Source of the DNA: Veillonella parvula
Lineage (GTDB): Bacteria; Bacillota; Negativicutes; Veillonellales; Veillonellaceae
Direction: 5' to 3'
DNA length: 64,000 nucleotides
Assembly: GCF_032472435.1 (NCBI RefSeq)
Contig: NZ_JAWEGM010000001.1
Location: forward strand, 124,928-188,927
The position numbers and the translations under genes are program-made. The notes under the pieces are model-generated. The model had not been told where the DNA came from, ran no database searches, and was given only the letters and a program-made list of their open reading frames with translations. Shown piece by piece: positions 1-64,000 of this stretch (within the stretch, counting starts at the first letter, position 1; the number at the start of each line of letters is the position of its first letter).

Positions 1-2
1 AA

Positions 3-428
3 GTGGCAGCAAATATTAGCCAATACTTCTTTAACAAACTTGTATCTAATATCAAAAATGGTGATACTACAGTAGCGGATATGACTAAATTTGAGCCAAA
101 TACATGGGATAAAGATGCTAAAGGTGTTGGCCTTGTAGATGCGCCTCGTGGTGGTTTGGGTCACTGGATACATATTAAAGATGGACGCTCTGCAAATTAT
201 CAATGTATCGTACCATCTACATGGAATGCGTGCCCTAAAACTGCAGCTAATGAACATGGTGCCTATGAAGATTCCATGATTGATACACATGTAAAAATTG
301 CAGATAAACCACTTGAAATTTTGAAGGTAATTCACTCCTTTGATCCATGCCTCGCATGTGCAACCCATTTATACAATAAAAAAGGCGAAAAAATTGTTTC
401 CGTCAATACAGATGCATTGTGTAAATAA
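3..428 (+). CDS. [NiFe]-hydrogenase large subunit, C-terminal fragment (5' end outside window)
   Basis: The ORF is open to the window edge. It has the C-terminal metal-site motif DPCLACATH followed by a ~19-aa tail of the kind cleaved by the maturation endopeptidase. Cytochrome b and protease genes follow. Confidence 0.9.
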   Translation: MAANISQYFFNKLVSNIKNGDTTVADMTKFEPNTWDKDAKGVGLVDAPRGGLGHWIHIKDGRSANYQCIVPSTWNACPKTAANEHGAYEDSMIDTHVKIADKPLEILKVIHSFDPCLACATHLYNKKGEKIVSVNTDALCK

Positions 429-442
429 AGGGTGGTGGGCTT

Positions 443-1252
443 ATGTTAATACATACTGACAAAAAGGCGTATGTCGTATTTAGTCTATGGCTGCGCATAT
501 TCCACTGGACTATGGTGCTTAGTGTAACGGCTTTATTCTGGACAGGACTATATATTGGTGATCCAGGCTTTGCTGCGATTACGGGTAACCCTGAACCAAC
601 TTTTGCTATTGATGGCTGGTTCTCTATGGAAACTATGAGGCGTATTCATTTCATTGCAGGTGTTATCTTAACATTCTCCTTTATCTTCCGTTTTGCAGGC
701 GCTCTTTGGAACCGAGGGGATAGATTATTACCTAAATTCCGTCAAAAACGGTATTGGTACGGTCTTAAAGAAACAACATTGCACTATTTAATGATTCCTC
801 AAAAACATGAACATCATTGGCTTCGTAATTCCTTAGCTAGAACTGCGTATATGATGGTATACATTATGTTCTTCTTTGAAATCTTAACGGGTTTTGCAAT
901 GTATTCGATGGTTAATCCTAATGGTATTCTAGGAACTTTATTTGCACCAGTGATTACATTATTTGGTGGTGAATATAAAGTCCATGTTATCCATCACTAC
1001 ATTGCGTGGGGATTCTTGTTCTTTACTATTGTTCACGTGTATATGGCATTCCGAGAAGACGTTATGGAGGAATCCGGCGAAGTATCTGCTATGGTTTCGG
1101 GTATGAAATATTACGCTCATGACCCAATTGATATTGAAGATCTCAATGGTAAACGCCGTCGTGGGGAACGTATTGATAAACCATCTGGTACTACATATCG
1201 TCCAAGTGATCCTAATGATCCTAGAGAAAGAGAATTACAAGAAAATGACTAA
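443..1252 (+). CDS. Ni/Fe-hydrogenase b-type cytochrome subunit (membrane anchor)
   Basis: Polytopic hydrophobic protein with an RIFHW motif and conserved His residues. It starts 15 nt after the large subunit, the position expected for HyaC/CybH-type genes. Confidence 0.85.
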   Translation: MLIHTDKKAYVVFSLWLRIFHWTMVLSVTALFWTGLYIGDPGFAAITGNPEPTFAIDGWFSMETMRRIHFIAGVILTFSFIFRFAGALWNRGDRLLPKFRQKRYWYGLKETTLHYLMIPQKHEHHWLRNSLARTAYMMVYIMFFFEILTGFAMYSMVNPNGILGTLFAPVITLFGGEYKVHVIHHYIAWGFLFFTIVHVYMAFREDVMEESGEVSAMVSGMKYYAHDPIDIEDLNGKRRRGERIDKPSGTTYRPSDPNDPRERELQEND

Positions 1253-1823
1253 TACAAGTACTGATATCATCAGTGGCTTGAAACAATACGCGGACTCAGA
1301 GGGTCCGTGTATTGATTTAAACAGCCTTTATGATGATGGAGATAATGAAATTGTCCTACTTGGAGTCGGTAATATTTTGCTTACCGATGAGGGATTAGGT
1401 GTTCATGTAGTAAAAGAATTGAAAGAATCTTTCACATTTACACCTCCGATTTCCATTATTGATGGTGGCACTATGGGGATGGAATTACTCACGTATATGC
1501 GTGGTATGAAGAAAATCCTTCTTGTAGACGCTATTAATGGCGGAGATGCTCCAGGAACTATATATGAATTTCCTCATAAGGAATTAGAACAATATTTTAC
1601 GGAACATATTTCTGTACATGAAGTAGGAATGCAAGATATTTTGCGCATCCGTGCTATTCAAGAAGATCCATTAGAAGATGCAGTGGTTATCGGTGTTGAA
1701 CCGGAATCATTGGAAATTGGTTTTGAACCTAGCGGGCCGGTACAATGTGCCTTGCCTGAGGTTAAAAAACGTATTTTGCATGTCCTACGAGAATGGGGCG
1801 TAACAGTTGAGCCTAAAGCATAA
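1245..1823 (+). CDS. Hydrogenase maturation endopeptidase (HyaD/HybD family)
   Basis: Motif LLGVGNILLTDEGLGVHVV and the hydrogenase operon context. I chose the ATG at 1245, which overlaps the upstream stop (ATGACTAA), instead of the ORF-track start at 1119, which lies inside the cytochrome b gene. Confidence 0.85.
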   Translation: MTNTSTDIISGLKQYADSEGPCIDLNSLYDDGDNEIVLLGVGNILLTDEGLGVHVVKELKESFTFTPPISIIDGGTMGMELLTYMRGMKKILLVDAINGGDAPGTIYEFPHKELEQYFTEHISVHEVGMQDILRIRAIQEDPLEDAVVIGVEPESLEIGFEPSGPVQCALPEVKKRILHVLREWGVTVEPKA

Positions 1824-1891
1824 AGTGGAAATTTCATATAATGTATAGATATCTTATAGAATGTAAAGATAGTTTCTGTATAGGAGTATTT

Positions 1892-2269
1892 ATGATTGAA
1901 AATTATGGTAATGTTCGCGCTGTTTTAAATGAGTTGCGTTTGGCTCTAAAGAATTTGCGTGAAACTGGTGAAACATATTCGATTTATATTGAAAAAACAG
2001 GTTTAACAGAGGAAGAACAAGTTGAAGTATTAGAAACTCTTGGACGGGGTCATATTACGATTAACTTTAATGAAACTGATCAACCTGTAGAATGGTATGA
2101 ATCACAATTTTCTGGGATCTGGATTGGGACTTATAAAAATGGTCGCGATGATTCCATTTTACATACAGTAGAGGTCGCTAAATATCCAGTTGTAGCTGGT
2201 GCTTATATAGAAGATATGGAACTGGCGGAGGAAGATTTACAATCTTGGATTGATGCTGCTGGATTATAG
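1892..2269 (+). CDS. Small hydrogenase-operon accessory protein (possibly HupH/HyaF-like); function uncertain
   Basis: Last gene of the operon. An AGGAG RBS precedes the ATG at 1892 and a terminator follows. The assignment is mainly by position. Confidence 0.45.
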   Translation: MIENYGNVRAVLNELRLALKNLRETGETYSIYIEKTGLTEEEQVEVLETLGRGHITINFNETDQPVEWYESQFSGIWIGTYKNGRDDSILHTVEVAKYPVVAGAYIEDMELAEEDLQSWIDAAGL

Positions 2270-2274
2270 TAAAG

Positions 2275-2298
2275 GAGACCCTTAACGGGTCTCTTTTT
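2275..2298 (+). terminator. Rho-independent terminator of the hydrogenase operon
   Basis: GAGACCC-TTAAC-GGGTCTC hairpin followed by TTTTT. Confidence 0.85.
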
Positions 2299-2645
2299 CA
2301 TGAAAAATAGATGAAATTAGGCATTTTTGATAATTTTATGATAAAAATTCATATAAATTTTTGATTAATAGTTGATAACGCTAGAAATAATAATATTTGT
2401 TTCTATATTACTAAAATAAATATTTTTTATAAATTGCTTTATTGAGTAGATTGATAAATAAATTGATATAATATTAATTGGCTGTACTTATATAAAGGGA
2501 AAATGAAGGGTTTTATTGGTATTTTATAGAGAAATAGCTTGTTTACTGACTTTATAAACATTATTAAGCCTATTGTTAACCTTTAGCATTTGCCTTAATT
2601 TACTAATTAACATAAAATATGTGAGTAAAATACTTTGGAGGATTT

Positions 2646-3656
2646 ATGTTACTTTCTATTGTAGTGCCTGTATATAACGAAGAGGAAAATATAGCGAACT
2701 TTTATAAAGCTGTAACTGATGTTATGTCAGGTCTCACGTATGATTATGAATTAATCTTCGTGGATGATGGATCTAGTGATTCGTCAGCTATGATACTGCG
2801 TGAAATTGCATTCAATGATAAACATGTTAAAGTGTTATTGTTAGCTCGTAACTTTGGGCATCAAACGGCACTTACATGTGGGCTTGATTATGCTCATGGC
2901 GATGCAGTCATTACAATGGACGGTGATATGCAGCATCCACCTGCATTGATTCCTGAACTAGTTCGATTGTGGGAATCAGGGTATGATGTGGTGCGTACCA
3001 TACGCGATTCAACTGATGACGCTAGTTGGGCTAAATCTTTCACGTCTAAGTATTATTACAAACTGATGAACAAAATGGCCGATGTTCCTATTGTTGAAGG
3101 TGGGTCCGATTTCCGCCTCATGAATAGTAAAGCATTGGGCACGTTGAAACGATTCAGAGAACATGGTCGATTTTTGCGCGGTATTGTCGGTGCCTTAGGG
3201 TATAGACAAGCAGAGTTGCACTTTGTGGCACCACCTCGATTTGCAGGTGTCTCAAAGTTTAGTGTGCGTAAAATGATCCGCTTTGCTCTCGATGGTGTAA
3301 CCGCTTTTTCAAGGGTGCCTTTACGGGCCGCCTTGTATGTAGGTGTACTTTGTGGTGGAATGAGCTTTTTGCTCATCTTACATCTTTTGTATGTATATCT
3401 TACAGGACAAGCTTTGAATGGGTGGACAACCTTGGGCGTATCAATCTTGTTTATTGGTGGAATTCAACTCGTCGGACTGGGAATTATTGGCGAGTATGTA
3501 GGTCGTATTTTTGAAGAGGTGAAGCAACGGCCTTTGTATTGGGTTAAGTCAGCTATAAATTTTGAAGAGCATGAAGAGGCTCCGTTACTCGGGCCAAGTA
3601 GTGCAGATATTTTTATGGCACCAGAGGCTTATACTAACAAAAGCAAAGAAGACTAG
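2646..3656 (+). CDS. Family 2 glycosyltransferase, polyprenyl-phosphate sugar transferase type (GtrB/ArnC-like) with C-terminal TM helices
   Basis: N-terminal LSIVVPVYNEEENI, and the motifs DDGSSD and DGDMQHPP. Two C-terminal hydrophobic helices. Confidence 0.85.
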   Translation: MLLSIVVPVYNEEENIANFYKAVTDVMSGLTYDYELIFVDDGSSDSSAMILREIAFNDKHVKVLLLARNFGHQTALTCGLDYAHGDAVITMDGDMQHPPALIPELVRLWESGYDVVRTIRDSTDDASWAKSFTSKYYYKLMNKMADVPIVEGGSDFRLMNSKALGTLKRFREHGRFLRGIVGALGYRQAELHFVAPPRFAGVSKFSVRKMIRFALDGVTAFSRVPLRAALYVGVLCGGMSFLLILHLLYVYLTGQALNGWTTLGVSILFIGGIQLVGLGIIGEYVGRIFEEVKQRPLYWVKSAINFEEHEEAPLLGPSSADIFMAPEAYTNKSKED

Positions 3657-3740
3657 CTGTATTTGTGAATGCAAATAAATAGACGGTTAGTATATTTTGA
3701 ATAAATAACTTACTTTAAAAGTTTTTTGGAAAGGAAGCAT

Positions 3741-4553
3741 ATGAAGTCAAAATATAGTAAGGTTAAAATAACGGCATTAACATTAACTTTTGTGTGTGCC
3801 ACAACAGCCATGGTTGGCGCAACAACATTACAATATGGTGATAAGGGCAAAAGTGTTACAGCGGTTCAACAACAACTAATTAAACACGGCTATAATGCTA
3901 CAGATAAAAATGGTGTATATGGTAAGGAAACGAAGTGGGCAGTTCGTCTGTTCCAACAAGATCGTGGCCTTCCGGTGGATGGTATCGTAGGTCCTGCTAC
4001 GTATAATGCATTGATGGGTGCTCCTCGTTCTACGAAGGCAGTATTGACTCAAAATGCAGCAACTAAAGCAGTAGCAACGAAATCCGCTTTTACAAACAGT
4101 AATGCGACATCCCGTCGTATCGCTGGTCAATCCATTAATGGCAAGAACGTTAAATTAAACAATATTACGAAAAATGAAACACCTAGCAGCATTCACGCAA
4201 TCTTGGCAGAAGCTGACAAATACCGTGGCGTACCATATGTATTTGGTGGTACAACTCCAAGTGGATTTGACTGCTCTGGTTACGTTAAATATGTATTTGA
4301 AAAACAAGGTATTTCCTTACCGCGTTTGGCAGATGAACAGTATAACGTAGGTGTTGAAGTTTCTCGTGCGAACTTGAAAGCAGGGGATTTGGTATTCTTC
4401 GAAACCTATGAACCAGGTCCATCTCACTCCGGTATTTATATTGGCGATGGCAAGTTCATCAGCGCCACTTCCAGTCGTGGTGTTGCAGTAGCAGACCTTG
4501 ATACTGGTTATTGGGGCGAACGCTACATCGGCGCAAAACGCGTTGTACGCTAA
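3741..4553 (+). CDS. Secreted cell-wall hydrolase: PG_binding_1 domain plus NlpC/P60 endopeptidase
   Basis: Signal peptide. PG-binding repeat (GDKGKSVTAVQQQL...GLPVDGIVGPATYNAL). NlpC/P60 catalytic motifs DCSGYV and HSGIYIGDG. The ATG at 3741 follows a GGAAAGGAAG RBS. Confidence 0.85.
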   Translation: MKSKYSKVKITALTLTFVCATTAMVGATTLQYGDKGKSVTAVQQQLIKHGYNATDKNGVYGKETKWAVRLFQQDRGLPVDGIVGPATYNALMGAPRSTKAVLTQNAATKAVATKSAFTNSNATSRRIAGQSINGKNVKLNNITKNETPSSIHAILAEADKYRGVPYVFGGTTPSGFDCSGYVKYVFEKQGISLPRLADEQYNVGVEVSRANLKAGDLVFFETYEPGPSHSGIYIGDGKFISATSSRGVAVADLDTGYWGERYIGAKRVVR

Positions 4554-4830
4554 TTTAATAACTAGCTATAAAAGAGGCTATACGAATCAATTTTGTTTTG
4601 TTGATTTGTATAACCTCTTTTTATGTTTATTATTTATGATTTAACTAGCATTGACCAAATTTGACCTTTACTTTTATTGTAAAAAATATGGATTTAAAAT
4701 TATATTTTTTACGGTTTACTTGAATTGGTGTGAAAGTGCGTAAATTCCGCATAATCTCAATGTTTTTAATAGATTTTATATCGTTTTTGAGTTATAATGA
4801 AGAGTAAATAATTTTAGGAGGAATATACAC

Positions 4831-7446
4831 ATGAAGGGTAATGAACTGCGTCAAGCATACTTGCAGTTTTTTGAAAGTAAAGGACATTTAAAATTAGATA
4901 GTTTTTCTCTTATACCAGAAAACGATCCGTCTTTGTTATTGATCGGGGCAGGTATGGCGCCATTGAAGCCTTTCTTTACAGGTAAATTGGTACCTCCTTG
5001 TCGTCGTATTACAACATGCCAAAAAAGTATGCGTACCGGTGACCTTGAAAACGTAGGGCGTACAGCACGGCATCATACATTCTTTGAAATGTTGGGGAAT
5101 TTCTCTTTTGGGGACTACTTTAAAAAAGAAGCTATTCATTGGGCGTGGGAGTTTTTAACTGAGGTTATTAAACTCGATAAAAATAGATTATATGTTACTG
5201 TATATCCAGATGACCAAGAGGCATATGATACATGGCATAATGATTGTGGTGTAGAAGAGAGCCATATCACGCGTCTCGAAGATAACTTCTGGGAAATTGG
5301 CGAAGGCCCATGTGGTCCAGATAGCGAAATCTTTTTTGATCAAGGTCCTGAACATGGTTGTGATGACCCTAATTGTGCGCCAGGCTGTGATTGCGATCGC
5401 TATCTTGAAATTTGGAACTTAGTGTTTACTCAATTCAATAAAATGCCAGATGGATCTTATGAACCATTACAACATAAAAACATCGATACAGGCGCCGGTC
5501 TTGAACGATTGGCTTCCGTATTACAAGGCTGTAAAACAAACTTTGAAACCGATTTGATTTTCCCAATCATCGAAGCCACTGCAAAACGCGCTGGTGTTAC
5601 ATATAACGAAGATCCAAATACAGATGTTTCTTTAAAAGTTATCGCTGACCACGCTCGTGCTGTCACTGCATTGATCTCCGATGGCGTATTGCCATCCAAC
5701 GAAGGTCGCGGCTACGTATTGCGTCGTATTTTACGCCGTGCTGTACGTCATGGCCGTTTACTTGGTATTGAAGGTATCTTCTTAACACCACTTATTGATA
5801 TAGTCGTAGACATTCTTGGTCCTGGTATTACATCTATTGCTGAGAAACAAGACTTCGTTAAACGCGTGGTTCAAAATGAAGAAGAACGCTTTAACCAAAC
5901 CTTGGAACAAGGTCTTGAGTTATTAAACTCCTTGATCGATACATTAGCTGCTGAAAAGGCAACTGTAGTTCCTGGTTCTGAAGTATTCAAACTATATGAT
6001 ACATATGGATTCCCTTGGGAATTAACAGAGGAAATTGCTTCTGAACGTGGTTTTACAATCGACCATGAAGGCTTTGAAGCTGCTATGAAAGAGCAACGTG
6101 AACGCGCTCGTGAAGCCCGTGTTAAAGAAGATGCAAAGGTAGCAACACCGGATATTACATTCTTGAAAGACGAAGAACTTCTTGAGGACGAGGCTGTAGA
6201 AGCATCTTCTGTATTGATGATAGGTAAAGGTGCTGAACGTTTACAAACAGCTGCTGACGGTGATGAAATTACTATCATCGTACGTACGACTCCATTCCAT
6301 GCAGAAGGGGGCGGTCAATTAGGCGATACAGGTTTTATTGTGGGCCCAATGGGGAAGGTAGAGGTTCATAACACTAAACGTTTACCAGAAGGCACTGTAT
6401 ACCATATCGGTACTGTTGTAGAAGGCTCCATCTCTGAAGGCGATGATGTCACTCTTGAAGTGGATACAAATCGCCGTGCAGCAATGGCTCGCAATCATAC
6501 AGCGACCCATTTGTTACATGCAGCTTTGAAACAAATCTTAGGTGAGCATGTAAACCAAGCAGGTTCTTTAGTAACTCCAGATTACTTGCGTTTCGACTTC
6601 ACCCATTTCTCTCCTGTAACGGAAGAGGAACTTGATCAAATCGAAGCACTTGTAAACGAAGAAATTTTAAAAGCTACGGACCTAGCTATTGCTGAAATGT
6701 CCATGGACGAAGCAAAAGCGAAAGGTGCGATGGCACTCTTTGGAGATAAATATGGCGATGTAGTTCGCGTTGTAGAGGTTCCTGGCTTCTCCGTTGAATT
6801 ATGTGGTGGTTCTCATGTAGGCAACACAGCTTTCATTAGTTCCTTCCGTTTAACATCTGAAGCTGGTATCGGTTCTGGTGTACGTCGTATCGAAGCGATT
6901 ACTGGTCGTGCAGCTCTTGATGCAGCAAAACAAGATCGTTTGACTATTGAACGTATGGCAAGCGAGCTTAAAACTAAAGCACCTCAAATAGAAGAACGCT
7001 TACACCAAGTGTTGACAGAAGCTAAAGACACAGCAAAAGAATTAGAACAAATTCGTAAAGAAGTTTCTGCAGCGGGTGCAGCTGACATCGTTGCTGGTAA
7101 AGTTGTGATAGGTGATGTTGAATTTGTTGCCGCAGCTGTAAAGGCGTCCTCCATCGATGAATTGCGTGATTTAGCTGATATGGGCCTTGATAAATTGAAT
7201 GGCTCTGGTGTGGTTCTTGTAGGCGCTGCTATGGGCGATGATAAGGTAAACTTTGTATGTAAAGTATCTAAAGATGTCGTTGCTAAAGGTGCAAAAGCAG
7301 GTAATATTGTTAAAGCAGCAGCTCAAGTAGCTGGAGGTAATGGCGGTGGCCGTCCGGATATGGCACAAGCAGGTGGCAAAGAGCCAGCTAAATTAATGGA
7401 AGCATTAAAAGCTGGTGGTGAAGCCTTAAAATCTATGTTACAATAG
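4831..7446 (+). CDS. alaS: Alanine--tRNA ligase
   Basis: 871 aa. Motifs include RHHTFFEMLGNFSFGDYFK, the editing-domain HTATHLLH and the C-terminal DHHA1 region. AGGAGG RBS. Confidence 0.98.
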   Translation: MKGNELRQAYLQFFESKGHLKLDSFSLIPENDPSLLLIGAGMAPLKPFFTGKLVPPCRRITTCQKSMRTGDLENVGRTARHHTFFEMLGNFSFGDYFKKEAIHWAWEFLTEVIKLDKNRLYVTVYPDDQEAYDTWHNDCGVEESHITRLEDNFWEIGEGPCGPDSEIFFDQGPEHGCDDPNCAPGCDCDRYLEIWNLVFTQFNKMPDGSYEPLQHKNIDTGAGLERLASVLQGCKTNFETDLIFPIIEATAKRAGVTYNEDPNTDVSLKVIADHARAVTALISDGVLPSNEGRGYVLRRILRRAVRHGRLLGIEGIFLTPLIDIVVDILGPGITSIAEKQDFVKRVVQNEEERFNQTLEQGLELLNSLIDTLAAEKATVVPGSEVFKLYDTYGFPWELTEEIASERGFTIDHEGFEAAMKEQRERAREARVKEDAKVATPDITFLKDEELLEDEAVEASSVLMIGKGAERLQTAADGDEITIIVRTTPFHAEGGGQLGDTGFIVGPMGKVEVHNTKRLPEGTVYHIGTVVEGSISEGDDVTLEVDTNRRAAMARNHTATHLLHAALKQILGEHVNQAGSLVTPDYLRFDFTHFSPVTEEELDQIEALVNEEILKATDLAIAEMSMDEAKAKGAMALFGDKYGDVVRVVEVPGFSVELCGGSHVGNTAFISSFRLTSEAGIGSGVRRIEAITGRAALDAAKQDRLTIERMASELKTKAPQIEERLHQVLTEAKDTAKELEQIRKEVSAAGAADIVAGKVVIGDVEFVAAAVKASSIDELRDLADMGLDKLNGSGVVLVGAAMGDDKVNFVCKVSKDVVAKGAKAGNIVKAAAQVAGGNGGGRPDMAQAGGKEPAKLMEALKAGGEALKSMLQ

Positions 7447-7600
7447 GCATATAATTTTATAATTATACTTGTATCTGTTATAGAAATTTTTTATAATGCA
7501 TAAAAAGTTACTGACTTTGTAGCTTTAATTCAAGTATAATAGTAGGTGAGATTTCACTTGTATAGTGAAATCTGCCGATGTAATAAAAAGGAGGGATACG

Positions 7601-7861
7601 ATGAACGTTTCAGATGAAACCATGTTATTCCGTAAAGTAGACGATGAACCGATGACCGCTGAAGAGGTGCTTACGCGTGTTTATCAATCTATTCAAGAAA
7701 AAGGTTACAATCCAATTAATCAAATCTTAGGGTATCTAATCTCTGGAGATCCTGCGTATATAACAAGTTATAATAATGCGCGTTCCGATATCCGCCGTTT
7801 AGAGCGTGATGACTTGATTGAAGAATTGTTGAAAGAATACGCAAAGGCTAAACAATTATAA
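7601..7861 (+). CDS. IreB-family regulatory phosphoprotein (UPF0297/YrzL)
   Basis: GYNPINQILGYLISGDPAYITS motif. AAAGGAGGG RBS before the ATG at 7601. Conserved position between alaS and ruvX. Confidence 0.85.
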   Translation: MNVSDETMLFRKVDDEPMTAEEVLTRVYQSIQEKGYNPINQILGYLISGDPAYITSYNNARSDIRRLERDDLIEELLKEYAKAKQL

Positions 7862-8280
7862 TGAGAATTATGTCATTAGATGTAGGCAGCCGTACTATTG
7901 GTATTGCCTGTAGCGATGCACTGCTCATGACTGCACAAGGTATTGAAACCATTCGTAGAACATCTCTGGAAAAAGACTTTAATCGCTTACAAGAACTCAT
8001 TTCTGAATATGAAGTACATGAACTTGTGGTAGGTATGCCGAAAAATATGAATGGTACAAAAGGTGAACGGGCTGAAAAGACTGAAGAATTCGTTGCAAAA
8101 ATGAAGGAAGTCATCGATTTACCTGTTACATATTGGGATGAGCGGTTATCTACTGTTATGGCTGAACGTCAACTCATCGCAGCTGACGTGAGCCGTAAAA
8201 AGCGTAAATCTGTTATCGATAAAATGGCAGCGGTTGTAATTTTGCAAGGATATCTAGATCGCTTGCAGTTTAATAAATAA
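7861..8280 (+). CDS. ruvX: Holliday junction resolvase-like protein RuvX (YqgF)
   Basis: MSLDVGSRTIGIACSD N-terminus typical of YqgF. Its start overlaps the upstream stop (TAATG). Confidence 0.9.
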   Translation: MRIMSLDVGSRTIGIACSDALLMTAQGIETIRRTSLEKDFNRLQELISEYEVHELVVGMPKNMNGTKGERAEKTEEFVAKMKEVIDLPVTYWDERLSTVMAERQLIAADVSRKKRKSVIDKMAAVVILQGYLDRLQFNK

Positions 8281-8306
8281 GTATTTTTCCTTAAGGAGGG
8301 TTTCCA

Positions 8307-8603
8307 ATGGTTGACCAAAATTTTGAAGGTGAAGTGTATTATTTGGAATTCGAAGACGAACATGGTAATAAACAATACTTCACAGAAGATGTTATCTTGA
8401 GCCATGAAGGTCAAGAGTATGCCGTTCTTGTACATGTACAAGATGAAGATGCCGACCATGAAGGTCAAGATGACACGTACATGATCTTGGCTCGCATCGA
8501 AACAAATGAAGAAGGCGTAGAAGAATACGTACCTTTGGATGAAGAAGATGAAAACTTTGAAACTCTAGTAAAATTGTATGAAGACATGGATGAAGACGAA
8601 TAA
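8307..8603 (+). CDS. DUF1292 (UPF0473/YrzB) acidic protein
   Basis: Small, highly acidic protein. It sits where B. subtilis yrzB sits in the same synteny. Confidence 0.75.
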   Translation: MVDQNFEGEVYYLEFEDEHGNKQYFTEDVILSHEGQEYAVLVHVQDEDADHEGQDDTYMILARIETNEEGVEEYVPLDEEDENFETLVKLYEDMDEDE

Positions 8604-8846
8604 TTGTCTTTAGCATAAATTTAGCGTGTTGTCAGTGGACAATGCGCTATTTTTATTTTGTTATACATTATCATTGTTGTACAAAGAAGGGACTTCATTC
8701 ATGCTAAGGGCATAACAAATACATAAAATTAATATATTGCATAAAATGGAATAAGTGGAATCATTGCCCTTTTATATAGGGGAAATATAGAGTTTATGGT
8801 ATAATGAATTGATATACTGTTATGTTACAGAAAGGAACTCAACAAC

Positions 8847-10280
8847 GTGAGAAAAGCCTTAAGATATATTTTGATTCTAGTTATTATAGGTATATTAATT
8901 ATTGGTGGAGGCCTTGGTGCATTGTACTTTGTACCGAATACCTTTGCTCAAGATGATGGAACACAAGTAGTCGTTATAGAAAAAGGTCAAACGGGTACTG
9001 AAATTGCAGATATGCTTTTTGAAAGAGGGCTAATTCGCTCAACTCAGGGCTTTAAGCTCTGGTTATACTTGAGTGGCACCAATGATAAGCTTCAAACTGG
9101 CCATTATCAAATACCTAATAAAGTAACTGTGCGCGAACTCATTTCTTTGTTACAAGAAGGTCATGTAGAATCTATTCGTGTTACAATTCCAGAAGGATAT
9201 ACAGTTGGTGATATTGCTATCGTTCTTGAAAAGAATCAAATCATGAAGGCGAAGGACTTCTTAGCTGAAGCTAAGACCTATGTACCATACCCTTATATGA
9301 AAGGTACAAAACCTGCTACATATCCTGTAGAAGGCTTCTTGTTCCCAAGCACGTATGAAATCCCCGTAGGTGCTACGCCTCGTGATGTTATTCAAATGAT
9401 GGCTGACGAAATGAATCGTTACCTTACACCAGCTGTGAAGAAACAAATTCAAGCTCAACATATGAGTATTCATGACTTTGTAACCTTGGCGTCTATTGTT
9501 GAACGAGAATCTTTATTTGATGCAGACCGTCCAACTATTGCAGGGGTATTCAAAAAGCGTCTAGCTCATGGTATTCCATTGCAATCTGATGCGACTATTT
9601 CCTATGTACTTGGCTATGCGAAAGAAAATGTAACGATTGGTGATACGCAATTGCAAAGCCCGTATAATACATATGTATCTAAAGGTTTACCACCAGGACC
9701 AATTGCAAACCCTGGTAAAAAAGCCTTAGATGCAGTATTACATTCTGAAAATACAGATTATTTATACTTCGTAGCAGATAAAGAGGGGCATAATCACTTC
9801 TCTAAATCTTACGAAGAACATTTAGCCGCGGTTAATAAAATTTATGGTGCTGACACAGTAAAAAATTCTTCTGCTAATACTGAAGTAGCTGCACAAGCTG
9901 GTCCTAACTATGACGTAGCAGTAGCGACTACAGAGCCTAATTATAATTATAGTTCTGCAGAAGCGGTGGAAGCAGATTCTCAATATGTTGACGTAGAACC
10001 TAGTTATAAATACACACCAACTACAGTTCCAGCAGCTGAGATTCCAGATCCTGTACCAGGTTCAACACAAAATCAATCATCGACGCAAGTCACGCCGGCT
10101 GCTCCATCCTATGGAAATAATACAAATAACAATATGTATGTACCAACGACGACACCTGTACCTGAATCGATGCAGAATGTTATTCCTAATGCACAACAAG
10201 TACCACAAATTCAGGTAGAATCTGCAAATCCTGCTGAACGCTCTACGTTGGTAGTTCCTAGTGGTACTAACAATAGATAA
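8847..10280 (+). CDS. mltG: Endolytic murein transglycosylase MltG (YceG family) with a long low-complexity C-terminal tail
   Basis: N-terminal TM helix. YceG core (FPSTYE, ASIVERES, LQSDATISY, SPYNTY, GLPPGPIANPG). About 140 aa of extra Asn/Pro/Thr/Gln/Val-rich sequence at the C-terminus. GTG start. Confidence 0.9.
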   Translation: MRKALRYILILVIIGILIIGGGLGALYFVPNTFAQDDGTQVVVIEKGQTGTEIADMLFERGLIRSTQGFKLWLYLSGTNDKLQTGHYQIPNKVTVRELISLLQEGHVESIRVTIPEGYTVGDIAIVLEKNQIMKAKDFLAEAKTYVPYPYMKGTKPATYPVEGFLFPSTYEIPVGATPRDVIQMMADEMNRYLTPAVKKQIQAQHMSIHDFVTLASIVERESLFDADRPTIAGVFKKRLAHGIPLQSDATISYVLGYAKENVTIGDTQLQSPYNTYVSKGLPPGPIANPGKKALDAVLHSENTDYLYFVADKEGHNHFSKSYEEHLAAVNKIYGADTVKNSSANTEVAAQAGPNYDVAVATTEPNYNYSSAEAVEADSQYVDVEPSYKYTPTTVPAAEIPDPVPGSTQNQSSTQVTPAAPSYGNNTNNNMYVPTTTPVPESMQNVIPNAQQVPQIQVESANPAERSTLVVPSGTNNR

Positions 10281-10303
10281 TGTAGGAGATTTAATCTACT
10301 TTC

Positions 10304-10912
10304 ATGACATTAAATGATATTTTAAATGAACAGCGTATTTACGCGATGATTAATGATGTGCCGATTTTACGAGAGTCTGAGGTTCATCTATTTGAAGAAT
10401 TAATAGGTTTATACCGGCCCACCTCTGTGTTAGAGGTGGGCACCGCCATTGGTTACTCCGCTTTGTTGATGGCTCCGCTACTCGACGAGGAAGAGGGGCA
10501 TATTACATCCATTGAACTGGATGATGTGCGTCACGAAATGGCGAAATATTATATTAACCAATCCGATTATGCCGATAACATTACATTGCTGAAAGGCGAT
10601 GCATCTCAAGTCTTAACGGAACTCACAGGCGAATATGATCTAGTGTTTTTAGATGGTCCAAAGGGGCAATATTTAAAACAACTTGAACTTATTTTGCCAC
10701 ATGTGAAAGAAGGGGGCGTCATTCTTGCAGATAATGTACTCTTTAGAGGCTACGTAAGGGGCGATAAGGAACCACCAAAACGGTTCAAAACCATCGTAAA
10801 ACGGTTACAAGAATACTTAACATATGTTGAAAATAAAGAATTGTTTAACACTACCATTTACCCAATGGGTGATGGCATGAGTGTGAGTGTGTGGAAAGGG
10901 CACAACAAATAA
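10304..10912 (+). CDS. Class I SAM-dependent O-methyltransferase (YrrM/TrmR-like)
   Basis: SAM motif VLEVGTAIGYSAL and the motif FLDGPK. Synteny matches B. subtilis yrrM. Confidence 0.8.
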   Translation: MTLNDILNEQRIYAMINDVPILRESEVHLFEELIGLYRPTSVLEVGTAIGYSALLMAPLLDEEEGHITSIELDDVRHEMAKYYINQSDYADNITLLKGDASQVLTELTGEYDLVFLDGPKGQYLKQLELILPHVKEGGVILADNVLFRGYVRGDKEPPKRFKTIVKRLQEYLTYVENKELFNTTIYPMGDGMSVSVWKGHNK

Positions 10913-12156
10913 TGGCAGAACATTTTATGGAATTGCTTTGTCCTGCAGGTAATATGGACAAGCTTAAAATGGCTATCCGCTATGGTGCGGATGCCGTATA
11001 TTGCGCAGGTAAACGCTTTGGCTTGCGCGCAGGAAACTCTAATTTCTCCGACGAGGAATTAAGGGAAGCTGTAGAATTTGTACATGCACATGGTAAAAAG
11101 ATTCATGTTACATGTAATATCATTCCTCATAATGAGGATTTTGAAGGTTTAGAGGATTATTTGAAATTCCTTGAAAGTATCGGTGTTGATGCTATCATCG
11201 TTGCCGATATGGGTATCTTTAGCCTTGCTAAGCGCGTAGCTCCAGGTTTAGAGCTTCACGTAAGTACACAAGCTTCCACTACGAATTGGCATACAGTTCA
11301 AATGTGGAAAGAACTTGGTGCCACACGTGTTGTAGCGGCTCGCGAAGTATCCTTAGCAGACCTTAAAGAAATGAAGGATCATGTAGATATTGAAATTGAG
11401 TCCTTCGTACATGGTTCTATGTGTATTTCTTACTCTGGTCGCTGCTTATTGTCTAACTATATGACAGGTAATCGCGATGCGAACCGTGGTCAATGTTCTC
11501 AATCTTGTCGATGGAAATATTCTCTTGTGGAATCTAATCGACCTGGTGAATATTACCCAATCGAAGAAGATGAACATGGCACGTATATCTTTAACTCTAA
11601 AGACTTGTGTTTAATTCACCGCATTCCAGATCTATATGAAGCTGGTATTGATAGCCTTAAAATCGAAGGTCGCATGAAATCCGTTCACTACTGTGCCACA
11701 GTGGCAAAAGTATATCGCACAGCGATTGATACATACCTTAAAGAAGGTAAAGATTGGTACGTTCGTCCAGAATGGATTGCAGAATTAGAAAAGATTTCCC
11801 ATCGCCCTTATACAGACGGCTTTGCTGAAGGTCGTCCTGATGAAACGGCGCAAAACTATGGTAAATCTACGAATACTCAAAGTCATGACTTCATCGGTTT
11901 AGTTATGGGCTACAACGAAGAAGAAAAATACGTTGATCTTGAACAACGTAATAACTTCAAGGTGGGTGATAAGGTAGAATTCTGTCAACCAAAAGGGGAA
12001 CTCGTTGAAACTGTTATCGAAAAAATGACAGATGAAGATGGTAATCCTATCGATGTAGCACCGCATGCACAAATGAAAGTACGCATTTACATGGATACAC
12101 CACTTGAACCGTATTCCATGATGCGTCGTGAGTGCAAACCTAAAGAGGATGAATAG
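10912..12156 (+). CDS. Peptidase U32 family protein (YrrN/YrrO, TrhP-like)
   Basis: ELLCPAGN N-terminus, the motifs EIESFVHGSMCISYSGRCLLSNY and LKIEGRMK. ATG at 10912 overlaps the upstream stop (TAATG). Confidence 0.85.
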   Translation: MAEHFMELLCPAGNMDKLKMAIRYGADAVYCAGKRFGLRAGNSNFSDEELREAVEFVHAHGKKIHVTCNIIPHNEDFEGLEDYLKFLESIGVDAIIVADMGIFSLAKRVAPGLELHVSTQASTTNWHTVQMWKELGATRVVAAREVSLADLKEMKDHVDIEIESFVHGSMCISYSGRCLLSNYMTGNRDANRGQCSQSCRWKYSLVESNRPGEYYPIEEDEHGTYIFNSKDLCLIHRIPDLYEAGIDSLKIEGRMKSVHYCATVAKVYRTAIDTYLKEGKDWYVRPEWIAELEKISHRPYTDGFAEGRPDETAQNYGKSTNTQSHDFIGLVMGYNEEEKYVDLEQRNNFKVGDKVEFCQPKGELVETVIEKMTDEDGNPIDVAPHAQMKVRIYMDTPLEPYSMMRRECKPKEDE

Positions 12157-12159
12157 TTT

Positions 12160-12435
12160 ATGAGTGGTGCAGCCTTAGAGCCGAGTAAATCAATTGGTGC
12201 ATTTCCAGATGTACCCGATTTAACCACCTCTGGAGAAGAAGCGTATGTGTACTTTCACATTGATCCTAAGCATACGAATTTCATCAATCGCATCATTGAA
12301 GGCTATGAATATTTAGGTGTTATGACCTCTGTAGATGCGAGTGGGCGCTGCATGTTGCGTTGCACACCATCTACAAGGCCCTTGGCGCTTGAAGTATTAA
12401 GTAGCTTATCCGACTATGTCACTATAGAAGGTTAA
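12160..12435 (+). CDS. DUF4911-like small protein
   Basis: 91 aa with a RIIEGYEYLGVMTSVD motif. It is tightly coupled to the U32 gene. Confidence 0.6.
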   Translation: MSGAALEPSKSIGAFPDVPDLTTSGEEAYVYFHIDPKHTNFINRIIEGYEYLGVMTSVDASGRCMLRCTPSTRPLALEVLSSLSDYVTIEG

Positions 12436-12536
12436 GTATAATTTTGATTGTAAATCGTATGAGGAAATTTTATGACTATACTAGATTTACAATTACATCA
12501 AATGTATACAAATTATAGAGAAATGAGAGTATATCT

Positions 12537-13526
12537 ATGAAACAATCTATTTTGAAACGCGCATTATTAACAGCTTGCCTTGGAGTATCGATGGCAAGTG
12601 TAGCTATGGCGGGCCCTGTAGGCCCTGTCGTTATTCCTCAAGCAGGGGATGTGGTTGTTATCAATCATGGCCCTGATATGACGTTTACAGGGAATATCAA
12701 TTTTGATGTGGAAAGCCAAACTAACAACAATTTACAAATTGGCTCTACTGTGATTCCTAATGTAGTATATGGTGCGGCATTCAATAAATCTGGTGCACCA
12801 GATACCATCATCCCGGCTCAAACGTATGTATATGTAGGCACAAAAGACGGGGCGAATGCTTTCACAGAAGCTAGCGATGCAGATAAAAAAGGTGCAAGCT
12901 GGAATGTGGAAACATTAAAGAAAACTAAATCTGGCGATGTACAATTGGCGAGCCGTGGCGTTCCTGAAAAACCATTGGCTAACCAAGTGGCGACCATTAA
13001 AGATTCCATTATGCTTAGCGCTGTAGATCTTAGTATGACAGAAGTAGGACGCAATAGCAAGGGTGTTTTATATATGACTGTGCCTAAGGAATTGAAATTG
13101 ACTGCTGACACAGGCATTCCTGATGATGTGCGTGAAACGATGCCAGCCATGTTCCGCGGCAAGATGGGTGACTCCCTCATGGTAAATCTCATGCCTCTAA
13201 ATGAAGAAGAAAAGCAACAATTAGCGGCAAATCCACATAATGCAAATACAATCGTATTTAACCGTGGTATGAACATGGCAAAAATGATCGGTTCCTCTGC
13301 GCGTACAAGCAAGGTGTATACATACATGAAGGACCATTATTTGAACCTTGTTATCGTAGCGAAAGATTACGATGATAACGGGGCTCGCGGTAGCGGTGTT
13401 ATGATGGTATCTAAACAAGATAACTCTAACGACGTGCTCTTAACACTCTACAAAGGTCCAGACCTTTCCACTAGCAAGTTGGAAAAAGTAATTGGAGCTA
13501 TGCTGTCTACAAACTTCAAACGTTAA
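12537..13526 (+). CDS. Secreted hypothetical protein
   Basis: Clear signal peptide (LLTACLGVSMASVAMA). I recognise no family. A long imperfect hairpin plus T-tract follows at about 13551-13628. Confidence 0.6.
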   Translation: MKQSILKRALLTACLGVSMASVAMAGPVGPVVIPQAGDVVVINHGPDMTFTGNINFDVESQTNNNLQIGSTVIPNVVYGAAFNKSGAPDTIIPAQTYVYVGTKDGANAFTEASDADKKGASWNVETLKKTKSGDVQLASRGVPEKPLANQVATIKDSIMLSAVDLSMTEVGRNSKGVLYMTVPKELKLTADTGIPDDVRETMPAMFRGKMGDSLMVNLMPLNEEEKQQLAANPHNANTIVFNRGMNMAKMIGSSARTSKVYTYMKDHYLNLVIVAKDYDDNGARGSGVMMVSKQDNSNDVLLTLYKGPDLSTSKLEKVIGAMLSTNFKR

Positions 13527-13762
13527 TTTATAAATAATGCATATAAAATGGCTCGAGATTCTGATATGTTCTGCCTTTACTGGTTGTCTAGTAAAGGGGA
13601 GCATATCATTCGCGGGCCGTTTTCTTTAAAATATAAATGTATCAATATAAATGAAGAGAAGATTTACAATTTATGGATTTAAAAAATTACAATTTATAGT
13701 TTTCAAGAAATTTACAGTTAAACTGTATTGAATTTTTTAGTCCTCTATGATACTATAATCTA

Positions 13763-14021
13763 GTAAAAGTGATGCAAAGGACATGATTCTTTTATCCCTG
13801 TGTACCAGAGAGAGGCAGATGCTGGAAATGCCTTACACATATATTAGAGTTACCCCCTTTAAACTGATTTGTCGAACCTAAGTAGGCAAGTACGGCCGCC
13901 ACCGTTATCGGGCTTAATGAAGTGAATTAACTATACACATATATTGGTATAGGTAGTTAACTAGGGTGGAACCGCGAATGATCTTCGTCCCTTGTTTGTA
14001 GGGATAGAGGATCTTTTTTTA
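13763..14021 (+). promoter_or_regulatory. T-box leader (threonine) with terminator/antiterminator upstream of thrS
   Basis: AGAGAG box at about 13808. T-box sequence AACTAGGGTGGAACCGCG at 13958-13976. Terminator hairpin plus T7 at about 13979-14020. A candidate ACC specifier lies at 13876-13878. Putative promoter: TTGAAT (13728-33), 17 nt spacer, TGaTACTAT (13748-56). Confidence 0.85.
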
Positions 14022-14136
14022 TTACCCAATTTCTTCAAGATATTTACTCACTGTATATGTATTGTGTGGTATGTGAGTATATTGGGGACAGTGAAAAATT
14101 AAAGCTATCCTAGTTTATAAATTGGAGGAAAGAAAA

Positions 14137-16047
14137 ATGGCAGATGTAAAAATCATTTTACCGGATGGTAGTGCAAAGGAATACGCTGCTGGCACTACCC
14201 TTGGGGAAGCAGTAAAACAATTATCTAACAGCTTGGCTAAAAAAGTACTAGCTGCAAACGTAAATGGCGAATTAACAGACCTTCGCGAAGAACTTGTAGA
14301 TGGCTCTGAAGTTGCGTTCTTAACATTCGAAGATGAAGGGGGCAAACATACTTTGCGCCATACAGCTTCTCATATCTTGGCACAAGCTGTTAAACGTTTA
14401 TGGCCTGAAGCTAAATTGGCTATCGGACCTGCTATCGATAAGGGTTTCTACTATGATATCGATATGGAACATACTTTGACTCCTGAAGATTTGGGTAAAA
14501 TCGAAAAGGAAATGAGCCGTATTGTAAAAGAAAATTTACCGATTACTAAATCCGTTATGCCTCGTCAAGAAGCTATCGAATTCTTTAAAGCTAAAAATGA
14601 AGATTACAAGGTAGAATTGATTCAAGATCTTCCTGAAGATGCTGTAATCTCTTGCTATGCGCAAGGCGACTTCATCGATCTTTGTGCAGGTCCTCACGTG
14701 GCATCCACTGGTAAGGTAAAAGCTTTCAAATTACAAAGCATTGCAGGTGCATACTGGCGCGGCGATGAAAAGAACAAAATGTTGCAACGTATTTACGGTA
14801 CAGCATTCGAGAAAAAAGAAGAACTTGATGCATACCTTCACTTGCTTGAAGAAGCAGCTAAACGCGACCACCGTAAGCTTGGTAAAGAACTTGGCTTGTT
14901 TGTTATCAAAGAAGAAGGTCCTGGTTTCCCATTCTTCTTGCCAAAAGGCATGGCTCTTCGCAACGAATTAGAAAACTTCTGGCGCGAAGTTCACCATGAA
15001 TTTGAATACGAAGAAATCCGTACACCAATCATCTTGAACAAACAATTGTGGGAAACATCTGGTCACTGGTTCCATTACCGTGAAAATATGTACACTACAA
15101 TCATCGACGAAGAAGAATATGCAATTAAACCTATGAACTGCCCAGGCGGTATCTTAGTTTACCAAAACGAAATGCACTCTTACCGTGACTTCCCATTGCG
15201 TTACGCTGAACTTGGTCTAGTTCACCGTCATGAATTATCTGGTGCATTACACGGCTTGTTCCGAGTACGTGCTTTCACACAAGACGATGCTCACGTATTC
15301 ATGTTGCCATCTCAAATGCAATCTGAGTTGATGAAAGTTATCGAATTATTTGACCGTATCTATAGTCAATTCGGCTTGAAATATCATGTAGAATTGTCCA
15401 CTAAACCTGATAATGCAATGGGTGATGACGCCATTTGGGAAGCAGCGACAGAAGCATTGCGTAATGCTATTGAAGCGAAAGGCATTCCATACGTAATCAA
15501 CCCTGGCGACGGCGCATTCTACGGTCCTAAACTTGACTACCATATCGAAGACTCCTTGGGCCGTACATGGCAATGTGGTACTATTCAATTGGATATGAAC
15601 TTGCCAGAACGTTTCCAAATTGAATATGTTGGTGAAGATGGTCAAAAACATCGCCCTATTATGATTCACCGTGCATGCTTCGGCTCCATGGAACGTTTTA
15701 TCGGTATCTTAACTGAACACTATGCAGGTGCATTCCCAACATGGATGGCTCCTGTACAAGTTAAAATCTTGCCTATCTCTGAAAAACACGTTGAATATGC
15801 TAAGGACTTGGCAAAACAAATGCACCGTGACTATGTACGTGTGGAAGTAGACGATCGCAGCGAAAAAATCGGTTATAAAATCCGCCAAGCACAAATGGCA
15901 AAGGTTCCATACATGCTTGTTGTGGGTGATAAAGAGGTCGAAGAAGGCACAGTTAATGTTCGTAAACACGGTGGTGACGAATTGGGCTCCGTACCATTCG
16001 AAGAATTCTTCAATTCTATTAAAACTGAAATTAAAGAACGCAACTAA
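14137..16047 (+). CDS. thrS: Threonine--tRNA ligase
   Basis: TGS domain N-terminus (VKIILPDGS), the editing-domain HTASHILA, and class II motifs. The ATG at 14137 follows a GGAGGAA RBS. Confidence 0.97.
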   Translation: MADVKIILPDGSAKEYAAGTTLGEAVKQLSNSLAKKVLAANVNGELTDLREELVDGSEVAFLTFEDEGGKHTLRHTASHILAQAVKRLWPEAKLAIGPAIDKGFYYDIDMEHTLTPEDLGKIEKEMSRIVKENLPITKSVMPRQEAIEFFKAKNEDYKVELIQDLPEDAVISCYAQGDFIDLCAGPHVASTGKVKAFKLQSIAGAYWRGDEKNKMLQRIYGTAFEKKEELDAYLHLLEEAAKRDHRKLGKELGLFVIKEEGPGFPFFLPKGMALRNELENFWREVHHEFEYEEIRTPIILNKQLWETSGHWFHYRENMYTTIIDEEEYAIKPMNCPGGILVYQNEMHSYRDFPLRYAELGLVHRHELSGALHGLFRVRAFTQDDAHVFMLPSQMQSELMKVIELFDRIYSQFGLKYHVELSTKPDNAMGDDAIWEAATEALRNAIEAKGIPYVINPGDGAFYGPKLDYHIEDSLGRTWQCGTIQLDMNLPERFQIEYVGEDGQKHRPIMIHRACFGSMERFIGILTEHYAGAFPTWMAPVQVKILPISEKHVEYAKDLAKQMHRDYVRVEVDDRSEKIGYKIRQAQMAKVPYMLVVGDKEVEEGTVNVRKHGGDELGSVPFEEFFNSIKTEIKERN

Positions 16048-16199
16048 TTATTTACTCTCCTAGTAATTATAATGTTATAAATCCCCCTCACATCTTGCAC
16101 AATTTAAATTAGTCTGTATAATTTAATAGTGATGAGATTATAAGAGGGGGATTTTGTATTATATTCGCTTTAATTGTTACCTGTGAGTAGCGAAAGGAA

Positions 16200-17411
16200 A
16201 TGACTATGAAAGAAGTAAATTCATACGGTTGGAAAGCTGTTATTGGTTCCTCTATTGGCTATGCCATGGATGGGTTTGATCTCTTGATTCTCGGCTTTAT
16301 GTTGAGCTTAATTTCAGGGGACTTAGGTTTGACCACAGGTCAAGCAGGTTCCCTTGTGACGTGGACCTTGGTAGGTGCTGTAATTGGTGGTTTTATCTTT
16401 GGTACCTTGTCAGATAAGTTTGGCCGTGTTCGTGTGTTGACATGGACTATTGTATTATTCGCTGTATTCACTGGTCTATGTGCTTTTGCACAAGGGTATT
16501 GGGATCTTCTCATATATCGTACAATTGCCGGTATCGGCTTAGGCGGTGAATTCGGTATTGGTATGGCCTTAGCAGCTGAAGCATGGCCTGCACAACACCG
16601 TGCAAAAGCGACGAGCTATGTTGCCATCGGTTGGCAGTTAGGCGTATTGGCCGCAGCACTGTTAACGCCCGTATTACTCCCTTATATTGGCTGGCGTGGT
16701 ATGTTCATGGTTGGCATTATTCCTGCCTTTGTAGCCTGGTTCTTTCGTGCGAAATTACATGAACCAGAAATCTTTGTTCAAAGTAAAGAAATTAAGGAAC
16801 ATTCCCATACGAACTCATTCAAGTTATTAGTAAAAGATGTAAGAACTACAAAGACATCTATAGGTGTTGCTATTTTAACATCTGTTCAAAACTTTGGTTA
16901 CTACGGTATTATGATTTGGTTGCCTAACTTCTTGAGTAAGCAATTAGGGTTTTCTCTTACAAAATCGGGTTTGTGGACTGCCGTAACTGTATGTGGTATG
17001 ATGGTCGGCATTTGGTTATTCGGACGATTGGCTGATAAAATTGGTCGTAAACCGACATTTATTTTGTTCCAAGTATGTGCTGTGGTATCTATCTTGATTT
17101 ACTCTCAACTATCTGATCCAACAGCTATGCTATTTGCCGGTGCTATTTTAGGGGCCTCCGTAAATGGTATGATGGGTGGCTATGGTGCCTTGATGGCGGA
17201 AGCATATCCAACAAGTGCTCGTGCAACAGCTCAAAATGTATTATTTAACATTGGTCGTGCTGTAGGTGGCTTTAGCCCAATGGTAGTAGGCATGATCATC
17301 TCACTGTACTCCTACCAAGTGGCAATCGCTTTCCTCGCGATTATCTATGTAATCGATATTTTAGCAACCGTATTCTTAATTCCTGAACTAAAAGGTAAGG
17401 AATTAGAATAA
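16200..17411 (+). CDS. MFS transporter (12-TM; substrate unknown)
   Basis: MFS signature GTLSDKFGRVRV between TM2 and TM3 and its repeat GRLADKIGRKP. Hydrophobic throughout. Confidence 0.85.
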   Translation: MTMKEVNSYGWKAVIGSSIGYAMDGFDLLILGFMLSLISGDLGLTTGQAGSLVTWTLVGAVIGGFIFGTLSDKFGRVRVLTWTIVLFAVFTGLCAFAQGYWDLLIYRTIAGIGLGGEFGIGMALAAEAWPAQHRAKATSYVAIGWQLGVLAAALLTPVLLPYIGWRGMFMVGIIPAFVAWFFRAKLHEPEIFVQSKEIKEHSHTNSFKLLVKDVRTTKTSIGVAILTSVQNFGYYGIMIWLPNFLSKQLGFSLTKSGLWTAVTVCGMMVGIWLFGRLADKIGRKPTFILFQVCAVVSILIYSQLSDPTAMLFAGAILGASVNGMMGGYGALMAEAYPTSARATAQNVLFNIGRAVGGFSPMVVGMIISLYSYQVAIAFLAIIYVIDILATVFLIPELKGKELE

Positions 17412-17482
17412 ATAAATAATTTTGAAAGCTTTACATTGAAAAGAACATAGACGTTTTATATTGAAACGCATATAAAAATCAA

Positions 17483-17510
17483 GAGGCTCTGTCATAAGAC
17501 AGAGCCTTTT
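17483..17510. terminator. Bidirectional terminator between convergent transporter genes
   Basis: AGGCTCTGTC-ATAA-GACAGAGCCT perfect hairpin with a T-tract on the + strand and an A-run upstream. Confidence 0.8.
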
Positions 17511-17575
17511 ATAGTATGTTTAATTTAAAATATTAGAATTATCTAGAATATTTGGTCTATTTAGAATATTTAGAC

Positions 17576-19071
17576 TTAAGCAATTCCGATCCAGTGCCAG
17601 TATGTAAGTGCAAATACGAGCATTATTACATATCCAATAATTGTTAATGGAATACCTGTAGTCATAAATGTTTTTACGTCGAATGTATCTGTACCATAAG
17701 CTACCATGCCTTGTGGTGAGTTTACTGGTAATACTAAACCGAAGCAGATTGCATATTGCATGAGCATTGTTACGCCAAGTGGATTAAGTCCTTCTGCGTT
17801 ATGTCCTACTACAATAGAAATTACAATAGGAATCATGGCAGAGGAGAGGGCAGTGGCCGATGCAAAGCCTAGGTGAATCATAATAAGGAATGCAGCCATT
17901 ACGGCAATTAAGATGAACACGCTAGCGCTTTCAAGGGAGAAGGCATTGACGAATACTTGAGCAAGCCAAGTAGCTGCTTTTGTTTTAAGCAATACAGAGC
18001 CAAGACCGATACCAGCACCAAACATAACGATGGAACCCCAGTCGATGTTTGGCTGTGCAAATTTCCAGTCCATAATGCCAATTTTAGGGAAGAAGAATAA
18101 GGCAATTGCTATAATTGTAGTTGTTGTAGTATCGATGGTATGTAATTTACCTCCCGTTGCCCACAATGCTAATAAACCGATAGAGATGCATAATAGTTTC
18201 TTTTCATCAAATGTCATTGGACCGATTTCTTTACGCATTTTAGCGAGTTGTACATCACCGCCAACGAGTTCTTTAAACTCAGGTTTAATAAAAGCTTGCG
18301 TTACAAAGTAGGTAATGATAGCCATAATTATGGAGAACGGTGCAGCTGCTGTGAGCCAATCAATCCAACTTACAGATGTATTCATCTGTGTTTGCATAAA
18401 CCCAACAGCTACGAGGTTTTGAGCGGCAGCTGTTTGAATCATAATATTCCAAAATGTATCTGCTTGTACGGCACCTACCATGAGTAGGGCTGCTACACGA
18501 CTTTTACGTTCAATACCTAAGTTTTCAACGATACCGATAATAATTGGAGCAAGACAAGCGATACGAGCCGTTGCACTCGGTACAAAGAAGAGGCTAGAAT
18601 AAGACCTGTAATAATAACACCTAAATAGATACGGCTTACCTTTGTGCCTACACTAGATAACACGAGCATGGCAATGCGACGATCGAGACCTGTTTTACGC
18701 ATGGCTACAGAAATAAACATAGCGGCACCGACGAGAATCATCGCAGGAGAAGAATAACCTGAAATAATCAGTTTTAAGGCATTGGCTGTGCCCATAGCTT
18801 TCGCTGGCGCTTCTGGATTTGGAGAGAAGCCTAGTAATAAGGCCGTGAGCGCCGTAATCATGGTCGCACTTACCGGATAGGATACAGCCGATGTCATCCA
18901 CAAGATGATAGCAAAGGCGAGGACACCAATCATGCGATGACCACCGGTAGATAATGGCTCTGGTGTTGGTAATAATAAAATGCTGCCTAAAACAATAAAG
19001 GCAAGAATAAGACCTATATTTTGAACTGTTGTACGCTCCTTTTGAGAAGGCGAACTAGTTGTTACACTCAT
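17576..19071 (-). pseudogene. DASS/SLC13-type anion (di/tricarboxylate) permease interrupted by a single frameshift
   Basis: Two adjacent ORFs (18517-19071 and 17576-18481) together form one permease. Shifting frame by one nucleotide at the CTTCTTT run (about 18586-18596) restores ...ILAS(F)FVPSATARIACLAPIIIGIVENLGIERKSRVAALLMVGAVQAD..., which joins the two halves. Confidence 0.75.
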
Positions 19072-19110
19072 AATAAAACCCCTTTCACTTTGTGTAATAC
19101 CTATTACTGT

Positions 19111-19170
19111 ATAATACCTAGTTAGATAATGTTTAGTTAGATAATGTTTAGTTAGATAATACCTAGTTAG
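19111..19170. repeat. Four tandem 15-bp repeats ATAAT(ACC/GTT)TAGTTAG in A-B-B-A order
   Basis: Read directly from the sequence: ataatacctagttag / ataatgtttagttag / ataatgtttagttag / ataatacctagttag. The array lies 40-100 nt upstream of the DASS permease start. Confidence 0.9.
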
Positions 19171-19355
19171 GTAGAATATATTATATATATTATTGTATCG
19201 TATTTTTTCTATAGAATTAATAATTATATTATAGAAATATTGTATACATAAAGGGGGATAGGTGTCAGTAAGTATACCTATATACAGAACTTATAATCTC
19301 TGTTATACTGTAAGAGTTGTAATAATAAATTGCTGAGAGCAACCTAAGATTGTTG

Positions 19356-19384
19356 TTGACTTTCACTATCTAATTTGTTATTAT
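19356..19384 (+). promoter_or_regulatory. Putative sigma-70 promoter of the infC operon
   Basis: TTGACT (19356-61), 17-nt spacer, TGtTATTAT extended -10 (19376-84). Confidence 0.5.
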
Positions 19385-19394
19385 AATTAAGTAA

Positions 19395-19495
19395 TTTATG
19401 AAGCAGAGGCCATCCGCCACTCACCTAATACCAAGAAGTATGAGGTTAATATAGAGAATTCTATTCGGATGGTGTTTGCCGTCCGTTTTTTTTTA
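19395..19495 (+). promoter_or_regulatory. infC-rpmI-rplT leader with intrinsic terminator (candidate L20-responsive attenuator)
   Basis: About 110-nt leader. It ends in the hairpin CGGATGG-TGTTTG-CCGTCCG followed by T9 (19466-19494), immediately before the infC RBS. Confidence 0.5.
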
Positions 19496-19515
19496 TTCTC
19501 TTGGAGGTGAACGCT

Positions 19516-20025
19516 ATTAGCAAGGATACACCACGCATTAATGAAGAGATTCGTGCTCGTGAACTTCGTGTCGTAGGTCCTGAAAACGAACAAATCGGTA
19601 TTATGTCTGGCCGTGAGGCTTTGGCATTGGCTGAAGAACAGCATCTTGATCTTGTGGAAATTGCACCTAACGCTAAACCACCAGTAGCTCGCATTATGAA
19701 CTACGGTAAATATCGTTATGAACAACAAAAACGCGAGAAAGAAGCGAAGAAAAAACAAAAAATCGTAACTTTGAAAGAAGTCAAATTACGTCCACATATT
19801 GAAGACCATGACTTTTACGTAAAAATGAAAAATGCATCCAAATTCTTGGCTGAAGGTAACAAAGTAAAAGTAACCATTATGTTCCGCGGTCGTGAGCTTT
19901 CACACCCTGAACTCGGCATGGCGGTATTGACACGTTTTGCTGATGAACTCAAAGAAACGGCGTCTATTGAAAAAGCAGCTAAGTTAGAAGGTCGTAACAT
20001 GACCATGATTTTAGTAAGTAAATAA
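19516..20025 (+). CDS. infC: Translation initiation factor IF-3
   Basis: [14 protein letters not shown] and the IF3 C-terminal domain. The probable start is ATT at 19516, 6 nt after GGAGGTG. In-frame alternatives are TTG 19501 and GTG 19507. Confidence 0.95.
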
Positions 20026-20045
20026 GGTATTGGGAGGATTATATT

Positions 20046-20243
20046 ATGCCAAAAATTAAAACTCGTCGCGCAGCGGCTAAACGTTTCGCAGTAACTGGTA
20101 CTGGTGAATTCAAGCGTGCGAAAGCTTTCAAAAGCCACATTCTTGAGAAGAAATCTCCAGCTCGTAAACGTAATTTACGTAAAGCTACATTGGTTGCAAA
20201 AGCTGACCACAAACGCGTAGCTAAATGCTTACCATACGCTTAA
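20046..20243 (+). CDS. rpmI: 50S ribosomal protein L35
   Basis: [15 protein letters not shown]-terminus. GGGAGG RBS. Confidence 0.97.
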
Positions 20244-20289
20244 TCGTTAACTATTAGATCGATACATCGTAATTTAGGAGGAATATACA

Positions 20290-20640
20290 ATGGCAAGAGT
20301 GAAAAAGGGCGTTACAGCTCATGCACGTCATAAAAAGATTTTAAAATTAGCTAAAGGTTACCGTGGTACACGTTCCCGTTTGTTCAAAAAAGCTAACGAA
20401 ACAGTAATGAAAGCGTTGTACTACGCTCGTCGTGACCGTCGTGCGAAAAAACGCGAATTCCGTCAATTGTGGATCGCTCGTATCAACGCAGCGGCTCGCA
20501 TCAACGGTACAACTTACAGTCGTTTCATCGCTGGTTTAGCTAAAGCAGGCGTTGAAGTTAACCGTAAAATGTTGGCTGACTTGGCAGTTAACGATGCAGC
20601 AGCATTCGCTAAACTTGTTGAAGTAGCTAAAAACGCTTAA
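20290..20640 (+). CDS. rplT: 50S ribosomal protein L20
   Basis: [27 protein letters not shown]-terminus. Confidence 0.97.
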
Positions 20641-20705
20641 TAGCATAACCATATATATATTGAGGACTCTCTTTGGAGGGTCCTTTTTTATGTGGTGAAA
20701 GTAAT
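20620..20705 (+). repeat. Direct repeat copy 1: last 21 nt of rplT plus its terminator (hairpin 20664-20689)
   Basis: The segments gaagtagctaaaaacgcttaatagcataa and aggactctctttggagggtcctttttt recur at 21355-21438. Confidence 0.9.
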
Positions 20706-20783
20706 AGATTATCAATACTTTTATAATATGATATTCTATACATATAATGTGTGTGATAATATTAAAAGAGAGGATTTAAATTA

Positions 20784-21338
20784 ATGAAAAAGTTATTTTC
20801 TATGTTATTGTTAGTATGTATAGTAATACCATTACAAATTCAAGCTATATCGATGGAAGCTATTAAAAATGATAAGAATAATATTCCTATTCTTACAGGG
20901 AAAAATGCCATTACGTATTTTGTAGACAAGAGTTCTATTAAAAGAATAGAAGAGAACCAGTTTATTTATAAAGCACAGGCAGTTGTATATGAGGTTGAAA
21001 ATAATAATAGTCGTAGAACTAACTCATATATTCACAAGGTTTTAGTTACTTATCGTTATAATATAAACCATTCTGTAGCCAGCGTATTACGTACTCCACA
21101 GTATGCACAAGACTATTCACTCCTCATATATGCTAAACAAGCTAGCTCTGGTATGAAATTAACGATAAATAGTGTGGAAGATTTTAATTATGAAGGTGTG
21201 GCTTTGGGGAATTTCGGTAATATTCCACAACAATATGTTGATGTAGCTTTGCGTGATCCTAAATATGTTGTAGGTAACTATATCTTTAAAGAAGCTTATG
21301 GTACAGCTTTTGAAAATATGGCTCTTCATAAGAAATAA
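20784..21338 (+). CDS. Secreted hypothetical protein
   Basis: Signal peptide MKKLFSMLLLVCIVIPLQIQA. GAGAGGA RBS. No family recognised. Confidence 0.6.
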   Translation: MKKLFSMLLLVCIVIPLQIQAISMEAIKNDKNNIPILTGKNAITYFVDKSSIKRIEENQFIYKAQAVVYEVENNNSRRTNSYIHKVLVTYRYNINHSVASVLRTPQYAQDYSLLIYAKQASSGMKLTINSVEDFNYEGVALGNFGNIPQQYVDVALRDPKYVVGNYIFKEAYGTAFENMALHKK

Positions 21339-21354
21339 GATAAATGAGTTTATG

Positions 21355-21438
21355 GAAGTAGCTAAAAACGCTTAATAGCATAATAATACAGATTAAGGAC
21401 TCTCTTTGGAGGGTCCTTTTTTGTATGGTGAAAGTATG
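21355..21438 (+). repeat. Direct repeat copy 2: orphan rplT 3'-end fragment plus terminator (hairpin 21397-21422)
   Basis: Contains the same 29-nt and 27-nt identical blocks as copy 1, including the rplT stop codon context. Confidence 0.9.
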
Positions 21439-21606
21439 ATATAGCTACATTTATATTTTAGTGTAAAATACTAAATCGTTTTAGCTGTTTTATAAAGTGA
21501 AATAAACTATCAAAAAAGTAAAATATAAAAGAGGAGTTTTATTATAGCTTGTAGAACTAACATAGTAATAAACCTATTTAAGGTGCTTGTAAAAGGAGAC
21601 ATTATT

Positions 21607-22248
21607 ATGGGAATCTTTAAAAAGCTATGTATGACCTCTATGTTAGGTGTTATGTTAACTGTACCAACGTATGCAACTGTTGTTACAGGCAGTCAATCAG
21701 ATGTAAATTTAGATTTAAAGTATCCTTTAGTTTATACAGATCATGCTTATGCTCAAAGAGTTATTAATACAGATATTGCAAATTATGTACTCGAAGCAAA
21801 GGATATGTATTACAACCAACATATTTATCAAGTTTCTCAAAACTATAAGGTTACCTATGAGGATAGTCAAGTTGTTTCAATCCTACTAACTACCTATTAT
21901 TACTACGCCGGAGCTGCTCATGGTATGTATAATACAAGAGGTCTTGTATATAATAAAGTAACAGGTCAACGCATTCCATTATATAACTATATAAAAATTG
22001 CGAATGCAGCACAATTGGATAACGGCTTACGATCCCATGTATTAAGTTATTATACAGGTAATCATACAAAGAGCTATATTCCAAGTGGATGGAGTGTAAA
22101 ATATGTAACCGATAACTATTGCTTACGTGGTAAGGGGAACATTGATCTAGTTTACCAACCATATGAACTAGGACCGTACGCAGCTGGTAATACCTATATT
22201 GGTTTTACACCAAAAGCCATTGAATACTTTAACAGAATGAACTCCTGA
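21607..22248 (+). CDS. Secreted DUF3298/DUF4163-type protein (RsiV/PdaC C-terminal-like fold)
   Basis: Signal peptide. Motifs YYYAGAAHGMY and DLVYQPYELGPYAAG are typical of DUF3298. AAAGGAGA RBS before the ATG at 21607. Confidence 0.65.
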   Translation: MGIFKKLCMTSMLGVMLTVPTYATVVTGSQSDVNLDLKYPLVYTDHAYAQRVINTDIANYVLEAKDMYYNQHIYQVSQNYKVTYEDSQVVSILLTTYYYYAGAAHGMYNTRGLVYNKVTGQRIPLYNYIKIANAAQLDNGLRSHVLSYYTGNHTKSYIPSGWSVKYVTDNYCLRGKGNIDLVYQPYELGPYAAGNTYIGFTPKAIEYFNRMNS

Positions 22249-22322
22249 TAAAAGTATGTTGCTATATTGATCCTAACTGTATTTTGATGAATTAAATAGT
22301 ATTCTTGTAATATACGACAAAA

Positions 22323-22351
22323 GCCTATAGTACATTTTTAGTACTATAGGC
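22323..22351. terminator. Bidirectional terminator
   Basis: GCCTATAGTAC-ATTTTTA-GTACTATAGGC perfect palindrome between convergent genes. Confidence 0.75.
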
Positions 22352-22370
22352 CTTTATCGTATTTACCATA

Positions 22371-22607
22371 TTATCTTCTAAATCCGCCGCATCCTCTAGT
22401 ATTAGAGTTTGGACCGCAATAATTTTGGTTGTTATTGGTGCCTGGTGCATAGTTAGTATTGTTCGTATTGTTATCGGAGTTGTATTGTGTGTTAGTGTTG
22501 CAATTGTACTGAGAGTTATTGCATACATAATCGTAAGCAAATCCAGTAGATACAACAGCGGTTACGGCTAAAGCAGTCATGATGAGTATACGTTTTGTAA
22601 ATTTCAT
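22371..22607 (-). CDS. Small secreted Asn-rich, 4-Cys peptide (78-aa precursor)
   Basis: AAGGAGG RBS. Signal peptide MKFTKRILIMTALAVTAVVSTGFA. The mature part is Asn/Tyr/Thr-rich with 4 Cys. A terminator follows. Confidence 0.6.
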   Translation of the reverse strand: MKFTKRILIMTALAVTAVVSTGFAYDYVCNNSQYNCNTNTQYNSDNNTNNTNYAPGTNNNQNYCGPNSNTRGCGGFRR

Positions 22608-22718
22608 AGTAATTACCTCCTTGTTCCTATATTTATATTATACTACTATGAGTCAAATAAAATATGATATTCTATATATATAATATTGGGGAGACATTAT
22701 GTGAAAGGATGAGAGTTT

Positions 22719-23927
22719 ATGATGAAACGTGCGTTAATGGCTGCACTATGTTTTAGTTTTGTGACATTAGGTAGCCAAGCAATTGATATTAATATACCAG
22801 GTGCGGATCCTACAATATCGAAGGATGCATATCAGAATTATCGTAAGACTGGTAATGAAGTCCAAAAGACTGAAAATATTATAGCTAATCAGATACGAGA
22901 TGAATATAACAATAATGGGTCTAAAAAATGGACACTAGATGAGTTGTTATACTTTACTAAGGAATTGTATCATTCCACAAAACAGTCTTCTTCTGTTTTT
23001 ATTCTTAAGGATAATGGGGCAAATATTAAATTTACTGTACCAGAGAGTAGCCAATTTGGTAAAACTATAAAAGGGGACCCATTAACTACAGATGTTCAAA
23101 AAGGAAATTTCCGCTTAATTGAAGGAAATATACATTATACTATTCGTAAGAGTGGTGAAAGCCAAGCTAAGGAAAATTCGTTCTCGTATCCTACTGTTAG
23201 AAATGCTACATGGGAGATTGGGCAGACTAAAAGTGGAGCTTTAGAAGGGGCCATTAACTTTGGTGTAAAGTCCGATCCTTTGATGTCTTATCATATTAGT
23301 TATGATTTGATTAAGAAAAAGGAACTAGAACTATTAAAGACACATGATCAGGAGTATGTGTATAAAGAGCTAATGTCACCATTAGTTAATTATGTACTAC
23401 CTTCAATTGAACCAGCAAAACAAATACTTTCAAAAACTAAACCCATAACTATTAATGGATTTACTTTTCAAACTTTAAAATCAAGTGATTTGGCCTATCA
23501 TGGCCCTGATAATGATGCAATTTATATCTATGATGGTAAAAAATATCGTGAAGGTATTATGGTGAGAGAATTAAAACCGGAAGAGTTGGCTAATCGTCAT
23601 CAAATTAATTATAAATTGATACGATTCTTCATTATGTATAAGCCATATTCTGATTTCAAGCCAATTCAATATGCAACGGTTTGGAATGATGCCACTCCTG
23701 CTATCTATATGGAAGTAGAACGATCTACATCTAGAATGTACATTCAATCATTATATGATGATAAATACTTATATACTCACTTTATAATGGCCGATTTAGA
23801 TTATAAAACACCATCAAAAGACTTGCGTGATATAGTTCAATATGTAGACAATGCAAATGATAAAGACAAATACGCTAAAAGCCAAGCTGGGATGGGAGCT
23901 ACGCCTAAAGGTATATATGAAAACTGA
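22719..23927 (+). CDS. Secreted hypothetical protein, paralogue of 46838-48181
   Basis: Signal peptide. Blocks shared with the paralogue: (A)[IV]D[IV]NIPGAD..IS..AY..Y, SP(I)LVNYVLPSI.P, and VWND..P.I. Confidence 0.65.
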   Translation: MMKRALMAALCFSFVTLGSQAIDINIPGADPTISKDAYQNYRKTGNEVQKTENIIANQIRDEYNNNGSKKWTLDELLYFTKELYHSTKQSSSVFILKDNGANIKFTVPESSQFGKTIKGDPLTTDVQKGNFRLIEGNIHYTIRKSGESQAKENSFSYPTVRNATWEIGQTKSGALEGAINFGVKSDPLMSYHISYDLIKKKELELLKTHDQEYVYKELMSPLVNYVLPSIEPAKQILSKTKPITINGFTFQTLKSSDLAYHGPDNDAIYIYDGKKYREGIMVRELKPEELANRHQINYKLIRFFIMYKPYSDFKPIQYATVWNDATPAIYMEVERSTSRMYIQSLYDDKYLYTHFIMADLDYKTPSKDLRDIVQYVDNANDKDKYAKSQAGMGATPKGIYEN

Positions 23928-23962
23928 TCTGTAAACAAGATAGGAAACTAATAAACATACAA

Positions 23963-23999
23963 GCCTGTGGAACTGTATAATCAGTTTCACAGGCCTTTT
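23963..23999 (+). terminator. Rho-independent terminator
   Basis: GCCTGTGGAACTG-TATAAT-CAGTTTCACAGGC hairpin followed by CTTTTG. Confidence 0.8.
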
Positions 24000-24344
24000 G
24001 CTTATATATACTACGTTTATGGGTGGTATGTACCACAAGGTATATAACCATTAATATATAATAGTATAAAATAATCATTTAAATGTATTAATTCCGTATA
24101 TTTAAAAATTGGTATTATAATTTGTAAATAAACTTATATAAACAGTCGTTTATTAACGGAAATAGTTTGAAAATGTTATAATGAAAGTTAGATTAATATT
24201 TATTTTTATTTTTATTGTTAAATTGATAAGATAATAATCTTAAGCGTTAATAACCTAAAAGTATTTATGAAAATAATGAACAATGAAGCCTAATATAATT
24301 AGAATTGCTGAGTTTTATTAATTAAATATTCAGGAGGGCATTTC

Positions 24345-24950
24345 TTGATGATAAATGGTAAATATAGTGCAGGATTGGTTTCTCAATCTTTTTGGTTTGT
24401 AGAGTTTAAACGAGTAGTGAATTTACTAAATCATGGAGAGACAGAAGAGAAAATCAAATCTTTATGTTTAGAAGAAAATCTATTCGGTGCTGCTAAAGAA
24501 TATAGAGCTAAAAGAATCTATGGATATATTTGGAATCGTGTAAAACAATTAGATGAAGGCTTGATAAAACTATTTTGGGAATCTGATTTAGCTACACAAA
24601 AGATTATCAATTTAATATGCATATTAAAAATAGATCGTCTGTTTTTCGAGTTCCTATATGAAGTATATAGAGAGAAAGCAATTCTTGGATTTGATAAAAT
24701 TGAAGATACTGATATAAGTGCTTTCTTTAATAGAAAAGAAATACAAAATGATGATATTGCTAGTTGGACAGATGAAACAAAAAAAAGACTTCGTAATATA
24801 TATACCAATTATATGGTAGATGCAAATCTATTAATAGTTGTAGATAAAGAAAAAAAAATTACAGTACCAATTCTTGATTTATCTTTAGAACGGTATCTCA
24901 AAGAAAATGGCGATGAGGTATTAGTAAAGGCTTTAACTGGGGGGAGATAA
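24345..24950 (+). CDS. brxA: BREX type 1 protein BrxA (DUF1819)
   Basis: Size about 200 aa. First gene of the canonical six-gene order. GGAGG RBS. The start is TTG 24345 or ATG 24348. Confidence 0.8.
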   Translation: MMINGKYSAGLVSQSFWFVEFKRVVNLLNHGETEEKIKSLCLEENLFGAAKEYRAKRIYGYIWNRVKQLDEGLIKLFWESDLATQKIINLICILKIDRLFFEFLYEVYREKAILGFDKIEDTDISAFFNRKEIQNDDIASWTDETKKRLRNIYTNYMVDANLLIVVDKEKKITVPILDLSLERYLKENGDEVLVKALTGGR

Positions 24951-25526
24951 ATGACCTTAGATGAACGATTAGATATAGTTGAAGAAATGATAAAAAGGCC
25001 ATCTTTTAGAGAAAATAAAGGCCTTGGAAATGAAGTAGGCTATTATATATTTGATTATCCAGCTGAAAAGGAACTTATTGTAAGGGAAAGAATTAACTAT
25101 ATCAGAAAAAAGAATGAGAGCTCAATTGAGAAATATAAGGTAGTAGTATTTGATCTTTATGATATTACAATCAGTATTTTGAAAGAAAAAGGGTATTTAG
25201 AAAAGTGTTATGATTTTGAGCGTAAATATGGATTCGAAAGAATAGTTAAATCAGTTGGTAATATGTTAAGAATCACATCATCAAATAGCTTGATTATACA
25301 GCACATTAAAGGGAATACTCCTGAGAATGCAATTATATTTATCACTGGGATTGGAAAGTGTTATCCGATACTTCGGTCTCATACATTATTGAATAATTTA
25401 CATCAGGTTATAGATGATGTACCGGTGGTTATGTTTTATCCTGGTAATTATGATGGACAAGAATTAGTTCTGTTTGGGGAAGTTAAAGACGATAATTATT
25501 ATAGAGCATTTAAGTTAGTTGATTAG
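24951..25526 (+). CDS. brxB: BREX type 1 protein BrxB (DUF1788)
   Basis: About 190 aa. Its start abuts the brxA stop. Second position in the operon. Contains the NEVGYYIFDYPAEKEL block. Confidence 0.8.
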   Translation: MTLDERLDIVEEMIKRPSFRENKGLGNEVGYYIFDYPAEKELIVRERINYIRKKNESSIEKYKVVVFDLYDITISILKEKGYLEKCYDFERKYGFERIVKSVGNMLRITSSNSLIIQHIKGNTPENAIIFITGIGKCYPILRSHTLLNNLHQVIDDVPVVMFYPGNYDGQELVLFGEVKDDNYYRAFKLVD

Positions 25527-25538
25527 TTGGAGAAAAAA

Positions 25539-28500
25539 ATGAAAATTAAGGATATTTTTTCTAAACCTATCGATAGAGATATTAAAGGTGTAATTAAAGT
25601 AGGTCAAGATGATAGTGTTAGTATTCAACAAGAATTAGAAGAGTATGTTGTAACACGAGAGTTACAAAAACATTTTGCGGATTTCTTTGCAGGTTATAAA
25701 AGAGGTATCAATGGGAATACAGATAAAATGGGGGTATGGATATCTGGGTTCTTTGGCAGTGGTAAATCTCACTTCTTAAAAATTTTATCGTATTTAATTG
25801 CTAATAGAGAAGTAAATGGCAAGACCGCTCTTCAGTACTTTGAGGAAGATAATAAAATTGCTGATCCAATTGTATTAGCAGATATGCGCCTTGCCTCTAC
25901 AGTGCCTACGGATGTTGTGCTGTTCAATATTGACTCAAAAAGCGAAGTTAATGGAAAACAGTCGAAAGTTGCAATTGTTTCTGTATTACAAAATGTATTT
26001 AATGAAATGCAAGGCTTTAGTGGTTCTAATCCTTTCTTAGCTGATTTAGAAAGAAAACTTTCTTATGAGGAAAAGTTTGATCTATTTAAAGAAAAATTCA
26101 AAGAGAAATTTGGTGCTAGTTGGTTAGAAGCACGTAACGACTTTGACTTTATTCAAGATGATGTTGTTGAAGTTCTATCAGATATTGAGTTTATGAGTAA
26201 AGATGCTGGACGAAACTGGTGTGAGAAAGCTATTGGAGAATACCCTTATAAAGTCGAAGCATTCGCTGGATTAGTAAAGGAATATTTAGATAGAAAAGGA
26301 AGTAATCATCATATAGCTTTTCTAATTGATGAAATTGGTCAATATATTGGTGATGACTCTAAACTTATGCTCAATCTTCAAACTGTTACAGAAGACTTGG
26401 GAACTATTTGTCAAGGTCGAGCATGGATTATTGTAACTTCGCAACAAGATATTGATTCTATTACAAAAACAAAAGGAAATGACTTTTCTAAGATTCAAGG
26501 GCGTTTTGATACTAGAATTTCTTTATCATCCTCAAATGTAGATGAAGTAATAAGAAAGAGAATTCTTGAAAAAAATAAAGTGGGCCGGGAAACCCTTAAG
26601 TTATTATATGATGATAAATCGACAGTTATTAAGAATCTTATTCTTTTTAACGATGGTGTAGAAAAGAAATTATATACTGATAGAGAGAATTTTGCAGATG
26701 TGTACCCATTTATTCCTTATCAGTTTAATTTGCTTGCAAGTGTACTGACATCTATTCGCACTCATGGTGCTTCAGGCAAACATCTTGCTGAAGGTGAGCG
26801 TTCTATGATTGCTTTATTTAAAGAATCAGCTGTTAAGATTATGGATACTGAAGCAGGTGCTATCGTGCCATTTAATATGTTTTATGATGCCTTAGAACAA
26901 TTTTTAGATCACTCGCATAAGGGTGTGATTTCAAGAGCTTTAGATAATGAATATTTAAATCCACTGCATGAAAAAGAAAGTTTTGATGTTAATGTATTAA
27001 AGGCATTATTTATGATTAAATATGTCAAAGAAATTAAAGCCAATATTGAAAATATTACAAGCTTAATGGTTTCAAATATTAATGATGACCGTATGGATTT
27101 AACATCAAAAGTTGAGGATGCATTAACAAGATTGACTCGTCAAACCCTTGTACAGAAGAATGGTGATATCTATATATTTCTTACTGATGAAGAACAAGAA
27201 ATTAATCGAGCAATAGAATCTCAAAATGTCGAGTCTGGCGAAATAATTAATAAAGTATCTGAACTTATCTTTGATGGATTATATGATGAAAAGAAATATC
27301 GTTATCCTGCTTTTAATGGTAGATACGCTTTTGCTTTTAATCAGTTTGTAGATGATAAACCGTATAAAGCTAATCAAAGTCATGATATCACCTTAAAAAT
27401 TCTTACGCCTAATAGTGATGAATTAGTAGATGATACAACATTAAGATTAAGTTCTGGGCGAAGTAATATTGTATTAGTGGTATTACCTAGTGATAGAAGT
27501 TTCCTTGATGAAATTCGCTCCGCTTTACAAATTGAAAAATTTATTCGTTGTGATACAACTAATTCTATAACGAAGTTTGAAATGATAAAAGAAGCTAAAA
27601 AGATTGAAATGCGAGATAGAGCTGAATCTGCCAAGATTTATTTAGCAGAAAGCCTTAAAGAATCCAGAATCTATGTAAATCTTGATGAAGTTAAAACGAT
27701 TTCGAAAGATATTACTACTAGAATTAATGAGGCTATTGGTAAATTGGTATCTAATGTATATCATAAGCTTGACTACATTGATGCTGCTATGAATGAAAGT
27801 GATATTCGTTTTTTATTCAAATCTAAAAATAAGCAGCTAACTTTACTTGAAGATAATAAAATTTCTAATACGCTTGCATTAGATGAAGTTAAAGGATATA
27901 TATCTACCAATACCCAAAAACATGTTAAAACTTCTATGAAAACTTTACTTGATCGGTTTTTAAAAGCTCCTTATGGATTTGTAGAATCTGATGTCCAATG
28001 GATCGTTGCCAAACTATTTAAAGATGGAGATATTTCCCTATTTGTAAATAATGAAGCTATTACTTTAATTTCTAAATCAGAAGACGATATTATTCGCTAT
28101 ATAACTCGTAAAGAATTCAATGAAAAATTGATGGTTGAAATAAAAATTAAGGCTAATGAAAAGCAAAAGAAATCTGTCAAAGAGGTAATGAAAGAGTTAT
28201 TTAGATTAACTATTTCAAGCGAAGATGATGATGCTATGATGAAGAGCTTTTTAGAAGAGGCTAATAGATTAAAAGAAAAGCTTGACTCATTGAACAGATA
28301 TTATGAGGCACAGCCTAATTATCCTGGCAAACAAATTATAAGTAAGGGCAAGTCTTTGATGCTGAACGTGCTTCAAATGAAGTATTCAAAAGAGTTCTTT
28401 AGCAGTATTGACAAAGAGAAAGATGATTATCTTGATTTTGCTGAAGATTATGAAATAGTAATGAACTTTTTTGAAAGTGATCAAAAAGGTATCTTTGATA

Positions 28501-29150
28501 AAGCACTTAAATTAATGGGGATTTATGAGAATAGTAAGAATTTTGTTGTTAATAACGAAATTGAAAAAGTAGTTTCTGAAATAAATGAAATAATAAAGAT
28601 GCCTAATCCTTATGGACAGATTTTTAGACTACCGGATCTGTTAGATAAATTTAATAATCTTTATGATTCATTACTGCAAGAAATGCAGAAACCAGTCGAT
28701 GAGGCAGTTCAAGATGCTATGAAGCGTGTATTTAATGAATTAAATGGTAAGCTTTGCCAAGGTGTTCTAGAAGATAAATTTATTAAAACCTTTAAAGAAA
28801 TTAAGGATAAAATAGAAACATGTAATGATTTAGCGGTTCTTCAAAGTATCATATTAGAAGTAAATACATTAAAACTTCGTTTCTTGAATGAAATTAATTC
28901 AGAAGAAGAAATTTTAATTAATAATCAGAAAACTGAAATAAATGATACCTCAATTGTGGAACCTACTGAGCAGGAGAATAGCGTATCATTGGCTCCAATA
29001 AAAAAAATAAAAACTATTAGCTTCAAAGAGCTTAATAAATCTTCTTGGCAAATTGAAACAGAAGCTGATGTCAAAAAATATATTGATGTATTGGAAAAGC
29101 AATTAATTAATTCATTAGAGGAAAACACTATTATTAATATTGAGTTCTAG
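25539..29150 (+). CDS. brxC: BREX ATPase BrxC/PglY
   Basis: About 1200 aa. N-terminus IKDIFSKPIDRDIKGVIKV and Walker A GFFGSGKSHFLK. The ATG at 25539 follows GGAG. Confidence 0.9.
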   Translation: MKIKDIFSKPIDRDIKGVIKVGQDDSVSIQQELEEYVVTRELQKHFADFFAGYKRGINGNTDKMGVWISGFFGSGKSHFLKILSYLIANREVNGKTALQYFEEDNKIADPIVLADMRLASTVPTDVVLFNIDSKSEVNGKQSKVAIVSVLQNVFNEMQGFSGSNPFLADLERKLSYEEKFDLFKEKFKEKFGASWLEARNDFDFIQDDVVEVLSDIEFMSKDAGRNWCEKAIGEYPYKVEAFAGLVKEYLDRKGSNHHIAFLIDEIGQYIGDDSKLMLNLQTVTEDLGTICQGRAWIIVTSQQDIDSITKTKGNDFSKIQGRFDTRISLSSSNVDEVIRKRILEKNKVGRETLKLLYDDKSTVIKNLILFNDGVEKKLYTDRENFADVYPFIPYQFNLLASVLTSIRTHGASGKHLAEGERSMIALFKESAVKIMDTEAGAIVPFNMFYDALEQFLDHSHKGVISRALDNEYLNPLHEKESFDVNVLKALFMIKYVKEIKANIENITSLMVSNINDDRMDLTSKVEDALTRLTRQTLVQKNGDIYIFLTDEEQEINRAIESQNVESGEIINKVSELIFDGLYDEKKYRYPAFNGRYAFAFNQFVDDKPYKANQSHDITLKILTPNSDELVDDTTLRLSSGRSNIVLVVLPSDRSFLDEIRSALQIEKFIRCDTTNSITKFEMIKEAKKIEMRDRAESAKIYLAESLKESRIYVNLDEVKTISKDITTRINEAIGKLVSNVYHKLDYIDAAMNESDIRFLFKSKNKQLTLLEDNKISNTLALDEVKGYISTNTQKHVKTSMKTLLDRFLKAPYGFVESDVQWIVAKLFKDGDISLFVNNEAITLISKSEDDIIRYITRKEFNEKLMVEIKIKANEKQKKSVKEVMKELFRLTISSEDDDAMMKSFLEEANRLKEKLDSLNRYYEAQPNYPGKQIISKGKSLMLNVLQMKYSKEFFSSIDKEKDDYLDFAEDYEIVMNFFESDQKGIFDKALKLMGIYENSKNFVVNNEIEKVVSEINEIIKMPNPYGQIFRLPDLLDKFNNLYDSLLQEMQKPVDEAVQDAMKRVFNELNGKLCQGVLEDKFIKTFKEIKDKIETCNDLAVLQSIILEVNTLKLRFLNEINSEEEILINNQKTEINDTSIVEPTEQENSVSLAPIKKIKTISFKELNKSSWQIETEADVKKYIDVLEKQLINSLEENTIINIEF

Positions 29151-29164
29151 TAGAGGGGCAAATT

Positions 29165-32100
29165 GTGAATAAAATAGAAATTAGAAAATTCGCCGAATGG
29201 GCTAGAGAAAAACTCATATCAGATATTATTTATAAGGCCGGAATGTTAGGCATCAATGAAAAAAGAATTATTGATAAGCTACCACAATCAACAGAAGATT
29301 TACATTTTTTTGATATTGGAACTAAAGAGTATGTACAAATTTCTGGAGAAGAATTAAAGCAAAGAGCTGCTCTTGTACAAACCATTAGAGATAGAGAAAA
29401 GAACTATAAATCTTATAAAGAGGCATTTGATACTATTGTAGAAGAGATTGCATATACTTGGTTTAACAGATTAATTGCTATTCGTTTTATGGAAGTAAAT
29501 GATTATTTGCCTTCAGGTATTCGAGTACTTTCATCTGAAAATGTGGTAAAGAAAGAACCCGATTTAGTAACAGATCCATTTAATGCAGATTTAGATTTGA
29601 CTGATATTGAACAGAATAGAGTAATTGAGTTAAAAAATCAAAATAAATTTGATGAGTTATTTCGAATGCTTTTTATTAAGCAGTGTAATAAACTTCATGA
29701 AATACTACCAGAATTGTTTGAGAGAACAAGTGATTACACTGAATTATTGCTAACAATTTCTTATACCGATCTGGATGGAATTGTCTATAAATTAGTTCAT
29801 GATATTAAAGAAGCTGATTTCAATATTACAAGTGAAGGTGGACAAGTTGAGATTATTGGTTGGTTATATCAGTATTATATTTCAAAAAAACATGATGAAA
29901 TTATAAATATATATAAAGGAACTATAAAGAAGGCAGATATTCCAGCAGCTACTCAGTTATTTACAACGGATTGGGTAGTTCGATATATGGTAGATAACTC
30001 GTTAGGACGATATTGGATAGAACGGAATCCCAATAGTAAATTAATAGAGAAACTTGATTTTTTAGTTGTTCCTAAAGATGGTCAAATTAATTATGTGGAT
30101 GAAAAAATTGATCCTAAAGATTTAACTTTTTTTGATCCATGTATGGGAAGTGGTCATATTCTTGTTTATGCTTTTGATGTACTTATAGAGATTTATCGTG
30201 AATGTGGTTATTTGGATCGAGATGCTGCATTAAATATTATTCAACATAACCTATTTGGTATGGACATTGATAAACGTGCTTATCAATTGGCTTATTTTGC
30301 AATAATGATGAAAGCAAGAAGCTATAATCGTCGTGCTTTAACTCAAACTATATCTAATAATCTTTCTGTTATAGAAGAAAGTAATTCTATTGAACGTTTT
30401 ACTTTTGATGGCATTACAAATGATAAAGAACAAAATAAAATTGGGGAATATCTTGTAAATGCTTATAAAGATGCAAAAGAAATAGGTACCCTTCAAACAA
30501 TTGAAGAGTATGATTATAACTCTTTTAAAAAGTATCTTTTAAGTTTAGAAAAGAATGTATCACGATATGATATTTTTTCTTCCGCTTGGTTGATGTCAGT
30601 AGTACCATTTATGCTTCAATTGACAAAACAAGCTATAATTATGAGCAAGAAATATGCTGTTGTTTGTACAAATCCTCCATATATGAATAAGTTAGAGGGA
30701 CCTTTAAAAAAGTTTGTAGTAGATCATTATAAACCATATTCAAGCGATTTATTTAGTGTATTCATGTATAGAAATTTTGATTTCTGTAAGAAAAATGGAT
30801 ACTCTGCCTTTATGACCCCTAATGTATGGATGTTTATTAAGTCATATGAAAAATTAAGAGAGTATATTATCAACTCAAAGTCTATAGATTCGTTGGTTCA
30901 AATGGCAAAAGGAGCATTTTATAAGGAGGCTACAGTAGATATATGTGCATTTGTTTTGAGAAATGACTCTTTATGTAAATATGGAACTTATATAAGGTTG
31001 GATAAATTTAAAGGAGATATGGAAGTCCAAAGAATGGCTTTTCTAAAAGAGTTAGAATTATCATCTAATAATATTTTTATAAAAAGAATAGATGAGTTCA
31101 AAGATATTGAGGGATTTCCTATTGCTTATTGGATAAGTGAAACTACTAAATCCGTATTTAAGTCTCCAATCAATATTGGTAAAATTTCACCGCCAAAACA
31201 GGGACTAGCTACTGCAAATAATGATAGATTTTTAAGATTATGGTATGAGGTTGATATTAGTAAAATTGGGTTTGGAATTGGTTCTGTAGAAGAAGCTGCT
31301 ATATCAGAAAAAAAATGGTTCCCATACAATAAAGGTGGAGCTTATAGAAGATGGTATGGAAACAGGGAGTATATTGTTAATTGGGAAAATGATGGCTTTG
31401 AAATTAAAAACTTTAAAGATGAAAATGGTAAAGTGCGTTCTAGGCCCCAAAATATTCAATTTTACTTTAAACCGGCTATTACTTGGTCAGATACAACTAG
31501 TGCCAATTTTTCAGGACGTTATGCAGATAAAGGCTTCATTTTTGATGTTAAAGGTTCTAGTGGATTCCCAAGTAAACATGATTTAATGTATATTCTGGGT
31601 TTATTAAACTCCAATGTATCACAAGAGTTCATTAGAATTTTAAATCCTACTATTACAACCCAGGTTGGTGATATGGCAAGGATTCCAGTAATTCTTAACT
31701 CTCCATATAGAGATGAAGTTGAACTTATGGTAAAAGAAAATGTTGCCTTATCGAGACAAGACTGGGATGCATTTGAAGTCTCATGGGATTTTGAGAGACA
31801 TCCTTTAGTATGTATCGCACAAAGTTTTAGAGAACTAGTTGTTAATAAAAAAAATATTACAGATAGTTGGAATGAAAATAATAATTCGAATTTTTCTTTA
31901 GAAAGCTGTTATATGCTATGGCAAGAAAAGTGTATTAAGAGATTTAACAAAGTTAAGACGAATGAAGAGAGAATAAATGAAATATTTATTAATATATATG
32001 GGTTAGAAATAGAATTATCTCCGTTAGTAAGTGACAAAGAAGTGACTATACGTAAAGAAAATCTACAGCGAGAAATTAAATCTCTTATTTCTTATGCCGT

Positions 32101-32800
32101 TGGTTGTATGTTTGGTAGATACTCACTTGATGTTGATGGACTGGCATATGCTGGCGGTGAATGGGATAACAAAAAATATATCACTTATATTCCTGATAAG
32201 GATAACTGCATACCAATTACTGACGAAGAATATTTTGAGGATGATATAGTTGGTAGATTCTGTAAATTTATCGAAATTGTATTTGGCAAAGATTCACTTG
32301 AGGATAATCTTAAATATATTGCAAATGCACTTGGAAATAGAGGTAATACAAGTAGAGATGTTATCCGTAACTATTTCTTAAATGACTTTATAAAGGATCA
32401 TATTAAAATATATCAGAAACGTCCTATTTACTGGTTGTTTGATAGTGGTAAACAAAATGGATTTAAGGCTTTATGTTATATGCATCGTTGGAACGCTGAT
32501 ACTATAGGAAATATGCGTGTTGAATATTTACATCGAATGCAGAAGGTGTATGATAAAGAGATTGAACGTATGCAAGAGATAATTGATAATAGCCATGATA
32601 ATAAGGCCATTAATAAGGCAATAAAACGCAAAGAAAAACTTCAAAAGCAGTTAAAGGAAACTAAGCACTACGATGCTTTAGTTGCTCACTTAGCACATTC
32701 TCGTATTAATATTGATCTAGATGATGGGGTGAAAATTAACTACGAAAAAGTGCAGACTACGATTGATGGAGAGAAACTACAGATATTAGTTAAGATTTAG
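29165..32800 (+). CDS. pglX: BREX type 1 N6-adenine DNA methyltransferase PglX
   Basis: 1211 aa. SAM motif FFDPCMGSGHIL and catalytic NPPY (VCTNPPYMNK). GTG start. Confidence 0.92.
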   Translation: MNKIEIRKFAEWAREKLISDIIYKAGMLGINEKRIIDKLPQSTEDLHFFDIGTKEYVQISGEELKQRAALVQTIRDREKNYKSYKEAFDTIVEEIAYTWFNRLIAIRFMEVNDYLPSGIRVLSSENVVKKEPDLVTDPFNADLDLTDIEQNRVIELKNQNKFDELFRMLFIKQCNKLHEILPELFERTSDYTELLLTISYTDLDGIVYKLVHDIKEADFNITSEGGQVEIIGWLYQYYISKKHDEIINIYKGTIKKADIPAATQLFTTDWVVRYMVDNSLGRYWIERNPNSKLIEKLDFLVVPKDGQINYVDEKIDPKDLTFFDPCMGSGHILVYAFDVLIEIYRECGYLDRDAALNIIQHNLFGMDIDKRAYQLAYFAIMMKARSYNRRALTQTISNNLSVIEESNSIERFTFDGITNDKEQNKIGEYLVNAYKDAKEIGTLQTIEEYDYNSFKKYLLSLEKNVSRYDIFSSAWLMSVVPFMLQLTKQAIIMSKKYAVVCTNPPYMNKLEGPLKKFVVDHYKPYSSDLFSVFMYRNFDFCKKNGYSAFMTPNVWMFIKSYEKLREYIINSKSIDSLVQMAKGAFYKEATVDICAFVLRNDSLCKYGTYIRLDKFKGDMEVQRMAFLKELELSSNNIFIKRIDEFKDIEGFPIAYWISETTKSVFKSPINIGKISPPKQGLATANNDRFLRLWYEVDISKIGFGIGSVEEAAISEKKWFPYNKGGAYRRWYGNREYIVNWENDGFEIKNFKDENGKVRSRPQNIQFYFKPAITWSDTTSANFSGRYADKGFIFDVKGSSGFPSKHDLMYILGLLNSNVSQEFIRILNPTITTQVGDMARIPVILNSPYRDEVELMVKENVALSRQDWDAFEVSWDFERHPLVCIAQSFRELVVNKKNITDSWNENNNSNFSLESCYMLWQEKCIKRFNKVKTNEERINEIFINIYGLEIELSPLVSDKEVTIRKENLQREIKSLISYAVGCMFGRYSLDVDGLAYAGGEWDNKKYITYIPDKDNCIPITDEEYFEDDIVGRFCKFIEIVFGKDSLEDNLKYIANALGNRGNTSRDVIRNYFLNDFIKDHIKIYQKRPIYWLFDSGKQNGFKALCYMHRWNADTIGNMRVEYLHRMQKVYDKEIERMQEIIDNSHDNKAINKAIKRKEKLQKQLKETKHYDALVAHLAHSRINIDLDDGVKINYEKVQTTIDGEKLQILVKI

Positions 32801-32856
32801 TAATACTTATTGTTAGTTATAAAATAACTGCTTTCTTTTTAGAATGGTAAGAATAT

Positions 32857-35376
32857 ATGTCAGAAATGAATTTAAATCAAATAGTAGATAAGTTAAATAG
32901 TGAGTTTATAGGGGATGGTCGTAAACTTATATTTTGGTATGACTTCAATGCTGAATTTAGTGATGATATAGATTCACTTAATCTAGATAACGCAAAAGTA
33001 TTGTATCTAAAAACTGATAACCAATTTTATATAAAATATTTTTTAGAATGTGAAGATACGACAACTAACTATTTAATATACGCACCTTTTGCTAAGCCAA
33101 GTATTAGAGATAATCATTTGGAAGACATAATTCGCTACTCCAAGACGTTCTTTGCAGATAGAGCATCTCTACTTACTCTTGATTTGGGCATTGATGAGCG
33201 ATATAAACCTGTTATTCAAAGATATATTAAGTTCTTTGCTAATAAGGAAAGAACACAAAAGTTCTATGATTTGGAAATTGAAGGATATAATAAAAACACA
33301 ATCGAAGTGGCTTTGATGAGTGTATTATGTAAAAGTAAGACCGCCTCATTTGAAGAAGTTCTTCGTTGTATTTTAACTGATGATGGACTTGAAGCCAATA
33401 AATATATTGCAGAATTTGAAAAATATGATTTGGTTGAAGCCTTTTGGCGACACGTAGATAGTGCTTTTGGATATAGTGAATCTGAACCTTCTCTAAAAAA
33501 ATTAATTATATCTATGTTTATAACATATGCCTCTAAAACAATTTATGCAGAACTACCATCTTCTTGGAAAGTACTTATCTTAAGTAAATTCAGTAATATT
33601 ATTGTTTTTCTTGATAATCTTATGAATAGTTTTTTGTATGCAGAACGTTTTGATGAGATTTCTAAAGAAATCTGGTACACATTAGATGGGAAATCGGTTC
33701 TAAGTAAAATAGACCCTGAGGCAATGATTGAGTGTAATATTTTTGCAGGAGTTGATGAAATCCTTATTGATTGGATGATAGATCGTCTTGAAAATGAGGA
33801 TATAAATGCTAAACTTTCAAGAAAAACTATACCAGAAGTTTGTTTAGCGAGAAGAAAAAAACATTTTGGTAAAGTCTATAGAACTAATTATTTTATTATC
33901 GAAAATGCGTATTATATTATTTCTGCTGGTAAGTATGAATTTATTACTGGTATTCAGAATCTAGTAAAAGAATATCTAACAAATACATATAAAATAGATC
34001 GTAGATATAGATATTTCTATTTTTACTTTGATAGATTAGAAGATATTAGTCGTTTTGAAAAACTTCGTGAATTAGTAGAGAATATTTATACAAATGATTA
34101 TTTAAATCAAATTACTGTTAATTGGAATACAGAATTCTCAGTGGCTAATGGAGAAACTGGACTTAATTTACAAAGGAATTTTTACTCTCAAAATATCCAA
34201 TTCTTAAAAGAACGAACCGTAGTAATAATATCAGATGCATTTAGATATGAGGTTGCACAGACTTTACATGAAAGGTTAGAAACTGATGAAAAATGTAAAG
34301 CTACAATTTCGGCAATTCAAGGTGTAATACCATCATATACGCCTCTCGGTATGGCCTCTTTATTGCCGTATGAATCTATCGGATATGATGATAAATTTGA
34401 TGTTCTTATTGATGGTCGAGTTTGTGCTTCTACTCAGCAAAGGGAAGATCAATTACAGAAGTATAAATCTAACAGTAAATGTATTCAGTTTGATTTAATA
34501 AAAAATATGAAACAGAAAGAGCTGCGTGAAATATTCACGGGGCAAGATGTAGTTTATGTGTATCATAATCAGATCGATGCTAGAGGTGATGCGGCTAAAA
34601 CTGAGAATGAAGTATTTATTGCTTGTGAAGAAGCAATTAAAGAAATTTATGATTTAATACGTAGGATTTCGTCACTTGCAAACACACATCACTTTTATGT
34701 TACTGCAGATCATGGGTTTATTTATAAGAGAGATAAATTAGAGGCTTATGATAAGATTAGTAGAGTATTTAAATCTGATAAGTTAGGACAAAGATATGCT
34801 TTCTCTGACCAGGAATGGAAAGCAGAAGGTGTATGCTCTACTCAAATTGGACGCGTTCTTGGAAATACGGATGATAGATATATTGAATATCCCCTTGGTT
34901 CAGATATATTTAAAGTTGCCGGTGCAGGACAGAACTTTGTACATGGAGGTTGCTCACCTCAAGAGATGATAGTCCCTTTATTGGAAGTTAAAGTAGAGCG
35001 AGGTAAGAAAGAAACAACCATAGCAGAGTTGGCCTTAGTGAGTCTCACAAATAAAATTACTAATCTTATTACTACACTTGATTTTGTTCAGAAAGAACCA
35101 ATTAGTGATTTAGTAAAAGAAGCTAAATATAGAGTCTATTTTATTTCAGAGGATAATGAACAGATTTCTAATGAGAATATAATTATCGCTGACAAAAAAG
35201 ATAAGGATACTGCCAAACGAATATTTAGACTTCGTTTTAGTTTTAAGAATAAGCGATATAATAGGTCTAAAAAATATTACTTAGTTGCGTATGACGATAA
35301 AAATAATCTTGAGGTTTTACGGCATGAGATTATTATGGATATAGCCTTTTCTGATGATTTCGGTTTCTTTGAATAA
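32857..35376 (+). CDS. pglZ: BREX alkaline-phosphatase-superfamily protein PglZ
   Basis: 839 aa. PglZ-domain motifs VIISDAFRYEVAQTL and FYVTADHGFIY. Confidence 0.9.
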   Translation: MSEMNLNQIVDKLNSEFIGDGRKLIFWYDFNAEFSDDIDSLNLDNAKVLYLKTDNQFYIKYFLECEDTTTNYLIYAPFAKPSIRDNHLEDIIRYSKTFFADRASLLTLDLGIDERYKPVIQRYIKFFANKERTQKFYDLEIEGYNKNTIEVALMSVLCKSKTASFEEVLRCILTDDGLEANKYIAEFEKYDLVEAFWRHVDSAFGYSESEPSLKKLIISMFITYASKTIYAELPSSWKVLILSKFSNIIVFLDNLMNSFLYAERFDEISKEIWYTLDGKSVLSKIDPEAMIECNIFAGVDEILIDWMIDRLENEDINAKLSRKTIPEVCLARRKKHFGKVYRTNYFIIENAYYIISAGKYEFITGIQNLVKEYLTNTYKIDRRYRYFYFYFDRLEDISRFEKLRELVENIYTNDYLNQITVNWNTEFSVANGETGLNLQRNFYSQNIQFLKERTVVIISDAFRYEVAQTLHERLETDEKCKATISAIQGVIPSYTPLGMASLLPYESIGYDDKFDVLIDGRVCASTQQREDQLQKYKSNSKCIQFDLIKNMKQKELREIFTGQDVVYVYHNQIDARGDAAKTENEVFIACEEAIKEIYDLIRRISSLANTHHFYVTADHGFIYKRDKLEAYDKISRVFKSDKLGQRYAFSDQEWKAEGVCSTQIGRVLGNTDDRYIEYPLGSDIFKVAGAGQNFVHGGCSPQEMIVPLLEVKVERGKKETTIAELALVSLTNKITNLITTLDFVQKEPISDLVKEAKYRVYFISEDNEQISNENIIIADKKDKDTAKRIFRLRFSFKNKRYNRSKKYYLVAYDDKNNLEVLRHEIIMDIAFSDDFGFFE

Positions 35377-35390
35377 TTGGGAGGTAACTA

Positions 35391-37451
35391 GTGGATGATT
35401 GTAAAGTGATAACAAGTAACAATGATGAAATTAATCGTAAACTACGAGTTAACTTCGATGGAAAAATAGTTCGTAAAGATTTAACTAAATCGATAAAAGA
35501 AGGCGCCAATGTACCAGTATATGTGCTTGAGTTTTTATTAGGACAATATTGTAGCTCAGAAGATGAATCTATTATTGAAGAAGGGGTCAATAATGTTAAA
35601 CGAATACTGGCTGATAACTATGTACGCCCTGATGAGGCTGAGAAAATAAAATCATTGCTTCGCCAAAGAGGTTCTTATACTGTAATTGATAGAATAACAG
35701 TGCACCTTAATATTAAAAAAGATACATACGAAGCTGAATTCTCAAATCTTGGAATTAAAGATGTTCCTATTTCAGAAATCTATCCTAGCAAGTTTGATAG
35801 ACTCCTTTGTGGGGGGATTTGGTGTATTGTACAGCTTGAGTACATGTATAACGAAGAAGAAAAAAATATGTCTCCTATTTTCATTAGAAAGCTTACACCG
35901 ATTCAGATGCCACATATTGATATTGGGGAGTTGAAAGAAGGCAGAAAAGAATTTACAAAAGAGGAATGGATGAAGATATTACTTCGATCTATTGGTATGG
36001 AAGCAGATGAATTAAATGAGCGAGAAAAATGGTTACTTATTGCGCGTATGCTACCACTTGTTGAAAATAATTTTAATCTTTGTGAGCTTGGCCCAAGAAG
36101 TACAGGTAAATCTCACTTATACAAAGAAATCTCTCCAAATAGTATTCTTGTATCAGGGGGGCAAACTACAGTAGCTAATCTTTTTTATAACATGAGTAGA
36201 AAAACCGTAGGTCTTGTGGGACTATGGGATTGTGTTGCTTTTGATGAAGTAGCAGGAATTAACTTTAAAGATAAAGATGGAATCCAAATTATGAAGGACT
36301 ATATGGCTTCAGGATCGTTTGCTCGTGGGAAAGAGGAAAAAGCTGCATCGGCCTCTATGGTATTTGTTGGTAATATTAATCAAAGTGTAGACGTATTATT
36401 AAAGACATCAAGTCTATTTGACCCATTTCCTAACGAAATGGGGACTGATACTGCTTTTTTAGATCGCATGCACTGCTATATACCGGGCTGGGAAATACCC
36501 AAATTTAGGCCACATCATTTTACAAATAGTTATGGATTCATTACGGATTATCTCGCAGAATTTATTAGAGAGCTTCGAAAGGAGCAATACGGTGATGCCC
36601 TTGATAAATACTTCCGACTAGGAAAAAACTTGAATCAGAGAGATACTATTGCTGTTAGAAAAATGGTTGGTGGATTTCTAAAACTTTTGTATCCTAATGG
36701 AGAATTTACTAAAGAACAATTAGAAGAAGTATTGAAAATATCACTTGAAATGCGCCGACGTGTAAAAGAACAACTAAAGAAACTAGGCGGTATGGAATTT
36801 TATGATGTTAATTTTTCTTATATAGACAACGAAACTTTTGAAGAGAAATATGTATCTGTGCCAGAACAAGGTGGTAGTAAGCTCATTCCAGAAGGAATTT
36901 GTAATCCTGGTCAAGTCTATGCAATCGCACAAGGAAAGTCTGGAATGATTGGTGCATTTCGGCTTGAATCGCAAATGTTACCGGGGAATGGTAGGTTTGA
37001 GCGGACAGGATTAGGGAATGAGTCTAAATGTAAAGAAGCTACAAATACAGCTTTTAATTATTTAAAAGCTAATAGTATGCGTATTAGTGGTGCTATTAGT
37101 ACTACACTTAAAAACTATATTGTAAACTATCAAGATCTACAAGGTATTGGAATGACTGAAAAACTCGCATTGCCAACTCTTGTTGCATTATGTTCTATTG
37201 CATTAGGCAAGCCCACTATAAGTAGCCTTGCTATACTTGGTGAAATAAGTATTGGGGGAACAATGATAAAAGTAGATGAGTTAGCAAACTCATTACAAGT
37301 ATGTCTAGATAGTGGAGCAAAGAAAGTTTTACTACCAATGACTTCTGCACCAGACCTAGCAGCAGTTCCATCAGATTTAATTGGAAGTTTTAATATCATT
37401 TTCTATAGTAGTGCTGAAGATGCCGTATTTAAGGCATTAGGCGTAGACTAA
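35391..37451 (+). CDS. brxL: BREX Lon-like protease BrxL
   Basis: 686 aa. N-terminal FDGKIVRKDLTK...VPVYVLEFLLGQYC, Walker A GPRSTGKSHLY and a C-terminal Lon protease-like domain. GTG start after GGGAGG. Confidence 0.9.
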   Translation: MDDCKVITSNNDEINRKLRVNFDGKIVRKDLTKSIKEGANVPVYVLEFLLGQYCSSEDESIIEEGVNNVKRILADNYVRPDEAEKIKSLLRQRGSYTVIDRITVHLNIKKDTYEAEFSNLGIKDVPISEIYPSKFDRLLCGGIWCIVQLEYMYNEEEKNMSPIFIRKLTPIQMPHIDIGELKEGRKEFTKEEWMKILLRSIGMEADELNEREKWLLIARMLPLVENNFNLCELGPRSTGKSHLYKEISPNSILVSGGQTTVANLFYNMSRKTVGLVGLWDCVAFDEVAGINFKDKDGIQIMKDYMASGSFARGKEEKAASASMVFVGNINQSVDVLLKTSSLFDPFPNEMGTDTAFLDRMHCYIPGWEIPKFRPHHFTNSYGFITDYLAEFIRELRKEQYGDALDKYFRLGKNLNQRDTIAVRKMVGGFLKLLYPNGEFTKEQLEEVLKISLEMRRRVKEQLKKLGGMEFYDVNFSYIDNETFEEKYVSVPEQGGSKLIPEGICNPGQVYAIAQGKSGMIGAFRLESQMLPGNGRFERTGLGNESKCKEATNTAFNYLKANSMRISGAISTTLKNYIVNYQDLQGIGMTEKLALPTLVALCSIALGKPTISSLAILGEISIGGTMIKVDELANSLQVCLDSGAKKVLLPMTSAPDLAAVPSDLIGSFNIIFYSSAEDAVFKALGVD

Positions 37452-37580
37452 GCATGTACGAAAAGTGATTAAACTCAAGAGTATTAAAATATGGGATTTA
37501 TTTATTCCATAAATAGATAGTATATGATGATTGATTGTATCAGAATAGCTTATTGAAGTCCTATTAAATAGTCAATAATA

Positions 37581-37626
37581 AATAGAGATGATTACAGATG
37601 GATTAACCATAGTAATTATCTCTATT
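37581..37626 (+). terminator. Hairpin plus T-rich tract after brxL (probable BREX operon terminator, or an operator)
   Basis: AATAGAGATGATTAC ... GTAATTATCTCTATT: 15-bp arms with 1 mismatch and a 16-nt loop, followed by TTATTTTAT. Confidence 0.5.
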
Positions 37627-37642
37627 TTATTTTATATAAATT

Positions 37643-37670
37643 TTGACTTCATTTTATTTTCATTTATTAT
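37643..37670 (+). promoter_or_regulatory. Promoter-like pair upstream of the STAND NTPase gene
   Basis: TTGACT (37643-48), 16 nt spacer, TATTAT (37665-70). A second TATAAT lies at 37681-86. The AT-rich context makes chance matches likely. Confidence 0.35.
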
Positions 37671-37728
37671 AGTAAAGACGTATAATATAAATATCATTAT
37701 ATATAGTTTTCCTGAAAGGGGATTTATT

Positions 37729-40700
37729 ATGAGTGTTAGTTATGTAGGGGAATTATTTGGTAGAGAGAGTATATTAGATTCTTTATCAAACCGTCTTGAG
37801 ATTGCCTTAAAAGGAAAAGGTTGTATTGATTTATTACATGGTGATGCTGGAATTGGTAAAAGTGCAATAATAAATAAGTTTGCTACCCTACATCCAGAAG
37901 TACAAACCTTGTATGTACAATGTTCTGCTTTGACTGATGCAGATGATTTGTATAAGCCTTGTTCGGATCTTTTGAATAGTATAGAGTCGATTAAATGGCA
38001 AGAACAATCTAAAGTGAAAAAGTTCTTTGGCTCTTTTAATATGGAAAAAGTTTTTGATGTAGGTGGTAAGATTCTGGGATTTATTCCTGGATTGGAATTA
38101 CCGAGTGCAATTATTGACCTAGCTATCTCTGCCTATGCAGGGGATACAAATCCGGAGGTGTTAGCCGAGACCTATAAAAATGATAAAGTTAAGCTCTATT
38201 CAGATATTATATTGGGCCTTAGTATGGAGAAACCGTTAGTTGTAGTTTTTGATGATCTTCATTGGGCAGATCGAGGGACTATCAATGTGTTTAAACATAT
38301 ATTTCAAATTATGTTGGAGGCTCGACAAGGATTAAATAATAAAAAATTTAATTTGTTATTAATTGGTTCATTACGAGGTTCAGAAGCTAAGGCTGATTCA
38401 CTTCATAATGGTATTAATGAAATGTTTAGCTTTATGGATCGTTACAATTTTGGCCGAACTCAAAAATTGATGATTCAACATGAGGTCCAAGAACTAGATG
38501 CTGCATCAGTTCAAGCTCTTATTACCTATAATTTTGATAATGATGAAAAACTTTCTGACGGATTGAAACGTTGGTTATGTGAGTCTAGTAATGGTAATCC
38601 GTTGTTATTGTCCAATCTTATAGATGTATTACGCGAAAATGGTGCAGTTGAAAGTACGTCCACTGGATGGATCGATTTTAATGAAGTTAGTTATGTATCT
38701 GATGGTCCTGTATTAAAAGGTAGACTGTTACGTCTTGAAAAGCAAGGAGCCTTTAGAAGTAAGTCTGTAGTCGCTCTTGAGGCATTGCGCAACTTAACAG
38801 ATACAGAATTGAAGATTCTATATGTAGCCTCTATTTTTAAGGAATATTTTACTATTGAAAGCTTAGCTCATGTTTGTAAGATTATTGAATCAGATTTATA
38901 CTGGCCAATTAATAGATTAATTAAAATGGGCTTTATTGTTGAACAAGGTGAAGTAGATAATGGATTAGAAGTCCAAAATCGCTACCAAATTAAATCTAAA
39001 GCCTTAATTGAAGCACTTCGAAATGATATGTCTGTTCATCAAATTACTTATTATGAGGATTCTTTAGGTGAGTATTATTCTTCTAAAATAAAAGATATTG
39101 ACTATATGGAAGAGACTGTTGATAGCTTAGACTTATCTGATATAGTTGCTAAACCAGTTATCTCTGATAAGTATAGTAAGATTAATAAAGTTAGAGATTT
39201 CTATCATAAAATGGCTTCTTATCATTATATGAAAGGTAAAAACTCACTAAAGGCGATAGAACATGGTTTATTTGGTATTGAACGACTCGTAGAGCGATAT
39301 AAAGAAACTAAAGAACAAACACCGTCACCTTTAGAGTTGGATGGGTTATATAAGACGATTGAGTCCCAGATTTCTTTATATGATACTCTTTTTGATAAGG
39401 TCATTGATGAATTAATTTTAGTTAAACATAACGATAATGAATTAATTCAACATCTCAAAATACGCGCATTAAAAATTTATGCTCAATTTTATGGCTGTTT
39501 TGGTCAATATTCTAAGGCTAGTCAATATTTAAATACGGCTCTTATGTTGACTACTTTTACTGAATCAGAGATAGATGATGCAGAGTTAATGTTAGCAGTT
39601 GCAGAGATTAATATTGATAGTGGGAATTTTACTAAAGCAGGACAGATAATAGGAAAGCTTTTAGACTATTTAGCGGAGTATGGAAATTCTTGGGAGCCAT
39701 CACAATATGACGATATAATTGAAAATCTATTATTACTAATAAGTATTGATTCATCCTTACAGGCTAAATATATTTCTAAAGTGACTTCAGTTGCTATTGG
39801 ACTGAAGTCTGAATGTATTATTGATGCACAGTTTGCAGAGCTTGAATTTTATTTGCGTCATAATGATCTTGAGAGAGCCAAAGAATTACTAATACAAATA
39901 GAAAGAACAAATTCAGATATAAACTGGGCTCATTATTTAGGCACTCAAATATGTACATTATATTTATATAATATTCCAAAAGATGTTGATGAACAGCTAG
40001 AGCTTTTAGCTGATGATTGGAATGCTCAATATAATTATAAAGTAAAAAAAGATTATCAATGGGGCTTAAATGTATGCAACTTATTTTTACCAATCTTGTT
40101 AAAGGAAATTAAAGCGTTGGATGAAGAATCGTTGTCTTCAACTATAGAGGCGACGTTGGCACTTTTATCTTGGCTTTACAGTTTATTAAGATTAAACCCA
40201 GATATTGCAATTAAAAAATATACGGATGATGAACATATTCAATCGGTTTATAAAGATCGCGTTCTAGAGTTACAATCACAAGCAATTAATATTCTAGACC
40301 TTAATAAGCATAATATTGATTTGCAGGCAATTTATAACTGGTTTTATAATCATATTAAAAGTGGACTATATATTGAAGAAAGAGACTCAATATTGCGATA
40401 CTTTTTAACTAGCTGGCCTGAGTACATTGAGAGTAAACATATTGAATATTTATTTATAGAGTCTATGAATTCAACTGAAATAGTATCTAATATAAGTCGG
40501 TATGAAAATAATATAGCTGCGTGGCGTGACTATTATGAACTAAAACCAAGTGGTAGTTTAGCAGAGTTAGTTGTTAATTCATTAGAAGAAACAATTAAAG
40601 ACTTAGGAAATAATCCGTTTGTAGTAAAATTGGTTGATGGAATATTATTAGAAATTAATGATTTTAAGCAACGTATAGATTGTAATAAATATATTAAATT

Positions 40701-41616
40701 AGCAGTAGCTATTTGTTTGGAATATAGTGAGTATCATGAGGCTAGAAATCTCTCAAAATATGCATCTAAATCATTATCTGATGAACTAACTCTCAAGATA
40801 GATGAATTAGAAAATAAAGAATCTGAAAAATGGCTAGATAAAAGTAAGATTGAATTATTTTCTTATGATGGAGAGGATCAATTTTCAAGATTTATTAATG
40901 CTGAAAAAATAATTAACCAAGCAGAGACACTTTTATCAGATTATGAATCTGATGAGGAAATAGAAGATTCTGACATTATCGAAGGATTAAAGTTATATGC
41001 ATCTGCTTATAATTTAATGAAAAACAATGAATATGCAGAAACCAAAATAGATGATATATGTGAGTGTATTGCCAATTATATTGATAGACTTGAAGATGTT
41101 GACTTATCAGAACTCGTAGATATATTTGGGGAAGAATCTATTTATGAGATTCCAGAATTAAGTCAACTTGTATTGCAACTTAAATTCCAGTATGAAGCAT
41201 TAAAAATTAATCAGACTCTAGGAGATACAAATAGGGTTGTTGAATGTCTAGTAAATATGATATCAACTATAGAGGAGGCCATTAATCCGGGTGAATCTGA
41301 CGATGATGAGGATGATATTGTAAATGAAATGGAAGAGGGGCTTTCCTATAATGAAGTAGACAATGCACTAAAAGCATTAGACCTTTCAATTGAAGCTGTT
41401 TTATCTTTACATCAACAATTATTAGTTGAAAATACTATGTTAGATATTGCATTAGAGCAATATTTTGAATTCGATGCATTGAGTGGGTTTGATTTTGCTG
41501 ATGAATATATCATTCCTAGTGTTAAATCGTCTGTAGAGCAAATTGTACAAAATGTTAATAATCCTATCTTGACTAATTATGTTAATAGTTTGTTAGCTGT
41601 TAAAAATCCATTTTAG
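37729..41616 (+). CDS. Large STAND-type P-loop NTPase (AAA_16-like) with about 900 aa of C-terminal TPR-like helical repeats and no recognisable effector domain
   Basis: Walker A GDAGIGKSA, Walker B LVVVFDDLHWAD, then LLLIGSLRGSE. TPR-like helices (e.g. YGCFGQYSKASQYLNTALML, HNDLERAKELLIQIE). Acidic C-terminal tracts. The ATG at 37729 follows GAAAGGGGA. I reject the upstream 47 codons in the ORF track. Confidence 0.75.
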   Translation: MSVSYVGELFGRESILDSLSNRLEIALKGKGCIDLLHGDAGIGKSAIINKFATLHPEVQTLYVQCSALTDADDLYKPCSDLLNSIESIKWQEQSKVKKFFGSFNMEKVFDVGGKILGFIPGLELPSAIIDLAISAYAGDTNPEVLAETYKNDKVKLYSDIILGLSMEKPLVVVFDDLHWADRGTINVFKHIFQIMLEARQGLNNKKFNLLLIGSLRGSEAKADSLHNGINEMFSFMDRYNFGRTQKLMIQHEVQELDAASVQALITYNFDNDEKLSDGLKRWLCESSNGNPLLLSNLIDVLRENGAVESTSTGWIDFNEVSYVSDGPVLKGRLLRLEKQGAFRSKSVVALEALRNLTDTELKILYVASIFKEYFTIESLAHVCKIIESDLYWPINRLIKMGFIVEQGEVDNGLEVQNRYQIKSKALIEALRNDMSVHQITYYEDSLGEYYSSKIKDIDYMEETVDSLDLSDIVAKPVISDKYSKINKVRDFYHKMASYHYMKGKNSLKAIEHGLFGIERLVERYKETKEQTPSPLELDGLYKTIESQISLYDTLFDKVIDELILVKHNDNELIQHLKIRALKIYAQFYGCFGQYSKASQYLNTALMLTTFTESEIDDAELMLAVAEINIDSGNFTKAGQIIGKLLDYLAEYGNSWEPSQYDDIIENLLLLISIDSSLQAKYISKVTSVAIGLKSECIIDAQFAELEFYLRHNDLERAKELLIQIERTNSDINWAHYLGTQICTLYLYNIPKDVDEQLELLADDWNAQYNYKVKKDYQWGLNVCNLFLPILLKEIKALDEESLSSTIEATLALLSWLYSLLRLNPDIAIKKYTDDEHIQSVYKDRVLELQSQAINILDLNKHNIDLQAIYNWFYNHIKSGLYIEERDSILRYFLTSWPEYIESKHIEYLFIESMNSTEIVSNISRYENNIAAWRDYYELKPSGSLAELVVNSLEETIKDLGNNPFVVKLVDGILLEINDFKQRIDCNKYIKLAVAICLEYSEYHEARNLSKYASKSLSDELTLKIDELENKESEKWLDKSKIELFSYDGEDQFSRFINAEKIINQAETLLSDYESDEEIEDSDIIEGLKLYASAYNLMKNNEYAETKIDDICECIANYIDRLEDVDLSELVDIFGEESIYEIPELSQLVLQLKFQYEALKINQTLGDTNRVVECLVNMISTIEEAINPGESDDDEDDIVNEMEEGLSYNEVDNALKALDLSIEAVLSLHQQLLVENTMLDIALEQYFEFDALSGFDFADEYIIPSVKSSVEQIVQNVNNPILTNYVNSLLAVKNPF

Positions 41617-41682
41617 TTATTTTAGTAACATTTATAGCCAAGGATATTAAACGATCTTTAGCTATTCATGGTAGAGGTTATA

Positions 41683-42942
41683 ATGAATAATATATTTTCT
41701 TTTGCTACAGGCGAGTTATCTCAAGATGCTTTTATTTGTTGGTGTCTAAATTGGATTAATGAGCCAGATATTGTAGCTACACATAGATATCGTCAACTTG
41801 GTTTAGATTTACTAGCTAAGTTAATAGATAAGCCATCAAATTGTGATGTTGTGCTATCAAAGGTAGACATCAAATCAATAGATAAAGTAATCTTGGTGCA
41901 GCAGGTTTTAAATATTGATGTGTTAGCTATAATTCCTCAATACAAGTTAGCCATTATCATTGAAGACAAAACAAGCACTAGTGAACATGGTAATCAAATT
42001 AGCTTTTATAAAGATTCTTTAGAAGTTGTGTTTAAATGCCATAAACCTTGGAATGCCTATACTAAATTGGAAAAAGCTTTTAAGTTAGTAGATCTTAATA
42101 TAGAGAATGCCGATTTAGCTAATTATCATATCCATACCGTATACTTCAAGACGGGTTATTACTTTGATTATGATTGGCAAGTAGCTCATAGTGAATCAGT
42201 ATATAATTATCTAACTGGACCTATGTTTTGGGATATTCTAAAAAATTATGATGACTGTGAAAGTGATATTTTAAGAAGTTATTGTGAGCATTTAAAAAAG
42301 CAACTAGATTGGTATCAAATTGTATCTACAATAAATGGACAATATGATGATGGATGTCACTATATAAAATGGGAACGTGTCACACAGCATGGCTTATTAC
42401 AGATTATATTTGATAATGAAAATATAGATGGTTCCTGGTTATGGAAGGATATGAGTATCTATCCGAATCCATATAGTACTGGTACAAATCAGGGCGGTAG
42501 TCCATGGACTAATCGCCGTTTTTGGACTCGAACAGAGTCAGATGCTATTTGGTCTGAGCCACCTAGAAGCTTTAATCCCAGGATATTTTGGCGGATAGAT
42601 CATGATTCAAAAGGAGCGTATTTATCTTTACGATATTATAATAATGATTCTACTAATCAGGGAAAGATAATACGCAAAAGAATATATAGTCAACTTAATA
42701 CTTTGATTAATGATACTGTCACTGATGAGTTAGATCGATTAAATATTACTTATGAAAACTGTGTCGCTCGTCCTCGGCATGGAAATTATTATGAAAACAC
42801 GTTGATTCATATTGGCATTGATAGAGTATTAGATTCTTGGGATGATAATAATGGAGAACCTTTTATAGGTTTAGTTAGAGCTATTGATAATAAGCTTAAA
42901 GAGGTAGTTATATCTTTTGATTGGAAAACCTTTAGGTTATAA
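41683..42942 (+). CDS. PD-(D/E)XK nuclease-family protein (PDDEXK_4-like) with an uncharacterised Trp-rich C-terminal domain
   Basis: N-terminal GELSQDAFICWCLNW. Core NIDVLAI ... LAIIIEDKTSTSEHGNQISFY (D...ExK plus the Q...Y helix). It starts 66 nt after the NTPase gene. GAGG RBS before the ATG at 41683. Confidence 0.65.
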   Translation: MNNIFSFATGELSQDAFICWCLNWINEPDIVATHRYRQLGLDLLAKLIDKPSNCDVVLSKVDIKSIDKVILVQQVLNIDVLAIIPQYKLAIIIEDKTSTSEHGNQISFYKDSLEVVFKCHKPWNAYTKLEKAFKLVDLNIENADLANYHIHTVYFKTGYYFDYDWQVAHSESVYNYLTGPMFWDILKNYDDCESDILRSYCEHLKKQLDWYQIVSTINGQYDDGCHYIKWERVTQHGLLQIIFDNENIDGSWLWKDMSIYPNPYSTGTNQGGSPWTNRRFWTRTESDAIWSEPPRSFNPRIFWRIDHDSKGAYLSLRYYNNDSTNQGKIIRKRIYSQLNTLINDTVTDELDRLNITYENCVARPRHGNYYENTLIHIGIDRVLDSWDDNNGEPFIGLVRAIDNKLKEVVISFDWKTFRL

Positions 42943-42945
42943 AGC

Positions 42946-43096
42946 AAAATAGGGAAAGAAATCCTTAGATTTCTTTCCCTGTTTAGATATGATATAATTT
43001 ATACCCAAGTGAGGCATAAATGGTTTGGTCGCCAGACTTCGCTTCTAGAATTTAATGTTGAAGAAACGGTCTGACATCATGTCAGGCCGTTTCTTC
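42946..43096 (+). repeat. ~150-bp direct repeat, copy A (contains the terminator hairpin 42951-42985, the extended -10 TGaTATAAT at 42990-98 and a long hairpin at 43059-43096)
   Basis: By eye about 80-90 percent identical to 44582-44732. Confidence 0.85.
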
Positions 43097-43113
43097 ATGT
43101 TTAAATGGAGTTA

Positions 43114-44325
43114 TTAGTTGTGTAACTCTCGTTTTCCGTATAATTTCAGGACTATAGCAATAATTGTATTTAACACAAATAGAGCGGCAAAACATTCTAA
43201 AGCAGTAGTATAGCCATATCCTGCTTCGTGAAAGTATGATACGAGCATAGGACCAACGATGCCCGCTAATCCCCAAGCAGTTAGAATACGGCCATGAATA
43301 GTAGAAAGTTGACGTATACCGTAGAGATCCGCAAGATATGCTGGCATACAGGCGAATCCGCCGCCATAGCAGGTGATAATGAGAAGGATTAAAATTTGGA
43401 ATGTTAGCGCGCTATTGGTTTGGGCGAGTAGATAGAATGCGACGATTTCTATAATAAAGAATAGTATGTAAGTTTGTGCTCGTCCAAGGTAATCGGAAAT
43501 AGTAGACCATGCAATACGCCCCCCGCCATTGAAGATACCGATGATACCAACTAGCGATGCAGCTGCTGCAGGTGTCATACCAATGGCTTCCTGCGCCATA
43601 GGGGACGCTAAGGATAGAAGACCTATACCACAGGTAATATTAATAAAGAAAGTCCACCAAAGGGCCCTGAATTGCCAAGTTTTCATAGCATCATTAGCTA
43701 GCATGCCATGGTTATGAACGTACATAGTGGATTTATCTTTCGTAGTTCGCGGTGGTTGTTTCGGTTGAGGTGCTTTCAAATAGAGCGAAGAGGCGCCCAT
43801 AATTACGAGATAGATTACACCGAGGATAATGAAAGTATCCACCAATCCAACCTGAGCTACAAGGTATTGCATAAGAGGCCCTGCAATGAGAGAAGCAAAG
43901 CCAAAACCCATAATAGCTAAACCAGTAGCAAATCCTGGGCGATTTGGAAAGTATTTCACGAGTGTAGAAACTGGTGTTATATAACCAATGCCTAGTCCAA
44001 TGCCACCGATGATGCCGTAGAAGAGATAGAGTAAGGTAAGCTTGTGTATGCTAAGTGCGTAGGCCGTACCCAATAATCCGGTTACCCAGAATAACATAGC
44101 GAGAAGTCCACTTTTCTTAGGACCAATTTTTTCTGCAAAGGATCCAAGAAAGCCCGCAGATAGTCCGAGCATTAAAATGGCTAATGAGAATGTCCATGTT
44201 GTTTGCGATAAAGTAAAACCCATATCTGCCATAATAGGACGTGTGAGTACACTCCATGCATATACGCTACCAATGGATATGTGCAAACCAATGGCTGCTA
44301 ATGCAATAAACCAACGATTTCTCAT
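43114..44325 (-). CDS. MFS transporter, oxalate/formate antiporter (OFA) family
   Basis: N-terminus RWFIALAAIGLHISIGSVYAWSV, typical of OFA-family MFS proteins. 12 predicted TM helices. Confidence 0.85.
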   Translation of the reverse strand: MRNRWFIALAAIGLHISIGSVYAWSVLTRPIMADMGFTLSQTTWTFSLAILMLGLSAGFLGSFAEKIGPKKSGLLAMLFWVTGLLGTAYALSIHKLTLLYLFYGIIGGIGLGIGYITPVSTLVKYFPNRPGFATGLAIMGFGFASLIAGPLMQYLVAQVGLVDTFIILGVIYLVIMGASSLYLKAPQPKQPPRTTKDKSTMYVHNHGMLANDAMKTWQFRALWWTFFINITCGIGLLSLASPMAQEAIGMTPAAAASLVGIIGIFNGGGRIAWSTISDYLGRAQTYILFFIIEIVAFYLLAQTNSALTFQILILLIITCYGGGFACMPAYLADLYGIRQLSTIHGRILTAWGLAGIVGPMLVSYFHEAGYGYTTALECFAALFVLNTIIAIVLKLYGKRELHN

Positions 44326-44394
44326 AAGAAAACTCCTTTCATATAGGTGAGATATTCAGATATAGATAAAGAAGCATTTGTTACGAGAAGGCGA

Positions 44395-44500
44395 TAAAAA
44401 AGACCATCTGAACAAAAGCTTGCCCAGACGGTCGGCTATCACACGATGTGTGCTACTGTGCATGTAGTTAATTCTACGTATCCGTCAGCCCAGTAGGAAT
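44395..44500 (-). promoter_or_regulatory. ZTP (pfl motif) riboswitch with overlapping intrinsic terminator
   Basis: The minus strand reads CUACUGGGCUGACGGAUACGUAGAAUUAACUACAUGCACAGUAG ... GCCGACCGUCUGGGCA. P1 is CUACUG/CAGUAG, P2 is GUAG/CUAC, and the pseudoknot is GACGG/CCGUC followed by the conserved UGGGC. Terminator GACCGUCUG...CAGAUGGUC plus U6 shares the CCGUCUG strand with the aptamer. Confidence 0.75.
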
Positions 44501-44581
44501 ATATTACAAATATAGCAATTGAAAGGACATCTTGTCGGTGATATAAGTCACTATCGTATGCACTATGAGGATTTATAAAAG

Positions 44582-44732
44582 AAAACAAGGAAAGAAATCC
44601 TTAGATTCCTTTCCTTATTTAAATATGATATAATTTATATCAAAGCGAGGCATAAATGGTTTCGACGCCAGACTTCGCTTCTAAAGTAAATATTTGAAGA
44701 AACGGTCTGACTTCTAAGTCGGGCCTTTTTCG
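44582..44732 (+). repeat. ~150-bp direct repeat, copy B (extended -10 TGaTATAAT at 44626-34; terminator hairpin plus T-tract at about 44704-44735)
   Basis: Second copy of 42946-43096. Here the 3' hairpin GGTCTGAC-TTCTAA-GTCGGGCC is followed by TTTTTCGTTTT. Confidence 0.85.
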
Positions 44733-44809
44733 TTTTGTAATTACTATCATAAAAACGAATTAACTATGTTACAATACAATTAATATTAGTGTTTAGTGGG
44801 GAGATATTT

Positions 44810-45406
44810 ATGAAACGTTGTATTATATTACTAAGTTTAGGCTTGTGTCTAGCTGGACCGATGCTTTCACACGCTAACGATATTAGACCTCTAATACATG
44901 TTACGAATGTACATAATGGTCAATATGATGAGGGTTTAGATGCTATTACAGAAACCAAGTTTTTTGGGCCGTATCAGTTCCGTGTATTGAAGGACTCTGT
45001 GGAGACTAAGGGGGAAACTAAAGATATAGATGGGAGAGCCTTTAGAACCTCTGATGGTGTCTTCATGCATGTGAAGGCTAGAACTATTGATAATACAATT
45101 GCGACCTTAGATAATGAGATTGAAAAAATTGTTAAAGATAGAACGGTTCCTGAACCTACTGCAAAGATGGTATTACCTATTAAGTATGATGTAACAGAGG
45201 TCGATAATGATGGTGTGCGTAGTTTACTAGCCGAATTTATGTATGGCTGGCCATTACATAATAGGACGGATATGGTATTAGTTACTGATTATGAAGATAC
45301 TCGTTACTATTATAAGTTGCAGTTTTATAGAGACAAGCTACCAAATGGTGTTCGCATTGAGCAGTTGCGCCAGATGATTATGGATGCGCGGTTTAGTTAT
45401 AAATAA
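44810..45406 (+). CDS. Secreted hypothetical protein
   Basis: Signal peptide MKRCIILLSLGLCLAGPMLSHA. GGGGAG RBS before the ATG at 44810. Confidence 0.6.
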   Translation: MKRCIILLSLGLCLAGPMLSHANDIRPLIHVTNVHNGQYDEGLDAITETKFFGPYQFRVLKDSVETKGETKDIDGRAFRTSDGVFMHVKARTIDNTIATLDNEIEKIVKDRTVPEPTAKMVLPIKYDVTEVDNDGVRSLLAEFMYGWPLHNRTDMVLVTDYEDTRYYYKLQFYRDKLPNGVRIEQLRQMIMDARFSYK

Positions 45407-45497
45407 GGTGTATTTGATCAGACGCCCATATTTGTTTATCCTAATGTATTTAGTCAGTCTGTAATATTTAGCTGAACGGGTATAGTAAAAGTAAATT

Positions 45498-45546
45498 AAA
45501 AAGAGGTTCCTATGAGTCAACTTGTGACCATTAGGAACCTCTTTTA
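45498..45546. terminator. Bidirectional palindromic terminator (AGGTTCCTA...TAGGAACCT family)
   Basis: AAAGAGGTTCCTATGAGTCA ... TGACCATTAGGAACCTCTTTT with T/A tracts on both sides. Confidence 0.8.
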
Positions 45547-46053
45547 TTGTGCAAGAGTTTATATAGTTTTCAAACTATTATAATATGCTTTTACCTAAAG
45601 GAAATATAGTTTTACCGAATACTTTGTTAACAAGTACAGCACCAGAACCATAGAAGCCCAAGAGGGATATGAATAATTCAGACCATGCTGCCATTTCTTA
45701 GTCAACACTGTATCTATTGAATTAATGACATATTTATGTGAAAGTACTATTTCATAAATGTAACATATATCATATTTTTAAGGCAATAGATTTGGAATAG
45801 GAGCTATGCGTAAAATGTATAATGTGAAAAATGAAATAAAATTGAGCAAATAAAAGAAAAACCGTACAAAATAAGAATTCTAAGATTTTAATTCCCGATT
45901 TTGTACGATTTTAAATTATAAATCTCTTATTTATATGAATTTGCTATAGATTATTGACAAGAATTTAGAATATGTCAATGACTATACTCAATATATGAGT
46001 AGTATCTTGAATATGGCTAATCCTATCATAAGGTCCATGAGTAGGTGTATATA

Positions 46054-46713
46054 TTATTTATTCAAGGTTTCAACAATGCTTAGAATATCTTCTGCTTTAC
46101 GAGCAATATGTGTTACGCCTAGTTCTTGATGGAGCGATTCCTCTCTAAAGCCCCATGTAACACCAATGCAAAGTAGGCCGGAGTTTTCTGCAGTAGCTAC
46201 GTCAACTTCAGAGTCACCTACATAAATAGACTCTTCTGGGGTAGAGTTTAAATCCTTCAAGGCTTGTAATACCATGTCTGGTGCTGGTTTACGTTGTAAT
46301 CCTGGTCTTTCACCGATGGCAACAGGTAAGCGATCGCCAAAGTACTCTTTATTGAGTGGTGTTACACCTTCTTGGATTTTGTTAGATACGATAGCTAATT
46401 TATAACCTTGTTCACGCAATACATCAAGCATATCTAGGATGCCTGGGTAAGGAGCCGTTGTGTCTTTTAAATGCTCACCATAGTAAGCTTTGAATTCCTC
46501 AATGTATGGCTCTAATTCGTTATCTGCTACAGAACTTGGTAAACATTGACGCATCAAATAGGTTACTGCATTACCCAGAGCTGCCTTTATCTCTGCTAGA
46601 GATTTTTCAGGGAAGTTATGTGTACGTAGAACATGATTTACGGCGTTGGCTAAATCTGTAGCTGTATTGAGCAATGTGCCGTCGCAATCAAAAACGATGG
46701 TAGTATATTTCAT
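46054..46713 (-). CDS. HAD-superfamily hydrolase (phosphoglycolate phosphatase-like, subfamily IA)
   Basis: Motif I VFDCDGTLLNT, motif II VSNK and motif IV YVGDSEVD. The ATG at 46713 follows GGAGG. Confidence 0.85.
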   Translation of the reverse strand: MKYTTIVFDCDGTLLNTATDLANAVNHVLRTHNFPEKSLAEIKAALGNAVTYLMRQCLPSSVADNELEPYIEEFKAYYGEHLKDTTAPYPGILDMLDVLREQGYKLAIVSNKIQEGVTPLNKEYFGDRLPVAIGERPGLQRKPAPDMVLQALKDLNSTPEESIYVGDSEVDVATAENSGLLCIGVTWGFREESLHQELGVTHIARKAEDILSIVETLNK

Positions 46714-46837
46714 AGGGACCTCCAAATGTAATTATTAACTATTCTATTATATGACAGGCGGAGAAAATTTTCATAAAAAATTGGACTATGTTACAATTAA
46801 CGTACTATAGTTGGGAATTTTAAAATTGGAGAGATAA

Positions 46838-48181
46838 ATGATTCGTAAAACAATAGTATTTTCAGTATATATCAGCTTAATTACTGGTTTAGTAGGGGCT
46901 GTTGATGTTAATATTCCCGGTGCGGATAATAGAATTTCTGCAAATGCTTATGAAAGTTATATACATCATGATTCCTTAATTAGAAATATACAAGAGGAAG
47001 CCTTGAGAGACTTTCAAAAGAGTAAACAGTATGATAAAACTAAGCAGCTATATAGAGATAATGGCCTATCTGAAAAAGAGGCTGAAACAGTCATTCGAGA
47101 AAGCTATGTAGGTCCCCTTAATCTGTATGAGGGGCAAACAGAGGTTATTGATCATAGTGGAAAAGGGATTCGTTTCCTTGTACCTTATATGAGTTATTAT
47201 AAAGTGCAGAAACATAATATAACTGATAAATATATAGGGTATGAACTTTTCTCTCATAATATGACAACAGGCTTAATAGTTGAAAATAAGCAGAATTGGC
47301 AAAGTTCTGATTATATGGGAAAGCCATTTAATTCGATCACGGAAGAGGATTTACGTAAAGATTATAAACGACCTACAAACATAAAAGAGTTTGAATCGAT
47401 TTCTTATAAACCAGAAGATATTCACGGAGCGAGTTTTTCTTATGCTGGTTTAATGGATAGCTATTGGGATTCTTTGTATGCCGAAATTAAGAAAAATAAT
47501 AAAGCTCAATTTTACTCTAATTTAAACTTTGCTTTTGATAATGATTCGACTATTCGATATCATGTAGGTATAACTGAAGCTAAGCGGGATATGGGGCAGG
47601 TAATTAGTCCCATACTGGTTAATTATGTGTTACCATCTATTAAACCTTTAACAGATAGCAATGTATATTCTCATACAACAAAAATAGACGGTGAAAATTT
47701 TATTTATCGTATTCTTAATGATGCAAAAGTTAGTGCTACTTTAGCAGATTTTAAAAGTGGTTTATTTTATAAAAGTCCTTCTGGTATAACACAAACTATC
47801 TTTATAGATTCCATAGCTAAGGAGCGTGGAACTGATTCTATTGCGCTAGCTAGCTTTATGGATGAGGTGATTATGAATGCAGTCCAATCGCCTGAAGACT
47901 TTGTCCATTTCTCTAAACGCATTGTATGGAATGATGGTGTACCAGGTATTTTAGTGGAACAAGAGAAAGCTAATAAAGAGGGTATAATGGTATTTTATAT
48001 TCAGGACGGAACGACAGCTTTAACTAGTATATTGAGTTATAATAGAAATATGTCTTATACTAAAGAACAACTTCGTAATATGATAACTGATGTTAAGTTA
48101 GTTACTATTCCTGAGAAATTCAAGGGCAATGTTGATCTTGCTAATATTGAAGATATAGTTAAAAAACATTTGGAGAAGTAG
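46838..48181 (+). CDS. Secreted hypothetical protein, paralogue of 22719-23927
   Basis: Shares sequence blocks with 22719-23927 (see that feature). Signal peptide. Confidence 0.65.
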   Translation: MIRKTIVFSVYISLITGLVGAVDVNIPGADNRISANAYESYIHHDSLIRNIQEEALRDFQKSKQYDKTKQLYRDNGLSEKEAETVIRESYVGPLNLYEGQTEVIDHSGKGIRFLVPYMSYYKVQKHNITDKYIGYELFSHNMTTGLIVENKQNWQSSDYMGKPFNSITEEDLRKDYKRPTNIKEFESISYKPEDIHGASFSYAGLMDSYWDSLYAEIKKNNKAQFYSNLNFAFDNDSTIRYHVGITEAKRDMGQVISPILVNYVLPSIKPLTDSNVYSHTTKIDGENFIYRILNDAKVSATLADFKSGLFYKSPSGITQTIFIDSIAKERGTDSIALASFMDEVIMNAVQSPEDFVHFSKRIVWNDGVPGILVEQEKANKEGIMVFYIQDGTTALTSILSYNRNMSYTKEQLRNMITDVKLVTIPEKFKGNVDLANIEDIVKKHLEK

Positions 48182-48182
48182 A

Positions 48183-49022
48183 ATGACTGAAATACAAGCT
48201 CTTTTATTGATAAAATCTATTCTTGAATCCGCAGATATTCACGGTATTGAACATATGTTAAGTGAAGATTGTGAGTATCTGTCTACAGGCCGTGGCATCA
48301 TTGGACGAAACCGCAATGAAACTGTTGAGTTTTTGTCCTCTATGACTGAGTCCATCAAGGCTGATAATGTACCTGTTACTTGCAAGGTCATGCATATTAC
48401 TGATGTGTATGAGGAGGATGCGTTATTTCACGAGGGGCGTCATGGTTTAACCGTTTCCTATGAAAGTAACGATAATTACGTGTACATGATTTTTGTAGAC
48501 GTAAATGATGAAGGACTTGTAGATCGTATCGTTTCAAGCCAAGAAAATTATAGTATCGAGTATGATGATCTTCGTTTTGGCACTGATGAAAGCGAATATG
48601 CCTTTATTTCTGCGCCTACTACTGTGAAAGACTGGACTACAGCCCTTAGTATATGGCTTGAAACCGCGAATGTTGATGTAGACGATTTCTATCAATATAT
48701 CGATGAAGACACACGCGTTGTATTCCAAAAAGGCGATGCTGAATCTATAACCCTTGAAAGCGGCCTAGATGTAGAGGATTACTTTGATCAATTAATGAAC
48801 CAACACTTTGATGCGGTGCCTCATATCATTCGCGATGAAGAAGATGGTCTTATTTTAACCTATGGGCCTATGAGTACCATTGCAACCCTCAATGAAGAAG
48901 GCGCATTAGCCCTTATTAGTATCTATATCGATACACGTGACGAAGACGAAGCTACCGATGAAGTTGGTTATATCGAAGAGGACTTAACGAAGGACACTAT
49001 TATTGAAGAGGATCTATATTAG
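48183..49022 (+). CDS. Acidic cytoplasmic hypothetical protein, translationally coupled to 46838-48181
   Basis: Its ATG is 1 nt after the upstream stop. No signal peptide. Asp/Glu-rich. No family recognised. Confidence 0.55.
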   Translation: MTEIQALLLIKSILESADIHGIEHMLSEDCEYLSTGRGIIGRNRNETVEFLSSMTESIKADNVPVTCKVMHITDVYEEDALFHEGRHGLTVSYESNDNYVYMIFVDVNDEGLVDRIVSSQENYSIEYDDLRFGTDESEYAFISAPTTVKDWTTALSIWLETANVDVDDFYQYIDEDTRVVFQKGDAESITLESGLDVEDYFDQLMNQHFDAVPHIIRDEEDGLILTYGPMSTIATLNEEGALALISIYIDTRDEDEATDEVGYIEEDLTKDTIIEEDLY

Positions 49023-49074
49023 TCGATACGACTCTTTTGATAGAGCTAATTTAATTACGATTAATAGATAAAAT

Positions 49075-49165
49075 AAAAACTACCAGTTAAACATATATCT
49101 TTTAAACAGACCTTCTACTATGAAAGGATAAGTCACTAGATATTGTGAATAACTGGTAGTTTTTT
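49075..49165. repeat. Perfect 15-bp inverted repeat (AAAAACTACCAGTTA / TAACTGGTAGTTTTT) with a 60-nt spacer
   Basis: Read directly from the sequence. It lies between convergent genes and could be a long-loop bidirectional terminator. Confidence 0.6.
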
Positions 49166-49172
49166 GTATTAT

Positions 49173-50480
49173 TTACATTTCGTCATGGTCTTTAATGAGA
49201 CCAGCTTTTTTCTTTTTCCAGTAGGAGTAGTAGAATGGCAAGATTACGATACAGCCGCCTAGACCCCATAATAATTGGTTAGTTTGAGCCTGGGCAAGCA
49301 TCCATAGGGATGTGCCGATAGCGATGACTGGGATTAAGTAGCCACCAGGGATTGTGTAGGAACGTGCTTTGTCTGCCCATTTACGACGGAAGATAATAAC
49401 AGCCAAACAAGTTGGTAGGTATTGTGTAAAACGAGATACCGCACTGATGGCTGCTAGTGTTGTAAAGGAACCAGACCAGGCAAGTAATACACTGGCAATG
49501 GCAGTAACGATGGCTGCTACATATGGTGCATTGTAACGATTGCGTTTTGCTAAAGCACTTGGTAGCATACCATCTTCCGCCATGGATGTTGCCACACGAG
49601 GCGCATAGTAAGCTTCAGCAAAGTTGATACCGCCCATAGAGATTAAGGTGCCTATTAATACGATATACATGCCAATAGGACCAACGATCACATTGAATGC
49701 ATCTTGTACTGGAGCCTTAGTATTTGCTAAATCTGTACCAAGTACACCAATGGATACGGCAAGGATTGCCATATATAGAACCGATACAAGAAGCATACAC
49801 ATGATAATAGCACGTGGTAAATTCTTTTTAGGATTTTTCATATCTTCTGCAGCAATGGCAATAACTTCAAACCCTGTATAGGCAAAGAATAGAAGAACCG
49901 CAGCTTGTGCAAAAGAACCGTCCACATAGGTATCCTGTGGAAATACAGGCGTAAAGTTAGCGCCATTAATAAAGAAGATACCAACTGCAATAAATAGGCC
50001 AAGAGGAACCAATTTAGAGATAGTAATTAAGTTATTAACGAATTTTGATACGTTAACACCAAATATATTCACAATGGTAAGGCCTACAATTAAGATAAAT
50101 GAAATGACATCCTTTGCAAAATCACCACTTAAAGCTGGTATTGCAGCACCTAATGCGGTAGCAAAACCAACGGCCATAGCCGCCCATGCAATAACGGTTA
50201 CGATCCATTTTAGAACGCCCACTTCAAATGCCCAGAAGTCACCTAATGCATGTTTTGCATATAGATAAGGACCGCCATTACGTGTGAATAGGCTAGCTGC
50301 CTCTGCAAAGCAAAGGGCGATACAACCTGCGATAACGGCGTCAAATAAGAGTACACCTAAACTAGCTGAACCAATTATGGAATATGCTTTATTAGGTAAT
50401 AGAAAAATACCTGTCCCTACAATACCATTGATGCCAAGGAGTACAATACTCCAAAAGCCAAATTTTCCTGTTTCTTTCAT
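49173..50480 (-). CDS. APC-superfamily amino acid permease
   Basis: 435 aa, 12 TM. N-terminal GFWSIVLLGINGIVGTGIFLLP motif. Confidence 0.85.
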   Translation of the reverse strand: MKETGKFGFWSIVLLGINGIVGTGIFLLPNKAYSIIGSASLGVLLFDAVIAGCIALCFAEAASLFTRNGGPYLYAKHALGDFWAFEVGVLKWIVTVIAWAAMAVGFATALGAAIPALSGDFAKDVISFILIVGLTIVNIFGVNVSKFVNNLITISKLVPLGLFIAVGIFFINGANFTPVFPQDTYVDGSFAQAAVLLFFAYTGFEVIAIAAEDMKNPKKNLPRAIIMCMLLVSVLYMAILAVSIGVLGTDLANTKAPVQDAFNVIVGPIGMYIVLIGTLISMGGINFAEAYYAPRVATSMAEDGMLPSALAKRNRYNAPYVAAIVTAIASVLLAWSGSFTTLAAISAVSRFTQYLPTCLAVIIFRRKWADKARSYTIPGGYLIPVIAIGTSLWMLAQAQTNQLLWGLGGCIVILPFYYSYWKKKKAGLIKDHDEM

Positions 50481-50495
50481 GATACAATCTTCCTA

Positions 50496-51236
50496 CTATT
50501 TAGTTACATTTTCTTGAGTTGCTTTTACGAATGCAGTAAATAAACGCTTTGCATTTTCGTCATTTGTAGACATCATTTCCGGGTGGAACTGACAGGCGAC
50601 TAACCAAGGATAGGATGGATCCTCTAAACCTTCTACGGTACCATCCTTAGCTCTTGCTACAACCTGTAATCCTTTACCGACATTTTTAACTGTTTGGTGA
50701 TGATGGGAGTTCGTAATCCAAGTATTGCAACCTATAGCACTAGCTAGTTTTGATTTGGAATCAATTTCTACCGTATGGGTGCCAAGAGAAGGTGTTTGAT
50801 TCTGAGAGTGTTTTATTGTACAGTTTTGATCATATTTTAAGTCTTGGAATAAAGAACCACCACGATATACATTTAAGATTTGTAAGCCACGACAGATACA
50901 AAAGATGGGAATTTGTTTTTCTTCTGCTGCTTTGATTAAAGCAAAGTCGAATTGATCGCGCTCCGGAAATACATCACCAAGACCTTGCAAAGGTTCTTCT
51001 CCATAGTGGAGCGGGTATACATCATGGCCACCGGATAATAGTAAGCCGTCAAGCTTTGCTACCGTTTCGCGAGCTACATCAAGATTTTGGGTAAATGGAA
51101 TTATAACAGGAATGCCGCCAGTTTCCTCAATAGAACGAGGATAGTCTTGGTTTACGTAAGAACGCAATAAATCTACGTAAGGACCACCATTATCTCGTAA
51201 GATATTGCCAGATATGCCAATAAATGGTTTCGTCAT
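50496..51236 (-). CDS. Gamma-glutamyl-gamma-aminobutyrate hydrolase family protein (peptidase C26, class I glutamine amidotransferase-like; PuuD-like)
   Basis: Nucleophile motif FCICRGLQILN and C-terminal CQFHPE. Confidence 0.85.
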   Translation of the reverse strand: MTKPFIGISGNILRDNGGPYVDLLRSYVNQDYPRSIEETGGIPVIIPFTQNLDVARETVAKLDGLLLSGGHDVYPLHYGEEPLQGLGDVFPERDQFDFALIKAAEEKQIPIFCICRGLQILNVYRGGSLFQDLKYDQNCTIKHSQNQTPSLGTHTVEIDSKSKLASAIGCNTWITNSHHHQTVKNVGKGLQVVARAKDGTVEGLEDPSYPWLVACQFHPEMMSTNDENAKRLFTAFVKATQENVTK

Positions 51237-51457
51237 AATATCACCTCATATGTGTAAAAATCTGTACAACCTGATGTTAGTGTATCAGATTTTTATGGAT
51301 AAAAACACTACTAATAGATATAATTATAAGCCTTATAATTGAGAAAATATGTTAAAGTTGATACATTTTACTATATTTTCTTTCAAGATATAGTTGTATA
51401 AGTTTATTGCGAAACATGATATGATAAACTACGAATGAACTGTACGGGAGGTTTACT

Positions 51458-52501
51458 ATGGTTTTTCTAACATCTTTGCAAAGTATCATACCTATTGTGC
51501 TACTTATTTTGTTAGGATATATATTAAAAGGACGGGGCATGTTTAACCCCACCTTTAGTGGTAATTTATCGCGATTTATCATGTCGGTTGCATTACCAGC
51601 GGGAGTATTTGTATCTGTATTACATCACCTACATACTTCAGATATATGGAATTTACGATATGGCATGTTAGTAGTTGTCCTAACATATGTTATTGCATAT
51701 ATCGTAGCGTTCATTATGATGAAAATGTTGAAAGTTCCTAAAGGACGACGTGGTATTTTCATCAATATGGTAGTAAATGATAACTGCTTGTTTATTGGGT
51801 TACCAGTGCAAATTGCACTCTTTGGGCAAGAGGCGCTGCCGTATTTTCTGTTATATTACATCGGTAACACTATTTCCGTATGGATGGTAGGGGTATTCCT
51901 TATAGAACTAGATCCGCTGCCAAATTCTGAAGTAGATTTTAATAATGGCTCCTATAAGATTGATAGTATAAATAATAGTTCAGAATCTACTGAAGGTAAA
52001 AGCAAGAAACCTAAATTTGATTGGAAGAAGTTATTACCACCACCATTGATAGGTTTTTTTGTGGCCTTAATCTTCTTGTTTTTTGAAATTCCTTTACTTC
52101 CAATTTTGCATACTACCTTGAATTACTTAGGTGATATGGTAACCCCATTATCCTTGATTTATATAGGTATTGTACTTCATGATGCGGGCTTAAAAAGCAT
52201 GCGTTTAAATAAAGACTCCATCGGTGGGATTGTAGGACGATTTGTCATTTCCCCGATTATCATGTTCTGTTTGATTATGGCTTTACAATATGGAGCAGGC
52301 ATAGTTCTAGAACCAATTGCAATCATTACCTTTGTTGTACAATCAGCAGGACCTGTCATTGCAGTATTGCCAATTGTAGCTAATGAATCAAAAGCTGATT
52401 TGCCATTTGCTACAGGTCTAGTTATGATTAGTACCATATTATTTGTTGTAGTAATTCCAATCATAATGGAAATTTTAACAATGATAGGTATACAAGCTTA
52501 A
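51458..52501 (+). CDS. AEC (auxin efflux carrier) family transporter
   Basis: Two hydrophobic halves separated by a polar loop. GGGAGG RBS. Confidence 0.75.
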   Translation: MVFLTSLQSIIPIVLLILLGYILKGRGMFNPTFSGNLSRFIMSVALPAGVFVSVLHHLHTSDIWNLRYGMLVVVLTYVIAYIVAFIMMKMLKVPKGRRGIFINMVVNDNCLFIGLPVQIALFGQEALPYFLLYYIGNTISVWMVGVFLIELDPLPNSEVDFNNGSYKIDSINNSSESTEGKSKKPKFDWKKLLPPPLIGFFVALIFLFFEIPLLPILHTTLNYLGDMVTPLSLIYIGIVLHDAGLKSMRLNKDSIGGIVGRFVISPIIMFCLIMALQYGAGIVLEPIAIITFVVQSAGPVIAVLPIVANESKADLPFATGLVMISTILFVVVIPIIMEILTMIGIQA

Positions 52502-52533
52502 AATAAGAAAAAGATTAAAATAAGTAAATAAAA

Positions 52534-52580
52534 AATAGGTTCCTAATGGTCATATAGGTGACTATTAGGAACCTATTTTT
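52534..52580. terminator. Bidirectional palindromic terminator, same arm sequence as 45498-45546
   Basis: AATAGGTTCCTAATGGTCA-TATAGG-TGACTATTAGGAACCTATT flanked by A and T tracts. Confidence 0.85.
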
Positions 52581-52597
52581 ATGTAAGTATATACAGC

Positions 52598-54154
52598 TTA
52601 TCTAAAGAATCTACCAACGAGTGGCATGCTAGCACCATCGTTTTTATTAAGGCCTTTTAAAAGAACCATGATAATTACGTATAGTAGTAATCCTTCAATA
52701 CCTGTGAGTATAAAGTTAGCCCACATTGGTAGGATGTCTATTAAGTAATGGTAACTCATGAAAATAAGTATACCCATAACACCGGCACTGACCACGTTTT
52801 TCCAAAGCAGGGAAATATCAAGGAAGTAGCCTGTGTATTTTTTGATATAAATCAAGTTAAGTAATGCGGCAAAGCCTATGTCAGCAACGGTTGCCCAAGC
52901 GGCACCGCCGATGCCAAGCCAAGGAATAGCAGTCAGTGTCCAGTTAAGGATGACCTTGATTATGAGGGAAATCCCCATATTTATGACTGGAATACGTGGT
53001 CTGTTGAGACCTTGTAGAATACCTGTTGTTACTTGATGTACACCTAGGAAGAATATAGAGAATGCCGTGATTTGCGTTGCTAGTTCTGCCTTAGGCGCAT
53101 TGTAAATCAGTGTAACAGTTGGGGCAGCAAGTACATATAATAGCACTGTAAATGGTACGGTTGCCATAAATGTTAGTCGCATAGAGCCAGCAGTGCGATC
53201 ATATATACCTTGATGATCGCGTTTTGCAAAGGCATGAGAGATAGCTGGTACAATGCTTGTCGCAAGGGCTGCGGTAATGATGGTAGCCAAGTTGATGAGC
53301 GGTACCGCCATCCCAGTAAGGTAACCGAAGAGTTCTGTTACTTCGTTCATTGGGAACCCAGCATCTAATAAGCGACGTGGTACGATAAGTAAGTCGAGAT
53401 TCGCCGTCAACGGTAACATGATACTTGCTAAGGAAATTGGAATGGACAAGGTTAAGAGTCGTGACAAAATTTCTTTAGCTGATTCACGAGGCCCATCGTA
53501 GCTTTCACCAGTACTACTTGCCTTAGGTAATTTATAGTAGTAGTACAAGAGCACTAGGAAGGCACCAAAGGCACCTACGCCAGCACCTAAGCTAGCTCCA
53601 CCTGCCGCGGCCGGTAAGCCGTAAGGTAATAAAATAGCAGCAGCACCAAGCATAACGATAACCCGTAGCAATTGTTCTACAATTTGGCTAATCGCTGTAG
53701 GCGTCATCATTTCATAGCCTTGGATATACCCGCGGAAACAGGAAATCCATGTTACAAAGAATACTGCCGGAGCGAGCGCGATGATAGAGTAGTAGGCACG
53801 GCTTTCAGCAATGAGACCACTAGAGATTAACCAATCTGCACCAAAGTACATGGCAAGACTGGCGATAAAACCTGTTATAGTCAACATTGTAAAAGAAATA
53901 TTGAATACTCTCTTAGCGCCACCAAAGTCGTGTAAGGCTAATCGTTCTGCCGTCAAAATAGAGATGGCAATCGGCACACCTGCGCTCGAAATTTGTAATA
54001 GTAACAAATAGATAGGAAAGGCCATCTGGTAGATACCGATGCCTTCACCACCCAAGATGCGAGATAGAAGAATCCAGTTGATACTACCGATGGCTTTTAC
54101 TACGAAACCGGCAATGGTTAAAATTAAGGTTCCTTTTAAAAATCCACTAGCCAT
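52598..54154 (-). CDS. MOP-superfamily flippase (SpoVB/MurJ-like polysaccharide or lipid II flippase)
   Basis: 518 aa, about 14 TM. N-terminus FLKGTLILTIAGFVVKAIGSINWILLSRILGGEGIGIYQMAFPIY. Confidence 0.8.
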   Translation of the reverse strand: MASGFLKGTLILTIAGFVVKAIGSINWILLSRILGGEGIGIYQMAFPIYLLLLQISSAGVPIAISILTAERLALHDFGGAKRVFNISFTMLTITGFIASLAMYFGADWLISSGLIAESRAYYSIIALAPAVFFVTWISCFRGYIQGYEMMTPTAISQIVEQLLRVIVMLGAAAILLPYGLPAAAGGASLGAGVGAFGAFLVLLYYYYKLPKASSTGESYDGPRESAKEILSRLLTLSIPISLASIMLPLTANLDLLIVPRRLLDAGFPMNEVTELFGYLTGMAVPLINLATIITAALATSIVPAISHAFAKRDHQGIYDRTAGSMRLTFMATVPFTVLLYVLAAPTVTLIYNAPKAELATQITAFSIFFLGVHQVTTGILQGLNRPRIPVINMGISLIIKVILNWTLTAIPWLGIGGAAWATVADIGFAALLNLIYIKKYTGYFLDISLLWKNVVSAGVMGILIFMSYHYLIDILPMWANFILTGIEGLLLYVIIMVLLKGLNKNDGASMPLVGRFFR

Positions 54155-54157
54155 TGA

Positions 54158-55087
54158 TTATAGTTTGTTGGAAGAACCCAATACATTTTTAATTTTGTGA
54201 GCTACCATGCCTTTAATAGCATCACGAGCAGGTCCTAAGTATTTACGAGGGTCAAATTCGGATGGGTTTTGAGCCAAGTATTCACGTACAGATGCGGTCA
54301 TAGCAAGACGAAGGTCTGTATCGATGTTGATTTTGCAAACCGCCATTTGAGCTGCTTTGCGAAGCATTTCTTCAGGAACTCCTTGAGCACCAGGAATGTT
54401 GCCACCGAATTCATTACATTTTGCTACGAATTCAGGCAATACGGAGGATGCCCCATGCAATACGATAGGGAAGTTAGGCAATAATTCGCCAACTTTTTTC
54501 AAACGATTGAAGTCGAGGTAAGGGTCGCCTTTGAATTTGTAAGCACCATGGCTAGTGCCAATAGCGATTGCTAAGGAGTCTACGCCAGTTAGGTGTACGA
54601 ATTCAGCAGCTTGTTCTGGGTCTGTAAAGCGAGCATCTGCATCGGATACGTTTACATCATCTTCAACACCAGCCAAACGGCCTAATTCTGCTTCTACTAC
54701 AACGCCATGAGCGTGAGCATATTCAACAACTTGTTTAGTGATTTTTACGTTTTCATCGAAATCATAGTGAGATGCGTCGATCATAACGGATGTGAAGCCA
54801 CCATCTACACAGTCTTTACAGATTTCAAAGGAATCGCCGTGATCAAGGTGAAGAGCGATTGGTAAGTTGCTGTCTTCAAGAGCTGCTTCTACGAGTTTAA
54901 CAAGGTAAATATGTTTAGCATATTTACGAGCACCTGCAGATACTTGCAAGATAAGAGGGGATTGTTCCTCTTTCGCTGCATCTACGATACCTTGTACGAT
55001 TTCCATGTTGTTTACATTGAAAGCGCCAACAGCATAGCCGCCTTCATAGGCTTTTTTGAACATTTCTGTAGTAGTAACTAATGGCAT
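54158..55087 (-). CDS. fba: Class II fructose-1,6-bisphosphate aldolase
   Basis: GYAVGAFNVNNME, LHLDHG and VLHGASS motifs. The ATG at 55087 follows AAGGAGGAC. Confidence 0.93.
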   Translation of the reverse strand: MPLVTTTEMFKKAYEGGYAVGAFNVNNMEIVQGIVDAAKEEQSPLILQVSAGARKYAKHIYLVKLVEAALEDSNLPIALHLDHGDSFEICKDCVDGGFTSVMIDASHYDFDENVKITKQVVEYAHAHGVVVEAELGRLAGVEDDVNVSDADARFTDPEQAAEFVHLTGVDSLAIAIGTSHGAYKFKGDPYLDFNRLKKVGELLPNFPIVLHGASSVLPEFVAKCNEFGGNIPGAQGVPEEMLRKAAQMAVCKINIDTDLRLAMTASVREYLAQNPSEFDPRKYLGPARDAIKGMVAHKIKNVLGSSNKL

Positions 55088-55338
55088 GTTGTCCTCCTTG
55101 GCTCTAGAGCCTGTCATATCATGTTATTAATACTGTGACTGCTAGTATTTCTAGCGCATATGAGCTAGATAAAAAAACTAGTGTTATTGCAATCATATAT
55201 CAATTCAAGTTAAGTATATCAAGAAACACTATAAAGGGCCAATATTTTTTGTATAACTTATGCATAAATTTCGTCTTGTTTTGTGACCCATGTGGGTTAT
55301 TTCTGTGTAGGAGCATTTATTTAGGGTATTATATCAGC

Positions 55339-56313
55339 TCAATCGTTTAGCAATACGTTCATATCTTCTGGCATTTCTGCATGCAGTTCGAGCCATTCAT
55401 TTGTTATGGGATGATAAAAGCTTATGCGCGATGCATGCAGTGCTTGACGTTGAATAGATTCTAGATGACCACCGTATAAGTCATCACCAGCTAGTGGATA
55501 CCCTAGTTGAGATAAATGAACTCGAATCTGATGGGTGCGTCCTGTGTGCAATAAGCACCGTACATGGGTAAACTGATTATAAGATGTAAGCGAGCTGTCA
55601 GTTGAACATACATTACTATTATTATTCATCGTAATTACATCATCAGAATTAATCTTACCACTACTGATTTTGCTTGTATTTTTACTAATAATAGTTATAT
55701 CCGTGCGAGCCGGCTTTCCTTGGACTGTACAACAGCGCTCAATGATACTGCCTGGTTTACGACCTATAGGCCAGTTAATGCTTATACGCATAGAAGGGAG
55801 ATGCCCTTCTACAATGGCGTCGTAGATTTTGTAAAAATGGGTGTGTTTTTTATCAAAAGCATGTTGGACCACCGATGTTTTAGCAATGATGACAATACCT
55901 GAGGTATCCTTATCTAATCGGTGTACAGGATGGAAATCATAATGCTGATTTGTTTCTTGGTAGTAATGAAGTACACCATTTGCCAGCGTATGATCTCGGA
56001 CGATAGAAGTAGGGTGCATAAGAATACCAGCCGCTTTATTAATGACTAAAATATATTCGTCCTCATATATGATATCTAAACTCATAGGGCTTAGGCTAAA
56101 CTCTTGCTCTGGAGTTAACTTCATAACGAGATGATCGCCACCGTGAATGAGCGTATTCCAGGTAGCAAATTTACCATTAACTGTTATGATGCCTTCATTT
56201 CGTAAACGGCGTCTCATGCGCTGGGAGATATGCTGTTGTTTTATAATATGATTTATAGATTGTGTGTGTACATCAGAATCTACAATTAAGTCGATTATTG
56301 TTGCTGTTTTCAT
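55339..56313 (-). CDS. RluA-family 23S rRNA pseudouridine synthase (RluD-like) with a low-complexity insertion
   Basis: S4-like N-terminus, catalytic HRLDKDTSG and C-terminal HTGRTHQIRVH. An insertion of about 40 aa, rich in Ser/Asn, sits between the conserved blocks. Confidence 0.85.
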   Translation of the reverse strand: MKTATIIDLIVDSDVHTQSINHIIKQQHISQRMRRRLRNEGIITVNGKFATWNTLIHGGDHLVMKLTPEQEFSLSPMSLDIIYEDEYILVINKAAGILMHPTSIVRDHTLANGVLHYYQETNQHYDFHPVHRLDKDTSGIVIIAKTSVVQHAFDKKHTHFYKIYDAIVEGHLPSMRISINWPIGRKPGSIIERCCTVQGKPARTDITIISKNTSKISSGKINSDDVITMNNNSNVCSTDSSLTSYNQFTHVRCLLHTGRTHQIRVHLSQLGYPLAGDDLYGGHLESIQRQALHASRISFYHPITNEWLELHAEMPEDMNVLLND

Positions 56314-56537
56314 ACGTATTATTATAGCAAATAAAATAAAAATGAAGAATTTTTCATAATTCGTTGTATTTGTGAAGGTCGATATAGTATAATTTGAATT
56401 GCTGAATTTTATACATTATTTATGTGTGAACTTTTTACTATAATACTGTGTGTTTAGTTCTAACAGTATATTTTATGAACTATATATGTATGTTAATGAC
56501 TGTATGGTTATAGCTTATTCTATAAAAGGAGAGGTTT

Positions 56538-58133
56538 ATGAATATTAACAAGAAATCTTTATTAGTTGCATGTGTGTTAGCGGCTATGTCTACAACAACT
56601 TTCGCGGCATCTACTACAACATCTACTAGTAGTACAACGGTAACAAACCACGATACACCAACATCGACTAGTACACGTGTAACCCGTGAGCAACATACAA
56701 CAACTACATCAACTTCTACTGTGCGCACAGAAAGCTCTAGCTCCACTAAAAGCACTAAAGCTAGTGTAGGCGTAATGACTCCTCAAAAACTTGAAGAACG
56801 TAGTGCACTTTCTGGTTATATCGCGGCTGATGTATCAAGTGCATTAAACCCTTATCGTGATGCACCAAAATCTTTGAAATCTGGTAAAGGTACTACTTTC
56901 AAAAATGATGAAGTTCTTGAGCATGGTGTATTAGCATCTATGAAACAAGGAGGTAAATGGGGTATTATTCGTCCAGATGGTACTGTTGCTATTGAACCTA
57001 AGTACAAAGAAATTAAAGATGTTGATTATAAAACAGGCAATGTCTTAGCTCAAGTAGATAAGAAAACAGAAACTTGGGTTACACCTAAGGGTGTGGAAAT
57101 CTCTGAAGAGGAAGCTTTAAAAGAACGTGTTAAACAAGAAGCAACTCAAGAGTATCCAAGCGATTCCTATGTAGAGTTTAAAGAAAAAGGAAAATACGGC
57201 TTTAAGACTACTGACGACAAAGTAGTGATTGCTCCACAATTCCGTCAAATTGTGACTGGTTTTAGCGAAGACCGTGCTTTTGTTAAGAATGCTAAAGGTA
57301 AAATCGTAGCTATTGATGGTACTGGTAAAGAATTATTTAATGCTCCTTCTAAAGAGGTATATGCATTCCGCAATGGTCTTGCTGAATATCGTCGCTCCGT
57401 AAGTGGGTTTAACTTAGGTGGTCTTGTAGGTGGCTTCATCGTGGGCGGTATCCTTGGAGGTGCACTTTTAGGTGGTCAACATTATCACGTAGGTGGTTTT
57501 GCCTATGATGGTGCAAAACGTGGCTATATTGATCGTTCTGGTAATATTGTAATCGATAGCAAAAAAGATAAAGTATGGCCTATCACAGCTTATGGTACAG
57601 TAATCAAAGATGCTGGTAACTTATACTTTGTGAACCGTAAAGGTGAAGTTGTTATTCAACCAGGCGATTACGATGCAGGTGAAATGGATAAATTAAATGG
57701 TCTATTAGCATTAAGAGACAATAAGACTGAGAAATGGGGCATTTTCGATGTATCAACAGGTAAGCAAGTGGTATCTTTTAAATATGATTCTATTTCCTTT
57801 GCAGGGACTGATCGTTTAGTAGTTGTGAAAGATCATGTTAAAAACCTTATCGATATGAATAGTGGTAAATCCTTGTACTCTGCTCAAACAGAAGCAACTA
57901 TTGAACCGTTCAACAACGATACTGTAACATGGGTTCATACTGGTAAAGAGGGCTATACAATCATAGATAATAATGGTCATATTTTATTTAGAGATACCAA
58001 CAAACTTATTGAAGATGCTAAGTCCTTTAATCATGGTTTTAGTTCTGTTAAGTCTAAAGGCAAATGGGGAATTATGAACTCCAAAGGCGAATGGCTTATA
58101 CAACCTACATATGATGCGGTAAACGTTTTATAA
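56538..58133 (+). CDS. Secreted WG-repeat (KWG-type) protein with a Ser/Thr-rich linker
   Basis: Signal peptide. About 60 aa of Thr/Ser-rich sequence. Repeated GKWGII/KYGF/EKWGIF/GKWGIM units. Confidence 0.75.
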   Translation: MNINKKSLLVACVLAAMSTTTFAASTTTSTSSTTVTNHDTPTSTSTRVTREQHTTTTSTSTVRTESSSSTKSTKASVGVMTPQKLEERSALSGYIAADVSSALNPYRDAPKSLKSGKGTTFKNDEVLEHGVLASMKQGGKWGIIRPDGTVAIEPKYKEIKDVDYKTGNVLAQVDKKTETWVTPKGVEISEEEALKERVKQEATQEYPSDSYVEFKEKGKYGFKTTDDKVVIAPQFRQIVTGFSEDRAFVKNAKGKIVAIDGTGKELFNAPSKEVYAFRNGLAEYRRSVSGFNLGGLVGGFIVGGILGGALLGGQHYHVGGFAYDGAKRGYIDRSGNIVIDSKKDKVWPITAYGTVIKDAGNLYFVNRKGEVVIQPGDYDAGEMDKLNGLLALRDNKTEKWGIFDVSTGKQVVSFKYDSISFAGTDRLVVVKDHVKNLIDMNSGKSLYSAQTEATIEPFNNDTVTWVHTGKEGYTIIDNNGHILFRDTNKLIEDAKSFNHGFSSVKSKGKWGIMNSKGEWLIQPTYDAVNVL

Positions 58134-58251
58134 TATAATTGGTTGTAGAATTCTTTTGAATTTGTATTGTCTTTAGTTTTGGCTTAATTATTATTGTTTA
58201 GTTATAGTTCTTAGCTATAAACTAAATACAACATAATATCGTTATACAGAG

Positions 58252-58291
58252 ACTAGCAATGTACATGTATTATGTATGTTGCTAGTTTTTT
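58252..58291 (+). terminator. Rho-independent terminator
   Basis: ACTAGCAATGTACAT ... ATGTATGTTGCTAGT hairpin followed by TTTTTT. Confidence 0.8.
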
Positions 58292-58548
58292 ATATTATTT
58301 GCCTTGTGTATTGTATTGCATAACCGTATTAGAGAACTTCCACTATACTTATAAAAGCTTCATTAATACATAGCTAACAATTATAATTAAGAAAATCGAT
58401 TTACCTAGAAAATAAGCCTGTTTTAAGGTATAATTATAGAGATGTATTCCGTTTTGGTGTAGTTTTACACTTTCACTTGGAATATGAGGATGATGAAAGT
58501 AATGCTATGAACCTTATGCCCAACAGGTTCAGGTGTAGGAGGTATAAA

Positions 58549-59043
58549 ATGGCTAAAGATTGTTCCTTTGACGTTGTGTCTGAAGTGGATATGCAGGAAG
58601 TAGATAATGCGGTAAACCAAGCAAAAAAAGAAATTGGTACGCGTTATGATTTCCGTGGCTCTAAAGCGGAAATTAGTCTTGAAGGCGACACTATCAAAAT
58701 CATCGGTGATGATGAATACAAATTGAATGCCATTATCGATGTATTAAAAGGCAAGATGGTTAAACGTAACGTAGCGATTAAAAATCTTGATTACGGAAAA
58801 GTTGAACCAGCAGCAGGTGCAACAGTTCGTCAAATCATTACTATCAAAAAAGGCATTACAAAAGAAAATGCTAAAGAAGTAGTAAAAGCAATTAAAAACA
58901 TGAAAATTAAGGTACAAGCATCTATCCAAGAGGATCAAGTGCGCGTATCTGGTAAGGATAAAGATGATTTGCAAGCAGTAATCCAAATGTTAAAACAATT
59001 GGATATCCCTGTAGAATTGCAATTCGTTAACTTCCGTTCTTAA
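58549..59043 (+). CDS. yajQ: YajQ-family nucleotide-binding protein (UPF0234)
   Basis: [33 protein letters not shown]. The ATG at 58549 follows TAGGAGG. Confidence 0.88.
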
Positions 59044-59113
59044 TACTATATGTCCATAGGATAGGTTAGTTAGACTCGTTTGAGTTTCTAATACTATCAG
59101 TGTAGGAGGCCTT

Positions 59114-60232
59114 ATGAAAGTGGAGGACATGAAGGGTGGATATACCACAGGTTCATGTGCTACGGCAGGTATGAAAGCTGGTTTATTGGCCCTCTTAGAT
59201 AAGAATATTGTGGACCAAGTGGTCATCGAAAACCCTCAAGGTCAATATATTGAGGTTCCTATTAAAGCGGTAGAGGTTATATCTGATATAGAGGCGAAGG
59301 TAACCGTCATGAAAGACGGCGGTGACGATCCTGATGTAACTCATGGTAATGATGTGGAAACGACAGTGACCCTTGATGATACTGGTGAACTGCGATTTCG
59401 AGCTGGCTTTGGTGTAGGTACTGTAACGAAACCAGGTCTTGCTATGCCGCCAGGAGAACCGGCTATCAATCCAGGGCCCCGGGCAATGATGAAAATAGTT
59501 TTTGAAGAACATTGTGTCCATGGTCAAGGTGTAACGGTAACCGTTAGTGTTCCTAATGGTAAGGTATTAGCCAAGAAAACATTAAATCATACACTTGGTA
59601 TCGAAGGTGGCATTTCCATTATTGGTACCACCGGTATTGTTAAGCCTATGAGTGAAGAAGGGTTTAAGAACTCGTTAGTGCCACAGTTGAAAGTTATGAA
59701 GGCTAACGGATGTGAAACAGCTGTTCTCGTACCGGGGCGTATTGGTCAAGATCTTGCAGAGCAAGTATTGGGTATCCATAAGAACCAAATGGCAGAAACG
59801 AGTAACTTTATCGGATTTATGCTTGAAAAGGCTGTACAGATTGGATTTAAGCGAATCTTAATTATCGGTCATATCGGTAAGTTAATCAAACTAGCTAGTG
59901 GTAGCTTCCATACTCATAATCGCATGAGTGATGGCCGTATGGAAAGTATCGTGGCCTATGCTGCTTTAGAAGGAGCATCCCAAGAGGTGTGTGAAGAGTT
60001 ATTTAATTGCCAAACCACAGAGTCTACATTTCCTATCTTGGAGCGAGAAGGATTGACTGGTGTATACCAACGAGTTGTAGATCGTGCATCTCTACGTAGT
60101 GAGCGCTATATTGCTAACGAAGCTGAGGTAGGGATCATCATTACGACCTTAAAAGGCGAGATTTTGGCAATGGATAAGCATGCAAAAGAGATAGGAGAAC
60201 TTGAACATTGGCACATACCTTGTATATCGTAG
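59114..60232 (+). CDS. cbiD: Cobalt-precorrin-5B (C1)-methyltransferase
   Basis: GGYTTGSCATAG N-terminal motif. First gene of the cbi cluster. Confidence 0.9.
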   Translation: MKVEDMKGGYTTGSCATAGMKAGLLALLDKNIVDQVVIENPQGQYIEVPIKAVEVISDIEAKVTVMKDGGDDPDVTHGNDVETTVTLDDTGELRFRAGFGVGTVTKPGLAMPPGEPAINPGPRAMMKIVFEEHCVHGQGVTVTVSVPNGKVLAKKTLNHTLGIEGGISIIGTTGIVKPMSEEGFKNSLVPQLKVMKANGCETAVLVPGRIGQDLAEQVLGIHKNQMAETSNFIGFMLEKAVQIGFKRILIIGHIGKLIKLASGSFHTHNRMSDGRMESIVAYAALEGASQEVCEELFNCQTTESTFPILEREGLTGVYQRVVDRASLRSERYIANEAEVGIIITTLKGEILAMDKHAKEIGELEHWHIPCIS

Positions 60233-60834
60233 GCATTGGTCCGGGTAATCCTGATTATGTGGTGCCTAGAGGCCTTAATTTAATTAAACATGCTACAGTA
60301 TTGGTAGGCAGTGAACGTTCTTTAGAGGACTTTCAAGAGCCTGGCCAAACTACATATCCTGTAACAGGTAAGCTCAGCGTATTAGCGGAGCAAATTGAGC
60401 GTGAGCTCAACAACCATGACGTTGTAGTTATGGTTAGTGGCGATACAGGCTATTATAGCTTATTGCCCTATTTAAAGAAAAAATTTACTGCTAACCCTAT
60501 TGAGGTGGTGCCAGGCATTAGCTCTATGACCTTTGCTTTTGCCCGTCTTAATGAGGTATGGCATGATGCGGATTTAATGAGCTTTCACGGTCGTCAACCG
60601 GCGCCCGAAAAACTCGTATATGAAGCAGGTAAAAAGATGGGATTCTTGACGGATCCTGAATATAATCCAGCGCATATTGCGCGTATTTTAATAGATGCAG
60701 GTTGGCCAAAAGAAACGAGAGCAGCAGCCTTAGAGCGTTTGAGTTATGATGATGAAAAAATTGTAGACTCCACGCTAGAGGTGTTAACTGAGCTTGAAGG
60801 CTTTGGTCATTCTGTAATGGTGGTACTAGGATGA
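60208..60834 (+). CDS. cbiE: Precorrin-6Y C5,15-methyltransferase subunit CbiE
   Basis: LYIVGIGPGNPDYV tetrapyrrole methylase N-terminus. The start is uncertain: TTG 60208 overlaps the cbiD end, and TTG 60220 is an alternative. Confidence 0.85.
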   Translation: MAHTLYIVGIGPGNPDYVVPRGLNLIKHATVLVGSERSLEDFQEPGQTTYPVTGKLSVLAEQIERELNNHDVVVMVSGDTGYYSLLPYLKKKFTANPIEVVPGISSMTFAFARLNEVWHDADLMSFHGRQPAPEKLVYEAGKKMGFLTDPEYNPAHIARILIDAGWPKETRAAALERLSYDDEKIVDSTLEVLTELEGFGHSVMVVLG

Positions 60835-61418
60835 GACATTTTTTCGGAATTCCCGATGAGGAATTTATCCGCGGCGACGTGCCGATGACAAAATGCGAGA
60901 TTCGCAAAGCCGTTATGAACGAGGCACGCATCGAGGAGGATAGCATTGTCCTTGATGTAGGCGCTGGTACGGGCTCTATTTCTATTGAAGCAGCCTTGGC
61001 GGCTCCTAAAGGGCATGTATATGCGATTGAGCGATTTGATAAAGGCATCGATCTTATCAATGAGAATATGAAGAAATTCAATGTTAATAATATGACTGTC
61101 ATCAAGTCTAAAGCTCCTGAAGGCATGGAAGAATTGCCTGAGCTTGATGCGGTTATCATCGGTGGTAGCGCTGGTGGCATGACAGGCATCATGGACGAGG
61201 CGCAACGTCTGTTAAAAGTAGGTGGCCGTCTAGTTGTAACTGCTGTAACGATGGAAACTGGCTATACAATCCTTAAAGAGTTGAAAGGTCGTCCTTTCAC
61301 GTATGAAGGTTACCAAATGTCCATCAGTCGTTACCGCAAGGCTGGTCCCTACCATTTGTTAGACCCATTGAGTCCAATTTTCATTGTATCTGCAACGCGT
61401 ATCGCAGAAGGAGAGTAA
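60831..61418 (+). CDS. cbiT: Precorrin-6Y methyltransferase (decarboxylating) subunit CbiT
   Basis: SAM motif VLDVGAGTGSISIE. The ATGA overlaps the cbiE stop. Confidence 0.88.
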   Translation: MRHFFGIPDEEFIRGDVPMTKCEIRKAVMNEARIEEDSIVLDVGAGTGSISIEAALAAPKGHVYAIERFDKGIDLINENMKKFNVNNMTVIKSKAPEGMEELPELDAVIIGGSAGGMTGIMDEAQRLLKVGGRLVVTAVTMETGYTILKELKGRPFTYEGYQMSISRYRKAGPYHLLDPLSPIFIVSATRIAEGE

Positions 61419-61419
61419 T

Positions 61420-62181
61420 ATGGTTGACGTATATATTGTAGGCGCAGGCCCTGGGGATCCTGAGTTAATTACTCGCAAAGGGTATCGTTTAGTGCAAGAG
61501 GCAGATGTTGTAATTTATGCGGGTTCCTTGGTAAACCCTGCCATTTTAGAGGCTTGTAAACCAGGCTGTGAAATTCATAACAGTGCTACTATGAACCTTG
61601 ATGAGGTATTGGCTGTTATGAAAGCTTCTGTTGAGGCTGGTAAAAGCGTAGTTCGCCTTCACACAGGTGACCCTGCTATTTACGGTGCTATTCAAGAGCA
61701 AATGGATGCACTTGCTAGCATGGGGATTTCTTATGAAGTCGTACCAGGTGTAAGCTCTTTCCTTGCTACAGCTGCGGCATTGAAACAAGAATATACATTG
61801 CCAAATGTATCTCAAACAGTCATTATTACGCGTATGGAAGGTCGTACACCGATGCCTCCAAAGGAAAAATTGCGCATGTTAGCATCTCATGAAGCGACAA
61901 TGTGTATTTTCCTTAGCGTTCAAATGTTAGATAAGGTTGTAGCTGAACTCATCGAGGGCGGTTATGACAAAACGACTCCAGTGGCTATCGTGGTAAAAGC
62001 TTCTTGGCCAGACCAACGTATTATTCGTGGCACATTGGAAACTATTGCGGACATCGTAGCTAAAGAAGGCGTATTGCGCCAAGCTATGATCGTTGTAAGC
62101 CATGTATTAGATAGTGAATACGAATTGTCTAAACTCTATGATAAAGGCTTTGCTCATATGTACCGCAGTGCTAAGGACTAG
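61420..62181 (+). CDS. cbiF: Cobalt-precorrin-4 C11-methyltransferase
   Basis: VYIVGAGPGDPELIT and RLHTGDPAIYGA motifs. The ATG at 61420 is 2 nt after the cbiT stop. Confidence 0.9.
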   Translation: MVDVYIVGAGPGDPELITRKGYRLVQEADVVIYAGSLVNPAILEACKPGCEIHNSATMNLDEVLAVMKASVEAGKSVVRLHTGDPAIYGAIQEQMDALASMGISYEVVPGVSSFLATAAALKQEYTLPNVSQTVIITRMEGRTPMPPKEKLRMLASHEATMCIFLSVQMLDKVVAELIEGGYDKTTPVAIVVKASWPDQRIIRGTLETIADIVAKEGVLRQAMIVVSHVLDSEYELSKLYDKGFAHMYRSAKD

Positions 62182-62185
62182 TATA

Positions 62186-63331
62186 ATGAAAGAACTAGAA
62201 ACTGTTGTGCCTACGACGGGAGCTAAGAAGAATAGAACGGCTATTCTTTCTGTATCTGAACGAGGTGCAAAGCTAGGTCAACGCATCAAGTCTTTGGTGG
62301 CACCTCATGCAGATTGCTTTGAAAAAGAAAACCGTCCTTCTGGTGGTGAGGCTATTTATTTTGATTCCCTCAAAAGCCATATCGGACAGATTTTTAAGGA
62401 TTACGATCAAGTATTATGCATCATGGCACTCGGTATTGTAGTGCGCATGATTGCACCGTATATTGAGCATAAATCTAAGGATCCTGCGGTAGTCGTAATG
62501 GACGAAGTAGGGCACCATGTAATCAGTTTATTATCTGGTCACCTTGGGGGTGCCAACGAATGGACACAGTCCATTTCACTGGCCATCGATGCGGACCCTG
62601 TTATTACAACTGCAACGGATGTAAACGGATTGCCAGCGCCTGATGTGTTAGCGCGCCACGAGCATCTGTTGGTAGATGATTTTCAAACCTTAATCAATGT
62701 GAACTCTGCCATTGTTGGGGGCGAGCGGGTTGATTATTACATTGATGAGAGCTTATCTAATGCAGAGCATTTAAAAGAATCTGCGAAAGATCATATTGGT
62801 GAACATGGTAAGGTTCATGTTGTTTCGTTAGAGCAACTTGATTCTATGCCATGTAAGAATGAAAGCTCCGAAGAGGGATCATCTCGAGTTGTAATTACAG
62901 ATAAAGTAATTGTTGAGTATGGACATCAATTGATTTTGCGTCCTCGTACGTATACGATGGGCATTGGCTGTCGCCGAGATACGCCAAAGGAATTGATTCT
63001 TGACGCCATACAACAATCACTAGCAGCGCATAAACTTTCACCTAAAAGCCTTGTAACGGCAGCATCGGTAATTGTTAAACAAGATGAAGTAGGCCTCTTG
63101 GAGGCTATGGAAATTATGGGGTGGCCTATCGTGTTCTATACACAGGACGAGATGGCACCACTTATTGAAGAAGAAAAATTAAAAGAATCTAATTTTGTAA
63201 AAGGAACTATAGGAGTAGGAAACGTATGCGAGACAACAGCATTACTAGCGGCCAAGAGCCGAACATTAATACAGCACAAAACAATTTATCCCAAAACAAC
63301 GGTAGCCATTGCACAGGTAACATCAAAGTAA
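62186..63331 (+). CDS. cbiG: Cobalt-precorrin-5A hydrolase
   Basis: CbiG N-, mid- and C-domain pattern (ALGIVVRMIAP, PVITTATD, MGIGCRR). ATG at 62186. Confidence 0.85.
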   Translation: MKELETVVPTTGAKKNRTAILSVSERGAKLGQRIKSLVAPHADCFEKENRPSGGEAIYFDSLKSHIGQIFKDYDQVLCIMALGIVVRMIAPYIEHKSKDPAVVVMDEVGHHVISLLSGHLGGANEWTQSISLAIDADPVITTATDVNGLPAPDVLARHEHLLVDDFQTLINVNSAIVGGERVDYYIDESLSNAEHLKESAKDHIGEHGKVHVVSLEQLDSMPCKNESSEEGSSRVVITDKVIVEYGHQLILRPRTYTMGIGCRRDTPKELILDAIQQSLAAHKLSPKSLVTAASVIVKQDEVGLLEAMEIMGWPIVFYTQDEMAPLIEEEKLKESNFVKGTIGVGNVCETTALLAAKSRTLIQHKTIYPKTTVAIAQVTSK

Positions 63332-64000
63332 TCGGCATAGGCCCTGGCGATGAAGAGTTTATGACACCGCAAGCACGCGAAGCCATCTTAGCAGCTGACC
63401 GCGTAGTAGGTTATTTGACTTATCTTGACTTGATCAAAGACCTCATTGAAGGTAAAGAAACTGTAGGTACTGCCATGATGCAAGAAGTCGATCGTTGCCA
63501 ACAAGCCGTTGATTTAGCGGTAGAAGGCCATCAAGTAGTTGTAGTATCCTCTGGTGACTCTGGCGTGTACGGCATGGCAGGTCTTGTGTTGGAACTTGCT
63601 AATAAGGTACCAGCAGAAAAACGCCCTTCCGTAGATATCGTACCTGGCCTTAGTGCTGTAAATGTAGCAGCATCTGTATTGGGTGCACCTTTGATGCATG
63701 ACTTTGCGGTTATTTCTCTCAGTGACTTGATGACTCCATGGGATTTAATTAAAAAACGCGCTGATCTTTGTGCACAAGGTGACATGGTTATCTCCTTGTA
63801 CAATCCGCGCAGTAAAAAACGTGTTACTCACTTAGATGAAGTTCGTGAAATCGTTCTTAAATACCGCGACCCAAAAACACCTGTTGGCATCGTGCAAAAA
63901 GCAGGACGCCCAGGTCAACATATGGTAATTTCTGACCTTGAAAACTTTACAAAAGAAGAAGTGGATATGCAAACACTTGTTATTATCGGTAATAGCCAAA
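63226..64000 (+). CDS. cbiH: Cobalt-precorrin-3B C17-methyltransferase, 3' end outside window
   Basis: The frame stays open to the window end and reads IKVIGIGPGDEEFMTPQAREAI...VVVVSSGDSGVYGMAG...LMTPW. It is not in the ORF track because no stop codon is reached. The start is tentative (ATG 63226, after AGGAGTAGGA). Confidence 0.8.
   Translation, partial: MRDNSITSGQEPNINTAQNNLSQNNGSHCTGNIKVIGIGPGDEEFMTPQAREAILAADRVVGYLTYLDLIKDLIEGKETVGTAMMQEVDRCQQAVDLAVEGHQVVVVSSGDSGVYGMAGLVLELANKVPAEKRPSVDIVPGLSAVNVAASVLGAPLMHDFAVISLSDLMTPWDLIKKRADLCAQGDMVISLYNPRSKKRVTHLDEVREIVLKYRDPKTPVGIVQKAGRPGQHMVISDLENFTKEEVDMQTLVIIGNSQ

Follow-up and report, generated by a model that had tools for sequence, protein, structure and literature searches.

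The 64,000-nt stretch of Veillonella parvula DNA analysed here (the window) carries, 3' of a BREX locus, two adjacent genes on the plus strand. Gene 1 encodes an NLR-like (Avs-type) STAND NTPase that has a TPR-like sensor half but lacks an effector domain, and gene 2 a predicted PD-(D/E)XK-type nuclease-family protein. Together they make up a small defence operon, to which the BREX genes do not belong and which occupies the fixed right-hand edge of a defence hot spot in Veillonella. We tentatively propose, with a probability of about 0.4, that the unit is an undescribed variant of Avs-type defence in which the gene for an optional sensor shares its transcript with an autonomous nuclease gene; gene 1 would sense a phage protein through its TPR solenoid and gene 2 would act in trans.

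Organization of the locus

Gene 1 and gene 2 are separated by 66 nt, and a 277-nt spacer lies between gene 1 and the end of brxL at 37451, a layout already described in the first-pass annotation and recovered here. The features of the region are as follows.

37497-37573, plus strand: degenerate 3' remnant of an upstream gene, C0 (local alignment of the window spacer with C0 and spacer of locus L007)
37581-37626, plus strand: AT-rich hairpin followed by a T-tract (-22.1 kcal/mol, z = -5.9; none of 200 shuffles equally stable)
37657-37686, plus strand: likely promoter, TTTTCA, 18 nt, TATAAT (consensus scan and invariance in 12 loci)
37714-37722, plus strand: predicted ribosome-binding site of gene 1, GAAAGGGGA (read from the sequence; kept in all aligned loci)
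37729-41616, plus strand: gene 1, 1295 aa; AAA_16 domain at aa 8-193, probable winged helix at aa ~348-434, TPR-like alpha-solenoid at aa ~441-1295
39529-41616, plus strand: aa ~601-1295 of gene 1, the hypervariable sensor half (from clade A versus clade B identity)
41634-41665, plus strand: predicted stem-loop or inverted repeat in the gene 1-gene 2 spacer, ATAGCCAAGGAT, 8 nt, ATCTTTAGCTAT (RNAalifold)
41683-42942, plus strand: gene 2, 419 aa; nuclease-like PD-(D/E)XK-type N-terminal ~210 aa, Trp-rich middle, C-terminal domain
42951-42980, no strand assigned: closing hairpin, 13-17 bp, G+C-containing (-22.8 kcal/mol, z = -6.6)

The BREX locus 5' of gene 1 is a complete type I system (brxA, brxB, brxC, pglX, pglZ and brxL; PADLOC E-values 0 to 1e-72). 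The G+C content of the island is low, 0.29-0.33 versus 0.37-0.43 in the flanks. Defence neighbours in the window and its relatives are BREX, type I R-M, Mrr, GajB-like, retron RT and DUF4238 genes, together with an SLFN-type/Nhi-like helicase and PDC candidates.

C0 is a 188-aa 4TM effector-like gene, found intact directly 5' of gene 1 in 20 of 42 loci. This third linked gene was missing from the earlier two-gene picture, since no more than its 3' remnant survives in the window.

Transcription signals

Hairpins had been reported on both sides of the pair, and both are real by their z-scores. The one at 37581-37626 is kept in every upstream context and is likely the terminator of the upstream unit, forming the left boundary of the gene 1 unit. 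At 42951-42980 the better T-tract is on the minus strand, which is also the strand called by the terminator scan; this hairpin is therefore probably a bidirectional terminator, common to the unit and the convergent MFS gene. Folding of the window sequence found no significant structure or terminator between gene 1 and gene 2, in agreement with the original proposal that the pair is a transcription unit of its own. The stem-loop at 41634-41665 was predicted from 14 distinct spacers and has 15 pairs, two of them with compensatory changes; in the window it has one C-A mismatch, and the window sequence alone does not fold significantly (z = -1.2).

A TTGACT/16 nt/TATTAT pair earlier pointed out as promoter-like does exist at 37643-37670, but a consensus scan of the AT-rich stretch gave 34 such matches against 35.7 expected by chance, and neither hexamer is kept in related loci in a 12-locus alignment. 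TTTTCA (37657-37662) and the -10 box TATAAT (37681-37686) are invariant across 12 diverse loci, the -10 box together with its flanking bases and over five different upstream contexts, and they are the more credible pair and the likely promoter of the unit. In gene 1-positive strains one conserved promoter drives both genes, with gene 1 placed between it and gene 2. In many database entries gene 1 begins at 37588 (1342 aa); we favour 37729, on account of the conserved ribosome-binding site and of the point from which homology extends.

Gene 1 encodes a STAND NTPase with a TPR-like sensor

All motifs of both proteins quoted in the first-pass annotation are present in the sequence, and its description of gene 1 was borne out: a STAND-type NTPase that carries a long TPR-like sensor but lacks an effector. 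The AAA_16 domain matches Pfam at 1.1e-15; in the alignment of relatives, no variation is seen at Walker A (G38-K44), Walker B (D175/D176) or R216. The 855 residues from aa 441 to 1295 were modelled by AF2 as helices only (pLDDT 84, pTM 0.79), and Foldseek matched this model to TPR solenoids. Pfam, the AF2 model and Foldseek revealed no effector, enzymatic or DNA-binding domain, so that the LuxR/SARP-type output considered at the outset was not found.

The nucleotide-binding and oligomerisation half (aa 1-600) is strongly conserved, with 90-100% identity between clades A and B, against 31-54% in the remainder (windows of 100 aa). Such mosaic conservation is typical of immune sensors. The family is tiny and hardly found outside Veillonella (11 representatives in 1.84 billion proteins); 12 members gave no PADLOC match.

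Gene 2 encodes a PD-(D/E)XK-type protein

Gene 2 scores E = 0.0025 against PDDEXK_4, under the Pfam cut-off; 18 of 25 relatives match this family (best 5e-6). The core D79, E94-x-K96 and Q105xxxY109 is invariant in the alignment of relatives, and the catalytic residues are unchanged between the Veillonella and Fusobacterium clades at only ~30% identity. The AF2 model (pLDDT 69.8) had no PDB match in a structure search, and its best BFVD match was a PD-(D/E)XK protein (E 1.7e-3, prob 1.0, TM 0.54). These data uphold the PD-(D/E)XK signature noted earlier and make gene 2 a putative nuclease. The Trp-rich middle and C-terminal domain matched no known family.

Linkage of gene 1 and gene 2

Gene 2 follows gene 1 in 44 related loci with a conserved spacer of ~66 nt, across three gene 1 clades (61-99% identity) and five different upstream contexts. 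Gene 2 also occupies this chromosomal site without gene 1, in 19 loci that show six or more different upstream architectures and include the commonest gene 2 alleles, P0064 and P0173. The alleles of L055 (gene 1 present) and L009 (gene 1 absent) are 99.5% identical, so gene 2 needs no adaptation to gene 1. In two gene 1-less loci, L008 and L009, the same promoter region directly precedes gene 2. Identities of gene 1 and gene 2 are uncoupled (99/80, 94/98, 66/87 and 94/71%). The linkage is one-sided: gene 1 is almost always beside gene 2, and gene 2 is common without gene 1. Gene 2 is a long-term resident of the site, kept with or without gene 1, and the pair is not the closed two-gene module first supposed.

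The expectation that homologues of the two genes would co-occur was thus borne out by the 44 adjacent loci but not by the 19 gene 2-only loci, nor by the P0029 clade, in which an MkoC-like helicase takes the place of gene 2 behind gene 1, nor by the distant relatives P0300 and P0307, which have no nuclease neighbour. Gene 1 is intact in four lineages with a disrupted gene 2. L053 and L002, ~100% identical in DNA, have a common nonsense codon 72 in gene 2, and only L002 also has a nonsense codon 219 in gene 1; on sequence grounds this is sequential decay in one lineage. Homology between gene 1-positive and most gene 1-negative loci begins at the gene 2 ATG, which makes the 5' end of gene 2 a plausible recombination anchor.

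Proposed function and alternative explanations

A sensor-plus-effector pairing of gene 1 and gene 2 is plausible. We infer that the TPR solenoid would bind a phage protein and the NTPase half would oligomerise in an ATP-dependent manner, recruiting or activating the gene 2 nuclease in trans, with DNA degradation and abortive infection as the outcome. Gene 2 alone would retain an independent activity, lower or differently triggered, and gene 1 would be an optional add-on sensor and not half of an obligate pair. This proposal is supported by the architecture of gene 1 (intact Walker A/B and 855 aa of TPR-like helices), its immune-sensor-like conservation in a defence island, the 44-locus adjacency within one transcription unit, the invariant catalytic residues and PD-(D/E)XK fold match of gene 2, and the decay seen in L053 and L002. 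It is weakened by the gene 2-only loci, the L055/L009 alleles and the uncoupled identities; by the P0029 helicase neighbour, the solitary P0300 and P0307, and gene 1 intact beside disrupted gene 2; and by the lack of a PDB match and the sub-threshold Pfam score of gene 2.

The same data make it possible, at less than even odds, that two independent defence genes share one operon: gene 2 would be a single-gene nuclease system like PDC-S26, regulated or triggered through its C-terminal domain, and gene 1 a STAND protein that acts without gene 2, perhaps by trapping a phage protein in oligomers driven by ATP or by enlisting a host factor. Adjacency would then arise because the gene 1 cassette always recombines beside the conserved 5' end of gene 2, as is suggested by the homology beginning at the gene 2 ATG. 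The presence of gene 2 behind the same promoter region without gene 1, its near-identical alleles in both settings, the missing co-divergence, the gene 1 clade and solitary relatives without gene 2, and gene 1 intact where gene 2 is a pseudogene all fit this explanation. However, gene 1 has no output domain, and cell death in the validated Avs families required a fused effector (Lee et al. 2026, PMC13581612); moreover, adjacency and spacer are conserved in 44 loci across clades only 61-67% identical and over five upstream contexts.

The remaining explanations look outside the pair. It is improbable that the true partner of gene 1 is C0, as a membrane-disrupting effector, with C0 and gene 1 the ancestral sensor-effector pair, gene 2 a bystander and the window system crippled by a BREX junction that spared no more of C0 than its last ~80 nt. 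Every gene 1 locus of clades A and B does have C0 or a 3' remnant of it, and none of the gene 1-less loci compared has either; the genes upstream of C0 differ while gene 1 always follows it, and C0 scores 5.3e-6 against the PADLOC model 'Effector 4TM' of CBASS. Against this, C0 is intact in fewer than half of the loci (20 of 42), yet gene 1 remains full-length in the BREX, DUF2971 and C11 contexts; the two genes are separated by a strong terminator hairpin, itself conserved, and by a distinct promoter; and in L124 (P0027 clade), with no C0 or remnant detected upstream, gene 2 still follows gene 1. A MalT/SARP-like regulator of gene 2 or of neighbouring defence genes, in place of an immune sensor, is very unlikely. 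MalT/AfsR-type regulators and cyclase/kinase STANDs, the nearest remote matches of gene 1, are likewise built of AAA_16 plus TPR, and a conserved inverted repeat precedes gene 2; yet the weak HTH-type matches at aa 348-434 fall where the STAND winged-helix subdomain is expected, the C-terminus is purely a helical-repeat solenoid with no LuxR, SARP or other DNA-binding output, and housekeeping regulators do not usually have a sensor half that is hypervariable. Hardly any weight attaches to the idea of a BREX accessory module, like BrxR, BrxU or embedded PARIS, that cooperates with or regulates BREX. The pair lies directly 3' of brxL in the window and four metagenome loci, but these are only 5 of 42 loci; the others have the 4TM gene, DUF2971/PDC-S31, another small gene or an SLFN-type helicase upstream. 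The pair thus recurs in many genomes without BREX and does not belong to it. The BREX junction cuts through the C0 remnant, a sign that the juxtaposition is secondary, and a 2026 survey of BREX diversity mentions no component of this kind (PMC12839542).

Comparison with known systems

Neither gene maps fully to a named system, as had been suspected: PADLOC gave no match for gene 1 and a partial PDC-S26 match for gene 2. Extra defence genes such as BrxR, BrxU/GmrSD and PARIS are found inside or appended to BREX loci. The pair resembles them in its place at the 3' end of a type I BREX locus, but it is BREX-linked in 5 of 42 loci only and belongs to the hot spot. With MalT, AfsR (SARP) and LuxR-type STAND regulators gene 1 shares the AAA_16 NTPase and TPR-like repeats, and it differs from them in lacking a DNA-binding output, in its defence-island context and in its hypervariable C-terminal half. 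The PADLOC single-gene phage defence candidate PDC-S26, considered here beside Pfam PDDEXK_4 (PF14281), is similar to gene 2 in length (397-400 versus 419 aa), nuclease core (E = 1.9e-9) and defence-island location; only 79 residues (aa 43-121) align, and the C-terminal half of gene 2 is unrelated or too diverged to align.

STAND systems with effectors in trans include the multi-gene AVAST types I and III. Multi-gene STAND conflict systems of this kind were described by Kaur, Burroughs, Iyer and Aravind 2020/2021 (PMC7159879, PMC8195603). The concept of a STAND sensor with an effector from a neighbouring gene is the same, but theirs join the two by shared effector-associated (Death-like) adaptor domains or strict co-inheritance, whereas neither protein here has a detectable adaptor domain and gene 2, as the putative effector gene, occurs far more often by itself.

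Compared with Avs1-5 and Avs7-24 (Lee et al. 2026, PMC13581612), gene 1 has no fused effector at either end, the protein beginning at the NTPase, and no sequence match to PADLOC models; its NTPase is of the AAA_16 (MalT/cyclase-like) type, and its family is tiny and almost Veillonella-specific. Like them, it joins a STAND NTPase to a large downstream sensor of TPR-like alpha-helices, lies in a defence island, and has a sensor that diverges much faster than the NTPase. It is with these Avs (antiviral STAND) or bacterial NLR-like proteins, reportedly described by Gao et al. in 2022, that we tentatively group gene 1.

Organisation of the locus

Gene 1, coding for a STAND NTPase, and gene 2, coding for a protein with a nuclease-type core, follow a complete type I BREX system. 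Both ORFs were recovered exactly as the first-pass annotation had delimited them, with 66 nt between the two genes and a 277-nt spacer behind brxL, and comparison with shuffled sequences found the two hairpins flanking the pair to be real.

Features of the locus (window coordinates)
24345-37451: type I BREX, complete (brxA, brxB, brxC, pglX, pglZ, brxL), PADLOC E values of 0 to 1e-72
37581-37626: hairpin 5′ of gene 1, -22.1 kcal/mol, z = -5.9, equalled by no shuffle
37729-41616, plus strand: gene 1, 1295 aa, 277 nt after the brxL stop codon
41683-42942, plus strand: gene 2, 419 aa, 66 nt from gene 1
42951-42980: hairpin 3′ of gene 2, -22.8 kcal/mol, z = -6.6, equalled by no shuffle
43114-44325: L-lactate-type MFS transporter gene, convergent, 3′ of gene 2

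The region of about 24-43 kb, comprising BREX and both genes, has a G + C content of 29-33%, against 37-43% in the flanks. The promoter-like pair previously proposed 5′ of gene 1 does exist, but 34 such matches were observed against 35.7 expected from shuffled sequence, and its hexamers vary among loci. This -35/-10 pair was dropped in favour of a conserved TATAAT at 37681-37686, which is the -10 box of a promoter TTTTCA/18 nt/TATAAT and is invariant among related loci. The approximately 150 nt 5′ of gene 1 that contain hairpin, promoter and RBS are conserved irrespective of the genes farther upstream. In the window, the 66-nt spacer between the two genes does not fold significantly better than chance (z = -1.2). 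At 41634-41665 within it lies a conserved stem-loop or inverted repeat of 11-12 bp (ATAGCCAAGGAT, 8 nt, ATCTTTGGCTAT in most loci), with compensatory changes in L124, a locus of the P0027 clade of gene 1, and a C-A mismatch in the window copy; weak attenuator, RNA-stability element and operator are its candidate roles.

In the BREX cassette, pglX (29165-32800) is 51-74% identical to that of three related loci (L065, L055 and L056), though pglZ and brxL there are 92-99% identical, which fits a swap of the methyltransferase/specificity gene in an otherwise conserved cassette. Farther upstream, two minus-strand ORFs of 301 aa (17576-18481) and 184 aa (18517-19071) match the C- and N-terminal parts, respectively, of one Na+/sulfate (DASS) symporter profile, and the symporter gene looks split or frameshifted. 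A protein family of about 400-450 aa without any Pfam, NCBIfam or PADLOC match is encoded at 22719-23927 and 46838-48181, and also in loci L002, L009, L010 and L011, its copies being 21-27% identical. Copies flank the defence island on either side, lie within it in other strains, and may mark the hot spot.

Gene 1 encodes a STAND NTPase with a repeat solenoid

The N-terminal part of gene 1 carries a Walker A motif (GxxGxGK[ST]), a Walker B motif (hhhhDD) and a Pfam AAA_16 match at aa 8-193 well above the cut-off (59 bits versus 32.6, E = 1.1e-15), as required of a STAND/AAA_16 NTPase; its nSTAND6 score was under the Pfam threshold. Walker A residues G38-K44 and Walker B residues D175/D176 are unchanged in 12 gene-1 relatives, and R216 is also invariant. 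Weak HTH-family matches at aa 348-434 (E = 0.003-0.01) fall where a STAND winged-helix subdomain would be expected. AF2 predicts helices and nothing else for aa 441-1295 (pLDDT 84, pTM 0.79), and the model gave 22 Foldseek matches in PDB at E ≤ 1e-3, those listed being TPR-type superhelices such as Ski3, IFT-A subunits, Ctr9 and Naa15. The model thus predicts the C-terminal repeat region (TPR/WD40/LRR) that serves as sensor in STAND NTPases.

The NTPase begins at residue 8 and the rest is a helical solenoid, with no effector domain found by Pfam, NCBIfam or PADLOC. A LuxR/SARP-type DNA-binding output, the finding by which the first-pass annotation would have abandoned its view of gene 1, was sought with Pfam and NCBIfam and in the C-terminal model, and none was seen. 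Therefore, its description of gene 1 as lacking an effector stands.

The gene-1 family is very small on sequence searches. Exhaustive HMMER comparison of the C-terminal 855 aa with 1.84 billion representative proteins yielded 11 matches, five of them long (about 1280-1300 aa), and a word-based search with gene 1 yielded about 32 clusters, followed by generic AAA_16 matches (cyclase, kinase and TPR STANDs). PADLOC v2 models had no match at E ≤ 0.01 in gene 1 and 11 relatives, and sequence searches of PDB chains with gene 1 and its family profile gave nothing usable. Within the family, gene 1 is a sharp mosaic: comparison of the two main clades (A and B) gives 90-100% identity for aa 1-600 and only 31-54% for the last 700 aa (window versus P0023-P0025). 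The switch near aa 600 suggests cassette exchange of the sensor half. An immune receptor is expected to show this pattern, in which the oligomerisation module stays constant and the sensor attached to it changes fast or is swapped.

The extreme C-terminus of gene 1 (41560-41616) reads ...LL(A/T)(V/I)K(N/D)(P/S)(F/Y/H) in the clades that carry gene 2; in the P0029 clade, where a helicase gene follows, the tail is different and ends three residues earlier. The tail (...LLAVKNPF) may be a docking tail or merely a recombination breakpoint. Its covariation with the presence of gene 2 was not counted as evidence of coupling, since the difference in P0029 may reflect such a breakpoint.

Gene 2 encodes a likely PD-(D/E)XK-type nuclease domain

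Against PDDEXK_4 (PF14281), gene 2 of the window scored 18.2 bits (E = 0.0025), below the gathering cut-off of 22.3, and 18 of 25 aligned relatives matched the profile at E ≤ 0.01, the best at 5.1e-6. Residues D79, E94, K96, Q105 and Y109 are invariant between the Veillonella and Fusobacterium clades, which are only about 30% identical, and gene 2 has the D...(D/E)xK arrangement of catalytic residues. Its AF2 model is of moderate quality (pLDDT 69.8); the N-terminal domain (about 65-93 per 10-residue block) and the last 120 aa are reasonable and the Trp-rich segment 214-293 is unmodelled. The best match of the model in BFVD, a collection of viral predicted structures, was a PD-(D/E)XK protein (E = 1.7e-3, probability 1.0, TM 0.54). 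Foldseek found no PDB match at E ≤ 1e-3, with only low-probability YbjN/PUR-like matches for the C-terminal part, and PDB chains searched by sequence with gene 2 and its family profile gave nothing usable. Taken together, the profile, residue and model evidence makes a PD-(D/E)XK-type domain in the N-terminal part likely but not proven. The PADLOC profile PDC-S26 matched with E = 1.9e-9 over aa 43-121 only (profile positions 70-148 of 397), short of full length; gene 2 is at best a distant relative of this candidate family. No kind of domain was assigned to the C-terminal half.

Paralogues of gene 2 with about 30% identity (about 478 aa) occur in V. atypica, V. tobetsuensis and others, and relatives of 350 aa in Fusobacterium (L015-L025). 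All of the paralogues and relatives in these loci keep an N-terminal motif, FSFATxELSQDAFICWCLNWIN, and an IIEDK motif.

Linkage of the two genes is one-sided

For comparison by tblastn, genome and metagenome collections supplied about 120 related loci. The nearest genome loci are from V. parvula, with 98% identity in gene 2 and 94% in gene 1. In 44 loci gene 2 comes after gene 1; these loci belong to three gene-1 clades (90-99%, about 66% and about 61% identical to the window), and the spacer of about 66 nt is itself conserved. Gene 2 is missing after gene 1 in four loci (L005, L006 and, probably, L063 and L068), all of the P0029 clade, in which a 1126-aa MkoC-like helicase takes its place. 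Two distant gene-1 relatives, P0300 (on a conjugative-element-like contig) and P0307, have no nuclease neighbour. Linkage from gene 1 to gene 2 is strong.

Linkage in the other direction is weak. Gene-2 orthologues (69-87% identity) were found at the same MFS-adjacent site without gene 1 in 19 loci, including the two most sampled alleles, P0064 (100 collection blocks) and P0173 (277 blocks), and no STAND gene lies beside the paralogues of about 30% identity that other Veillonella species and Fusobacterium carry. Upstream of gene 2 in gene-1-less loci, the genes vary: DUF4268/PDC-S11, an SLFN-type helicase on the other strand, a type IIG-like enzyme with PDC-S34, type I R-M with NsnA/GmrSD-like and HEPN genes, or a kinase. 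L055, which has gene 1 with BREX upstream, and L009, which lacks gene 1, have gene-2 alleles that are 99.5% identical, and the identities of gene 1 and gene 2 are uncoupled across loci (99/80, 94/98, 66/87 and 94/71). The expectation that homologues would co-occur as a pair was thus borne out from the side of gene 1, but not from that of gene 2; with 44 loci holding both, 4 gene 1 without gene 2 and 19 gene 2 without gene 1, the genes are not an obligate pair.

In L124 (5349-9373), a minus-strand SLFN helicase gene is followed by the conserved promoter region, gene 1 and gene 2. L008 and L009 have the same helicase and promoter region and then gene 2 directly (L009:9867-10001). Therefore, gene 1 is a clean insertion/deletion polymorphism between the promoter and gene 2. 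This implies that the genes share one promoter where both are present, and that gene 2 is also kept and expressed alone.

Upstream DNA was long enough in 42 gene-1 loci, and brxL is the neighbour there in only five; the others have the small membrane protein C0 (20 loci), DUF2971/PDC-S31 beside type I R-M (9), another small protein (4), or a radical-SAM gene or helicase. BREX is not required, and the BREX-accessory reading, for which a consistent association would be expected, is poorly supported and was dropped on this co-occurrence. In scans of viral contigs and plasmids, nothing beyond generic matches to AAA_16 or to the nuclease core turned up, and hence no evidence of a phage- or plasmid-borne pair; PHROGs gave nothing meaningful for either gene.

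A third linked gene and gene integrity

The two-gene picture of the first-pass annotation holds as to the genes it named, but it overlooked a third linked gene, C0 (188 aa; L007:5323-5889), with four predicted transmembrane helices and a match to the PADLOC CBASS 4TM effector (5.3e-6). C0 or its 3′ end is present in every gene-1 locus of clades A and B and in no gene-1-less locus; it is intact just 5′ of gene 1 in 20/42 loci. In the window, 37497-37573 in the spacer between brxL and gene 1 is a degenerate, out-of-frame remnant of the last ~80 nt of C0. It appears that the BREX cassette replaced most of C0 here, and the BREX junction is therefore secondary.

Of the gene-1-positive loci, 30 have intact copies of both genes. 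Gene 2 is broken and gene 1 intact in four (L027, L030, L052 and L053), gene 1 is broken and gene 2 intact in two (L043 and L060), and one lineage (L002-L004) has nonsense codons in both; correlated pseudogenisation of the two genes, when tested, was weak. In L053 and L002, whose DNA is about 100% identical, codon 72 of gene 2 is a stop; a gene-1 stop, at codon 219, is present in L002 alone. This single case fits an order in which gene 2 was lost first and gene 1 decayed after.

Possible modes of action

The loci contain an effector-less STAND protein with a hypervariable TPR-like sensor, set in a defence island, sharing a transcription unit with a nuclease-family gene to which its linkage is one-sided. 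The reading we favour, tentatively and with a probability of roughly 0.4, is that the TPR-like sensor of gene 1 would detect a phage protein, that gene 1 would then oligomerise, and that the oligomer would switch on the gene-2 nuclease in trans. Sensing of a phage protein and oligomerisation leading to effector activation are taken here from Avs proteins. Since gene 2 could act by itself as well, gene 1 would be a sensor added as an option.

Almost equally probable is that gene 1 and gene 2 are defence genes that share an operon but act independently. Their adjacency would then arise from recombination anchored at the conserved 5′ end of gene 2. That C0 is the true partner of gene 1, lost from the window copy, is improbable, for all its presence throughout clades A and B. 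A role of gene 1 as a regulator is poorly supported, and the MalT/LuxR/SARP-type version was dropped because Pfam, NCBIfam and the C-terminal model gave no DNA-binding output domain. Returning to activation of gene 2 in trans, a more specific and more doubtful proposal is that gene 1 is a plug-in, effector-less NLR-like receptor grafted between promoter and CDS of an older autonomous nuclease gene, widening or retuning its trigger, with the sensor half swapped as a cassette between strains and the oligomerisation half and docking surface fixed.

A fused effector is lacking in many STAND clades associated with defence, and the locus is a compact test case of their signalling: the candidate outputs of gene 1 are two neighbouring genes only, the nuclease gene and the 4TM gene. 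Informative genotypes occur in natural strains: sensor and nuclease together, the nuclease without the sensor but with the same promoter region before it, the sensor beside a nuclease gene with a nonsense mutation, and the sensor with or without the 4TM gene. V. parvula is an abundant oral and gut commensal, and the isogenic-like states promoter-gene 1-gene 2 and promoter-gene 2 exist naturally in a human commensal. If the plug-in proposal is true, this would be natural bacterial STAND signalling to a separately encoded, independently viable effector without a recognisable adaptor domain; if the genes are independent, the locus only adds two to the uncharacterised genes of defence islands, both of narrow taxonomic range. 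A well-defined defence hot spot of V. parvula is documented here too, in which BREX, R-M, retron, Gabija-like and other cargo is swapped against a fixed edge gene. The pair combines a narrow taxonomic range and unproven coupling with unusually favourable natural genotypes for testing effector-less STAND signalling.

Comparison with known systems

The pair was not found described in open-access full text searched for PDC-S26, PDDEXK_4, Veillonella BREX and STAND with nuclease. Comparative genomics has revealed STAND sensors whose effectors act in trans (PMC7159879, PMC8195603); those systems rely on shared adaptor domains, whereas none is detectable in gene 1 and gene 2. By sequence, gene 1 does not belong to the described Avs/AVAST/bNACHT families, as judged by PADLOC v2 on 12 members. 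The TPR sensors of Avs proteins bind conserved phage proteins, and oligomerisation activates the fused effector needed for cell death; in all 13 Avs families screened for triggers, cell death was lost once the fused effector had been mutated or deleted (Lee et al. 2026, PMC13581612). Unlike the Avs proteins, in which a nuclease, SIR2, protease, TIR or other effector is fused to the STAND module, gene 1 has no fused effector, but in its predicted mode of action it would work most like an Avs/NLR-type sensor.
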